Shown: positions 1 to 64,000 of the stretch, in pieces
Position numbering within the stretch: position 1 is the first letter of the stretch
Layout of the letters: every line of letters starts with the position of its first letter
Assembly (NCBI GenBank): GCA_965649765.1
Contig: OZ287757.1
Location: forward strand, 55,490,001 to 55,554,000
Origin: Bispira polyomma
Lineage: Eukaryota
Direction of reading: 5' to 3'
Length of the DNA: 64,000 bases
The notes under the pieces: generated by a model
Told to the model about the DNA's origin: nothing
Database searches by the model: none
Seen by the model: only the letters and a program-made list of their open reading frames with translations
Program-made: the position numbers and the translations under genes

Positions 1-1893
1 TGTGAGATCTGTCAGGATAAGATCTGTAGATAAGAGCTGGTCATCACTCGGAGACAAAGTATGACTTACACCAATGTAGACGGCAAAACGTACAATGTGA
101 TCCTGAACAAAACCACCAACCAACTCCAGGAGAGTCTAGTGTAAAATGAAATCTAGTAAACCTCTAAATGTCCTTATAGTCTTTGTCTTCCCAAATTACA
201 TGTACTTAAATTCATTCGACCCCCAAGAGAAAACTATCGCTGGAAACTGGAAATATTTCATAAATATGTTACAGATAGTTGGAGTTTAACAATGTTCTAC
301 TGCGGGGAACTGAAGGGAAATATAATCATATTTTGGGGTGTCGATTTAAAGGGTTAAGGTTTATAGGATCAAAACACTGGAATTAATAAAATTCCAAAAT
401 TGTACTTTGCATAAAACCAAATATTATTATTATTATTATGCATTTTTAACGTGCTTTATTGATGCCAGGAATCTTCTAAAGCACAACAGCAGAATCAGTG
501 ATCCAATTGTAAAGTCCATGGACATAGCAAGGTTGTAAGGGATAGAGGGTTAACAGCTGGTTAATCAGCAAGCAACCAAACTGTGTGTTAACTCACCCCA
601 TAGCATCCGGCGGCAAGGGGCGCAACTCCCTTTCATGCTTCATATGGTGAAGGGTGCCGTAGCCATATGGGATATATTAACCAGAAATGGCCCATTTATG
701 CATGTAAGATGTACTTTACTTTAAAATATGAAGTTAGGGTTATTATGCTGAATATATACACCATTTCGATTTAATTTTTAGAAATAATAACATAACCCTA
801 TATAACTTCATATTTAAAAGTAAAGCACACCTCACTCCATATATTAACTCCAATCGCCAATTTGCGGGCCAAATTCCGATCGCCAAATTCTGGGCGAGGT
901 TTTGCAGTCTCTGACTCCTATTTTCTTGTTTATGAATAGACAAACACCAAAAATTCAGTACTAAACTGTTGAGAGTACTTGTCTCAGGATCAATATTGGC
1001 TAACAAGTGGTAGTCTAATGTATGGTAAACGTGGAACACAGTTAGCGTGTGCTTCCTTTCAGCATGTTTTTCTCGCCCGACGTCGAACGATTTTCTTGGT
1101 CATTATTTAATATTACAAAGTGCTTCCTTTCACCATATTTGCTGCAGATCAGATCAGACGTCAGTAGACGTCTGTTGTAGCAACATATTTTTTCGGTCAG
1201 GGAGCAAAAAAATCGGGAGGTCGGTCAGATATATTTTAACAAAACTAGACAAATAGGTATAGCTTTCATCCGATATATACTCAATATTCGTCGGAGATTG
1301 ATGTAGAAAATGGCAAAAGAAAGCCTATTTCACTGTGATTACTGTGGTTTTTTGCATCAAAATCTGTCAAAATATTGTTTCTCAACAGATTTTGGTGGAA
1401 TAAAATCACAATACAATAAGCTTTCTCTTGAATTTGAGTATATATCCAATAAAAGAAAGAGCACCGTTGGCTGGCATCGGATCAGATCCATTCTAATGGG
1501 CTGACATCGGTGTCTGCTGAAAGGAAGCCTAGGCTTACACAAATGGGAGTAGGCAGATCAACGTGTAGACAGTTGAGAGGTGCGGTGGTCAGATTGACAA
1601 GTAAGGTGCAGACAGGTATACATGTATAGGACAAGCAGGTAGACTAAAAAGGAATGAAGTGAATCTGCAGTACGTAGACACTGCATATGGGGCAGACACA
1701 CAGGGTAAACAGGTAGATGGTATACAGGTTAAAAGGTAAATTCATTGTTTCTCTTATTGATCATACGCCAAAGTCATCACATCCCATACTCTAAAGTTTT
1801 GAAAACCACGCCAATGTTATCTTGTTCAAAATTGACTGCACAAGTACAACCAACAAGCACAAGTAACTGTCATTCCTATCCATGAAGACTGAA

Positions 1894-2149
1894 GGGGCCG
1901 CGGTGGCCTAGTGGTTAGCAAGCATTGCGCTTCACAATCACTGGTCTCTCACCTCTGGGTGGCGTGAGTTTGAATCCTGTCGATGCCTATGTGGGAAAGG
2001 TGGTAGTTCCTTACTGTAGGCCGCTGGTTTCATTGCAGAATCTTGACCGACTGTATGCAGTGTTTCCTCCAGCGTTTCCAACTACCCGTCCCAATATAAC
2101 CTACTAAAAGATACTGGAGTGGACGTTAAATATCCAAATTCAAATTCAA
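1894..2149 (+). mobile_element. tRNA-derived SINE, copy 1
   Basis: A box TGGCCTAGTGG, B box GAGTTTGAATCC, 3' (AAATTC)n tail; 15-bp TSD ATCCATGAAGACTGA at 1878 and 2150. Confidence 0.92.
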
Positions 2150-3434
2150 ATCCATGAAGACTGAGGCTTAATGATGGCATCATTTGTCAACGACCCCAAG
2201 GTTCTATATCATTTGTCAGGGGTACAGGACCCACTGACAAAACATACCACCATTTGAAGTGGTCACTATGTATCCGATGGTACCTTGGAAGACCCATGGT
2301 TGGGATTAAACCTTAGTACACTGTGTTGTGTGTCACCCAATAGGTTATGGTGGAAGAATTTATGGAAAATACACACAATATGTTCAACTTATTATTATCA
2401 TATAAAATACTACAGCAATGCAATTGACATTTTCACATATTTTTCAAATCAAATTGTATTTTTAATTGTTACATTTAGACCTTATTTCATAAATTCATAG
2501 ATACAGATATGGTTTTATATACACCACCCAGCTAACTGAACTTCGCCTACATTTGACAGCCTTTTCTATTTAAGACTTTGAGTCACCATTTTTTATTAGT
2601 TCTTTATTCAGGAGTTTATTCAAAGTGTTCCCAACTTTTTTCAATAGTTTACGTTAAATTATACCTGGTAGACCATGTTATGTATAAAAAGGTTTCCTCA
2701 CACATACACCGCTTCAGAGATTCTTTAGGCATAAAATAAGATTTTGTAAATGTGACTTGATTTAATGGGCCCCATGCTTGTGTATATATTTGCATTGGAA
2801 GTTTTTATTGAAATAACACATACATATTTTAGTTTGTTCATCAGTATAAAAGTGGCAAAAGCAATTTCATGATTACAGTAGAAACTCTATTATTCAAACA
2901 CCTTGGGAGAGTTATAATCTGTTCAGATAATAAATTGTTTATACCACGTTCACATATTGGCGACATGGACATGAATTCTGGTACGGACGAGTGATACGGA
3001 AATACTCGGAAACTGCCGGAAAGAAACAAATACTTAGGTGTAATAGGTACAGTAGTACTACAGGAACATTCACCAACAGAATGATGAGGCGGAAGTTTTG
3101 AAACTATCCAAAACTGTCACTTCGCACAGCCGACTGCAGAAGGGTCAGAAAGGAAGCTGAAGTTACAGGAAGTTACATTTACAAGGTGATTTTCAAAATG
3201 TCTTTTATCGCCTTTCAATACTGTTTATAGTGTGAACTTCACTTTACATAATATGAAAGGTACTTCTATTATACAACAGTGCAAAAAATAAAAATTTGAT
3301 AGTGAAATTTTGTTTAAAAATATATAAACTAGCATGTCGTATAATAGAGGTTCTACTGTATTGACTCTGATATTGTTTAGTTCCCAAACAGCCACACACT
3401 ATTTATTTATTGATGAATTTGCCCAAGTAAAAGC

Positions 3435-4704
3435 TACGGAAGAGTATAAGGGCCCACTTTATTTTTTTTGAATTGCCGAGATAATATCTCGATAAATCGA
3501 GATAATTTAGAAGAATTTTTTTTTTTTGAATTGTCGAGATAATATCTTGAGATAATATCTCGCTAAATCGAGACAATTTAAAAAAAAAAAATTTTTTTTT
3601 AATTGTCGAGATAATATCTTGTCGAGATAATTTAGAAGAATTTTTTTTTTTTTGTTGAATTGTCGAGATAATATCTCGATAAATCGAGATAATTAAGAAG
3701 ATTTTTTTTTTGTATATTTTATTTTTCAATGTACAATAGTTGATAGCATGGCGTTTGGGCATTTTAGTAAATTATGTATATAAGGCATTTGTGACACATA
3801 CTACAAATAATCCCTAAAATATAAATGGCAGTTTATTTTAAAAGGTAGCCCATAAGGTTGCCTTAACTAAAACTGCTGAGTTACTAGAAAAGATTCAAGT
3901 AACTTAAACTAAATGTAAGATGACGTTAAGTCTCTTCTTTAATTGTAGTATGCTATAATGGGTAGATGACATTAAGTCATTCTACTTTTCCTAATTAAAG
4001 TTAACCTTAAAAGCATGGTTATTATAGTAATGTCAACCTTAAAGTCATTCACATTATGGTGACTTTAAGTCACCCTTGGTAATTTAAAGTGGTAATTATC
4101 TATAGTTTAGTAAGGTGACCTCAAAGTCACTGTGTTATATATATACTCATGGTTAACTTAATTATGTTAAAGTGGCCCTAACTTCTTGGTCACCTAAAAT
4201 TGTAATTAGTAAATAAAATGACAAATACTGACCAATTTTGTTGAAATAAACTTTTGTTAAAAGCCTGATTAACTACTTTTGACCCTAACTATGACTGTTT
4301 GTGTCTTGCCCTGATTAGCTACTTTTGACCCCATGACTGTTTACTGATTAACTACTTTGGATCTCTGTGACTGTTTGCTGATAAACTTTGACCCGATGAT
4401 TGTTTGTGCCCTTTTTCATGTTGGCTGTTCAGTTGGCCACTCACACACCTTCCTTCCCCAGTGGATAATTATTATGGTGACAATTAAAAAAAAAATTCTT
4501 TTTAATTATCTCGATTTATCAAGATATTATCTCGACAATTAAAAAAAATAAAAAATTTCAAAATTATCTCTATTTATCGAGATATTATCTCGACAATTCC
4601 CCCCAAAAAAAAAATAAAATTTTTTTTCCTAATTTATCTTGATTTATCGAGATACTATCTTGACAATTCAAAATAAAAAAAGTTGGCCCTTATACTCTTC
4701 CGTA
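3435..4704. mobile_element. Non-autonomous DNA transposon with long repetitive (foldback-like) TIRs
   Basis: TACGGAAGAGTATAAGGGCC ... GGCCCTTATACTCTTCCGTA; arms made of GAGATAATATCTCGATAAATC units; flanks AAAAGC / AGAAGC. Confidence 0.85.
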
Positions 4705-7700
4705 AGAAGCATTACAATCTATTAATTTAATCCCAGTTGTAAATATTAATCTGTATTGCCCACAGCAACCTTTTCCCTACAGGCCACACCATTGGTATAT
4801 GCCACACAGAGAAACCAACCAATGACACAATAGCATAGTTATATACTTATTCAAATGGCCCGGAGAAAAATATTCTGCTAAAAAAAATAAAACTTTTCTT
4901 TGGATGGGTATCTTATTTTGGTAAATACAATAAGTAGCAGATACACACATTAAAAGCAAAGCAACAATTGATTTTTCCAGTAGAACAAGTAAAACAACAG
5001 CAAAACTCAATTCATGGACCAAATATCAACCATGTAAATTTTTAAAATAAAGGTGAGATAGTTGTTAAAATCCTATTTATAAATGAAAAAGTTGTTATTT
5101 AAAAAATAAAATAATAAAATTCTAAAATGAAGTTTTCCGGCAATTATTATGTACTGGTATACCAAATTGGTTTTAATGATTAAAACATATATTTTAAAAC
5201 TCACTAATTGCCCTTAGTTCCATCCTTGTACTACCCCTCTTTCCTTCCAACTGTGGCATTGTTTTTTTGACTTCGCGACTGGTTAATTAACTTTGTTGTT
5301 GAGCTTTAGAAGATGCCTCATATAAATAAGACACATTAAAAATGCAAAATACAATATAATACTAAATAATCCTTGCCCATCTACACATGGATGACAATAT
5401 ACCAACAGTTAAGACCCCCCCTGAAAATAAAATGTCATAAAGCACTTCACAAAAGGCTATCACTATTTTGCCCCTTGGTATGAACGTTACACTTTTAATG
5501 CCCCCTCATATAGATATGATAAGATATACATCATCGAATTAAAGGTGGATCTTTAGTAATGCACATTTTAGAATCTGATGTTGTCAACATTACATTGCCG
5601 AACACTTAATAATTCAGAGCTTTAAGCATGTATTCTGTATAAAATAGTAGAACATTTAATATTTTTTTCACAAATGAGATATAGATTTAAAATCTAATTA
5701 CTGGTGAAGTAAGAGTTAACTAACATTAAATGTAGTACTATGTAATATTCACTTTTTACATAAACAAACATGGAGATCATAACTAATTTATAAATTACAG
5801 TCCAGCTCAGGTTGAATTTTTCCAAATTCTAATGGCAAGTAAGCAAAATAAAAACATAAATAAACAGGTGAAATCCTCTTCCCTTGAATCTCCGGAATCA
5901 TAGGTTGTAAATTTGTCCCCAGTTTACATTGTTACTGAGTTGGCAATAGACCCACTGAAGCCCAGAGGCTTATACTAGGTTTATCCAGAAATCTGCTCCA
6001 GGTACACTGTACACACATGTTTCTTTACTAGTAACCTTCCCCATGTGTTATAATATTGTTATTGAAAGTCACACCAAGCCAAACTCAAGCTCCTGTTTTT
6101 AGCGTCCAATAAGAGTGTCATTCTGTCATTATTAAGTCATTATTAATCAATGTATTAAGTATATGTTGTCTTAGCAAATATTGATATAATTTTAGAATAA
6201 AGACTGTTTGTTTAGCTCCAAAATGTGTGAAAAAAATTTACCCAATGGGTGTCTACCATGGCCTGATTTAATAAATATGCATAAATTTGCATAATGTGAT
6301 CTTTTTATTGTTACATTTTTCTGCTAATACAATCCTAGCCTACAAAAATATGTCGATGTCTGTTGTTGTATCAGATCTTATGGCAAAAAGGTATTACATA
6401 AACAAATCGGTAAAGAGTTTTTATATTTCTATATGTGGCTCCTTATGCCATGGTCACACTGGCCTTATGTTTCGACTATGCACAAAAAGTGGCTAAAATA
6501 TCACATGTAAGTGAAACGTAAGCATCTTCATAGTGAACACAGTGTGCTTAAGTTAGCGTAAGCATGCATGAATAAGATCATAATTTTAATGTCATAATTT
6601 TGCGCTGCACATTTTTTAAGCTGTTTTTTTACCAAAACGGTTGGTGCGTTCGCAAGTTATGTATGACACATATTCAATGCATATGTGACTTAATGCGGCA
6701 ATAAGGCGTACTATACATCCAAATAATATTTAAAACGAGGAGAGCAAGATCGAAATGTGTTTAATAACGTGGCTAACTGATTTTAAAACGTGGCCAACGG
6801 CACAAACATAATTGAAACGGCTAATAAAATGTGTTGAATGCATGTACAAACGTGTACAGAACATGTACAAAATGACCCATACATTGATTTTTTTTGTCAC
6901 TTTGTTTATTTGTGTTTTCTTAAGTTTGAAACGAAGTAAACATAAACACGAATGTGCTCAGTGTGACCACATCATTAGATTCTGTAATTAATTACCATTA
7001 AGACGGTCAGACCAGATTCTGATCCAGCATTCTCGAACAGTCATTTGGTACTGTGTAAGGTCCTAAATGAAGAAAAAATTACATTGAATATTTTAAACTA
7101 TAAATTGTCGGGAAAAGAGGCAAATATTATAGATATTTCAACCTTTTATTGATGATGAATTATAAATTTAAAGATACTAACATATACTCTGATCTTGTGA
7201 ATCCATTAGTCTGTCAGCTGACGTATTGTAGAAATTGATCCAGAATAGATTTTGCTCAATGCTACGTGGATTTTGACATCAGTGTTATTGTGTCATGTAA
7301 CTCCCTTCTTATGGATCAGTATCATATCTCGTAGTGCCCTTTTTTGTCAGTCTTCTTTAGAATAAGAAAGGAGCTAAATTTAAATAAATATAATGAATCA
7401 GCTAAAACAGTGGCTCACTCTAGAACACAGTTATTTTAAATGACAATTTTTGACTGCCTAGGTTAACAGTAACTACTGAACCATCATCTTTACTTTGGTA
7501 TTAGAACAAACAAATGAACTCAAAACCATGAAATGTAAAATCTTATATTGCATATCTGTAAATCAAGGTTTTGATAATATTTTTAAAAAGTCAGTGTAAA
7601 TTACTGTTTTGCATATTGTTTACACATACAAACTGTGTAAAATGACCTTTTTAAGAGGTGGTGGTCATCAAAGAAGATCACAGCAAAGCAATTATTTCCT

Positions 7701-7852
7701 TAAGGATAACATCACATGATACTTCAAATACTAATAAATGTGGACTTATAGTCACTTGTGTTTTTTTGGGAAAAGCGATACCTCAGTCCAAAGTTAATGC
7801 ATATTCGTTATTATTCATAGCAGAATACATAATTTGATAGCTTCCGTTACAG

Positions 7853-10800
7853 GTAACAGGAAATACATTCCATCGAAGCACTGATGTGATTGGTTCTTAT
7901 GTGTCTCCTGATGATGTCATCACCCTAGATGGTGTTCCTAGAAATGTAATTGTAATCAATGGTCAGTTTCCGGGGCCAGCCATTGAGGTCATGGAGGGAT
8001 CTCAAGTGAGGAATACACTGTATATGTTAATGTTTAATTTCCATATCACTACAATCAATGTTCAGGCATACTCAGTGGCATGCATTCTAATCAAAGTACA
8101 AAGAGGATAGTCCTACTACATAGCATTGGATGTAATTAGTAGTAGGCAACCGCAGGTTCACATCTCACCCAAGGATGTTATCCCACAATGACTATTATGA
8201 AATTACCATGAGTCAAACTAGGAACCTTTTGATCACCAAATCAACTCCCCAGCCTGGCGGCCAGACCACAGAAGAATTAAAGGCATGCATTGGATAGTTT
8301 TGTATTGTGGACATTTATCATGCTTTAGTATACCCAGACATCTTTTAAAATGCAACATCAGGATTGATAAACCAATAATCAAGACTCTAATGCATTATCA
8401 ACTGTTTGTCAATTACTTAAAACTCCTTAACCATTCCGTAATGAAATACCATGAATCAAGTCACATCTGCACTCTAAAGAAAGTAGTTAAATGTTTTTTT
8501 CATCTTGCTCTGGCAAAAAATGTATATTCCTTGTTTTTTGGATTTACATTAGTAAGACAAATATATATCTCTATTCATGCACATTATCATTAATGATACC
8601 AATAAGAGAACTTAAAAGCATGACATACTAATCATAGGCAAAATTCATAAGAAAGGCAGAGTGTACCACCAAAGTCATCCACAACAAGATTACCATTAAA
8701 CCAGTGAAAAATGATAACTATTTTACAAAGGCTTAGTTCGAAAGATGGGACTGAGAGAGATTGGCAAAAGCTCTTTGCAGTCCTGAAGAAAGGAGCCATA
8801 TATATAGATGCTAATTTGTCGAAACGGCTACTATATGGATAGCTGGATGTTTTCTTTTGTAACCCGGGGTACAAATGCTATCAAGGATTATGATGCAAGT
8901 TTGAGGTAAACGGGCCAAACTTTATTGTTTGGTAGCAGAGAGGTGCACTTTCAAATGATTCTGTACCCAACACAGTAACCAGTGGAGTTTATTTAGTAAT
9001 TATGTTTACTCTTATATATTTGTAGTTACAAAGGATTACTATTATTTAAGGTAACAGTTCATTTTGAGTGCCATTAGAAATGTTACTTCTGTTGTTACTA
9101 TAAAATAATGGTGAAATAAGAGTAAGGAAAGTGCCATAGTAAAAGCCTGGTGTTTTATGGTTAAATACAGTTTAGTTATCATTATTTAGGTGGAAGTCAC
9201 TGTCACAAACAAGTTGGTCATGGATGCAGTGTCCATACACTGGCATGGTATGCACATGCAAAACAATGGCTGGATGGATGGAGTTGCCTATATCACACAG
9301 GTACATATATACAAATAGATATACATATATTATTCTTATGTTAAATACCATTAATATCAGTCGACATCTATTTAAAATTACAGATTAGTAAAACAGATGG
9401 TAAGATAATAGTTGTTTCATAGTTTCAATCAATATAAAACATATCCATTTATTTTGCAATATTAACCATAACCCTCTTGTATTGCACTGCACACTAAAAA
9501 TTGTTTAGCAGATCCAATAATGCTGGCCATCAGACTTGATTCTTTTAAATTATGATTTAATGGATCACCCAAATTAGTAACATCTCTGTATTTCAGTGTC
9601 CCATTGTGCGTGAAAAATCCTTTACGTACCAATTTATTGCCAGTCCTGCAGGCACACACTGGTACCATGCTCATCTATCCAATCAGAGACTAGACGGATT
9701 ATATGGGGCTCTTATTGTACACAAACAGACACCAGACGTGCGATATTATGTTATGATGCTACATGACTGGAACCATGCTGATAGCGAAACAATACTGGTT
9801 AAATAGCACTCTTTATTATTAATTACATACGAAGTAGTAAAACAATGGAAACGGTTCTGTACAATTAAGTGAAATGACAAAGCAAGCACTATTTTGATTT
9901 TTAGTTAGATTAGCAATCAATCCTATTTATATAAACAAGCACTTGCAATGCTATAAAAAGTTTAAATCATCTCTCATTAATATCATTTAATGTATTTATT
10001 TTTAGCTGACAGATCCATATTATGGAAATCCTGTGGGTTCTGGAGAGACATTCACACACCCATTTAATAAACACGCCTCTGTAGATGGTAATTCACTCGC
10101 CGCTCAGTCTTATGTAAGTACTATCATAAATGGCCGTGGTAGATATAACAATTTGGATATGTACCCATTGACGGAATTTGAGGTTACTCAAGGGCGCATG
10201 TACCACTTCCGTATAATTCACACTGGAGGTGAATATGCCTATGAAGTGAAGGTAGATCATCACAAACTGTCAGTTGTTTCCTCTGATGGGTTTGATATGA
10301 AACCCCTTGCTGTAGATACCTTCATTATCTTTCCAGGAGAAAGTTTTGATGTGGAATTACATGCAAATCAAAGCATAGGAAGGTATCACATGAGAGCTGA
10401 GGTAATTAGGTATGGAATTGGACTAGACCCCCAACAAGATAATGTGATCATTGGTGTACATAGTACATTGGTTTATGAGACAGCAAATGACTTGGTGGCT
10501 GGACAAAGGAGAAATTGTACTGCAGATAATCGATGTCTGGTATTTAACTGTCCCTTCAGAGGATATCCAACTCACTTGTACACAGATTGTTTATCTTTCA
10601 ATGAGGCTAAATCTAATGACATTGACACTGCAGAAAAGTTTGGGACCATGGACACTGAATATTAGGAATTTTTCTTTAACTGGGGCTTTCCAATTGGAAG
10701 CTCTGTGAATGCTAGAAAATTTGTTCAGCCCACAGCACCACTTATTGGTAAATATCTTTACTATAGTTGATAATATTTGTAGTTTTCATGGTGACTTGCA

Positions 10801-13607
10801 AGACATCTTGGTAACATATATAGTGTAGTCTAATGCTATAAACAGTTGAATTGTGTATTAAAATTTAAAAAAGTTGAACAAAAACATCTAGCTAAATTTA
10901 GGAATCCTCTGAGAATGTGTGTTTAGCATATTTATAATATCTCAAACAATAACATAAATCATTTCAGTATAACGTAGTAGAATGTAAAATAATTTAAAAT
11001 GTCTTAATAGATTTCTTGCCACAACTAGGTAATTTTGATGAACATGTAGTTCCATGCGACGAGGAAGCTTGTAAAACAGGATGTGTATGTACACATATAA
11101 CGAATCTACCATTCAACAAAACCATCCAAATGGTGCTCCTCTCGTACCTGCCATTTTCTAAACTTGTTGGACACCACAGCATACATCTCCACGGCCACAA
11201 TTTTGCAGTACTAAAGGTGGGCTTTCCCGACTTCAACCAGACCACTGGAAGATGGGTTGCCCAAAATGATGATATCCAGTGTGACACTGATCGATACTGT
11301 GCAAAGGCTTCCTGGACCGATGCTCTTGTCCCCGAGCTAAATGTGGACAAGCCCCCAGTGAAGGATACTATAACAGTCCCTTCCAGGGGCTATGTGGTCT
11401 TTAGGTTTAAAACCTTGAACCCAGGGTACTGGTAATTCCATTGTCACACATCAAATCACCTCATTGGAGGAATGGCCTTGACCTTGAATGAAGCAGAGAG
11501 ACACCACCCGGATGTTCCACCTAATTTTCCTGAATGTAAAAATTTCCAATGGGATTCTGAGGTAGGACTTGTTATGTGTATGCATCAACTTTTACATCAT
11601 ACATTTAAACCCTTTTGGTAGAATGTCTGTCAAAGCATAAATATAGTAGACATGTAAAATTCCTTTAGTATGTTTTAACACAAATATCTTACTATATGGC
11701 GTACATTTAAAACAAGGTAGTGCTTGCATGAAGGGTTGAAGTGATGTAATAAAGAGGAACTGATTTCTTCATAGTCATTATTTTTTTGTGCATTTACAGT
11801 GATCCATGAAATGTGTATAATTGTTTTATACATATATAGGCCCTCATATTGTAGCATTTCAGAACTTATATATGTTTATTATACCCTCAAAAGTGGAACC
11901 ATTTGATATACATGGTAGTGGTTGCCAGAGGACTGTCCGAAGTGTATGGACGCTTCCTCATAATATGACAATGGTTTACCTTCATTTCTGATGTGATGAT
12001 CTGCACATGAATTATTAAAGATACCTCAGAACTAAGATATAAGGGCCAATCTAACTTCAGTCACCGCTCACTTCCTGTGTAATATTGAAATCAACTATAA
12101 CATACAAGAAATCTTTGGCAATGTATTTTGATGCAAAAATGGTTTGAATCCTGTTCATCTGTGTCTGTGGTAAAGTTTGTCAGTGCCTCAGCACTTGTAT
12201 CTTTCACCCTTAAATCTGGCCGTGGCAAAACATGGATGAAAATATATTTGTGTGTTGTACAGCTTAGTTCATATCACAACAGCCAGAATTAATAGTGGAA
12301 GAATCCTGTGCTGTAGCACGGTAAATCACCAACCTAGTATTGATTCAGTCAGACATAAAATAAAAATTTTCTAGGCATGTATCTACAAATGCTCTGTTGC
12401 AGGGTTTTCAGCAATATTCCTCCATAAAATGATTGCCTAAATGAATCTTTAAATGTTGAATTACAGGATTTTCAGCAATACCTGAAGCAAGGGTCTATGC
12501 CATCGGTGAAATCAACTGACCCAACAAGGACAAGTTCAGTCCAGACTGACACACCAGAAATTAAAACTAGGAATATGACTTCAGTAAGCTGGAACAGTGT
12601 CTACTGATCACAGGTTAGACAAAATATGTGAACAGTTAAATACACAGATGCCATTTAAATTAATTCTCTAATTTAGCACATTTATTTATCCATCTGGCAA
12701 TCAAAGCACTACTGAACCTTCTTGTGACTGTCAACCAGCAACAGTAAATGACACTCTCCTAACTAAAGAGAGATGCTTGAGAATGACACCACCGACCATT
12801 TGGACCACAATGGCCTATTGGTTATACACATCTGCTTTAAAGTCACTGGCCTTTCACCTTTTGGGATACTTGCGGTAGGTCCGTGGTTTACAGTGCTTCA
12901 GCAATTGTTTTCCCAACCACTAAACCTAGTCATTGCAATATCACAAAAGCTGTTGAAAGCGAGGTAAAACCCAAAGAAATTCAAATTGACCAATGTCCCA
13001 AGTTTCTGTATCCTGCCACCGAGATAGTGATCATCTGAGTCCCTATGTATGTGCCTATAACTGGAATACAGGTCCCGATTAGATCAAATATATAAAATAA
13101 ATACATAGTACATAATGTATTAGAATGTACTGCTGGCCAGGTGCTTGCTGTAGGGTCAGTGGATTCCAGCACTAATCATACTGCTTTACCCTTTCTTTAC
13201 TATATGATGACCCCAGATGTTGAATGTGAAGAACATCACAAATAAAAACTGCAGTTGTCTGTTAACAAAAAGACATCAGCGCACAGTGTAACTAGCACAC
13301 ACAACTCAAACGTTTTACACTCAGGTCCGATTGACACCCCTACAAATGTAGATCTGACAACCCTCCGTTTGGCCAGGTCGATTGCTTCCAACCAATCTAT
13401 GAAGACTTTACAGAGTGAAAACAATAGCAGGTGTTTACCATTTTTGTTGTTCTCTTTGTTTTCTTAACAGAACACAAGGTGACAATTGACTTGAATGTAT
13501 TTATTGGTGCTATGGTTGGACTTGTAGCACTGGTTGGATTCCTGGCTGCAATACCGTTACTTTGTTTTGCATGCTGCACCAAGGCCAGGCAATACAACAT
13601 GAAGTAA
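7853..13607 (+). pseudogene. Spliced multicopper oxidase (laccase-like), probably membrane-anchored, with two in-frame stops; 5' exons not located
   Basis: GT-AG exons in compatible phase: 7853-8005 (INGQFPGPAIEV), 9190-9300 (SIHWHG...DGVAYITQ), 9597-9797 (CPI...GTHWYHAH), 10006-10747, 11011-11561 (HSIHLHGH; GYW*FHCHTSNHLIGGM), 12467-12583 (Ser/Thr-rich), and a last exon from 13471 with a hydrophobic helix. Stops: TAG 10663-10665 and TAA 11433-11435. Splicing between 12583 and 13471 is not resolved. Confidence 0.9.
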
Positions 13608-16600
13608 CATAACTATTCCCTTTTAATACCAGAGGAAGGTAAATCTTCTGTTCCAGAAAGACATCATGTGAAGTTACAAGCAAAATAAAAGAAATATAAG
13701 CTAAACATGTTTTGACTTATCAACTTAATTAGTTCCTTTTTGTATGCTGCACCAGTGTCAGACAGTATGACATGAAATTTTTTGATGAAATAACACAATT
13801 TTACTTGGAATTAAAGTTGCCACTGTCTCATACCATTAGCTTAATCTAGCTAAAGTTAATTTCCTGTGAAAATTTCTACTGATACATTACTTTTGTTAGC
13901 TACCAGAGGTATAATTCCTCTGTACCAGGGGCCTGTACCAATTATAATAGGTGTTACTTTTAACTTAATCTTAAGACTGAACATTTATGTCTAAAATGTT
14001 TAAGACTACCTACTGTTAGTCTTCGTGTAAAGAGGGCACAGTTAAAACCTAACAACAATCTTTCTTACTCTCAACGGACAAACAGCAAAATGCTAATGTC
14101 TTCACACTTTGTGTGATACAACCCAAGACATCCCTAGACAAGACGTTCCATGACATGATCAGTCAAAATACAAGAAATTACTCTATAAATCATGTATGAA
14201 TGAACCAACTTTACTTCTGTTTATTTCTAAAATATGTAAAGGTATGTCCAACACATTGTAAGTATTTTATAAGAGTGACCTATTATGACTTATTGTGACA
14301 TGTTTATATTGTATCTGTATCTCTCTATTATATGTACATATTATTTTTTTATACTTTATTTACTACTTGACAGTGAAATATGTTGTTTTTAAGTACTATA
14401 CAGACCAGGATATAAAATGCGTAGTATCATCCAGCGCCAACAAAAAATACAATATTTACTGATATTACCAGGTTTTAGAGTTATATTTCGAGTTATATTA
14501 ACATAAACCAAAACACAAGCAAACATTGCATCAAATAGAAACTTTAAGAAATACTGTGATACTAAAATCATGATTTTACTACTTTCTAAGTATGTGTTTT
14601 GAGGTAATTGTTTGACATACCAACCTCATACTTCTTAGCTGTGAAGGTTTTATTGTAATGTTATAATGCAAAGTCTTAAAATGTAACTAATGTGTAAATC
14701 TGTGTATGTTTTAGAAATTTAAAACTAAAATAAAAAGTTTTATGAGTGTATCATCAAAATATTTAAAAATAGTGGATAATAAATATAAAACAACCTTTGT
14801 ATATATTATTAAGTTATAGGAGTTAGAGAGATAAAACAATACTATTGTTTTATCTTGTCTAGTTATATAATTTTACAATATATACTATTCGGTTATATCT
14901 AAATGTTCGGGTTATATCTAAATGTACAAAATCAAGATATATTATTTCCTATATTTTTAAAATAAAATATCTGGGAATTATAATTTTTGTTTGTAAATTG
15001 ATGATTTAATATTTCAAAACTTTTTTTGTGACACAAACGTATTATTGAAGATCATGTTCTTATATCACTAACATGAAGGTTATACTTGACAATCCATAAA
15101 TAGTCATAATCTTGCTACATTTTCACACTCATCAGAGTCTGCACATCTAAAACAAAATGAAGTTTCTGTCAAATTGTACTTCCAAATCGGGATGAAAATT
15201 TGGGCTTCATATCCCCACATGCTTGATCTAAATGTCCAAGTCTCTACTTGGCCTAGCCCAGAACAAGCCAGACAAATGTAGACGTATAAGCATTAGTTTT
15301 GGTTTGACTCTGATAAAGATTATTGGCTACACGAAGGAACCCTCAGCAGTAATGCCCCAATAGGGAAACTATATTTAACTTATGGTGATCAATTACCATA
15401 CTTTCCCTGTGGAATTTCACACCATCATCCTGAGGATTGGGCGACATAATTGGACCTTAATGTAACTGGCAGGAGAATAATGTTTGACCCTTTTAAATTC
15501 TCAGTTTTGGTTTGACCATGGTACAGACTAGAATTTCTCCACACTTAATGTATTATGCTTTTAGGGTTTGGCTGGTTCAGTAGCATAAATGTATTAAACA
15601 AGCGTTGCAAATTGTTCTGTGTATTTGTATAAACAACAAATTTTCAATACAACAAATAAAGGTAAAAGTCGAAAATTTGGTTAGGCATGTTATTTATATT
15701 TACAAGGTCGTGAATCTGCGTCCCGGTGATATGTAATATCATACTACCTTTCTAAAATTAAAGGCTGCTTTAAAACAATATTTTATGATAGAGCAGTGCT
15801 TTTCCTGCCAATCGTTGGGTAGATCAGTTGTACACTATTTTTTTTAAATAATTCGACCAGGATTCAATTTGAAGAAAGAAGCAAACTCACAAATTATAGT
15901 GAAACTCCGGGACAGGAGGATATTGTGTATTAAATAAACCTAGTATCACAGCTTGTCTTTGGATGTTCATGTGTAACCTGGAAATAAAGCATAGAATTGA
16001 ATGTTGGACTTATTATTTACCGTCCCTAACATCAATGTCTACCGAACTACACCATCTAATCCCCAGTGAGGATAAATCAATATATAACATAGTTTTACAA
16101 TAATGTTACCCATACAAACATTAATTGTATCCACCGATCCGGTGGATACTTTGGTTTAGCATTCGCTACGACTCCTCTGCCCCTATCGGTGCCACAGGGA
16201 AAACTAGACGAGCTAGCCTCACCAAATTTGCAGGATATCTTCATTGGGAGGTAAGCTTCTCCTCAACTGAAATTAGCCAAATTCATGTTTTTAAAAATTA
16301 TCCACCTTTTTAGATTTTCACCGTTAACACTCTCAGTGGAAAACTAGACCAGCTAGCTTCACCAAATTTGCTGAATATCTTCATTGGGAGGTAAGCTTCT
16401 CTGCGATGGAAATTAGCCTCGTCCTGAAAGACAAGATGGCCGCCATCTGCATTTAAAAAAAATTATCCACCTTTTTCTACTGGCTGGTTCTTGTAACTAA
16501 AAGGTTAAATCTCTTCATAGGTGATAGGTATAACATGTATATATGTCCTATACAAGCATGCAGGCCCAAGGCCCATATTATAATATAATTTGTACAAGAT

Positions 16601-16739
16601 AAAACAGCATCACACAAAAACATGATAAATATGTACACTAGTAAAAAGGTTCTGTATGAAAGGCTTTAAAATATATGACATACAAGATAAAAGACATATC
16701 TGATCAAAATATATCAGCTTGATGTATATAAGGCTTTTT

Positions 16740-17875
16740 GCCAGGATTTACTTATTGTGCCACTTTTCAAATAAAAATTATCGCACAAGGCCTTCACAAT
16801 ATTGTTATTGGATGTTTCTATGCACACTTTGAAATTGTATATACTTTTGCTCAGAATAACACGCAAGCAATCTACATCATTGTTTACAAATGTTACGGTC
16901 ACGGGAGCAAGCGCGGTAGCAATTACCAGTTGCTTTGAGGTTGTAACAGGAAAAGACAAAAAATTTCACTTAACAAATTTATTTAACAAATAAAATAACA
17001 ATTACAGAATTACAGTCAACTGAGATACCCTTAATAGTTCACACAATAATACAATAATTAAACCAATCTGACCTGACCACAGTCCTGTCCACATAAGTAA
17101 CAATAAAACAAGTTTGTCCACTGTATCCAGCAATCTGTCTTGAGATCCGCTCAATGTCCACACAATGCCTGTATCCTGTTATCTGTTCAGTGTCCACGAA
17201 CACAAAATGTATATATCCAGAGAGTCTGCACAACTAAGCTATCCAGTCCAGGATGCAAACAATATCCAATATGCAATAAATCCAATCTCTGGTAGATTCA
17301 CAACTTTTGTCTAGTTCACTCCAATGAGTTCACCATAAAAACATATGTAGTAATCAGTTTATATCCCCAAAGAAATGTATAGCAGTTCATATAGCAATTC
17401 ATATGGCACCTCTGCTCAATTACTCTCTGGTCTGTGGCCAGGCTGTCAACCCTTATATATACAACTGCTAGAGAAGGCTCTAGAATATGTAAGCAATTGC
17501 TAGGACATTCCAGAGATGAGATACACATATGATTACAACTTCAATAACCTTCAGAAACAAAATAGAACCGGTTTCTAGAAGCCTAGGGGTTTCCCCAAAT
17601 CTATAAATAGATCACTCCAGCAGAGTGCCCCAACATGCCACAATGTCCTCATATGTAACAACAAACATATGGCTGGCACTGTCTCTGTATCCATATCCCA
17701 GTAACCTACGAACAACATTGTTGTTTGCTACTCGAATTTTGTTAAAACTTGCTATGTTGTAACTTGTCCAAAGAGGACAGCAATAAAAATTAGTACAATA
17801 AGCCTGCAGTAATTCAATTTTGACATGGGTGGAGCACTGACTAAATTTTCTGAGAAGTGTGTTTCCACGAGCATA
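16740..17875 (-). mobile_element. 3' part of a non-LTR retrotransposon ORF2, split by the solo LTR
   Basis: YARGNTLLRKFSQCS...SASHMFV continues as NNDVDCLRVILSKSIYNF after the LTR is removed. Confidence 0.7.
16891..17660 (-). mobile_element. Solo LTR, copy 1
   Basis: TGTTAC...GTAACA termini; 5-bp TSD ACAAA; TATA-like and AATAAA on the - strand; highly similar to 57605-58396. Confidence 0.85.
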
Positions 17876-18520
17876 GGAAATCATGGGCTAGGAATCTTCT
17901 GATGTGGTCAGGTTTGACCTTGGATCCCTCATTCAAGGTTAAACAATGTATCCAAACTTAAAAGTGCTTATAACTCGTTTATTATTGGTTCTAGAGGTTT
18001 GGCATGTGAAGCCTACCTATAGGAAATCATGGGCTGGAAATCTTTTGATATGGTCAAGTTTGACTTTTGGTCCCTTATTCAAGGTCAAACAAGGTATCCA
18101 CACTTAAAATTGCTTATAACTTGCTTATTATTGGTCCTAGAGGTTTGCATTGTGAAACCAACTTATAGGTAATCATGGGCTGCGAATCTTCTGATGTGGT
18201 CAGATTTGACCTTTGGCCTCTCCATCAAGGTCAGACGAGGGTAGTTAAACTTAAAAGTGCTTATAACTTGCTTATTATTGGTCCTATAGTTTTGAGACGT
18301 AAAAGCAACCTTTAGAAAACATGGGTTGGGAGTCTTCTGATGTGGTCAGGTTTGACCTTGGGCCCCTCTTTCAAGGTCAAATGACAATAGCCAAACTTAA
18401 AAGTGCTTATTATCGGTCCTACAGGTTTCCAATGTGAAACCAACTTATAGGTAATCATGGGCTGAGAATCTTCTGATGTGGTCACATTTGACCTTGGGCC
18501 CCTCCTTCAAGATCAGACGA
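17876..18520. repeat. ~146-bp tandem repeat, about 4.5 units
   Basis: ATCATGGGCT...TGATGTGGTCAGGTTTGACCTTGG...CAAGGTCA recurs at ~17880, 18027, 18172, 18320 and 18454. Confidence 0.9.
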
Positions 18521-19574
18521 GAGTAGTAATAGTTTGGGTGCTTCCTACCTAGCGTGCTCTGTGTTTGTGGTGGATACAAATATGCATCAGTTTTTCGATG
18601 TGCTCGGTCTAGTTAAATACTGCCCTTATATAGCTTGTAATGGATAATGTAGTAGAAAATGTAATCTGTCAAAAAAATGACAGAATCTAACATTTTGTTT
18701 CCTAAGTTCCATGTTTTGTTCTTCCCATACCACTTGTATAGAAGGAAAAGGCTGAAGAAAAACGATTTTGATTAAGATTTTTGGAATTTTATTTTGTTAA
18801 ATGTTAAAACACATACATAAGTATATTTTCACATCTAAGCATTAGTTACTTTACACATCAGCGACATAGTTATTTAACCTATCAGATGTAATTACAAGTA
18901 TCAGTCTATGTAACATGTAACTTTTGAGTAATGTTACTATTATTTTTACGAACTATGTTATTACTACTACCTTGTTATATTTACACATTGAAGCTGTACA
19001 AAGAGTATGATTTTGACATGAGTTAAGGTTGGACGTATCCTGACCTCACAAACTTTTACATATACCAGGGTTTCACAGCTACTAGCTGAGTTTATTACAT
19101 TGCCCATGGACTTAACACAAATTCTTGAACTTGAATGTTACCACAAGCTAGCAATAACTAACTGACAATATGAACGAGAAGGTTAAATGAGACATATAAA
19201 ACTGTAGATGATTGGCCATGTTAGGCTAAGTTATTTTATTTTGGAGTGGAGGGCTGGAGCAATTTGTTCCCGCGCTCTCAGTGTGTACTTCACAAACACA
19301 GAGCAAAGGAACCTAGGTTCATTACACATGAGTGATTTTTGTTCAACTCCCAAACTAGGCTAGAATTTATTCAAATTGATTCAAATTAGCTTACTGATAT
19401 GCAGTAGACACACTGCCAACCTATTTTAAAACTTGTATTATATGATACACTTTATACAGTATTGACTAGTACCTTTTCATACCACACTATAGACCTCCAC
19501 ATAAGGCCAGACTTTGTTGAGTGTGATATTTATTACTATCCCTGAAACTAAACTGTTGGGCTATGCTGCCTTGC

Positions 19575-19826
19575 ATTTGAATTTGGATATTTAACGTCCA
19601 CTCTAGTACCTTTTAGTAGGTTATATTGGGACGGTTAGTTGGAAACGCTGGAGGAAACACTGCATACAGTCGGTCAAGGCTCTGCAGAGAAACCAGCGGC
19701 CCACAGTAAGGAACTACCACCTTTCCCACATAGGCATTGACGGGATTCGAACTCACGCCGCCCAGAGGTGAGAGACCAGTGATTGTGAAGCATAATGCTT
19801 GCTAACCACTAGGCCACTGTGGCCCC
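19575..19826 (-). mobile_element. tRNA-derived SINE, copy 2
   Basis: Reverse complement of copy 1; CTGCCTTGC occurs on both sides (19566, 19833). Confidence 0.9.
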
Positions 19827-19830
19827 TGTT

Positions 19831-20474
19831 TACTGCCTTGCGAGGGATTATCGGTAGGTTTGGCTGTAAAGTGCTTGTATTTTGAAAACGAAGCATTAAA
19901 AAACCCTAAAATTCAACACATTAATGAACGAGACCTGAAGATATATTATGCTGTTATTTGTTTGAAGTTTTTTTAGGTAAAAAGACAATATATAAGGGTA
20001 AAATATTTGTTTATCGCTCACTTCTCCCGTTTGTAAACAATAAACATTATACGGAACGGAAAAGACCAGCCACGTGTATGTGAGCGACAATGAAATTTTT
20101 TTATGCAAATTAGGTCGGCTATCATCGTAGAGAGCACCGGGAAGTACCAACTTCCAAATATGGAATAAATGACTCAGGCAAAAGCGCCAACGATGGAAAT
20201 GAATAGCCACGTATATGAACAAGTTATTAGTACTTATTACTACTTTAATTATTATGTTAAATGTAAGCATACTTTATGAAATCGGTTGGTATTCCTTTAA
20301 AAGTTGTCTTTAGGGTAATACATTGATATGTCGCCAATACGGCCCGTTTCACACTTTCACACTTCAGTTTTTAATTTTCATCTATCTTCGGTTCAAAACA
20401 TAACCTTAACACTGTAAGTAAACTTCCGTGATGCTGATAATGTCTGCTTGCCGATAATACCTTGCAAGGCAGTA
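19831..20474. mobile_element. MITE with TA-flanked TIRs
   Basis: TACTGCCTTGCGAGGGATTATCGG ... CCGATAATACCTTGCAAGGCAGTA; the right end recurs at ~54107-54161. Confidence 0.7.
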
Positions 20475-20525
20475 TAGCACACACAGTACCCTAAATACTT
20501 TCACAGGAGGAAAAGACCTAAAGTA

Positions 20526-23500
20526 GGGGTTCCACATTCAGAATTTAGTTCGCGATGTTCCCGACTTTGAGGTCCACGTACGGGAAGGTCGGGGAGCAAA
20601 AACGGGGTGGTCGGGAAGGTTGGGAAGAATATCAAAAAAGTTAGATATTTTGAAAATGGTCTAGACTTTTGGTCCCGGACCTCAAAGTCGGGACCATCAA
20701 TACAGTCGATCCAATTGCCAATATGTTCTGTCCGATAGGTTGGGGCGCACTGCCGGCCTGTCCTATTGCCGGCCTGACCTCTCCTATTGGGACCCGCCCC
20801 TTTTTCAATATGACAGGCCGGGCTGCCAATCCGATTGAACTTATTTGACTCCTGACTTGACGTATTACTCCCCGATCATACTTTTTGTCACCCCGGCAGA
20901 ACTTGGTGTGATTACGTTTTTTTACACCGATCGAACTTAACACAGCAGGACAGAACGTATTGGCTATCAGATCTGCTGGGAGAGGTAAAAGATCGAACAG
21001 GGGGAGGATAGGACAGAACTTAGCAGTAGGATCTGACGTATTCAGTACCGACCAATAGGATCAAACTTATGGAGTACGGGGTGTTTGGGTATAAAAACTT
21101 CCCGTCAGTACTGGACTCGTTGTATTTGGAGATTGCTGACTGGCACTTGAAGTTGTGTTTTTTGTGCAGGGGTTTTTATTGTTTTTAATTATATGTACTG
21201 AGTTTAGGGACGATTTTACAGCTTAGGTTCTTTTTTATTATAACACAACATTAAAGATGCCTAGATTGAGGAGAGTCAAGAGGAAGATTGTGGAGGAGAG
21301 AGAGAAGGAGTTTGAAGTGGGATAAATAATTACAGACAATAATGGCAAGAAATTATTTTAGAAGGGTAGACAGTACAAAGTCTGTCCCAAATAACCCAAG
21401 AAGTACCAAATTGACATACAAATTCCCCAGGCTGTAATGCACTGTGTGTGTTTTTTTTTTGGAATAAAACCCACAAATAATTTTGAGGAAAAGGAATTGA
21501 GAATCTTTTTCTTAAACTTTAACTTTTTGTAGACAAAATAAATAACCCCTTGAGATAAAAAATCTTCCAAATCAGTGGTCACACAACTTTTTTTGATTTT
21601 AACCCTTTTTTGCCCAAAACAAGTGGCACCAAGGGTTTTCATTATGTCTGTGTTTAGGGCTTTTAACAGTTTCAATGGTTTGTGGGGGACTGGTTAAGTT
21701 GTATGTATGTAGGGTCCTGGGTATTACATTTAGTGATTGTTATTGGTAATGGGTTGGGGGTGGGGGTGTAACAAACAGCTCAAACATTGTTCTTGAAATA
21801 TTTGGATGGTCCTGAAAAAGACCTTTTAAATTTTCTGCTACTGCAAGACCTCTGGGTTGGCTTTTCATCTGGCTCAGGTGGTTAGGCTCAGGCTCAGGCT
21901 CAGGTTAAACTCTTTCCTCTTGCCACGGGACTGCCCCCTCATTCATAAAAAATCCATTAACACATCCCTCTGTTCTTTGGCCGCCCTGGATGGATTTCTG
22001 TGGGTGGTTGGTCGATCTCCTACCAACTGCACCTTGGGTTCAGGTGGATCATCTTGTGGGTTGGGGTGCTCTAGTGCTGGGTTTCCACACCGGCTTCTCA
22101 GTATGTTATATAATATCACACATATCCTGTAGTTACAGATTTTCTGTGCATGGGTGAGTTCCTTCCTTGAGTAGGGTTTCATCATCCACGTTTTCAGGGC
22201 ACAGCCATCGTCCCCCAGCAGGAAGTATTCCACGTCACTTCGAGACCCCTCAAACAGTAGTGCAGGTCTCGGCAGCCCATTGGAACCATCTTCAATCTTC
22301 TGCTTGAGCTCTGAGAGGTTAAAAGTTTGGGCGTCGAAACAGGAACCACTACAGCCAATGTCCACCCAAATAAATCTGTAGTCCGCATCAACCAGGGCAA
22401 ACTGGATAATGGAGTGGAAGCCTTTGTACTTGTAAAATTCGCTCCCAGCCTTGGGAGGCTTCTTGATGGCCACGTGCTTCCCATCAATAGATCCAACAGC
22501 ATGAGGGATATTCCACCTTTTCCTGTACACTTCTTCTATTTTCAGCCAGTCTGCGGGGGTGGTTGGGCAGGCTAGATATTCTGTCTCATATTCCCTAATG
22601 ATGGCCTTGCATACTTCTGGTATAAACTTGATGATAGATGATTTCCCCACCCTGAACTGGTAGGACAGGGACCTGTAGCTCTCCCCAGTGGCCAGGTGCC
22701 TCAAAGTTACAGCCAGTTTCAGTCCAACATCCAAGGGCTTCTGAACCAAGTTGTTTCTTTTTTCACATGGGGTGTTATCCTATCCTTGATTTCATTAAAT
22801 ATATCAGGTGGCAGCCTGAAAAAATTCCTGTATAAGGCTGCATCCCCTTCCTGTAGCTCCGGCACTAAGTTTGTGTAGTAGCCTAGGGCCTCTCCCTGAC
22901 TGATCCAAGGCTTGACCCAGCAGATTGGTGATATATGTGGAAGTCTAATCCTCTCCGGGGGAGCCTGAGGGGCACGTGGTGGTGTTGGGTTCAAATCCTG
23001 CTGAGCCTGAGCCTCGGCCTTGTCTTTCTCATGTTGTAATATAAGCATGAGGATACATATTTCAATCTCAAAAAAAACTAAAAATGTCCCTAGTCTCCTC
23101 AAAAAATCTTTATCACTTCTTCCTGGCATTTTACTCAATTACTCAATCATTAATGACCTGATTACTCAAAAAATCATAAGTTTTAGGGCTCAAAAAGAGG
23201 TAGTTATAGGGTCTGGAAGCACTCTCGCACTCCGACCAATACGTCAGACCCTATAGTCAACACGTTTGATCCTAAGCCAATACGTTCGATCCTATTGTCA
23301 ATAAGTTCGATCCTATCAAGGTCGGGAAGGTCGGGGGTCAATGGAGTTCAAAGTCGTACGGCCTTTACGTACGATCGGGGTCGTGGGCCAATCAAAACAG
23401 CGCGCAATCAGTTCGCTCGGGAAGGTCGGGGCACATTTTCATTTTCCCGCCCAAAAAGTGGATTTTATTGATTTTTTGGTCCTGACCTTCCCGACTTTAA

Positions 23501-23542
23501 AGTCGTGGTCTTTTTGTTGATCAAACTTGTATGTGGAACCCC
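20526..23542 (-). mobile_element. PIF/Harbinger DNA transposon, defective
   Basis: Terminal inverted repeats (TIRs) GGGGTTCCACAT (20526) and ATGTGGAACCCC (23531). Subterminal repeats GTCGGGAAGG and CAATACGTTCGATCCTAT. Transposase on the - strand. Confidence 0.88.
21943..23138 (-). pseudogene. Harbinger (HARBI1-like) DDE transposase, frameshifted and internally deleted
   Basis: YRNFFRL, KLAVTLRHLATGESY, GSIDGKHV, LLGDDG. Frameshift near 22740. The usual 'R..VE.AFG' segment is missing after NYRI. Confidence 0.9.
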
Positions 23543-23554
23543 CCTTAAGTGTAA

Positions 23555-23815
23555 AGATTTTGATTAACATGTTTGGAATTTTATTTTGTTAAAATATTAA
23601 AACACATACATCAGTATTTTCTACGCATCTAGTTAGTTATATTACATATCAGTTACTTTACCCATCAAATGCATAGTTAGTTTACCCATCAGATGTGATT
23701 ACAAGTATCAGTCTATGTAACATCCAGCTTTTGAGTAATAATACTATATATTACTATTACCTTTAAGAACTATGTTTAAGAACTAGTTATCTTGTTATAT
23801 TTAGACATTGAAGGT
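23555..23815. repeat. Dispersed duplicate of ~18763-18993
   Basis: GATTTTGATTAA...TTACAAGTATCAGTCTATGTAACAT...TTGTTATATTTA(C/G)ACATTGAAG shared. Confidence 0.8.
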
Positions 23816-24289
23816 TGTTCGCTACCATTCTTTTTACACCACAGATTTTCAAAAAATAATTTTATGAAAAGCTTGATAAATGTGTTTAACAAAAATATAA
23901 AAAAAACTATGTCACGCCAGGCTCTTTTGAAACCTACAGAGCTTTATATATGGTATATATTTCCATTTATTAGCCTATTGTCTTCAATGGAAAAGCTTGT
24001 TTTGGGAAGAAAAAAGTCCATACAAAGGAACTCAACATATCAGCAAGGAATCTCGCTAAATAGGGACAGATTATTGGATCTATGCATTGTGGTAAAGTCC
24101 AATAAAGAAATTGAATTGTAATTGCTGATTGTAATTATGACTTTATGCTGTCTATATAAATCAAATCCTACAGTGTCGTAGCCTACAAGTCAAGATACTT
24201 GTAAAGTTAAAAACTTTTTTCCATGTTGTGTTCCTGCGTATTATGTTCCAATCTCAAGTTGGGCTAGTTTTCAATCTTAATCCATTCGG

Positions 24290-24436
24290 GATGACCAATA
24301 CGTCAGATCCTATAGTCAATATGTTCGATCCTAAGCCAATACGTTCAATCCTATCGTCAATAAGTTTGATCCTATCAAGGTCGGGGGTCAATGGAGTTCA
24401 AAGTCGTATGGCCTTTACGTACGATCGGGGTCGCGA
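24290..24436. mobile_element. Fragment of the Harbinger subterminal repeat region
   Basis: Near copy of ~23235-23385. Confidence 0.75.
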
Positions 24437-25084
24437 ACTTATAATCCTAAGTTGGGCTATAGCTCATCTTAAGGTTGGCCAAATTGTAAGTTGGGCTACA
24501 ACATTTACAATAACAAAAATAATCAGCCATTGAATACAATATGCTATATATAAATAAGTAGTAAAATTATTTAAAATACATGTGTTTTTTCCATTTTTTC
24601 CTTTCTTCCCTCACCTCTCTTTACATACAATATTATGTATAATACTGAATTGGCAATATTGTCCCATACTTGGCATAACATATAAAATGCAAGCAATGAA
24701 AAGTTCAAACTGTCACTTGGCCACAAATAGGATCATAGTTTGATCGCTGGGTTTAGCCCAATCACAGAAAGAATAATAAACATAATAAATATTTCTATAC
24801 ATACAATGGCCATAATTTTTGGTGGAATCATAAATAAATGCCACACCTATTAGTTCAGCCACTAACATTTAAAAAATGTTAAAAAGTTAGAGGTTCAAGG
24901 TCCAAAATATGCCTAAATTAGGATCATCATTTGATAAACGCTTCTATTCAGAAGGTAGTATATCTTTTGCCAGAAGGGAAAGGGGGAATAATATTTTTAG
25001 AAATTCACTGTTTTTCTTGCTTCCAATGAGAATGAATTCAGTTTAGTCAGGATTTAATTTCAATTTGGAGTAGTTTATCTATGC

Positions 25085-25262
25085 CTAGACAGAGGACAGG
25101 CAGTCCATGAATAGATCAATATATTTATTTGCATTTTGAGTGTTGAGAGAGATAGACTTGAATGTCATTAGTATACATGTGATGTTTTATATTATGAATA
25201 TTGATGACAGTGCTGAGAGGATGTGTATAGAGGGTGAAAAGTAGGAGCCCAAGGGCAGCTGC
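25085..25262 (-). mobile_element. Short LINE RT fragment
   Basis: LGLLLFTLYTHPLS...HMYTNDIQVY; similar to 55950-56120. Confidence 0.6.
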
Positions 25263-28089
25263 GGTGTTTACAATACATTAATCAACATTTAGAAAAAATC
25301 CAAATTATATGTATTTCCTCAAAATTACCAAGTCATAATTTTTAAGAAAGATCTCCAAGCCATTACATTGAGACTTAATGGAACTCTTATTTTAGCACCT
25401 TTACAGTTGGGGACCCCTTGGACCTCCACCTGATTATGAATCTCACATAACCATTTGGCATTAGGTTGAAATTTTATTTCTTGAAATCCTCTCATATGAA
25501 CAGTAGGAGCGATACCGTGTGAAAGAAATCCAAACTTCCTTCTATACTTTTCATTTGTTTTCAGGTCGTAGCTACCATTAACGCGTGTACGCGTGGAAAA
25601 AAAACAAAAAAAAAAACTTAAAATAAATAAATTTAAATTTGTTTTAGTACTAACATAGATTGCTGTTGTTAAATAAAAAAGTTTTATATTGATGTACCTA
25701 AATTGTTCACTAGAATAGTTGCTGCTAATTATGTCAATGTTGTGTACTTTGACAATTCATTGCCATTGCTATTCTTGTTGCAGCTTCGTGAGATTATTAC
25801 ATCAGTGTTCATCCAATAAGAATTAACAACACTATTCATTGTATTATTACACCATTGATACCTACGTACCCCTATCACTCCATTCTCTAGTGGGTTTGTA
25901 TACATGTGTGTATATACTGAGTACATTATGACTTCCCGTGTTGTAAGGTATATGTTCTATATAATTAACATATACCTTATGATTATTACCATAATACCTG
26001 GTGAGTCGGAGTACATTATGGATTGCCACCCCCTCCCCCCCAAAAAAAAAACAACAAAAAAACAAAAAAAAACCAAAACAAAAAAACAATTAAATTCTAA
26101 CTCACCTGATCAGTGTCCGAACTACTAGTGTCGCTGTGACCAGTATTTAATTAAGGCAAGGCTAATGATTACTTTACTTTTCCTTTTAAATGTATATTTT
26201 TATCTATATTTTTATATTCAAGTTTGTGCCCCTGTGTGATGTGCAGGGGCAGTATTCACCAAAGGGCTAAGTCTAGACATTGTGCTCAATCTGGTACAAA
26301 AGAGTAAGACCTAAGATCTAAGACAAAGTATTGCCTTGGCCCTTTTGTGAATACCACCTCAGGGTAACAGAAGTTTGTTTTATTCAATCTAATCTTTTGC
26401 TAACCCGAAAAAAAACAACAGATAGAGGCAACAGAAAATATTCTGGCAGATGTAAAACTGAAAATATAATGCACTCCTATTGTGATAATGAAGTAAATAC
26501 TTCAAAACACAAGTGCCATTTGTATCAATATCAATACTGTGTTATATTGGTGGTTCTGCTTCCTCTTGTGAAACGGGGAGAGTGGGTAGTATTACAACGA
26601 CGTCACAGTGACGTCGTTTCAATGCCTGCCGGGGAGAGATGATTTGAATACAACTTTCTGTGAACGAACAGTGGTTGGGATATGTCTTTGACATGGATGA
26701 TGTTGTAAGTTGTTGGAACGGGATGTTTTAGGGTCACACAGACACTTGGCCAGTACTGTACTGGTGCTATAATAGCTAAAGCCGGCCAGCAGTTAAGGCC
26801 CACCCATTGTTTTAGTGGAGATAAATCTTTAAATATTGCTTTTTGATGTCATCAATACACCTGTCCATTTAGTGTGCCGTTTTATTTTCGATACCACATT
26901 ATTTGTGTTAAAATAACAATGCTTCTCCAAGATATTAACCATTAAATTTAGAGTGGGCCTTAACAAATATGACTTAAATATAATTATTTGAAAATACTGC
27001 CGTATATCTCCTGTTGTATAAACTGCCGTGTCAGATTTGTGAAGTTTTGCTTATGTAACCGCTCTTTACCTCGTCATGTGTACCATCAGTAAAAATCAAA
27101 GCATTGTCCAGGAAATTTCCAATATTTTGTGAGATTTGGACATATTATTCTGTTATCGCTCGAAACAAGCTTTATTTTTCCAGAGTAGTCGAAATGTTGA
27201 ATTAGCTTATCATCGCCGGGTTGAAGCAAAATGTACTTAGTGGACCTAATTTCATTGAATTTTTTATTTTCAACCTCTGTAAATTTGTGGATATTGAACA
27301 CTTTCAAGTGTTTTAATGGCTTAATGTGTTGTTGTTGGCAGTTAACGTGTTTGCTTTTGTTGAATTTTTTTTGTCTAATTACTCGCAGTTTTGAAACAGA
27401 CAAGTGCATTAGAAAGTAGTTAAGCAACATAAAAGCTCACTCAATATGTCTAAAATCCCTTTGTTCAGGTAGTTCTCAGACATTTGTTTGTTTAAGACAA
27501 GTGAACTGCTCATGTCTCTTCAGACATTTTCTGTGTAAACAAATAGGGGCATCGATTATTTTGTGCTACTGCAATTCAACCCCCCATTTCAAAAACAAAG
27601 GGACAGTAATGGTGTGGTAGATGATATTTAGAAAATGACAGATCATTAGTTTTGAGGATGTAATGATATTTCCAGATAGTTAACCCATTGTTTACCTAAT
27701 ACAGCTGTAAAAAGAGTATTTTTTAGATGTTGAGCAAAATGTGCTGTTGTTCAGAACACTACTAATATTATCACAGTGTAGTATATGCAGGTATACCAAC
27801 TTCTTACACCCACATAGACATACGATTCTGATTCCATGGATAAAGCTGTGTAGCTAGACCAATCTGGGAAGGGGACAGATAAAGCAGCCTGCAAATCATT
27901 AGTTGTACCAAGACCCACCCTGAGGGGTCATATGTCCAAAAACATTCCAGCAGCTAGCGAGTGTGGTGCCAAATATGTGCAGTCATCTGAAGTTTTTTCG
28001 TTAAAAGCTATTGCTTTTTTATACCGTTTTTTGTCCTGTAGGTGACAAATTGAGTGATGTCATTGATCGCTTCTTTTTTTCTGTTGCCT

Positions 28090-28690
28090 TATATATATAT
28101 GCTAGTGTGGTTATATCTGCACCTTTAAATTTTACTGTAAATTATGTTTATTATTGCCCACTCCATTTGACGGGAGTGCTGTTTGTATTGAATGCTACGA
28201 ATTTTGACTGTAAATTAACTATTATTGATTACTCTGCTTGGTCGGGAGTGCTGTTGAGTTGTTTCTAAATTTTATATATCCTAGTGTTGTTATATCTGCA
28301 CCTTTGAATTTGTACTGTAAAGTAATTATATTATCGCCCACTCTGTTTGGCGGAAGTGCTTTGCATATTGAATGCTCATTTGAATCGTGATTGTAAATTA
28401 ATTATATTATTGCTCACTCCGCTTGGTCGGGAGTGCTGTTGAGTTGTTTCTTGAATGTTGCTTCTTTGAATTTTTCACTGTAAATAAATTATATAATTGT
28501 TCACTCGGCTTGGTTGGGAGTACTGTTGTGATGTCTTGAATTTTGCTTCTTTTGAATTTTGGCTGTATTATTGCTCAGTCCAACTGGTCGGGAGGTTTGT
28601 TAAAATGCTTCTTGAATTTTGTTTCTTTGAATTTTTGGCTGTATTAGAGCTCCCTCTGCTTAGTCGAGAGTGTTATGTTGTTGAGTTACT
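28090..28690. repeat. Diverged tandem repeats upstream of the LINE
   Basis: GCTTGGTCGGGAGTGCTGTTGAGTTG and TTATATCTGCACCTTT recur with ~180-bp and shorter spacing. Confidence 0.7.
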
Positions 28691-28869
28691 TATTGTACCT
28701 CTGTTCCAACTATGAACCAACTACAGGTTTTCTGTGTGGTGGTTCTTATTTGAATCAGATCTGCATCGGCTGATGAAGAATTGTTGTCACCATATAAACC
28801 CTGGATCAAACCCTCAATAATCTCTTCTTTAGGTATAGCGCAGAGGAAAAAACTCATTTTTCTCAAATA

Positions 28870-31330
28870 GAGCTCATGTTTTTTCGTTCTGGTCTTTTTT
28901 GTGCTGTCCCTGTCTGGTGACATCCAAGTAAATCCTGGCCCCAAATGCCTTACAAAAAGCAAGGGCCCTTCCGCTGTTAAAAGTATACTCATTAATAAAC
29001 GTGATGTAACAGGTATCATTGAGACATGGATTGAAAAAAGTGACAGACTCTTTTCGTGCTAGCATTACCCCTTGCATACAATTTCTTTCAAAAGCCGTGC
29101 AGAGACAGCAGAGTCAGTGTTTTTGTGAAAATATTTTTAATGTGGTTGAAATCAATCTTCATAATTTTCCCTTATTCAATCTTCAAAAAAATGACACATT
29201 GTTCTTTTCCTTTTGCCTCTTGACAGTCTAAAGACTACCATGCCTCTCAAAATCATCCTTTCCCACTGACTGGACTGATCGCATGGAAATTATAAATACC
29301 AGATTTCTTGAGACGTTAATAACAGGTGATTTCAACATAAATATAGACAAAGCATACGACTCGTCCACAGACTTCACAGAACTACTTACAAGATTTTATT
29401 GCACCCAACATATCACTAAAGTAACACACATACATGGTCACATTTATACTTAGTCATAACAAAATCAGACTCCTCTATCTTTGGTGAATCATTCGTGGCA
29501 GAAGGTATTTCTGACCATTTTACTGTCAGCCTCTATATTAAAATTTAGAAAAATAGATGAAATCAACATTGACAAATTCAAATTTGACATTGCATCCTCC
29601 CAACTTCTCAGAAACCCAATGACAAATGCCACTGATCTGTGTGATAAATACAAAACTGTTCTGGGAGATATCATTGAAAATCATGCCCCTCTTTGGGAAA
29701 AAAACGTATTGTCTCATCCACACTACAGCTTGACCACCCCAGAAATCCTCACTGCCAATAAAAAAAAAGGTTCCTGGATAAAATATGGCACCATACTAAA
29801 TCTAGAGTTGATTGGTCACATTCACAGTGGCTGTTAACCATCACAACAGGCTCCTGTCAAAAGTTGAAAAAGATCGCTATGACTATCTAATCTAAAAAAA
29901 TTGCACAGACTCGAGGAAATTTTAGCAATCTGTTGAGAAGATACTTCACAAAGTTTCATATCCGGATTGTAACAAATTTACTGAAGCTGCAAATATGTTT
30001 GGTAAGTTTTTCTTTGGGAAAGATTGATAAAATTTGTATAACTTTCAAACCATCCTTCTCTCTCAACAGCCCAACTCCACGACAAAATCATAACTTCATC
30101 CCCATCCAAAAATGTGACCTAGACCCTATTCTAACTTCCTTACTAAAAGATTTTATAGACATTCTACTAACTCTAATCACTAACATTATAAACTGCTCAC
30201 ATCAAGAGGGCTGCTTCCCAAAAACGTAAGCCTATAACTCCAAAAGACAAAATTAGACAGAAATAACCTTAAAAATTACAGACCACTATCGAATCTAAGC
30301 TTCGTCTTTAAATAGATTGAGAAAGCTGTTGCTCTCTAAATAAATGAACACTTGTACACCAACCACATGTTAAATGCACACCAGTCAGCCTATAGAAAAT
30401 TCCATTCAAATAAAACAGCACTACTGAAAAATGGCAATGACATCAATATGATATTACCCTTCTTAACCTTCTTGATTTGTCTGCTGCGTTTAACACGATT
30501 GACCACAAGATACTTTCTGAATGTCTCAATTCTTGGTTCAGGTTATCAGACTCAGTTCTTCAATTAATCAAATCCTATCTAGACTTCTCTTATCAAATCA
30601 TCAGGGTCGAAAAAAGCTAAGTCAAGGTTCTGTCCTCGGGCCTCTTCTGTTTTCACTGTACACTACTCCCCTTGGAAATATAATATCCTCACACCAAAAT
30701 ATCAGCTATCACATCTATGCAGATAACATACAGATCTACTGCTCACTCACTCCCAAAAATGGCTCCCAAGTCCTGGAAGAGCTTTCTAGCTGCCTGACTT
30801 TGATTGAATCCTTTCTGAGAAATTCAAAATTAAAGCTCAATCCTGACAAAACTGAGTTCCTACTTATTGGCCCCAAACATCAGACAGAAAAGGTCCTCGA
30901 CTTCTTTCCCACTAGTCTCCTTGCTAACAGCACTGTTCCTGCTGACAGCACGAAGAACCTTGGAGTCGCTTTAATTCTGACTTCTCCTTCAAAAACCATG
31001 TCTCAAATATCTGTCGTTTCTGCTACTGCAACATCAGTGACTTTTGTAGGATCTGTTGGCATCTAACTCTAGAACGTGCCATCGCAGTGACATGCCCTGA
31101 TATCAAGTCAAGTAGATTACTGCAACTCACTACTATATAAAATTGAACAGAGCCAAATAGACAAGCTACCTAAAGTTAAAAAAACCTATGCAGAATTGCA
31201 CTAGCTAATTACACTAGCTGCCTTTTGAGTTCCGTATAAAATTTAAGGAAATTGTACTCATTTTTAATACAGTCTATGTACAACAACCTGCCTACATATC
31301 ATCCATGCTGTCTCTCAGCAATCTCACAAG
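28870..31330 (+). mobile_element. Decayed CR1/L2-like LINE ORF2 (endonuclease + RT)
   Basis: [62 protein letters not shown] across many frameshifts. Confidence 0.85.
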
Positions 31331-32187
31331 AAGTATAGTCGTCGGTCTCTTCCTCAGCTCTTTTCTGGTGCCTTTTGAGGGTATCCCACAACAAATGCTT
31401 GCAACCTTTTATTGACGTGGCTGGCATGGGTCCGGCATCTATTATTACATTTGTCTGATGTAGTGAACAAATGTATTATGCAAGAAATCTTGGTTTCCAT
31501 GATAACAATTTGAAGGGAGAAACAGCAATTTTCTGTTTTGGGGATCGTCAGATTTGATTGAAGGGTCCATTACCGCCCCTTTCTGGATTCTTCAGATCCA
31601 TCACAATTTTCCGTCCTTGTTGAATAATTAGCAAGAGCATATCGATCGAGTCACTGCAATGAATCAGCTGTTCTGGATATTGCCAAGACGTGGCTGTACA
31701 TAATGAAACTTTGATGAATTGGTCTCTCAAAAATATCCTGTTTACCTTCAAAAAGTCTCTCAATTTTTATATTGTCTTTGTTAGAAATTTATGCAAATTC
31801 ATAAATTGATTAGGCAAAAACCCCAAATAGAAGCAAGTACCCTTATATGTATAATATTTGATTTTAATGGAAATATTTTATATTATTGGCACAGAATCCA
31901 TAATCCAGGCTCATACTGTACACTAGACGTAGCAGAGCCTTCCAACGAAACAGATTGTTTGTGATGACCTGCTAACAACTCTCTTATTTAGGGATTTAGA
32001 AAAAAATAAAATTAGCCAAATCAAACACAAAAACGTTTGTTTATTCTATATAAAGATGTAATAAAAAACAGACATTTTTGGGTGTTGAGACACAAAAGCT
32101 GGGCGATAGAAGTTTCCATTTATATACGTATTTATATACGTTTTTATATACGTATTCAGATTTGTATTTATCGCCCACTAACGACGG

Positions 32188-32441
32188 GGGGGCCGTGGTG
32201 GCCTGGTGGTTAGCAAGTATTGCGCTTCACAATCACTGGTCTCTCACCTCTGGGCGGCATGAGTTCGAATCCCGTCGATGCCTATGTGGGAAAGGTGGTA
32301 GTTCCTTACTGTGGGCCGCTGGTTTCTCTGCAGAACCTTGACCGACTGTATGCAGTGTTTCCTCCAGCGTTTCCAACTACCCGTCCCAATATAACCTACT
32401 AAAAGGTATTAGAGTGGACGTTAAATATCCAAATTCAAAAA
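32188..32441 (+). mobile_element. tRNA-derived SINE, copy 3
   Basis: Same family; 14-bp TSD CCCACTAACGACGG at 32174 and 32442. Confidence 0.92.
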
Positions 32442-33049
32442 CCCACTAACGACGGACCATAGTGAAATAAAATCTGTTTTGTGGTAGATATCTTATATTA
32501 ATGAGGACGAAAACTTAAACAACATTCTCTGTTCTTTGTAATATTTTCTATTATCGCCCACTGAAGACGGACCCTATAGTGACTGTATCCTCGTCAGTAA
32601 TGGTGGCCTTGCAAATATCCGGATATTGTAGGTGCATGTGCAGTCTTCACAATGGTTGCAGCCCACGGCTGCCAGATTCTCATATTGTTATTAAATATTA
32701 TTATTAAAATTATTTCTATAGCACTTGTTCTAAATAAATAGCTCAGAGTGCTTAACAACATAGAAAACAATATATATATATAGATAACAATATATATATA
32801 TAGATAACAATATATATATATATAGATAACAGTAAAGAAATGTAGTTAAAGTTTAGAAAATAAAAACATAGAACTAAGATTGTATATAAATTAAACTACT
32901 AAGAATAATAAAAACTACTAAGTATAATAAAAAAATAGACAACATGTAAGTAAGAACTAAATTAAAAGACTAAACTAGATTTAAAATTTAATGCTGATTA
33001 AAAAAGTAAGTCTTTAAAAGTTTTTAATAACCAGTTCCACTTTCAGCTC

Positions 33050-33830
33050 TTTCAATATGCACTAAAAGTAAGTCTATTTCAAAAAAGATGAGCATCCACT
33101 ATACCTATTCTATGATATGTACTCAGTCAGCCTATGTTGTTCTTAGGATCTTAGATGGCATGTTGGGTTGTAAGCTATATTAAGATCTGACAAATATGAG
33201 GGTGATATATTGTGTAGATCGTTATAAATAAGAATAAAGATTTTGAATTGAATCCGATCATGAATAGATAGCAAGTGTGGTGATCTCAATATGGGGTGCC
33301 ATGATTGGGTGCCATGATGCACGATATCATCATTAAGTTTTAGCTGGTTATAAATCATCCAATGTTTGATATCATAAACACATTCTGTTATCTTTGTTAA
33401 AGTTCATTTCCTTGAAGGTAAAAATACATACAACTGGGTGTCATCAGCATAAAAATGATAGTTTAAGTTACGCTATCTAACAATGTATCCAAGAAGTGTG
33501 GTGTATAAATTAAATAGGTCACAGAACTGAACGTTGAACCCTGGAAAATTAATGTGGCAGGATCAGATGTAACATTTCTATTTTGTAAAGACTGTGTTTG
33601 ATTACTAAAATATGATTTGAACCAAGCTAGGGCTTCCCCACAAAATAGAAAACGTTTCCCTAAATGATACATCAGAAAGGTATGATCATCTCTGACAAAA
33701 GCTGCTGAGAGATCCAGGAGAATAATGGAATCATCTTTTTGTCATTCAGTGCCATAAGTAGATCATTATGGAAACATAGTAAGGCTGTCTAGCCTCGACA
33801 ATGTATTTGCAGTCTGAATCTGTCCATATG
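33050..33830 (-). mobile_element. CR1/L2-like LINE RT fragment
   Basis: LLDLSAAF, ALAWFKSY, YADDTQLY, NQLKLN, RIQFKI motifs on the - strand. Confidence 0.75.
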
Positions 33831-34001
33831 TATATGAGAGTCAATAGAACTTGCGCGTTAGGACAAAGCCACACTGTCTAGGTTGTGTTTTCTTTCAGTC
33901 CAGGGCCTGTATTCACTAAAGTTCTTACACTTAGAATAATAATTTTTGGTATTCACTAAAGTTCTTATACTTAGAATTTTTGCTTATTCTTAGAAAATTT
34001 T

Positions 34002-34377
34002 AAAACTGCTGAGTTACTAGTAAAGATTCAAGTAACTTAAACAAAATATAAGATGACCTTAAGTCTCTTCTTTACTAGTAGTATGCTATAAGAGGTAGAT
34101 GACCTTAAGTCATTCTACTTTTCTTAATTAAAGTTAACCTTAAAAGCATGGTTATTATAGTTAATGTTAACCTTAAAGTAATTCACATAATGGTGACTTT
34201 AAGTCACCCTTGGTAATTAAAAATGGTAATTCTCTATAGTTTAGTAAGGTGACCTCAAAGTCACTGTGTTATCTATACTCATGGCTAACTTAATTATGTT
34301 AAGGTGGTCTAAACTTCTCAGTCACCTAAAATTATCTCGACAATTCAAAAAAAAAAAGTTGACCCTTATACTCCGTA
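34002..34377. mobile_element. Partial second copy of the 3435-4704 element
   Basis: Matches ~3870-4202, joined to the right TIR (GACCCTTATACTCCGTA). Confidence 0.8.
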
Positions 34378-35914
34378 CAGAACACAAAAAAGTAAGATAA
34401 ACTCTTTATTTTGTCATACAAATACAATAACATTTCTAAAAAATGTACCTAGTGTCCAATATTCCTTTCAATTTGCTTTCCAAGTGTACATGTGCTTCCC
34501 AAACTACGAAATATTAATTATTAAAAAGTGTTATGTGTGTGTGATCAGCCAATCAGAATCGCTAATACAGTAACTAATAAAATCGCTTCTTACTAACAGA
34601 CTGACCCTCAACAACCAAGATGACCTTTTAGGTAAACAAACCCAACTTTTGTAAGCTACCAAAATATATGAAATATGTAATTTCGCCTCACATTTTGTCA
34701 GAAGATGCAAAAGTATTTATTCTCTGTAAAAATATTTTCTTTTTTGTTAAAGAGCGAGATTTCCATTGAGCTTTTGTAAAATTTGCAGCTCCAGAGATCT
34801 GCAAAATAATGTGACCAAAATATTGTATCCAATGCCTGTACACTAGCAAGAACCTTCCAACCAAAATCAAAATACATATTTGTTTGTAACTTATAAGTTA
34901 ACATGTCGACAGATAGACAGTTTATTTGTTTTTGTTTTTTTAAGTTTTAGGTACACTGGTTGACAGGTAAACAGATAATATTTTTTTTATTATTTAAACC
35001 GATTGACAAATAATTTTCTTTGTTGTAACTTATATATTGACAATTGTATTTTAGGTTATAGGTAGACAGGTAGACAGATTTATTTGGTTGTAACTTATAC
35101 ATTGACAGATACTCTTGGTTTACTTTTAGGTGGACAGCTTGACAAAAGGATACATGTCTCTAGGATTTGTGAGCGCTTCAGCGGACACTGCCCTCTTGTT
35201 TTTTATCAACCAGTCATTACAGTAATGTTGTGGGCTATGGGTTTTTGCAATATTGCTTTGCTAATATGGCCAATATTACACATTTTGGTGTGTAAAAGCT
35301 TGTCAATAACACCTTGTTCAGAGTAAAAAACATGCCAACTCTTCTACACTGATATCCCTGCACCTAGAATCCTAGCTTTATGTTCACCCATCCACTCATT
35401 TGGGTGTTCAATGCATGTATTACTTATATAATCACGGTCAGGGATTTTTCTGCCAAGTGAACATCAATGCAAATAAACGGAATTGAATCATGTTTGATTT
35501 CGTCAAATTCTACAATGCTGCCTCTAGTGGTTTTCTCCCCGGTTTTACTTGCACTATTCTAGCAGAAATCACTTTTTTGAACCAAATTATTTTTTCTCTT
35601 TCAATCTGTGACGTTGTCCAAGGCATAGGGGAGATTTCTTTGCTAGAAACAACGTTGTTTATTTACCCATACCAAGTGAAGCAATGTAATTTAGTGTTAA
35701 ACATTGTTCTGCCATGCGTGTATATTGAATCTATTTTTGTAGGTGTTAAAAACTGTGTAGACACTGTCAAGCGGTGCCCCATTTGTTTTTTGTTTTTTGT
35801 TGCAGTGGCTGCTGCATTTTTAAACTTGCAATCTTTAGGTTGATGAACAGTCTCCCTATTCTGAGCATGCCACAAATGAAGACTTATGCTCACTAATCTG
35901 TCACTGACATGAAC

Positions 35915-36064
35915 GTCAACGCATATGTGGGGAAATTGGTAGTTCCTTACTGTGTGCCGCTGGTTTTAGTGCAGAACCTTGAACAACTGTATGCAGTGTT
36001 TCCTTCAGCGTTTCCAACTACCCTAATATAACCTGAACAGTTACTAGAGTGGACGTTAAATATC
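35915..36064 (+). mobile_element. SINE, 5'-truncated copy 4
   Basis: 3' half of the family (GGTAGTTCCTTACTG...GTGGACGTTAAATATC), more diverged. Confidence 0.8.
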
Positions 36065-36260
36065 ACACTGCACACTCAATGTCACCAATCAATCATTACC
36101 ATGGAATGAATGCACACTTCTGGTCAGTAATCCTCACTGTTGTATCAGTCTTTCAAAATTTAGTATGGTTAAGTAAAACCTTTGTAAAAGAACCGCAAAA
36201 GGTAGTCCATGCGAACTAATTTGCCTACTGACGATTATTCTCTTGATGCTTGGCGCGACG

Positions 36261-36471
36261 TCAAGAGCCATTTTGGAAAATTTTAGATGACGTTTGTTTA
36301 CCCTTAGCAGTAGATTCATTAGAACTTTTCTTAACCACAACACGTTGGTAATTTTCCCGATCCAATCCGATAATTTGATCCAGTTTGTCTGAATCTGTCC
36401 AAGCCACTTTGCCCTCTTCTATTCTGAACAACAAAACAGTGTTGCTGGATTTGGCCGCAGAAATGATTAAC
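36261..36471 (-). other. Candidate orphan terminal exon (LIISAAKSSNTVLLFRIEEGKVAWTDSDKLDQIIGLDRENYQRVVVK...)
   Basis: 69 stop-free codons with protein-like composition after an AG; no recognised motif. Confidence 0.25.
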
Positions 36472-37020
36472 CTTTAATAATCGACAACATTTGTCATACA
36501 TATTAAAAAATACATCAACAAATTTTTCTTTTGTAATGTTAACATAATATACAGCAATTATCCCATCCCTCCCAGTTATCCGTACAATGTATTAAATGTA
36601 CTAAGAATATTAAAAATTAAATAATACAAAAAAGAACATTCTACACATGTAATATAAGGATATTTATACAGCGATAATAAACCAAAGGTGATCTTGATAA
36701 TACACTACATTGCTAATAGCTAATTAATTGCTGCGGAAGGGGGGGGGGGGTGTTACCAAAAAAATTATACTGGAATTTACCCCTGTTAATAGATTACACA
36801 ATTAGGTTACAAAAAACTAAAGTTCCAGTTGTAAGCAACAGATTTTAGTTATATATTTGTATCTATACCAAACACCAAAATTGCAGTCCACTACTAATAA
36901 CCAAATTTATCATACATGAACGAATTAATCATGTGATATTTCTATATAATTTACAGTAATTACACCATTCAAGTTCTCTTGATGTATTGGTTTCACAAGA
37001 ATGAATCTGCAATTAAATTA

Positions 37021-37643
37021 GTAGCCGTTCCACTGTCAAGATAGATCGAGAGCAGCCCCGATTTTTGACACCCCGGCTGTAATCCTGTAGCTCCAGGATT
37101 CATCTGGGCAGCCAGGGTAATAATCCTGCTGATCCGTGATGTTTCTAAATATGTTTAGAAAATGCCCGATTTGAAATTTGAACCCCCCCTGGGCCAGGAT
37201 AATCGGGAGTACCCCCAAGTAACCCTAATGCCACCAAGTTGATCTGAGTGTATTTCCGCCCTTCATCACCCTAAAACAACAAAATGGAATCCTCATTGTT
37301 GTAAAGATTAACCTGGATGACTTTCCAGATTGTGGGGATCAACCTGGGTGACTTTTCCAATTGTTAGGATCAGCCTGGGTGACTTTCCTGATTGTTAGGA
37401 TCAACCTGGGTGACTTTCCCGATGGTTAGGATCAACCTGGTTGACTTTCCCGATTGTTAATATCAACCTGAATGATTGGTTCCTTCACAATCACCCTGGC
37501 GTACCCCAGGATTATCTGGAGCATTTTTAAAAATTCAAGGTATTCCCTGTCACAGCAGGTGGTCCAGAGAATTCAACAGGGTGCCACCAAGATCGTCCAA
37601 ATCTGAGCTGCTCCAGATAATCCTTGACTGTGGAACAGCCTAC
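37021..37643. mobile_element. MITE, Harbinger-like TIRs, with internal 30-bp tandem array
   Basis: GTTCCACTGTCAAG ... CTTGACTGTGGAAC; GATCAACCTGGGTGACTTTCCCGATTGTTA about 5 times at 37310-37470. Confidence 0.7.
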
Positions 37644-38808
37644 AAATTATGTATTAACTACAAGTTAATTTAATCAGAGCACCCGTACTACTACTATATA
37701 CAACCCACTATCTTTGAATGACTCTCTCTTTTCCCATGCCCGAGACCTAAACCAAGTTTGGTCAAAATTTGTTTTGTTTTCTATAATCCGGTGGACAAAA
37801 CAGCTCTACAAACAGACAGGGGTGACAGAGACAAAGTGGCTCATTTATTTCCCTTGTTATATTCACATATCAGGTTTACAAACACACACAGAAGTAGTTA
37901 TATTAATACAATATGAGCACAAAAAGATGGAAGAATGAAAAATGTTTTTTTCCCCAATATGATCTTTATTTACCCTTTTTCAACAAAGGTGCAAGACCCT
38001 GGGAGGGCGAGGGTAGCAACCCTCTATCACGGGTTAACAATATCATCACACACAATATGATATATTTGACAAATAAAAAGGGTTCAGACACACTTTTAAA
38101 AATAACAAAAAATTAGAATACTTTTGTACAATACTCTCTCCCATCTGCATCAGAAAAGAAATCAAGAAAACTACACTGTATTTCTTTAATTAAAAGGTAT
38201 GCACATATGGAACAGTTAGTACATTTTAATATATTCAATTTTTTATAATACTGCTGGCAGACAATATTATCTATAATCCACATAATATATAAACATACAT
38301 ATTTTAATCAAAAAGTGGCCTCCAGTTTGTCCAAATTAAATTAAAATGTTTTAAATTAAATTGTACCTCATTTACAAGTTATTGTTCGTTAGAAATAGTA
38401 ATTAGTCTATATTTTTCTGTATTTAGTTTTAAGCTCAATCAGTTTTGGCACTTTTTGAAAATAGGCTGATATAAATATATAATATTATCAAAACTGTGTT
38501 AAATAGAATAAAGTTTGATCAAGATTGAAATAACCTAAAGTCATTGTATACACATTAGTTGGTAAACTTATATTAATATTTTCAGAAATCCAATTTTTCA
38601 CCTGAGTGATAAAATTTTGGGAGTTTTCACAGTAGTAAAACAAATGAATCAGAGACTCTTGAAAAATATTTTAGAAAAGTAGATAATTCACAACATATAC
38701 ACACAAAAAACATTGCACTTACAACATTAAAATATTAAAGCTACTGTAAATTTGAGCTACAAATTACTAAATCAGGAGTCTATTGAAAGTCCCCTATTAT
38801 TGATATAT

Positions 38809-39419
38809 CTATTCAGGTTTTGGGGATGCTCTTTCAATCCATTCATTGATGGTGAGACTGTTACCACTGCTTTTAGCCATTACATTTTCTAACTTATCTG
38901 ACTTATCAAACTTAAAAATAGATTTCTCAAGTAACCATTCTAGTAAATCACTAAACTGATTCATCCTCCACCATTCTACATCCAGAGGCAGATAGCCCTC
39001 ATTGCACAACATGAATGCTGTCCACTTCCATTTTGTAATCTGGAAAAAATCGACATCAACAAGATCAGGAATCCCATTACTTGTGTAAGGCTTTACATAT
39101 ACAGTCTCAATATTAAAATCATGTTTGGTCCTGAAGGCATTGATCTTCTCAGCACATGTTTTACATGGTCCATAATTCTGGAGAACCACAGCCTTTTCTA
39201 TATCATTCTTTTTCTTTAAATATGCCATAACTCTTACTTCCACATGTTGTCTCTCTTTTCTCTCTTTATTGCTGTCTTTTTCATTTTCAAACACTCCTGA
39301 TCTAACTGGTGGTCTGCCATCTCTGTAGAAAATCAAACACTGCGCAATCGTCTCTTTTGGCCATATACAGTCAATAGGTAAAGTGGTCATGAATATTTCT
39401 ACAGCCTCTTTAGACATAC
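38809..39419 (-). CDS. AID/APOBEC-like cytidine deaminase, catalytic (last) exon
   Basis: 202-aa open frame with Zn-deaminase motifs QHVE (HxE) and NYGPCKTCA (PCxxC). Other AID/APOBEC-like segments: ETIAQCLIFY, GVFEN, VYVKPY. Acceptor ttttgtAG at 39421-39420, phase 1. Confidence 0.85.
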
Positions 39420-40418
39420 CTACAAAATATCAAAAATCAAGATGACAACTTAAATTAAGTTAAACATAAATTTAGTTTGATAGCATAATGTTTTGCTTTG
39501 AATGCTTTGTTGACGGATATATTTTGTTCTATTTTGATTTGTATGTATACAGATTCTGCAAACCTTTCTTGGATGGTCACCGTGGACCAATATTAAAGAT
39601 ACTCTTTGCTTCACTTGTACTGTCAAGTTCATTAAAATATTGCAGATTGTTGCAAATCCCTACCTATACTAATGATATGCGGGGGAAACCATTTCAATTC
39701 GGAATGTAATGTGAGCATTTAAAATGTGTGGGTTGCTTCTATATATGTTTCAATCTGAGAATCGCGTAATGACTGAAACTGCATAGAGCATGATCAGATA
39801 TTATTAAATATACTTTTTATATAAATTTAAATATTTTTTAATACTTCATCTTCTTGACTCTTAGTAGATGTGCACTATTGCGCAGAATGAAGGAAGTGCC
39901 CAGGGTTTACTAAATATTTATTTCTTGGTAAAGAAATATATTAGTCTATGATTTGATAAATAACACTTCAACCCAAAATTGGATTTTGGCACCAGTTTTA
40001 TAAATTGAATAATACCCTTTAATAATAATATAAAAACAACCATATTTCAAGTAGGAGTTTATATCAATTTATACATATATAAAGGGGATGTGAACATGGT
40101 ATATCAATAACACCCTATCTATTTATAGCAAAGGTAATATTAACTATTGGAGATGAATAGTTTAAATTAACACAGTTTACTAATGATACCACTAAAATTA
40201 TGAATGTTTCTGATAGTTGTACTTGTAGCAGCTTTGAATGTAATTTCCTATTTGGTACATTATCTGGATTAAGAAATGCATATAAAGGAAAGACTAAAAT
40301 AATTTGAATTAGATTGATAAACAAGAGAGTTTTCGCTATTAGGAATAAGTTACAGTGTATGTGCAAACGTAATTCCTAAACTAAATTATATACCACCTAT
40401 ATGAAAAATCACTGTTAC

Positions 40419-40493
40419 CCTTAGGTGTCTGTGCTGATGCCTCTGCTCCTTCTTCCTCCTGTTGTGTGCTATCTTTTTCCTCAGATGACTCCC
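40419..40493 (-). CDS. Internal exon of deaminase gene (acidic linker GESSEEKDSTQQEEEGAEASAQTPKG)
   Basis: catcAG acceptor, GTAAC donor, phase 1/1, open and in frame with the catalytic exon. Confidence 0.7.
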
Positions 40494-40960
40494 CTGATGT
40501 TTCATCATATTAGTGAAAATATATACACATATTACTATTAAAAGCTTTATATAGCGTCCCATTGATATATTATCATCTTGTTTGCCAAAGAGATAACCTT
40601 ACAACACAGCTTTGGCAGTTATCAGTTTAGCAATTGGTGTGTTCACTTCTTCTCCAAGGTTTTTATCTTACCAGTAAACCTAGCAATATCAGTAGGAGTC
40701 GAATCAGGGACCTGCCAATCACCAGACTAACTCCCCCAAGAAAGACGCAAAGCGACAACATTCTAATCACCTTTTCAAGCCCCTTACCACTAAGCCATAA
40801 GATACCACATATTTCAATTGTCTCACACACTGTCAGCTCTGTGGACTTATTTGCACAATGTCTATCAATACAAATATTATTATTAAAGCAATGTGGATAT
40901 ATCAGCCTCCCAGAAAGACATAATACTATGTAAATAGTATGTACAAATAAACTATCTTAC

Positions 40961-41033
40961 CATCAAGATTCAACTGTCTCAAATCTGTTTCCAGATGTTC
41001 CAGGTCACTTCCTCCACCTGCAGCCATTGAATC
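40961..41033 (-). CDS. Exon of deaminase gene (DSMAAGGGSDLEHLETDLRQLNLD); ATG at 41027 is an alternative start
   Basis: ttttatAG acceptor, G|GTAAG donor in phase 1, matching the next exon. Confidence 0.7.
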
Positions 41034-41159
41034 CTATAAAATAACATGCAGTAAATAATTAAATAACAGTATTTGTCATATGACAAACGATTTGCTAAAA
41101 GTGAAGTGAACACCAGACTAAACCTACTTATCCTATGAACTACCACTTTTGATACACAC

Positions 41160-41690
41160 TATTTGCATCGGTTAAACCATTTAGAGTTTGTTCTATTGCA
41201 TTTTGAAATATTTCTGCTGTCGATGATATCCCAAAACTCAGACTATTGTATTTTTCAGTCCCATATCAGTTGAAAATGTTTTAATGTAACAAAAAGGCTA
41301 TTCTAGTTCACAGGGATGATAACCCTTGTTTAAGTCCAATTTTGAGATAACTGTAGCTCTATTAAGATCTCTCAGGAGTTTCTCCAGAGTTGTGGTAATG
41401 TGCCGGGTACATCGAACTGCTAAATTAGCACATCTTATGTCAACACATTTTTTATTCAATCCGAATTCTCTGGCTGAGGGGTCACTACAATGGCTGAACC
41501 CCATGGGAAAAGTTCAATAATGTCTAAATACTGCAGCCTCTGTATTTCAGTTTCGACTTTCATCCTTATTTGGAAAGGAATCTGTCTGTGTGGCTGGGCA
41601 ACTGGCACAACTCTCTTGTAAATGTGAAGTTTTACCTTCATCACCTTTAGTTTTCCAATGCCTTGAAACAACTTGGGATACATAGAACAT
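41160..41690 (-). mobile_element. Gypsy LTR-retrotransposon pol (RT N-terminal) fragment in a deaminase intron
   Basis: YPKLFQGIGKLK, PVAQPHRQIPF, CVDIRCAN, SKLDLNKGYH, then RLSFGISSTAEIFQ. Confidence 0.8.
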
Positions 41691-41990
41691 ATATTATAGT
41701 AAGTTGTAATAGTAAAATTATAGTAAAATATGGTACCATAGTTTTCATTGTTTAAAAATCTTCATCGTGGGGTTCCTAGTATTATGTCTTATATGATTTT
41801 CCATATGTATCCTATCAGCGGCTTCAGTGGTATAATGGTAAAACATTCGCCTCATACCTTTGCAGGGCAAGGTACAAATCTTGGCCCATGCAAATATGTC
41901 GATTTTCCTGCCTTTTGTCGGAGTTCTCAAACAACCAATACTAGAACACCCACCAACTTCTTCTCATGTTTCAAGTGTTCTTTTTACACG

Positions 41991-42195
41991 GGCGGTCATA
42001 ATAGTGTCTGGGTCATAATAGTGTCCGTTGCATTTATAAAAAACTTACTGACGGAAATTAATATTGAAAACACATGCTACTTTATGCTTCTGAATTAAAT
42101 TACAGAATACTATTTATTATTTTTGAGAAATCCACGTTTTATACTTTAAAATGTCCGTTGAACAATATTGTGACCCGGACACTATTATGACCGCC
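41991..42195. mobile_element. Small MITE
   Basis: 25-bp inverted repeats GGCGGTCATAATAGTGTCTGGGTCA / TGACCCGGACACTATTATGACCGCC (one mismatch). Confidence 0.75.
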
Positions 42196-43962
42196 TACAT
42201 AGTTTTAGATGATATTCAGTGTGTTGATGGGTACAAGTAGCCACGTACATCTTCTGGGTAGCACCATAAGTGTTGTGACAACATATATATGATGTTATTT
42301 GTGTGGTTTGTGCTATAAGTGTCAAATCTGATCCAGCACCAGGGTCCTGGCTGGTGTTTTTGCTCACTCACTGTCGGGCAGTTAGTCATCTAGGCTGGTG
42401 TAGGGATAGCTTTAACAGACGTTTGTTTGCTGGGGCTTGGACTCCAGTAGTTGCTGCTGATAGCTTTTTGGTGTTATGTATCGGGATCATCGGTTCTCCT
42501 CTATGTTATCTCTCGGGTGTTAGTATATATCATGATACAGTCCAACTTCCATGGATCCTGGCAGTAATCACAGATCATATACTATATTATTTTATTTCGA
42601 AATTGTTAATAACGATCAAATAAACATTTTCCTCGCTCAGCATAAATGTTCAGTTAAGGGGTCGTACTGCACGGCCATGTAAGGTACACACCTGAGCTAG
42701 TATGAGGAACACTGTACATACACCTTATGACGAAAATATGGCCGCTTTTAAGAAAATATGTCTAAAGCCAGAATACACTTAGTGATAAGCATTACTGCAT
42801 TTTTTCACATGAGAATAATATGTGTAAGCTTAGAAAAACATGAACTTTTAAATATTTACAAACTATACTTATATTTTAGTCTTACATTGTGATTTACCTT
42901 TGTTTATGGTGGGCTGACAGATTATATTCTTATAAATATCATAAATATGATCATCTATGATTCACTTCATTATCAGTAAAATCTATATTCTATAAATGTT
43001 TAATATGATAATACATTAGTAAATTTGACAGTAAACAAAGTTACTAATGAAGTTACTCCTAGTACATAATGTACTCAATCATTTCACTTTCTACTTAACT
43101 TCAAATTTATCAAACTTAAAAAAATTCCCAACTTATGCTAAGGTGACCTTACACCTTATGCTAAGGCAACGTACACCATATTTTAAGGTCATCTGATGCC
43201 CTTACCTCAAACTGTAAATAAAACCAGTAGTCCTTAAGCAAGATTCTAAAATGATAGGCTGCGCAATGTTTTAAATACACGTAAAACACTCAATGCACAG
43301 TAAAGTAGGTTGTTTTCGTTCTTCCATGAATCACTCTTCCTTATTGAAATTTAAATATTTTAGCCATTTCTTAATAGATTTTAATGCAATTAAATAACCT
43401 TTTTCATGACATTTGAAATTTTTGCCTCAAGTAAATTCCGAGGTTTTCAATAATTAATAGGCCTTTTTTTATAACTTCATATGCATTTGTTTTGCAAACT
43501 CAGTTGTCATATATGGTTACATATATGTTGTCATATATGAACGGAACAGCCCAAACATGGAACCATCTATGTAGTAGTGACAGGTATCATAGGCTTATTT
43601 CAATAAAAATTAATAGTTTATCATTTTAGAATAGGAACAAAATACTTTTAATACACCCACCCTATCAATCGTTTAAAATCCGCATAAAACACTTTTGTAT
43701 TTTTTATTCCTATATTAAAAAACTATTTACTGCAATGTTGTTCTACCGCTTCAACTTATTAACCGTTATTATGTATATTCCATGGTTTATATGTACTTAC
43801 ATTTAGCCTGGTCTCCTGAGGAACTGACCGTTACACTCACTGAGTTGGTGACATAATAAGACCAAGGTTTTGATAAAATGATAACTTACATGCTGTTTCA
43901 TTTAATTGTCTTAAGTCTGTGTATTTTATCTTTATTACAGTTTGGAATAATAGTGTATTTAC

Positions 43963-44049
43963 CTTGGGTGTCCTCTTTTTTTGTTGCTGTCCACTGTTGG
44001 GTGTCTGTGCTGCAGCTGCTGGCACTTTTTCAACCTTAGTCGTTGACAT
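43963..44049 (-). CDS. Probable upstream exon of deaminase gene (MSTTKVEKVPAAAAQTPNSGQQQKKRTPK)
   Basis: attcAG acceptor, AAG|GTAAAT donor, phase 0/0, in frame with the 41033 exon. Shares AQTP and TPK with the 40.4-kb exon. Confidence 0.5.
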
Positions 44050-44979
44050 CTGAATGGTGTTTGACATATACAGTACATTAATTATATAACATTGTATTTA
44101 CTATATTTACTAATAATGGTATTGCTTATTCAGCTAAAGGGCAGGTAGACAAGTCTAGTAGCATCAAAGTATAAAGTCAGCACTTACTTTTTGAAGACTT
44201 TAAAATATCTTAATGAAATATTTATTTTTATTCTAGAATAGTACACACTATTTGCCTGTGGGAGGGAATTTATAGTACCAAGATTATCATTTTTTTGAAA
44301 ATCTTCATCCTGAGGTTCCTAGAATTATGTTTCATATGATTTTCCACATGTATCCTATCAGCTACTTCAGTGGTATAACTGTAAAACACTCGCCTCCTAC
44401 ATCTGCAGGATTACGTTCAAATCTTGGCCCATCCATGTATGTGGCAAACTTGATAGTACACATATTGAAGGACATTTCTCACCCATCAATTGCCAGTCGT
44501 CATATGACAAAAGATTTGCTAAAAGTGACTTTAAAAACAGACCAAACCCACTTATGAACACAACTTGTATCTTCCCCTCTTTCCAAACGCATTGCAACAC
44601 TGCATGCAAGGTCTTACTGACGTCCCCAATCATTTACACCCTTATACCCACTCAGCTGGTGACACTTTCCCATAATGAGACCAGGGTTTGATGAAACAAT
44701 AACATATTGTGTAGCTAATAGCTACGACACAATGTTATGGACTAATATATTTGACATTACTTCCAAGAGTATTAAAGGTATTGTGAATGTCTGAGTGACA
44801 CAGACACACACTTCTTTAACCCCAGAATCAATGTTATTTTTGGGGAGCAAGTAAGAAAGGTGGACCTTGAACCTCCATCTGATGAAAGAGTATTTGAGTT
44901 AATATACTGTTTCATTTTGTTCTCTTAAATCTTTGTTTTTTATCTTTATTCGAGTTTTGCGGACAAATATCATATGTAC

Positions 44980-45117
44980 CTTGAGAGTCTCCTTTTGTCG
45001 TCGATGTCCGCTATCAGGTGTATATGCTGCATGAGCAGCCATATCTTCTCGTGGTTTTTCTTTTCTTTGTACTTTGTCTCTTTTTTTCCTGGTTGATTTT
45101 TCGTTTTCCATCCTCAT
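44980..45117 (-). CDS. Probable first coding exon of deaminase gene (MRMENEKSTRKKRDK...AAYTPDSGHRRQKETLK)
   Basis: AAG|GTACAT donor in phase 0; acceptor tttcAG at 45132-45131; paralogous to the 44.0-kb exon. Confidence 0.45.
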
Positions 45118-46399
45118 GTAGTCTCACACACTGAAATAAATTAAAGGGACCAATACAACTAAGTGCTTCTTTTATAGAAAGTCATGAAAGGCTAGCCAAA
45201 ATAAAATATGCCTCGATGATTCTAAATGATTGTCCTTTTCCATTGGACCTGCCCTTATAATGAAAAGCACATTGATTGTTATGATTTTAGCGGTGTTCGT
45301 TTTAAATATTTCACTACAAACTGTCTTTTAAAAATTCATTTAATCAGAATATTTTTAATAAAATTAAGTTTTTCAAAAAAATATTTTTTTTTTATAATCC
45401 TTGTTAAGTAATTTATTATTTTGTGCGGTCTTTTTGCTTTGTTCTTGTCTGATATTTATTGTATGTATTAGCCTTATTGCCAAATGTTATTGTAAGTAAT
45501 TTATTTATCTTTTGTTTTGTTTGTCTGACTATTTATTGTAAAGTGATATACATTCTAGTCACGATAAAATACAAGCGTGTTGAAAGCGTCGTCAACATCC
45601 AACTAATCTGATCTAGTGGACCTATATGGACACACTGTGTCGTGGGACCATTATTTTTCCACCTAGAAATGTACTAGAAGTTTAGATGCTAAATGTCTTG
45701 GTAATGGATAGTGTATTCAAACTTATTAGTTAGTAATGTACACTAAATACATGAAAATGCTGAAAAATATATAGTGAACCTTTTTATTTTATGATCCAAC
45801 TTATCAAATAACTATTGAACCAATATCAATGTAGAGATACATGTATTATACTTTACAGTCCCACAAAGATCTTTTCGTTAAATATTATTCATAGTAAGCC
45901 CTTTTTGTTTGCAATATACCCAGCTAAGTGGATATCACACTAAAGTTTCTCTAAATATTTCCTTACAGTACTGTGTTTCCACATCAATTTTTCCAGTTTT
46001 AGTTCTAATCTTACCCCCAAAAGGACTTTGTTCCACATTTTTAAATTTGTTCTATGTATACAGCACAAACAAAAATCAAGACTGACATTATTGTTAAACC
46101 ATCACCCTATGGGCGAGATTAAAATTTTATCGGTGAAACTAAAATGTTCTTATGTTCCTCTTTTTTAAAACAGAGCATTTGAAGCTTCAGATTGAGGCAT
46201 TATATTTTTATATATACAGTATGGATGACAACCAAAAATAGGAACTATTTTTCTTTCTTTATAAAGCATTTTAATGCCTCAGGCCCAAATTTATTAGTTG
46301 GGGGGTGGGGGGGCATCATGCTTTTGATTTGTCTGTCCGTCCAGCTGTAACACTTGGATAGAGGACAAACTCACATGTTCTTCTTCAAGTTAGGAATAT

Positions 46400-46800
46400 G
46401 GTAGCTTTCCAAAATGTCACCAAGCATTAAGTCACACAATAGACTAGACAAAGTTTGTTCTTGGTGAGCCTGAAAAGAGACTTCATGTCATTGCGGGATT
46501 CATCCGTTTTATTTGCAAATTATTGCTCCTTAGTTCTATTCAGGAGGATGGACACCTTCTTACTATGTTCCAAAAACAGCTGCTGATAGACCTCCAGTTT
46601 TGTTCCTCTCCATTTTCTTTCCCATCGGCATCGTTCCTGTTTAGCAGCCCGTAGCTCATCTGAAAACCAAAGCGCATGTGGGCGAGGTGTGATTTTCTTC
46701 TGTTGTGGTGGGGCATGTTTGTCCACTAAGTCCTTAAGACCAGTAGTATAAGCTTCTATGAGTCCATGTAAGGTTCTATCCGTGTTTGCTAGTCCCCCTG
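46400..46800 (-). mobile_element. LINE ORF2 fragment
   Basis: LVDKHAP...WFSDELRAAKQERCRWERKWR linker typical of CR1/L2 ORF2. Confidence 0.7.
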
Positions 46801-47159
46801 TGGGTCCGGGGAAGTATAATAGGCCCATCGTATCCTCCAGCATGTTGTAAAAGGTGACTAAATGAGGACAAACAGTCTTTTGACTTGTTGGTAGTTAAAT
46901 CTTTTATTTGAATGTTTCACATTTGTTGTGTTTTGTACAATAGAGGGCTAAGAAACAGATACTCTTTGTATATTAAAATATTTTATTTGAATGTTTTATA
47001 TTTGATTTGTTTTGTTTTGTAGATTATTTGTATATTATGTATGTCTGTTCATTTTGTTCTGTTTATGAATCATTCTAGTCATTGCTTTGTAGTTTATCTG
47101 TTTATTTTGTATTTTATATTATTTATTTCATAGTAATTATTTAAAATTCTAGTCATCGT

Positions 47160-47531
47160 TTTGTATTTCATTTATATATATGTATCTGTATGTCTAGTTG
47201 TTTGTATTTCATTTATATATATGTATTTGTATGTGTAGTTGTTTGTATTTCATTTATATATATGTATCTGTATGTCTAGTTGTTTGTAATTCATTTATAT
47301 ATGTATCTGTATGTCTAGTTGTTTGTATTTCATTTATATATATGTATCTGTATGTCTAGTTGTTTGTATTTCATTTATATATATGTATCTGTATGTCTAG
47401 TTGTTTGTATTTCATTTATATATATGTATCTGTATGTCTAGTTGTTTGTATTTCATTTATATATATATGTATCTGTATTTCTAGTTGTTTGTAATTCACT
47501 TATATATATGTATCTGTATGTCTAGTTGTTT
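47160..47531. repeat. ~41-bp minisatellite, about 9 units
   Basis: TTGTATTTCATTTATATATATGTATCTGTATGTCTAGTTGT repeated. Confidence 0.95.
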
Positions 47532-47639
47532 AAGTAATTTATTTTGTTTTTACTATTGTGTTTGTCGCTCTGTGACATTTACATGTTAAAAGCGAAGTTA
47601 AAATTTTAATTTATCTTATCTTATCCATGTTTACTAGGT

Positions 47640-48066
47640 TTGTTGATGCATGGTCTGCCAAACACCACCATCAAACCCCTACAGTGGGCACAAAACACTG
47701 CAGCATGCATAATATCAAGAATGAGTAAGAGAGATTCCATCAAACCTGTGCTACGGGAAATTCATTGGCTTCCAGTTGACATGCGATTTCAGCACAAAGT
47801 GCTTATATACACTACAAGGCCCTCCAAGGCACAGCACCAGACTACATTGCTAATATGCCCACGAGATACTACCCTAGTATAGTGATCAGAAAACAAGTCA
47901 CTTCTTTAAGTGCCAAAATACAAAACTGTGACTTATGGAAGAAGGACATTCACTGTTGCCTTCCCAGTTTTATGGAACAGCCTACCAGAGAGTGTGAAAG
48001 ACAGTGAATCAATATCAGTTTTTACGAAACGAGTCAAAACACATCTTTTAAGACTCAGCTATTGTT
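47640..48066 (+). mobile_element. LINE ORF2 3' fragment
   Basis: LQWAQNTAA...IHWLPV...LWNSLP...KTHLF. Confidence 0.75.
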
Positions 48067-48811
48067 AAAACATCCTGTGAAAGCAATAATCTTAGTATAT
48101 GTTTACTATTACTCTGTAAAAGGGCTTTAGAGTAATATATATAAAGCGCTATATAAGCTTTTTATAATAATAATTATTTTAAAATATGAAATTTGTTGAT
48201 TTAGTGTGACCTTGAACTTGGTGTTCTTGATGGACAACATGACATACTCGCCTATATTTTTTAACCTAGGAATATTCTTCTTTTGCAAAAAACCATTTAA
48301 ACACACCTTTCACTAAAAAAGTTTAAATATCCAGGAAAAAATGTTAGTTTTGAACTCCAGATTGACACAGGGTGTAGGACACAAAACACACTTCATAAGG
48401 TTCGTACCCAGCAGAGAAACTCTTTGTATTCCACAATTGTCAAAATATGGGGTTACAAAGAGTTTCTCATTTTTTTTCTATTTTTCTTTAAAAAAAAAAA
48501 TTACTAAGAGAAAAAGGACTTTTTCTCTCAAGTTGGTAATTATTTTTGCTTTTTTTTACCAGGAGATTTACTGTCAGTTCATTTTTACTTGTAGGTTTAA
48601 ACTCTGGGTCAGTGGTTTATAAGTTCTGTGTGTGTGTGAATTGTTTTTGAGGGATCGTACAATCTGTTTATTTGGGATTATATTATTGGTTAATATTTTG
48701 GAGTTTGGACCGACAAGCCCAAATTTAATCCTGTTGGTTGGGAGTGAATACGTCACATCCTACTGGTTGTAAGTTTGATCGTTTGCTAACCCAGTACAAT
48801 TGTTTAGCACG

Positions 48812-48950
48812 CCCGGCAGATCCTATAGTCAATACGTTCTGCACTACTCTGGCAAGTTCGATTGAGGTGAAAAAGTTTGATCAGAGAGCAATATGTCAGA
48901 TCGGGATATGAGTAAGTTTGATCTTACTACTGGACCGTTCTGTCCTACAA
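48812..48950. mobile_element. Diverged Harbinger subterminal fragment
   Basis: CAGATCCTATAGTCAATACGTTC and AAGTTTGATC units as in 23235-23320. Confidence 0.55.
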
Positions 48951-49508
48951 AATGGGGTAAATCCAAGAAGGATAGAATGGGCCAGTTCTAGGACAGGCCT
49001 GGATTGCGATAAGACCTATCCGACAGAAAGTATAAACAATACCTAGATTGAATCCATAGTTCTGTATTTGACTCAGTGGATCTGTATGCGGCTGTGTGTG
49101 TTTTTACCTTTAGTGTTAAGTGCAGAAACAACACTATGCACAGAACTTTATTTGCTATCACAGGGACTATAAGACAAAAATTTAAGGCCAAAATCAAAAA
49201 CCAAATCTTAAGTTTAACACTATTTTAAGACTAAAGACCTTTTGTGAATAAGGCCTCAGTGCGTTATCTGTGCACTGGTTCTATATGTAGAAGTCCATCC
49301 CATGTAGGTACTTCCAGAGGGGTACTTGCCCCCAAAAAGGGGATCACGAATTCAAAGGTGTGTCATATAGTCATGTGTGTAACCAATGCTTTCAAAATGG
49401 GAGGTCTTACCCCCACCCTGCAAAAGACTGTAAAAAATATCCGTTAAAAAACGAGTAAGGCACTGCAGTAAAGTTGTAAATAATTCTAAAGGTTGTCCCA
49501 CTAGAACT

Positions 49509-51824
49509 GTGTATAATAGTCTTAAATGTAATACTGGCAGTACACATTGGAGGGCAGATTGGGCCAAATTTGTAAATAGATCTTATGCTGATGTGGTTAA
49601 AAGAAAGGCTCTCTCCAGGTCTGCTGCCATAAAGGTTTCTGTACAAAGTGCGAATGTGAATCAGAGGTGGCAAAGTCACCAGGTTAAATGTTCACCATGT
49701 TTAAATAACAACCAAATTTCAGAAGTGTCCACAAAACATGAACTGGGGCACAGAGTGAGTGTTAAAACTTTCACAAAAGGTGCTTCCCCTTTTACAAGTG
49801 CACAAAGGAATAATGTAATGTCAAAAATGGGTAAACCCCCTCCAACAAAAGGTGATCAAGTTGGCCAAAAGCTGGAAATCACAAAATTAGACATTCAGGG
49901 CAAATGGCCCATTTCCACTCACAATAGGTTTTCCCCGTTGAGTGACAATGACCATTATATGGACACTAGTGACAACTCTTTCACACATTTAGCAGATACT
50001 TGTAACCAAGGTCAAGGTCTTAAAATACTCTCTCGAGGTACTGGGGGAATAAAATCAGACAAATATGACCTAGAACTACAAACTAAATCGAAAAACAGGG
50101 AACTTATAAAACGTGCTTCCAACCAGCCTCAGTTCCAGCAATGGGATGCTCAAACTACAGATAAGTATGGGTTTATTCCGCTAAATGACCTCCAAGTTCC
50201 CCAAACGGATAAACGAGTAAAGTCGGATAAGTCTTTGTTAGAGTTACACACTCAGATTAAGAAGGACAACTACCCAAATTATATGGGGGCACAAGTTCAA
50301 TTGAAATCTGAGTTGAACCCAGATGTATGGGAAAAATACTTGACTGACTACTGGGATAACCAACTCCCCTTTTTGATAAGATATGGGTTTCCCCTCGATT
50401 TTAATCCTGACAGCAAGTTATCTCATACAGAACAGAATCATTCATCTGCAACACAATTTCCAGATGATGTGCATGCTTATTTAAAAGAAGAGACTGAGTT
50501 AGGCGCCATGTTGGGTCCTTTCCATAAGGCCCCCATACAAAACCTCCATATTTCTCCCTTTATGACTAGGGAAAAGCCAGGTGCCGCACACAGGCGCGTT
50601 ATCATAGATTTAAGCTTTCCTCATGGCAACTCTGTGAATTCGGCTGTAGTCAAGGATAAGTATCTCGGTACTGCGTTTGCATTAACCCTTCCCACAATTG
50701 ACACAATTACAAACAAAATATGTCGTATGGGACGTGGAACGCTCTTATATAAAATTGACGTAAGTCGGGCATTTCGTCACGTCAAAATGGATCCAGCTGA
50801 TTACAATCTATTAGGCTTAAAATTAGACAAATACTACGTCGACTCTTGCCTCCCATTTGGTTTTCGGCACGGGAGCGCAATTTTTCAGCGATTAAGTGAC
50901 GCCGTCAGGTACATCATGAAACGTCACGGACATGACGTCACCAACTATATCGACGACGTAATCGGCTATGGTGACGTCATAGAAAGTAAACATTCATTTG
51001 ATATATTGCTCAACTTACTCCAGGAACTAGGCTTTGCGATTAGTCACAAAAAACTTGTTCACCCCAGCACGTCAGTAACATGTCTGGGGGTGTTAGTTAA
51101 TACAAATGACTTGACAATCTCATTGCCAGATGAAAAGCTACTAGAAATAAACACACTTGTGCAAGACTGGCAATTAAGAAACTGCTGCAGTAAGAGGGAG
51201 TTGCAGTCACTGCTAGGTAAATTGTTATATGTATCCAAGTGTGTTCGAGTTTCACGTGCTTTCTTAAACCGAATGCTTGACGTCCTAAGATCTGTAGGCC
51301 CGGATCAAAAAGTAAAACTCACACCTGAGTTTCATCAGGATGTAAATTGGTTTAAAAAATTTTTACCAACGTTTAATGGAAAAGCCTTCTTTGAACACAA
51401 ACCCACTACCGATTGTATTCAGTTGGATGTGTGCCTGCAAGGTCTGGGAGGCCGTTGTAATGATGAAGTATACCAATTCCAAATTCCTCTAGGTTATCTA
51501 GATTTCACGATAGTTCATCTGGAAATGTTAAACATCCTAGTTGCCATTAGGCTATGGAAGTCAGTGTGGGCAGGTAAGAGGCTAATATTGCAATGCGACA
51601 ATGCTGCCGTGGTCACTATCCTAAATTCAGGCAAAACTAAAGACCTCACTTTGGCAGCTATTGCCAGAATCATCTTCATGGCCGTAGCCTCCCATGATAT
51701 CAGTCTCAAAACCATTCACATTTTAGGTAGACTTAATACAGTGGCTGATCTCCTCTCTAGATGGCAGATCACGGCCAGCAATAATGACAAGTTACTACAA
51801 CTGGTATCGAATCCCAATGGGTAA
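49509..51824 (+). CDS. Reverse transcriptase-RNase H polyprotein of DIRS/Ngaro-like element
   Basis: RT motifs KIDVSRAF, LPFGFRHGS, YIDD. RNase H acidic residues in QLDVC, HLEM, QCDN, NTVADLLSR. Confidence 0.93.
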   Translation: MYNSLKCNTGSTHWRADWAKFVNRSYADVVKRKALSRSAAIKVSVQSANVNQRWQSHQVKCSPCLNNNQISEVSTKHELGHRVSVKTFTKGASPFTSAQRNNVMSKMGKPPPTKGDQVGQKLEITKLDIQGKWPISTHNRFSPLSDNDHYMDTSDNSFTHLADTCNQGQGLKILSRGTGGIKSDKYDLELQTKSKNRELIKRASNQPQFQQWDAQTTDKYGFIPLNDLQVPQTDKRVKSDKSLLELHTQIKKDNYPNYMGAQVQLKSELNPDVWEKYLTDYWDNQLPFLIRYGFPLDFNPDSKLSHTEQNHSSATQFPDDVHAYLKEETELGAMLGPFHKAPIQNLHISPFMTREKPGAAHRRVIIDLSFPHGNSVNSAVVKDKYLGTAFALTLPTIDTITNKICRMGRGTLLYKIDVSRAFRHVKMDPADYNLLGLKLDKYYVDSCLPFGFRHGSAIFQRLSDAVRYIMKRHGHDVTNYIDDVIGYGDVIESKHSFDILLNLLQELGFAISHKKLVHPSTSVTCLGVLVNTNDLTISLPDEKLLEINTLVQDWQLRNCCSKRELQSLLGKLLYVSKCVRVSRAFLNRMLDVLRSVGPDQKVKLTPEFHQDVNWFKKFLPTFNGKAFFEHKPTTDCIQLDVCLQGLGGRCNDEVYQFQIPLGYLDFTIVHLEMLNILVAIRLWKSVWAGKRLILQCDNAAVVTILNSGKTKDLTLAAIARIIFMAVASHDISLKTIHILGRLNTVADLLSRWQITASNNDKLLQLVSNPNG

Positions 51825-52863
51825 AAGTAGAAGACACAATGTTAGAAATAGATTGGTCTATCTAATTGCAGATGTACCTTCCAAGCTAAGAAAGATTGCT
51901 ACACAAGCCTCATACAGAGCCCATCAGGCCTTTAGACCAGCCACTGAAAGGGCCTATACAAATATGTTTAGGATATTCTTGGCCTATTGTAGTTTCGCTC
52001 AGGTCAGGCCTCAAAATATCTCCCCCCTTATTATATTGGCTTTCTTAAAAGTATTAGTGGTTAATCATGTCTCTTCCTCCTCCATTGCAAACTACCTTTC
52101 GGCGGTTAAAGCTAAATTGGCCCTCTATGGCCTTGACGTCTCTGCATTTGCAGATCCTAGAATTAAGTATTACCAAAAAGCCCTTACACTCAATAGCCCC
52201 TTCAGGGCTAAAATTAACGCTATTATTGACATTCCCCTGTTACTCCAAATTACTCAAATTTGTGACAGCATGTACATGGGGCAGATCTTCAAGGCTCTGT
52301 ACCTCATTGCTTTCTTTTCTTTTCTTAGAATATCCAACTTACTTCCACATGCTGTCTCTCAATTCTCTCCACTAGTCCAACTGGCCCGGGGGGACGTACT
52401 TTTTGCCTCCCCTGGCCTCCACCTCATAATAAAGTGGTCTAAAACAATGCAGTCAAAGAATGTAGCAAAAGTTATTAAAATACCGAGCCTAAGTGGCTCT
52501 AGTCTCTGTCCGGTGGCTGCCACAAGGGCCTTGCTGGCTATTACTCCTGGACACAAAAATTCTCCTCTCTTTCAGTTTAAAAAATACCAGAAATGGTCTC
52601 CAATGATTGACACCCAAGCTAGGCAAAATCTCACACAAATTTTGAGGCGTCTTGGCCTCCAGCAATCAAACATTTCTTTCCACACCTTCAGGCGTTCAGG
52701 TGCCACCTGGCCCTTCAACAATAATGTCCCAATTCAAGATATCCAGAGCCATGGCACTTGGACGTCTGATTGTGTGTGGAAATATATTGTACAGGATCAC
52801 AATGCATCTGACCAAGTCGCCCTCACCTTCAAGGCCCTCCTTTCCCCTTCTACTACTTCCTAG
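51784..52863 (+). CDS. Tyrosine recombinase of DIRS/Ngaro-like element
   Basis: Catalytic set R (FLRISN), K (WSKT), HxxR (HTFRRSGAT), W and Y (HGTWTSDCVWKY). Confidence 0.93.
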   Translation: MTSYYNWYRIPMGKSRRHNVRNRLVYLIADVPSKLRKIATQASYRAHQAFRPATERAYTNMFRIFLAYCSFAQVRPQNISPLIILAFLKVLVVNHVSSSSIANYLSAVKAKLALYGLDVSAFADPRIKYYQKALTLNSPFRAKINAIIDIPLLLQITQICDSMYMGQIFKALYLIAFFSFLRISNLLPHAVSQFSPLVQLARGDVLFASPGLHLIIKWSKTMQSKNVAKVIKIPSLSGSSLCPVAATRALLAITPGHKNSPLFQFKKYQKWSPMIDTQARQNLTQILRRLGLQQSNISFHTFRRSGATWPFNNNVPIQDIQSHGTWTSDCVWKYIVQDHNASDQVALTFKALLSPSTTS

Positions 52864-53560
52864 TTGGGCTTTGGGGCTTTATTTACATACATTATATACA
52901 AATAAAATATAATAATGCTTAAATATAAATATTTTGGGGCCACCTTACCTTATACTAATTTAATCCTTTTACATCTTTACTAAATCTCTTTTGGCAACCT
53001 CAAATAAAATCTAAGGTTACCATTTTTCTTAAATTTAAACTCATTCTAAGGTTACCCTAACTTCAAGTTAGGGTACCCCTAAATTCAACCTTAAAAATTT
53101 CAATCTTTGGTAACCCTAACTTCCAAGTTGGGGCTACCCTTAACCTTAAACTCAATCTTAGGTAGCCCTAACTTTCAAGCTAGGGCTACCCCTTAAATTT
53201 TAAAAAATCCCTTTGGTCACTTTGGCCTGTTGTCCTCAGGTTAAGGTCACCTTAAACTCTTAACTTCTCCTAAACTCTTGGGGCTAAGGTGGCCCCTTAC
53301 CACACAGTATGTAAATAATTATTAGTGATAACATAGTAAAATTAAAGCTAATATCCCCAAAACCTACCTTTCTTGTTATTTTCCTGTGTTACACCACATC
53401 TACAAGTTTACTAGGGTAGGGCACTGAGGTAATAAATACTGGAAAGTGTGTATACTGATTTATAGTGGTAATAGAGTAGTTAAACAGTCAAATTATTTTC
53501 TAAAATTGATCAAGTGATTTTATTCAGACAAAGCTCAACATTTAAATTAGATAAATTCAC

Positions 53561-53779
53561 CACTCTGTGTTCTGTAGTCGTCTGATATCATGTGTAACAC
53601 CTTCATTTGAAACAGAAGGGGCAGTATGAAATTCAAAGTTATCAGGCTTTAATCCACCATCATTTTGATCTGTATTATTTGCATCATGATCACTCTTGCT
53701 ACTCGTTATCCTAATATTGTCATCAGAATCAAATAAGTGTATGTTGGGTAAATGGTTTTCAACAGACATGTTTACACCT
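53561..53779 (-). other. Candidate exon with ATG (MSVENHLPN...RLQNTE)
   Basis: ttacAG acceptor, ATG at 53769, open hydrophilic frame, GTGAAT donor; gene assignment unknown. Confidence 0.35.
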
Positions 53780-55193
53780 CTGTAATATAAAATGTATATC
53801 AAGATTTATAAACGTATATAAAGGTTTAAACTGAAGAATAGAAACTTTCTATTCCCTGAAACAGGAGAACTCTAACTTATCACACACTGTAGTGTAAACA
53901 AACCCAAACTGACTTTCTGTGCACTCAAACAGTTTATGCTGGGGAAGTGGCTAAACTGTGTAAAAAGACTGGCTTATTAGAGTTGTTAGATTGATCTCTT
54001 CTTTTTTGTGGATAGGAAATATTAAACAGAATATGTTCTATTTTATGTTAAAACTAGTAAAATGGCTTGTCAATACTTGTAATACTACCTCTTTAACACT
54101 ACAAGAAAACTTCCGTGATGCTAATAATTTATACTAGCCGATAATACCTTGCGAGGCAGTATATGTGTTTCTGAAGTGCATAATCAAATAATAATATGCA
54201 GTAACCTACTAAAAATACATAAACGATACTGATACCTCTGGCAGTAGCCTATTTATATCCAGACATAATTTCTGATAACGTCTTCCTATTTACCCGAGGC
54301 CTGTTAATGCTTCCCTGTTCACTGTTTTAATCCTAGGTTGTGTTACGTGTGTATGACTCGTATCCCTTATGGAGTGATTTTACTATTTCCGGCTTCCTGG
54401 TTACAGAGTCTTTAAGGTAGAAACGAAAATAATGGATAGGGTTGCAACTAAAATTCATAAAAGTAGTAAACATTTATAACTTTTGTGAATATTCACAGAT
54501 ATTAAAGGGGAATGACTACTTAACGATTTCAAATGCATTCCGAAAGCTAATTCACCAAGATAAATCTTCAGAAGCTATTTGTTTAAGGGCCTTTCTGAAA
54601 TGTTCGGCCATCTTGGATTTAACAGGAAATCACCTAGTCCTATATTTTTCAAGATATCTCAAAAAATCAACAGTTCAGACCTGTTTTCATTTATACTGAA
54701 ATGTTAGGCTAAGATTGATGTTTATTTTCATATATGATTTGTAGGGCCAGCACTTCGCCGGACTTTAGTATAGCCCAAATTAGGCTATAAGATAATGTTT
54801 TGCAAAATTAATAGTGGTCTCACTCCTTATAACAAGTACTGCAACAGCCAGTTTTTTTTTGTGTGTGTTACTAGCCTTTGTCGAGGCTCAAGTTTATCCG
54901 TGTAATTTCGTCCCAGATATGCATGTTGGGAAAATTGACAGTGTAGGCTGGTGGCTTCCATTCATCTACCTAGAAACTACCTATTACAAATGTAATGCAA
55001 TATGAAGTGGGTAAGTTACACATGTTACAGTTTACAGTTTCTCTGTACAAAATGATGTTGTAACAACCTTAACTAGTTTGTTGCCCTACAGTCAAGCCTT
55101 TTTGTCGTCGTTTGTTTCTTTATTGTGTTTCACAGCTTTCTGGTTATATTTATTGACAGGTTAAATTAATTACATAACTTTATATATGTATTT

Positions 55194-55400
55194 ACTTTGC
55201 ACAAATTAAATAAATAAATAAAATAACTTGTGTTCAAACAAAATAGATATAAGTGACCATCTTTACCTTGAAAGAAGTAGACATGTATGTTAAACTAATT
55301 ACATACTTTGCACAAATTAAATAAATAAATAAAATAACTTGTGTTCAAACAAAATAAATATAAGTGACCATCTTTACCTTGAAAGAAGTAGACATGTATG
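55194..55400. repeat. Direct tandem duplication (~110-bp spacing)
   Basis: ACTTTGCACAAATTAAATAAAT...GAAAGAAGTAGACATGTATG occurs twice. Confidence 0.9.
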
Positions 55401-55599
55401 CTGTTGCACTTCAAAAGATGCCTCACAATAAGTAAACTTAAAATATTCAATAAAATATGACTACAATAGTAGACATGATATATCTCTATGTGGGGATATG
55501 GGAATTTTAATGGCACATCATGTTGTCTATGTGTATTTATAGTAAAACCAATCAGTTGAAGACCGTTTATTTGTTTATTCACTTTTAAATTGTATTGTA

Positions 55600-57110
55600 G
55601 TGTACATTTTTAACACGCCTTATTGATGCTGAGGCACAACATCAGAATGAATAAACCGGTGGGAAAATCAAAATAATAGCCAGGTCGTCAGGAAGGATTC
55701 AGGAGCGTCCAGAGAGCGGACTATGGAGGATAGGCGAGCCTGAAGAGATAGATTTTAAGCTTTCTACTAAAACCAAAAACTGTATAAGGCAATTTTAGTT
55801 CCTGGTCTGAAAGTTGAATATCATTGCCCAGTAGTGTGATTAGGAATAGTGATATTAAGTATTCACTGTGTTTCTTGTTTCCAATTAGGATGAATTCAGT
55901 TTTATTTGGGTTTAATTTCAATTTGGAGAAATTCATCCATGCCTGAACTAAGAGAGGCAATTATGTCAAGGTTGTTTTCAGCATTTTGACGGTTGAGAGA
56001 AAAATAGATTTGAGTGTCATCAGCATACATATGATGTTTGACATTGTGATTGTTGATGACTGTACTGAGAGGATGTGCATAGAGAGTAAAAAGTAGAGGG
56101 CTAAGAACCAACCCCTGGGGTACTCCGAAAGGTAGGTTGATATAGGATAAAAAAGTGGTCACCCAATTTGATTTTTGGAGAACTAAGAGCTAGGTAAGAT
56201 TTTATCCAATCATAGACAGTGTCATTTAGACCAAATCACTGTTATAGGGTGTCAAAAAGTAAGCCATGATCGCGGGTATCAAAAGCTGCAGAGAGGTCAA
56301 GAAGGGTAAGGGCTACAGTTTCATCACGATCAAAGGCAAGGTTAATGTCATCACTGATTGAAAGGAGGCCACTCTCCGTGGAGTAATACTTTCTGAAGGC
56401 AGATTGGTGCGAGTAAACTAGGTTTTGTTTGTTTAGGTGGTCACAGATTTCTTTAGCCACAGCCTTCTCAATATGTTTAGACACAAAGCTGAGGTTGGAG
56501 ACTGGTCTATAATTTTTTAGCCCATTTTTGTTGAGGCCTGTTTTTTTCAGCAAGAGGGTGACATATGCGGAAGCATGAGGGGAATATACCATCTCTGAGT
56601 AAAAAATTGATGATGTTAGTGATAGGAGTAATGAAAAATGTCCCAAATATATCCGCAAGAAATGTGAGACAATGATTATCAGGTACAACTTGTTCATATT
56701 TGTGAAGTATTTTATTTATGGAGGTCCATAACCTTTTTGGTGAATGTGAGTTCTCATTTATGATGGAATCATAGTGCTCTTTTTTGGCTTTGGTCATTAG
56801 CATGTTAAAGTGGTTTGTGGCGATTCTATAGCGCTTCCTGTCAAATGTTGATTTTGTGCGCCCACATAGCTGCTTAAGTTGATCTTTATGCCATTTGGCT
56901 TCATTAATGTCTGAGTTGTGCTTTCATGAGGATCATAAAGTGGCATGACTATTTAGAATAGAGGACAAAGTATGGTTATATTGCAGACTGAGACTATTTG
57001 CATTTTGACATGGGTGTTTAATGAGATGAGAAGCCTGGATGTCATCCCAAAATTTGTAAATGTTAATTTTCCTGATGTTGCGGAATTACCTTAGGTTTAT
57101 GTGACAATGG
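55600..57110 (-). mobile_element. CR1/L2-like LINE fragment with 3' end
   Basis: [53 protein letters not shown]; the tail resembles 60480-60680. Confidence 0.85.
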
Positions 57111-57604
57111 TTTCGGGAGAGTGAAAGATAACGAGGCTGTAAAAAATTAAAACACTATCTGTTTCTGTCTTATATTATTAATTGCCTCATACATTCTCTC
57201 CAAGTTACATAATATCACTATAGTTTTACTGTAGAGTTGAATTAAAATTTTGTTGGGTTATTATGCTGCTTTTAACAGCTTAGTTCATATTGGGATGGCC
57301 AGTTTTACTGGTGAAGAAAACCAGTGCTACCGTAAGTTATGGTATATTTTCAGTAGGTTAGATGTCAATGGTGAGAAAACGATTAAAGTACACATCTGAT
57401 TACTATTCTAAGATGATCAGAAGGTCATGAAGGTGACCTTAGACTAAGAATCAGTTTATGGTTATTACGGTCATCTTAGTGACCCGTTTTAACAATAAAC
57501 TGATTCTAGATCACTTTGCAATTGCACAGTCCTTGATCTTCAATAGATTTGGTTATCAACATTGAACAGTTGATTTTATTATAGTTATTTTAGCCATTAA
57601 GGGT

Positions 57605-58396
57605 TGTTGCGGTCACGGGAGCAAGCACGGTAGCAATTACCGGTTGCTTTTAGGTTGTAACAGGAAAAGACAAAAAGTTTCACTTAACAAATTTATTAAC
57701 AAATAAAATAAAAATTACAGAATTACAGAATTACAGTCAACCAAGATAGTCTTAATGGTTCATACAATAATACAATAATACAATAATGAAACCAATCTGA
57801 CCTGACCACAGTCCTGTCCACATAAATAACAATTAAACAAGTTTGTCCACTGTATCCAGCAATCTGTCTTGAGATCTGCTCAGTGTCCACACAATGCCTG
57901 TATCCTGTTATCCATTTGGTGTCCGCGAACACAAAATGTATATATCCAGAGAGCCTGCATAACTAAGCTATCCAGTCCGGGATGCAAACAATATCCAATA
58001 TGCAGTAAATCCAATCTCTGGTAGATCCACAACTTTTATTTAGTTCACTCCAATGCGTTCACCACAAAAACATATATAGTAATCAGTTTATATCCAAAAA
58101 AAGGAAAAGAAATAAAATGTTTCACAATATAGCAGTTCATATAGCACACCAACTCAACAAACTCTGGTCTATGGCCAGGCTGTCAACCCTTATATATACA
58201 ACTGCTAGAGAAGGCTCTAGAATATGTAAGCAATTGCTAGCACATTCCAGAGATGAGATATTCATATGAACACAACTTTAATAACAACAGAAACAAAATA
58301 GAACCGGCTTCTAGAAGCTTAGGGGGTTTCCCAATTGTATAAATAGATCACTCTAGCAGAGTGCTTTAACATACCACTATTTCCTTATATGTAACA
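57605..58396 (-). mobile_element. Solo LTR, copy 2
   Basis: TGTTGC...GTAACA termini; TSD GGGT; same family as 16891-17660. Confidence 0.85.
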
Positions 58397-58863
58397 GGGT
58401 ATCCTTAGGTGATCCATATCCACAAGTGAAAAAGCTATTTCAAAAGCGGTTTCTCAACAGACTCTCCAAACTCCACACTTGTTGTAGAAATGTTTACCCT
58501 AGAACCGATGTTGTGCTCTGTCAAACTTTTTGTTCTACAAGGCTTATTATGTCCAAACAAGTTATCACTTAATCCCGATTTCATTAACATTTTGAAGTTT
58601 TTTTTTCACGGCTACACAAAAACAAATTAGACTCAGATGAGTACGTGCAGTGGTTCTTTCTCTTTTACTAGCCAGGCAAAACCGTGTATTGTTAATCAAA
58701 GGCAGTACTAATGGTAGTTTAGGTGACATGTTTTTTGTTATAGTGCCGTCTTTCACTTGGGGAAAGTCGGCCAAATCTAATACAAACTGGGAATCCTATA
58801 ACAGGGGTATTGCTCTGCAGGTTTTTTCACACCTACCAAGAAGGTGTAACAATGTTTATTAAA

Positions 58864-59435
58864 GTCAGGTCACACCTACACATGCTACAAGTATGTGTCG
58901 TATTGAACTATCTTGTATCGTAGTAGAAGGTACATGTAATGCAAAAGTGAGGATCCCTGGTGAGTTCGTTCCGTGACATTAATTGATGAATTATATAGTT
59001 CCGGAAACGTCTCAGTCTGGTCCCCTGCAATGATTATTTCAAACTGTTTGAAATAATCGTGACAGAGCTCTCCGTTTCTCGAGGACATCTCCACTCGTCT
59101 GTATAAGTAGCATTACGTAGCAGAAAGTAGCAGTATGTAGTGAGATCGTCTCGTTTTACTAGGTAACAAAACGCAGCAGAACTCAGCGGTAAGCAGCATA
59201 AAGATATAGATATACGTAGTAGTAAGTAGTGATATCCTACCAGTAAAGTGATCGATTTCGTGTGTACAACTACTAACGTCACAAAACGTCATAAAACGTC
59301 ACAAAAACGTCACAAAACATCCCAATCGACCCCCCTTTATGTAAAAGACGTCATTTTGACACAAAACTACCACGTTTTTAGTTTATCTGGCTTTGCTACG
59401 TTGGGGGACGCTAGCATGTGTAGGTGTGACTTGGC
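58864..59435. mobile_element. MITE
   Basis: Perfect 19-bp inverted repeat GTCACACCTACACATGCTA (58869) / TAGCATGTGTAGGTGTGAC (59412). Confidence 0.7.
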
Positions 59436-59876
59436 CATTACTGAGGTCTTTCCATACAACACAGGAGCTCGGCATGACTGGCCTTTACCGCCTGCCACAA
59501 GATAAATTTATCATATCTTAACATATTTTTTCCAGAATATTGATTTGGTTGATCTCTCATGGTATGCCAAAAGCCAACCATCCACTGGAGTACACTTAGT
59601 TGATTGCAAGGAAACCCGCGTCTTTTAAAGTGCCTGACAACACAAACTCATGTGGCTGTACCACTCCCCCCAGATAACGCTGGCAAGGATCACATGACGT
59701 GTGGTGTTACAAAAGCAGATCGGACTGTCTGAAGAGGACTCATATTTTTGAATTAAGATTTGACCCGCCGTTTGGGCCGTTTGGACTCTTGACAACTTTA
59801 ACTTGTTTACAAGGTTGCTTGCCTATACTTCTACTTTACATACTGTCTAAACATTTATTTATAACATCAAGTTGAT

Positions 59877-60139
59877 GGGGGCTGCGGTGGCCTAGTGGTT
59901 AGCAAGCATAGCGCTTCACAATCACTGGTCTCTCACCTCTGGGCGGCGTGAGTTCGAATCCCGTCGATGCCTATGTGGGAAAGGTGGTAGTTTCTTACTG
60001 TGGGCCTCTGGTTTTAGTGCATAACCTTGATCAACTGTATGCAGTGTTTCCTCCAGCGTTTCCAACTACCCGTCCCAATATAACCTAAACAGGTACTAGA
60101 GTGGACGTTAAATATCCCAATTAAAAAAAACAACAAAAA
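59877..60139 (+). mobile_element. tRNA-derived SINE, copy 5
   Basis: Same family; A-rich tail; 14-bp TSD AACATCAAGTTGAT at 59863 and 60140. Confidence 0.92.
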
Positions 60140-60469
60140 AACATCAAGTTGATCTAGTATACTGTATGGAATCCACTTGAGAGCATTGTTTGGAACCAGC
60201 CTTCATCTGCCACTCCTCAACTATTTGGGCCAAAACATGTTTAACTTTTTGTTAGAGTGCCCCTTCCTCATTCTATTCAAGATTTGATAAAAATTATTTT
60301 CTTCTTGTAATAATTTGAATTTTAATGTTTCTCTGGTGTTCAATGTTAGTCTATATTGGACTTAATTGTGTCAAAGTCCACAGCAATTGCACAGTCCTTC
60401 AGATCTTCAATAGATTGGGTTAACAATATTGAGTTAAATAATACAAGGAAAATTCTTGGTTATATACAA

Positions 60470-60680
60470 AACTTGACTAAAACTTTCTGGATTCGGGAAA
60501 AAGCTTAAAACCTATCTCTTCAGGTTGACCTATCCTCTGTAGTGTGTTCCCTGGACGCTCCCACATCCTTCCTGACAACCTGGCTATTAGTTTGATTTTT
60601 TCTACCAGTTTATTGATTCTTGCGCCTCAGGAGATGCCTGGCCTCCGGAAGGTGCATTAAAAATGTACAATACAATGCAA
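60470..60680 (+). mobile_element. LINE 3' end
   Basis: KLKTYLFRLTYP followed by a tail homologous to the reverse complement of 55600-55770. Confidence 0.6.
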
Positions 60681-62321
60681 AATCTTTTGGCTCTGAACTT
60701 TCGTACTTATGATAGCTAGATTCTATATATGTTGGTGTTCAAAGAAAATACATATATGTATATAGAATATTACCCCCTTAAAAATGTGTATATAAAATGA
60801 TAATATAGTTCTTATTATAGTTTTGCAATATGGATTGATCAGGCTGCACAGAGGTATTTATGAGAGCTTTATAGATATTTGGAACTTCTGCTAACAACGT
60901 GCGCATATACATGCATATAATGTACACCATATATATGCACACACCATCCATATCATTTATGTCATATTTCGGGCAAAAGTGATCTTCAAATAGTTTGCTA
61001 AAGGGGGCAAAACGCATAGGCGAAAAATACCTGGCTATTTCACTACCTATGCTACTACTACTGTGTACAAGGTCAAATAGCTAAAAACCTGGGGAGAGGC
61101 ACTGGCTGTTGAAATAGATTTGTTCCAATGATATTATCTTATACATAAGCAGCCTTACCTCTCAGTTTCTTCAACCCATCCAAATAGGAAAATCAGCAGT
61201 ATTTGCTTTGCTGTCACTGCTGTTGTTGAATGGAACAAGCTCCCACAGACTGTCCGATCAGAAGTCCTACCGAAACCTACCTTTTCAGACTTGCCCACCC
61301 CCTTCGTAGTTTCACCCTTCCCTTGTAGATGCGTTTTGGTAGCAACCTTCTGCTCCCCCCTGGACCTTACATTTTTGAATAGCAGCCTTAGAGGATGTGT
61401 ATTCATCAATTTGGTGACCCAAATATTTCCACAACAGTCTGAGCAGCCAGCAATGAGCCCCTTGTACCATTTAAAACTAATCTGTACTTGCCTGTATTCA
61501 CTTATATAAATTCTGTGAATATTTGACACACCAATTAAGCACCAATTATAAATAAGATGATATTGGATCCCCTTTTGGCATTTGTTTCATTGTTTAAACA
61601 CTCTGATGTGTATGCGTAACTGATACAGTGAATGGTTATTTTCCAACTATGGGGTAATGAATCATGTCCTATAGCAATGCATTATTTAATATGTTATCCT
61701 TTTACAATCACAAACAATTCCACATTGCGGTTGTCCCCCATCTCTCATCCACTAGACCTCTGGCTGTATCCTATGATCTTTTCAAAAGCAAATTTGATGT
61801 CCAAGGCTAGGTTATAGATTGGTTCGATTGTTGCGCTTTGGAAGATGCCTCGCCTCAACAAAGTTTGTTAAAAATACATAACAAATACTATCCAGCATTT
61901 TATTTGTAACACCCCTGTTCCATTATGCCGATCATAGTTCCAGACCTATCCGATTATACGTTTGGCCATTAATTTTCAGTCTGCCCCTACAAGAACCCAA
62001 ATTGTTTAAAAATTCACCACTATATATTGTGACCTATCTTCCCATCTCTTTTCGGGGTAAATAAGAGATAGGTCATGGGGAAAACAAAACACAAATTGAG
62101 GTGTCAAAAATAGCTTGGGGTGTCAAACGATAACTCAGGCTCTGAATCTGATTGGCCAATGAGTAATTTGCGGGTGCGGAGATGAATATATGAAAGGCGG
62201 GTGAGCCAGTCTTTCATTCTTGTAGCTACAGCATCTCGAGAGTACATTTCAACTGGGAATCAAAGATATAGAATTTTTTTTGCGAGTTATATATTAAATT
62301 TTAAACTTAAAAAAAATTATA

Positions 62322-63180
62322 ATGGCACCAAAAAGAAAGAGGAGGATAGTGGGAGTAGAGGGGAAGCAGAGCAGAGAGATCCACGTGGGGGAGGCAGCAG
62401 TAGATCATTCCAGACACACAGGTGTCACAGATGCCCGAGGGGACACTGAATAAATGACCACAATATGAAGGGACCCAGGACCTAGAGGCAGAGAACACAG
62501 CTGGAGACAGCCAAGTGGCTGGCTCTAACAGGGTACTGAAAAAGGGAAAGATGTTAACAGTGCTACTAAAAGACGATTAAGACGAGGCCTTGGTAGACTT
62601 CTTGAAAAACCATGATTTTTTAACAAACGTGACCCACTCTACAAGGACACCCAGAAAAAGGACATTATGTGGCAAGACTTCTGTATCTCTAAGGGGTTAG
62701 ATGTCAATGAGGTGAAGAAGTGGTTATAATCTCAGTGGACGATTTACTTCAAACTAAATCTAATGAAGTCTGGCCATGCCCCAACAGAACACACTCTGAG
62801 TCAGACATGAGTGTAGGATAACTTTGAGTTTCTGAGACTGCATATTATATGCCACATATCCAGGATGGCAGACTTTACCATGATCTTCCCTTGGAGCGGC
62901 TCCTGATTCACCCACTACCATGGGATCCCAGTCAGACAGTCAGCATGGGGAAACATAGTGTTCAATCCTCATGGTGTCGTCTGCCAGCCTTTCCAAGCAG
63001 TCATCAATACGTGACGCATCCACCCCTAACCCAGAACTGGCACTCTGCAGAGCTAAGGCAGAGTGTGGATAGAATAACGGATAGTATCTCCGGGTTTGTA
63101 AAGAATGTCACCATCAAGACCAAGCACGAGGTACCCATGGGAACAAAATTGAAGCACAAAGGGGTTTTACAAGCTTAAAA
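62322..63180 (+). pseudogene. Myb/SANT (MADF-like) partner protein of a second Harbinger element, decayed
   Basis: MAPKRK start, then DEALVDFLKNH...NKRDPLYKDTQKKDIMWQDFC...EVKKW...MKSG across frameshifts; convergent with a transposase remnant. Confidence 0.65.
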
Positions 63181-63359
63181 ATTAAGAATTTATTTTCATT
63201 TATGTGTTTGGGGGGCAAGTATTTTCCTTTTGTGTGTGTGTGTGTGGTAGATTATTTATGGGTGCAGTTTCTTTCTTGTTGTGAGGTTTTTCAAAAAAAA
63301 AAAAAAAATTACCAAAAGCCTAGACACTGTTTTGGATATTTTGGGTTGTCCTGAAAAGG

Positions 63360-64000
63360 CCTTTCAGGTTGGTTCTTGGCTCAGGCTCCGGTGTAGGCTC
63401 ATGTTTGTTTGTTTTGCTAGGGCACTGCCCCCTCCTTCAGGAAGTAGCCCATGATTACCTCTTTCTGTCCTTTAGCTGCCTTCTTTTAAGTGCTTTTTGT
63501 GGGATGGGTCAGAAATCTTGTGGATTTGGGTGCTGCATTGCCCTGTTGATAGTAACAGTTCTCATTATCTCACAAAAGGAAAATACTTGCCCCCCAAACA
63601 CATATATGAAAATAAATTCTGAATCTGAATCTCTGATCGCGAACATTTTCTGTCTACCGGACTATGCTCTTGCACACTTACTAGGATATGCGCCACAGAG
63701 GATGCCTGGTCATCAACTGTGGCGCTATAGGAGTAAAAACATTAACATTAACATTGTTAGGGCTACAGTGGCTACCGCTGGTGCTTCTTGCTGCATGGTT
63801 GAGAGTAGAACCTGGAATTTCTGGCATCAACTTGGCAATGGTTGACCTGCCCACTATGAAAGAGTAAGACTCCAAAGAAACCAAATGCATCAAAGTGAGA
63901 GCTATCTTGAGTCCAGGGGACAGTGGCTTCCTGTACCAGGTGGTCTGTCTCTGTATCATGTGCCCCACCCGTCTCTACATCTCCTGGAACATATCTGGGA
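63360..64000 (-). mobile_element. Second Harbinger transposase remnant, runs off the window
   Basis: IQRQTTWYRKPLSPGLKIALTLMHL resembles VKKETTWFR-KPLDVGLKLAVTLRHL of the first element. A GTCCTGAAAA motif is shared at the ORF junction (~21809 and ~63348). Confidence 0.8.

What the first reader, a model, noticed from the sequence alone, without database searches (positions are those of the whole stretch)
38809..45117. Invertebrate AID/APOBEC-like cytidine deaminase gene hidden among transposons
Seen: the 202-aa ORF has HVE and NYGPCKTCA, spaced as in Zn-dependent deaminases, plus segments matching the AID/APOBEC pattern (T...C.I.Y strand, G.FEN, HxE, N-Y-x-P-C-x-x-C, ...Y after strand 4). Five GT-AG exons (44980-45117, 43963-44049, 40961-41033, 40419-40493, 38809-39419) join in frame without stops to ~327 aa. 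Established: AID/APOBEC-like deaminases are polynucleotide C-to-U editors in immunity; invertebrate members are known but patchy and fast-evolving. Inference: this is an intact, probably uncharacterised, non-secreted member, with G instead of the usual S before PC. It may act as an antiviral or anti-retroelement mutator, or as an RNA editor.
Basis: partly seen in the sequence, partly recalled or inferred. Interest (0 to 1): 0.9.

Follow-up and report, generated by a model that had tools for sequence, protein, structure and literature searches.

The report
Annelid AID/APOBEC-like cytidine deaminase gene
An intact gene for an AID/APOBEC-type nucleic-acid cytidine deaminase sits between transposons in what is probably a fan-worm (annelid) genome; it adds a divergent member to an enzyme group already known in invertebrates, but the long multi-exon N-terminus proposed for it has no support.

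Summary
The 202-codon ORF at 38809-39417 (-) is real. It carries H58-x-E60 and P84-C85-x-x-C88. All sequence and fold evidence places it among AID/APOBEC-like deaminases (AADs): Pfam sub-threshold hits led by SNAD4 and NAD1; a family profile that hits APOBEC3G/H, AID and Lingula AID-like deaminase 1; and an AlphaFold model whose best PDB matches are APOBEC3H, APOBEC3G, AID and APOBEC1 (Z 11-14).

It belongs to a small family of five ORF-bearing loci plus one pseudogene in this 1.04 Gb genome. Mitochondrial ND5 indicates a Sabellida-like annelid. About seven close relatives lie in unnamed ENA assemblies.

The four upstream exons are mechanically correct (GT-AG, in frame), but about 1.2e8 alternative chains fit the same rules. 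Exons 1 and 2 are neutral-looking tandem duplicates, and no relative has anything like them upstream. However, a phase-1 splice acceptor directly before the ORF is shared with three close homologues that lack their own ATG, so some upstream coding exon remains possible. No RNA data were available.

Verdict: a genuine, divergent new member of a known kind. Enzymatic activity and a defence role are inferred.

The parts
38809..39417 (-). Main (possibly only) coding exon: 202 codons plus TAG stop. It encodes the whole AID/APOBEC-like deaminase domain and a conserved C-terminal tail.
   Evidence: ORF list. Pfam SNAD4 2.3e-5, NAD1 2.4e-4, APOBEC_N 6.4e-4. Homologous end to end with paralogues and ENA relatives. 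AlphaFold pLDDT 79.9, pTM 0.73. Best folds are APOBEC3H, APOBEC3G, AID and APOBEC1.
39238..39246 (-). Codons for H58-V59-E60: zinc ligand His and catalytic Glu at the end of helix 2.
   Evidence: Sequence. Aligned with HAE of the paralogues, Lingula AIDL1 and APOBEC3H.
39154..39168 (-). Codons for P84-C85-K-T-C88: the two zinc-ligand cysteines (loop 5 and start of helix 3).
   Evidence: Sequence. P84 is invariant in 13 family sequences. Aligned to the SPCxxC of APOBEC3G/H.
39283..39285 (-). Codon for N45, the loop-3 Asn that contacts the target cytosine in AADs. It is followed by a family-atypical 8-residue K/E-rich insertion before H58.
   Evidence: Alignments. The role of this residue is taken from PMC5889660.
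39085..39087 (-). Codon for Y111, the loop-7 aromatic residue characteristic of AADs and absent in TadA.
   Evidence: Nearly invariant in the family. Aligned to the loop-7 Tyr region of APOBEC3H. The criterion comes from PMC5889660.
39001..39030 (-). Codons W130-K-W132-T-A-F-M-L-C-N139: the family signature on helix 5 (consensus W-[KR]-W-x-A-F-L-L-W-N). A WW motif follows further on.
   Evidence: W130 and W132 are nearly invariant. Helix 130-139 in the model. Aligned with the CW..F helix of APOBEC3H.
39418..39432 (-). Probable 3' splice site: T-rich tract, AG (39421-39420), then GT (39419-39418) before the ATG. The intron would be phase 1 if the upstream exon is coding.
   Evidence: Sequence. 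The same phase-1 Y-rich AG acceptor lies at the equivalent place in L013, L014 and L029, whose conserved N-terminal residues have no in-frame ATG. These are the window protein's nearest relatives.
40419..40493 (-). Unique in the genome, with a 40-nt stretch 73% like part of exon 2.
   Evidence: No counterpart upstream of any paralogue or homologue.
40961..41033 (-). It shares a 7-residue motif with the stretch just after the proposed donor of exon 2.
43963..44049 (-). It is one copy of a tandem duplicate of roughly 150 bp.
   Evidence: Similarity to the exon-1 copy runs across the proposed donor: 76% after it and 68% before it, with dN/dS about 0.7 on 23 codons. No Pfam match.
44980..45117 (-). 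It is the other copy of the tandem duplicate.
41985..42196 (.). Very high-copy short element with 34-nt terminal inverted repeats (MITE-like), inside the proposed intron 2.
   Evidence: Inverted repeat 41991-42024 / 42162-42195. Summed contig depth is 1e4-6e4 against about 20-70 for the flanks.

Best explanation
The ORF at 38809-39417 (-) is the main coding exon of an intact gene for a non-secreted, zinc-dependent AID/APOBEC-like (AAD) deaminase of about 200 aa. It would bind zinc through H58, C85 and C88 and use E60 as proton shuttle to convert cytosine to uracil in single-stranded DNA or RNA. The target base would be held by N45 (loop 3) and Y111 (loop 7), as in APOBEC3 and AID. It is one of two old subfamilies of a small, fast-evolving family in an annelid genome: five ORF-bearing loci, one with the catalytic residues lost and one truncated, plus a pseudogene. 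Its most likely role is mutational defence against viruses or the very active retroelements of this genome, as for APOBEC3 and the sea-urchin and Lingula AID-like enzymes. Shown here: the intact ORF, the catalytic and AAD-specific residues, the fold, the family relations and the conserved splice acceptor. Inferred: expression, substrate, activity and biological role. Translation probably starts at the ORF's own ATG or in a short upstream exon, not necessarily in the four exons proposed.
For: The ORF and motifs are present. Pfam ranks AAD families first for the window protein and for three of the four paralogues. L002 passes the SNAD4 cut-off, and relative P0002 passes the cut-offs of NAD1, SNAD4, APOBEC_N, APOBEC2 and NAD2. 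The family profile's best PDB sequence matches are all APOBEC3G/H/C/F (3e-6 downward), then AID and APOBEC1. hhalign gives 96.8% to Lingula AID-like deaminase 1 and 97% to an AID/Inv-AAD-annotated protein. The AlphaFold model has pLDDT 79.9. The Foldseek top 50 are all APOBEC. VIA Z is 13.8 for A3H, 13.6 for A3G, 11.7 for AID and 11.3 for APOBEC1. In a Foldseek-independent search AID, A3H and APOBEC1 come first at Z about 11 with 126-129 residues aligned. Paralogues and a pseudogene exist in the same genome, and relatives of 146-246 aa elsewhere. Catalytic and signature residues are conserved despite about 30% identity. Invertebrate AADs are published mutators that are induced by infection (PMC5956068; PMC5889660).
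Against: There is no transcript evidence at all: the only runs that hold the locus are DNA and the protein is not on record in any assembly. The window protein itself is below every Pfam cut-off. No Inv-AAD or NAD1 match was found in the genome. In the wide fold search the margin over a phage dCMP deaminase (Z 10.1) and TadA (Z 9.1) is small, although far fewer residues align for those. Helix 4 is very short in the model. The window protein has an unusual K/E-rich loop-3 insertion and lacks an internal C-terminal segment of about 25 aa present in most relatives. Some vertebrate and invertebrate AADs show no mutator activity (PMC5956068).
Confidence: 0.72

Rival explanations
1. One reading: five coding exons give a protein of about 327 aa whose first 125 residues form a charged, low-complexity extension (perhaps a nuclear-targeting or RNA-binding tail).
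For: All borders are AG...GT and the frame stays open. The four upstream pieces are unique in the genome, not dispersed repeats. The acceptor before the ORF is phase 1, as in the three nearest homologues, which need an upstream coding exon. Strict-rule chains are more frequent than in shuffles.
Against: About 1.2e8 other chains satisfy the same rules. Exons 1 and 2 are tandem duplicates whose similarity is higher after the proposed donor than before it, with dN/dS about 0.7. Nothing similar lies upstream of the paralogues or of the ENA homologues. There are no Pfam matches. The ORF has its own ATG two bases after the acceptor, where four other members (L002, L005, P0001, P0004) also start. Called family proteins are 146-257 aa.
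Confidence: 0.15
2. The locus is an unexpressed or decaying relic of a lineage-specific expansion that happens still to be open.
For: The family clearly decays: one pseudogene with 8 stops, one C-truncated copy and one copy without catalytic residues. The locus is embedded in transposons. There is no expression evidence.
Against: A 206-codon open frame in AT-rich DNA is very unlikely without selection (estimated chance about 1e-7). All catalytic, AAD-specific and family-signature residues are kept, and homology runs from the first to the last residues. It is the only member of its subfamily in this genome.
Confidence: 0.1
3. It is an AAD-fold protein without polynucleotide-editing activity (like APOBEC2, APOBEC4 or the inactive sea-urchin and Lingula paralogues), acting by nucleic-acid binding or on an unknown substrate.
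For: Several AADs with intact motifs are inactive in mutator assays (PMC5956068). Loop 3 carries an unusual charged insertion and helix 4 is short.
Against: The complete catalytic set plus the loop-3 Asn and loop-7 Tyr are retained.
Confidence: 0.15
4. It is a free-nucleotide (dCMP/CMP) or tRNA (Tad/ADAT) deaminase, or bacterial contamination carrying a toxin deaminase.
For: There is a weak dCMP_cyt_deam_1 match (E 0.004). Phage dCMP deaminase reaches Z 10.1 and TadA Z 9.1. A Nocardia polymorphic toxin appears among distant hits.
Against: AAD families outrank these in every search. The loop-7 aromatic and the extra C-terminal helices are present. The gene lies on a chromosome-scale contig with the composition and the repeats of the host.
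Confidence: 0.03

Closest known systems
Lingula anatina AID-like deaminase 1 (AWK77801.1) and sea-urchin SpAIDL1-4 (Liu et al. 2018, PMC5956068)
   Same: Invertebrate classical AADs with HxE...PCxxC. The profile match to LaAIDL1 is 96.8%. They occur as small lineage-specific gene families. LaAIDL1 and SpAIDL1/2 are mutators in E. coli, and SpAIDL2 rises after infection.
   Different: Only about 30% identity over 61 aligned columns. LaAIDL1 has two deaminase domains (427 aa) while this protein has one. This family has G, not S, before PC, and its own W-[KR]-W...FLLWN...WW signature. Activity is untested.
Mammalian APOBEC3H / APOBEC3G catalytic domain, AID, APOBEC1
   Same: Best structural matches (Z 11-14, 126-140 residues aligned) and best PDB sequence-profile matches. 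They share the zinc site, the loop-3 Asn, the loop-7 aromatic and the Trp-containing helix 5.
   Different: 13-20% identity. Helix 4 is short, loop 3 carries a charged insertion, and the C-terminal tail differs. There is no orthology; this is an independent expansion in an annelid.
Pfam SNAD4 (PF18750), NAD1 (PF18778), Inv-AAD (PF18785)
   Same: SNAD4 and NAD1 are the top-scoring Pfam models for the window protein and its kin. Inv-AAD is listed in precomputed annotation for relatives P0001, P0008 and P0016.
   Different: The window protein is below every cut-off. SNAD4 is sponge-specific and secreted, and NAD1 is a vertebrate clade (PMC5889660). Inv-AAD gave no hit with the Pfam copy used here.
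Molluscan APOBEC-like 'hypothetical protein' clusters of the ESM Atlas
   Same: Nearest clusters by language-model features (0.92, 200 of 256 features). Similar length (176-233 aa).
   Different: No alignment-level relation was tested. The close family found by HMMER contains no named mollusc protein.

Membership tests
AID/APOBEC-like deaminases (AADs; Krishnan et al. 2018) | [quoted passage not shown] | tested here: met
   H58-V-E60 and P84-C85-K-T-C88, with 24 residues between them.
AID/APOBEC-like deaminases (AADs; Krishnan et al. 2018) | Profile similarity to AAD clades stronger than to other deaminase families | tested here: met
   AAD families lead the Pfam ranking, though DddA-like (3e-4) ranks third for the window protein. 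The top 37 of 49 PDB profile hits are all APOBEC3G/H/C/F/B; AID and APOBEC1 follow among weaker hits, mixed with a few non-AAD deaminases. hhalign gives 96.8% to LaAIDL1, 97% to P0016 and 71.6% to A3H. The window protein alone stays below Pfam cut-offs.
AID/APOBEC-like deaminases (AADs; Krishnan et al. 2018) | AAD fold (helix-4 division, with helices after strand 5) as the best structural match | tested here: met
   The Foldseek top 50 are all APOBEC. Z is 13.8-11 for A3H, A3G, A3A, AID and APOBEC1. The wide search puts AID, A3H and APOBEC1 first, but the margin over dCMP deaminase and TadA is only 1-2 Z units. Strand-5 orientation was not inspected.
AID/APOBEC-like deaminases (AADs; Krishnan et al. 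2018) | Loop-3 Asn (or small residue) and loop-7 aromatic residue that frame the target cytosine | tested here: met
   N45 and Y111. Y111 is nearly invariant in 13 family members and aligns with the loop-7 Tyr region of A3H. The criterion is quoted from PMC5889660.
AID/APOBEC-like deaminases (AADs; Krishnan et al. 2018) | C-to-U deamination of polynucleotides | not testable with these tools
   Needs a mutator or oligonucleotide assay.
SNAD4 (PF18750) | Score above the gathering cut-off; signal peptide; sponge lineage | tested here: not met
   24.9 bits against a cut-off of 27. The N-terminus is not hydrophobic by eye (no predictor was run). The host is an annelid, whereas SNAD4 is sponge-only and secreted.
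Inv-AAD (PF18785) | Score above the gathering cut-off (26.5 bits) | tested here: not met
   Not listed for the window protein even at E up to 10, and there is no match anywhere in the genome. Precomputed annotation of relatives P0001, P0008 and P0016 does list it, so the result depends on the model version.
NAD1 (PF18778) | Score above the gathering cut-off (27 bits) | tested here: not met
   21.7 bits and no genome-wide match. Relative P0002 passes with 40.5 bits.
CMP/dCMP deaminase (PF00383) | Score above the gathering cut-off (25 bits) | tested here: not met
   17.3 bits, E 0.004.

The most novel reading that the evidence does not exclude
The window gene and its kin form an undescribed, annelid-centred clade of AID/APOBEC-like deaminases. 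The clade has two old subfamilies, its own helix-5 signature W-[KR]-W...FLLWN...WW, and no Pfam model that captures the window protein. It would act as a mutator against the very young, high-copy retroelements of this genome, making it an independent APOBEC3-like arms race in a lophotrochozoan worm and a possible source of compact new base-editing enzymes.
Probability: 0.3. Interest if true: 0.6.

Novelty: new member of a known kind. Interest (0 to 1): 0.45.

Why it matters
AID/APOBEC enzymes drive antibody diversification and antiviral hypermutation in vertebrates. Their invertebrate relatives are patchy, fast-evolving and mostly unannotated. This locus adds a divergent family from an annelid; neither key paper names that phylum in its main text. 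None of the close relatives found (P0001-P0008) carries a name in any source. If active, it would extend nucleic-acid mutator immunity to annelids. It would also offer a compact (about 200 aa) deaminase with atypical substrate loops for editing tools. The genome's very recent DIRS-like retroelement burst gives a natural substrate on which editing footprints could be sought.

Tried and rejected
- Word-indexed homologue search with the ORF gave nothing. The exhaustive profile search was needed.
- RNA evidence: the one run search returned three runs of one study. Laying them showed even depth across 'introns' and no splice joints, so they are genomic DNA. Exact-protein look-up in assemblies was blank.
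- Bacterial promoter/terminator scan: irrelevant for a eukaryote and ignored.
- Looking for the upstream exons near the paralogues and ENA homologues with tblastn, blastn and tblastx found nothing.
- Aligning the upstream regions of L014 and L029 to find their missing first exon: the whole region is duplicated (70-83% identity), so no exon stood out.
- Pfam on the two upstream ORFs and on two ORFs in 41301-41683 that look pol-like by eye gave no significant hit, so no retroelement claim is made for them.
- TRF found no tandem array at 43350-43750, although contigs there show variable-length joints.
- Taxon from COX1 failed: nine TGA codons leave pieces too short. A stop-free ND5 piece was used instead.
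- The joined five-exon product was translated once, only to check the frame.

Full report
**1. Observation**

The minus strand of 38809-39417 holds an ATG-to-TAG ORF of 202 codons. It carries these residues:
- H58-V-E60 and P84-C85-K-T-C88, with 24 residues between E60 and C85.
- The strand T23..C27.I29.Y31.
- G41-V-F-E-N45, and Y111 after strand 4.

The window has about 31-43% GC. An open frame of this length there is very unlikely by chance (about 1e-7 per start, my estimate). Only eight ORFs of at least 150 aa exist in the 64 kb. The other seven are six transposon or host-gene pieces and one unassigned ORF:
- reverse transcriptases;
- a tyrosine recombinase;
- a DDE transposase;
- a multicopper-oxidase exon;
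- one ORF with no Pfam match.

That translation was made once as a frame check.

**2. What the ORF encodes**

Pfam gives only sub-threshold matches, but they are led by AID/APOBEC-like families. SNAD4 scores 2.3e-5 and NAD1 2.4e-4, and APOBEC_N, APOBEC4, APOBEC2 and NAD2 also appear. DddA-like (3e-4) ranks third. The general CMP/dCMP deaminase model is weaker, at E 0.004.

The genome is 1.04 Gb in 75 contigs, and the window is C10:55.49 Mb. It holds four more ORF-bearing paralogues at 29-33% identity and one pseudogene with eight stops:
- L002 has 257 aa with HAE/PCQKC and passes the SNAD4 cut-off.
- L003 has HAE/PCKHC.
- L005 has HTE/PCATC but is C-terminally truncated. It lies 11 kb from L003.
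- L004 has an intact ORF but has lost both motifs.

An exhaustive profile search of 1.84 billion representatives found 36 proteins. Eight were at E of 1e-8 or better. All eight are unnamed, 146-246 aa long, and come from ENA assemblies; six lie on Mb-scale contigs of one assembly, ERZ22147071.

More distant hits are:
- Lingula anatina AID-like deaminase 1;
- mammalian APOBEC3F/H/C;
- turtle APOBEC1-like proteins;
- an Acanthaster protein.

Relative P0002 passes the curated cut-offs of NAD1, SNAD4, APOBEC_N, APOBEC2 and NAD2.

A 13-sequence family profile was then compared with known proteins:
- Its top 37 of 49 matches among PDB sequences are all APOBEC3G/H/C/F/B (3e-6 downward); AID and APOBEC1 follow among weaker hits, mixed with a few non-AAD deaminases.
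- hhalign gives 96.8% to LaAIDL1.
- hhalign gives 97% to an ENA protein annotated with AID/Inv-AAD domains.
- hhalign gives 71.6% to an APOBEC3H, over 113 columns that include Y111 and the Trp helix.

**3. Fold**

AlphaFold2 with the family alignment gives pLDDT 79.9 and pTM 0.73. The secondary-structure order is that of a cytidine-deaminase fold followed by further helices. Three fold searches agree:
- All of Foldseek's top 50 PDB hits are APOBEC3 or APOBEC1; the best is A3H at 2e-7.
- Re-alignment gives Z 13.8 for A3H, 13.6 for A3G, 12.1 for A3A, 11.7 for AID and 11.3 for APOBEC1.
- A search independent of Foldseek puts AID, A3H and APOBEC1 first, at Z about 11 with 126-129 residues aligned. 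A phage dCMP deaminase follows at Z 10.1 with 100 residues, and TadA at Z 9.1 with 95 residues.

The margin in Z is modest. The Atlas feature search points to molluscan APOBEC-like clusters, and the Atlas shape search to vertebrate APOBEC and SNAD3 clusters.

The AAD-specific loop-3 Asn and loop-7 aromatic residue (criterion from PMC5889660) correspond to N45 and Y111.

Family-specific traits are:
- G before PC (consensus QNYGPCxxCA);
- W-[KR]-W-x-A-F-L-L-W-N on helix 5, then a WW motif;
- a conserved C-terminal [TS]-[LI]-x-E-[WYF]-[IV] motif.

The window protein keeps all of these. It has an extra K/E-rich loop-3 insertion and lacks an internal segment of about 25 aa.

**4. Gene structure**

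In 39420-45500 (-), 1.2e8 chains of up to four GT-AG exons reach the same acceptor in frame. Even under strict splice-site rules 2507 do.

Several other results argue against the specific exons:
- Exons 1 and 2 are parts of a tandem duplicate. Similarity runs across the proposed donors and is higher after them (76%) than before them (68%). dN/dS is about 0.7 on 23 codons, and the first about 70 nt of exon 1 have no counterpart.
- The four pieces are unique in the genome.
- Nothing resembling them lies within about 9-10 kb upstream of the paralogues, or within 3-8 kb upstream of the ENA homologues.
- They have no Pfam match.
- Four other family members (L002, L005, P0001, P0004) have a Met at the same aligned position as the window's ATG.

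One result points the other way. Homologues P0002, P0003 and P0005 have the conserved N-terminal (D)-L-E-I-F segment in frame upstream of their called Met. There is no in-frame ATG after the last stop. A T-rich AG acceptor in phase 1 lies just before that segment. The window has the same arrangement, AG then GT then ATG, also in phase 1.

In a maximum-likelihood tree the window protein groups with exactly these homologues (support 83/95). The other paralogues of this genome group with P0001 and P0004.

So the acceptor at 39420/39419 is probably real, and an upstream exon, possibly coding, is plausible (about even odds). Its identity is unknown. I give the specific four-exon N-terminus about 15%.

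**5. Expression**

Expression could not be tested. The three public runs that hold the locus show uniform depth over exons and introns and no splice joints, so they are DNA. They show no sequence differences in 39150-45140 in two samples. The exact protein is not on record elsewhere.

**6. Host**

The 15.5-kb mitochondrial contig has genes on both strands. A stop-free 412-aa ND5 piece is closest to Sabella spallanzanii (58% identity). It then matches many other polychaetes at 45-52%. This supports an earlier, unchecked note of this scan that the genome is an annelid. It is probably a member or relative of Sabellida.

Neither of the two key papers names annelids in its main text. 'Lophotrochozoans' are covered there, and the supplementary phyletic tables were not available.

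**7. Comparison with what is known**

Classical AADs with lineage-specific expansions of 2-22 copies are described for lophotrochozoans and echinoderms. Tandem clusters, individual copy-number differences and inactive paralogues are also described (PMC5889660). Sea-urchin and Lingula members are mutators in E. coli, and SpAIDL2 is induced by Vibrio (PMC5956068).

This locus shows the same pattern: a small family, a tandem pair, a dead paralogue and a pseudogene. It is therefore a new, divergent member of a known kind.

What is new:
- the host phylum;
- the failure of every Pfam model to capture the window protein;
- the family signature.

**8. Mechanism**

The zinc-site residues, the catalytic Glu and the AAD-type cytosine pocket residues are shown, on an APOBEC-like fold. 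From these I infer hydrolytic C-to-U deamination of single-stranded DNA or RNA. The absence of a signal peptide is judged by eye only. The role in defence against viruses or retroelements is also inference, made by analogy.

The genome has at least 36 near-full-length copies, 96-99% identical, of the DIRS-like element that lies 10 kb away in this window.

**9. Verdict**

The ORF, its family assignment and its intactness are confirmed. The N-terminal exon model is unsupported, except for the acceptor. The function is inferred, and the novelty is moderate.

Noticed in passing
window 49509-52863 (+): DIRS-like retroelement: a 771-aa RT ORF overlapping a 359-aa tyrosine-recombinase ORF. The genome holds at least 36 near-full-length copies at 96-99% identity, and 2204 first-look candidates, so this is a very young and probably active family.
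   Followed up: partly
window 41985-42196: Short element with 34-nt terminal inverted repeats. Its summed contig depth is 1e4-6e4 against a baseline of about 20-70, which suggests an extremely abundant MITE-like repeat.
   Followed up: partly
window 43290-43700: Repeated stretch (depth 500-5000) where contigs of the three DNA runs show alternative joints skipping 38-196 bases. This suggests a length-variable or collapsed repeat. TRF reports no array there.
   Followed up: no
window 10033-10665 (+): A 210-aa ORF with a strong multicopper-oxidase domain match (1.9e-21), probably an exon of a laccase-like host gene.
   Followed up: no
window 21943-22749 (-); 30521-31066 (+); 56242-56697 (-): A PIF/Harbinger-type DDE transposase ORF and two further reverse-transcriptase fragments.
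   Followed up: no
L004 (G000:C2:90.32 Mb), ORF 1366-2112 (+): Paralogue with an intact 248-aa ORF and the family's helix-5 signature. Both catalytic motifs are replaced (NVQ for HxE, PTHTF for PCxxC), so it is a candidate pseudo-enzyme.
   Followed up: partly
L005 and L003 (G000:C3:103.144 and 103.155 Mb): Tandem pair of paralogues 11 kb apart. L005 is truncated after the W-x-W motif. A 316-aa tyrosine-recombinase-like ORF lies about 350 bp downstream on the other strand, so a transposon insertion may have cut the gene.
   Followed up: no
L013, L014, L029 (ENA ERZ22147071): Three homologues whose conserved N-terminal residues precede the first in-frame ATG, each behind a phase-1 AG acceptor. 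Their true first exons are missing from the ORF-based gene calls. The upstream regions of L014 and L029 are duplicated over several kb at 70-83% identity.
   Followed up: partly
G000:C75 (L026, L027): Mitochondrial contig of 15,503 bp with long ORFs on both strands under code 5. This seems unusual for annelids (from memory, not checked here). ND5 is nearest to Sabella spallanzanii at 58% identity.
   Followed up: partly
Precomputed Pfam labels list PF18785 Inv-AAD for relatives P0001, P0008 and P0016, and use other names for PF18782, PF08210 and PF18771. The Pfam copy used for live scans gives no Inv-AAD hit for P0001 or P0008, so the two appear to be different Pfam versions.
   Followed up: no
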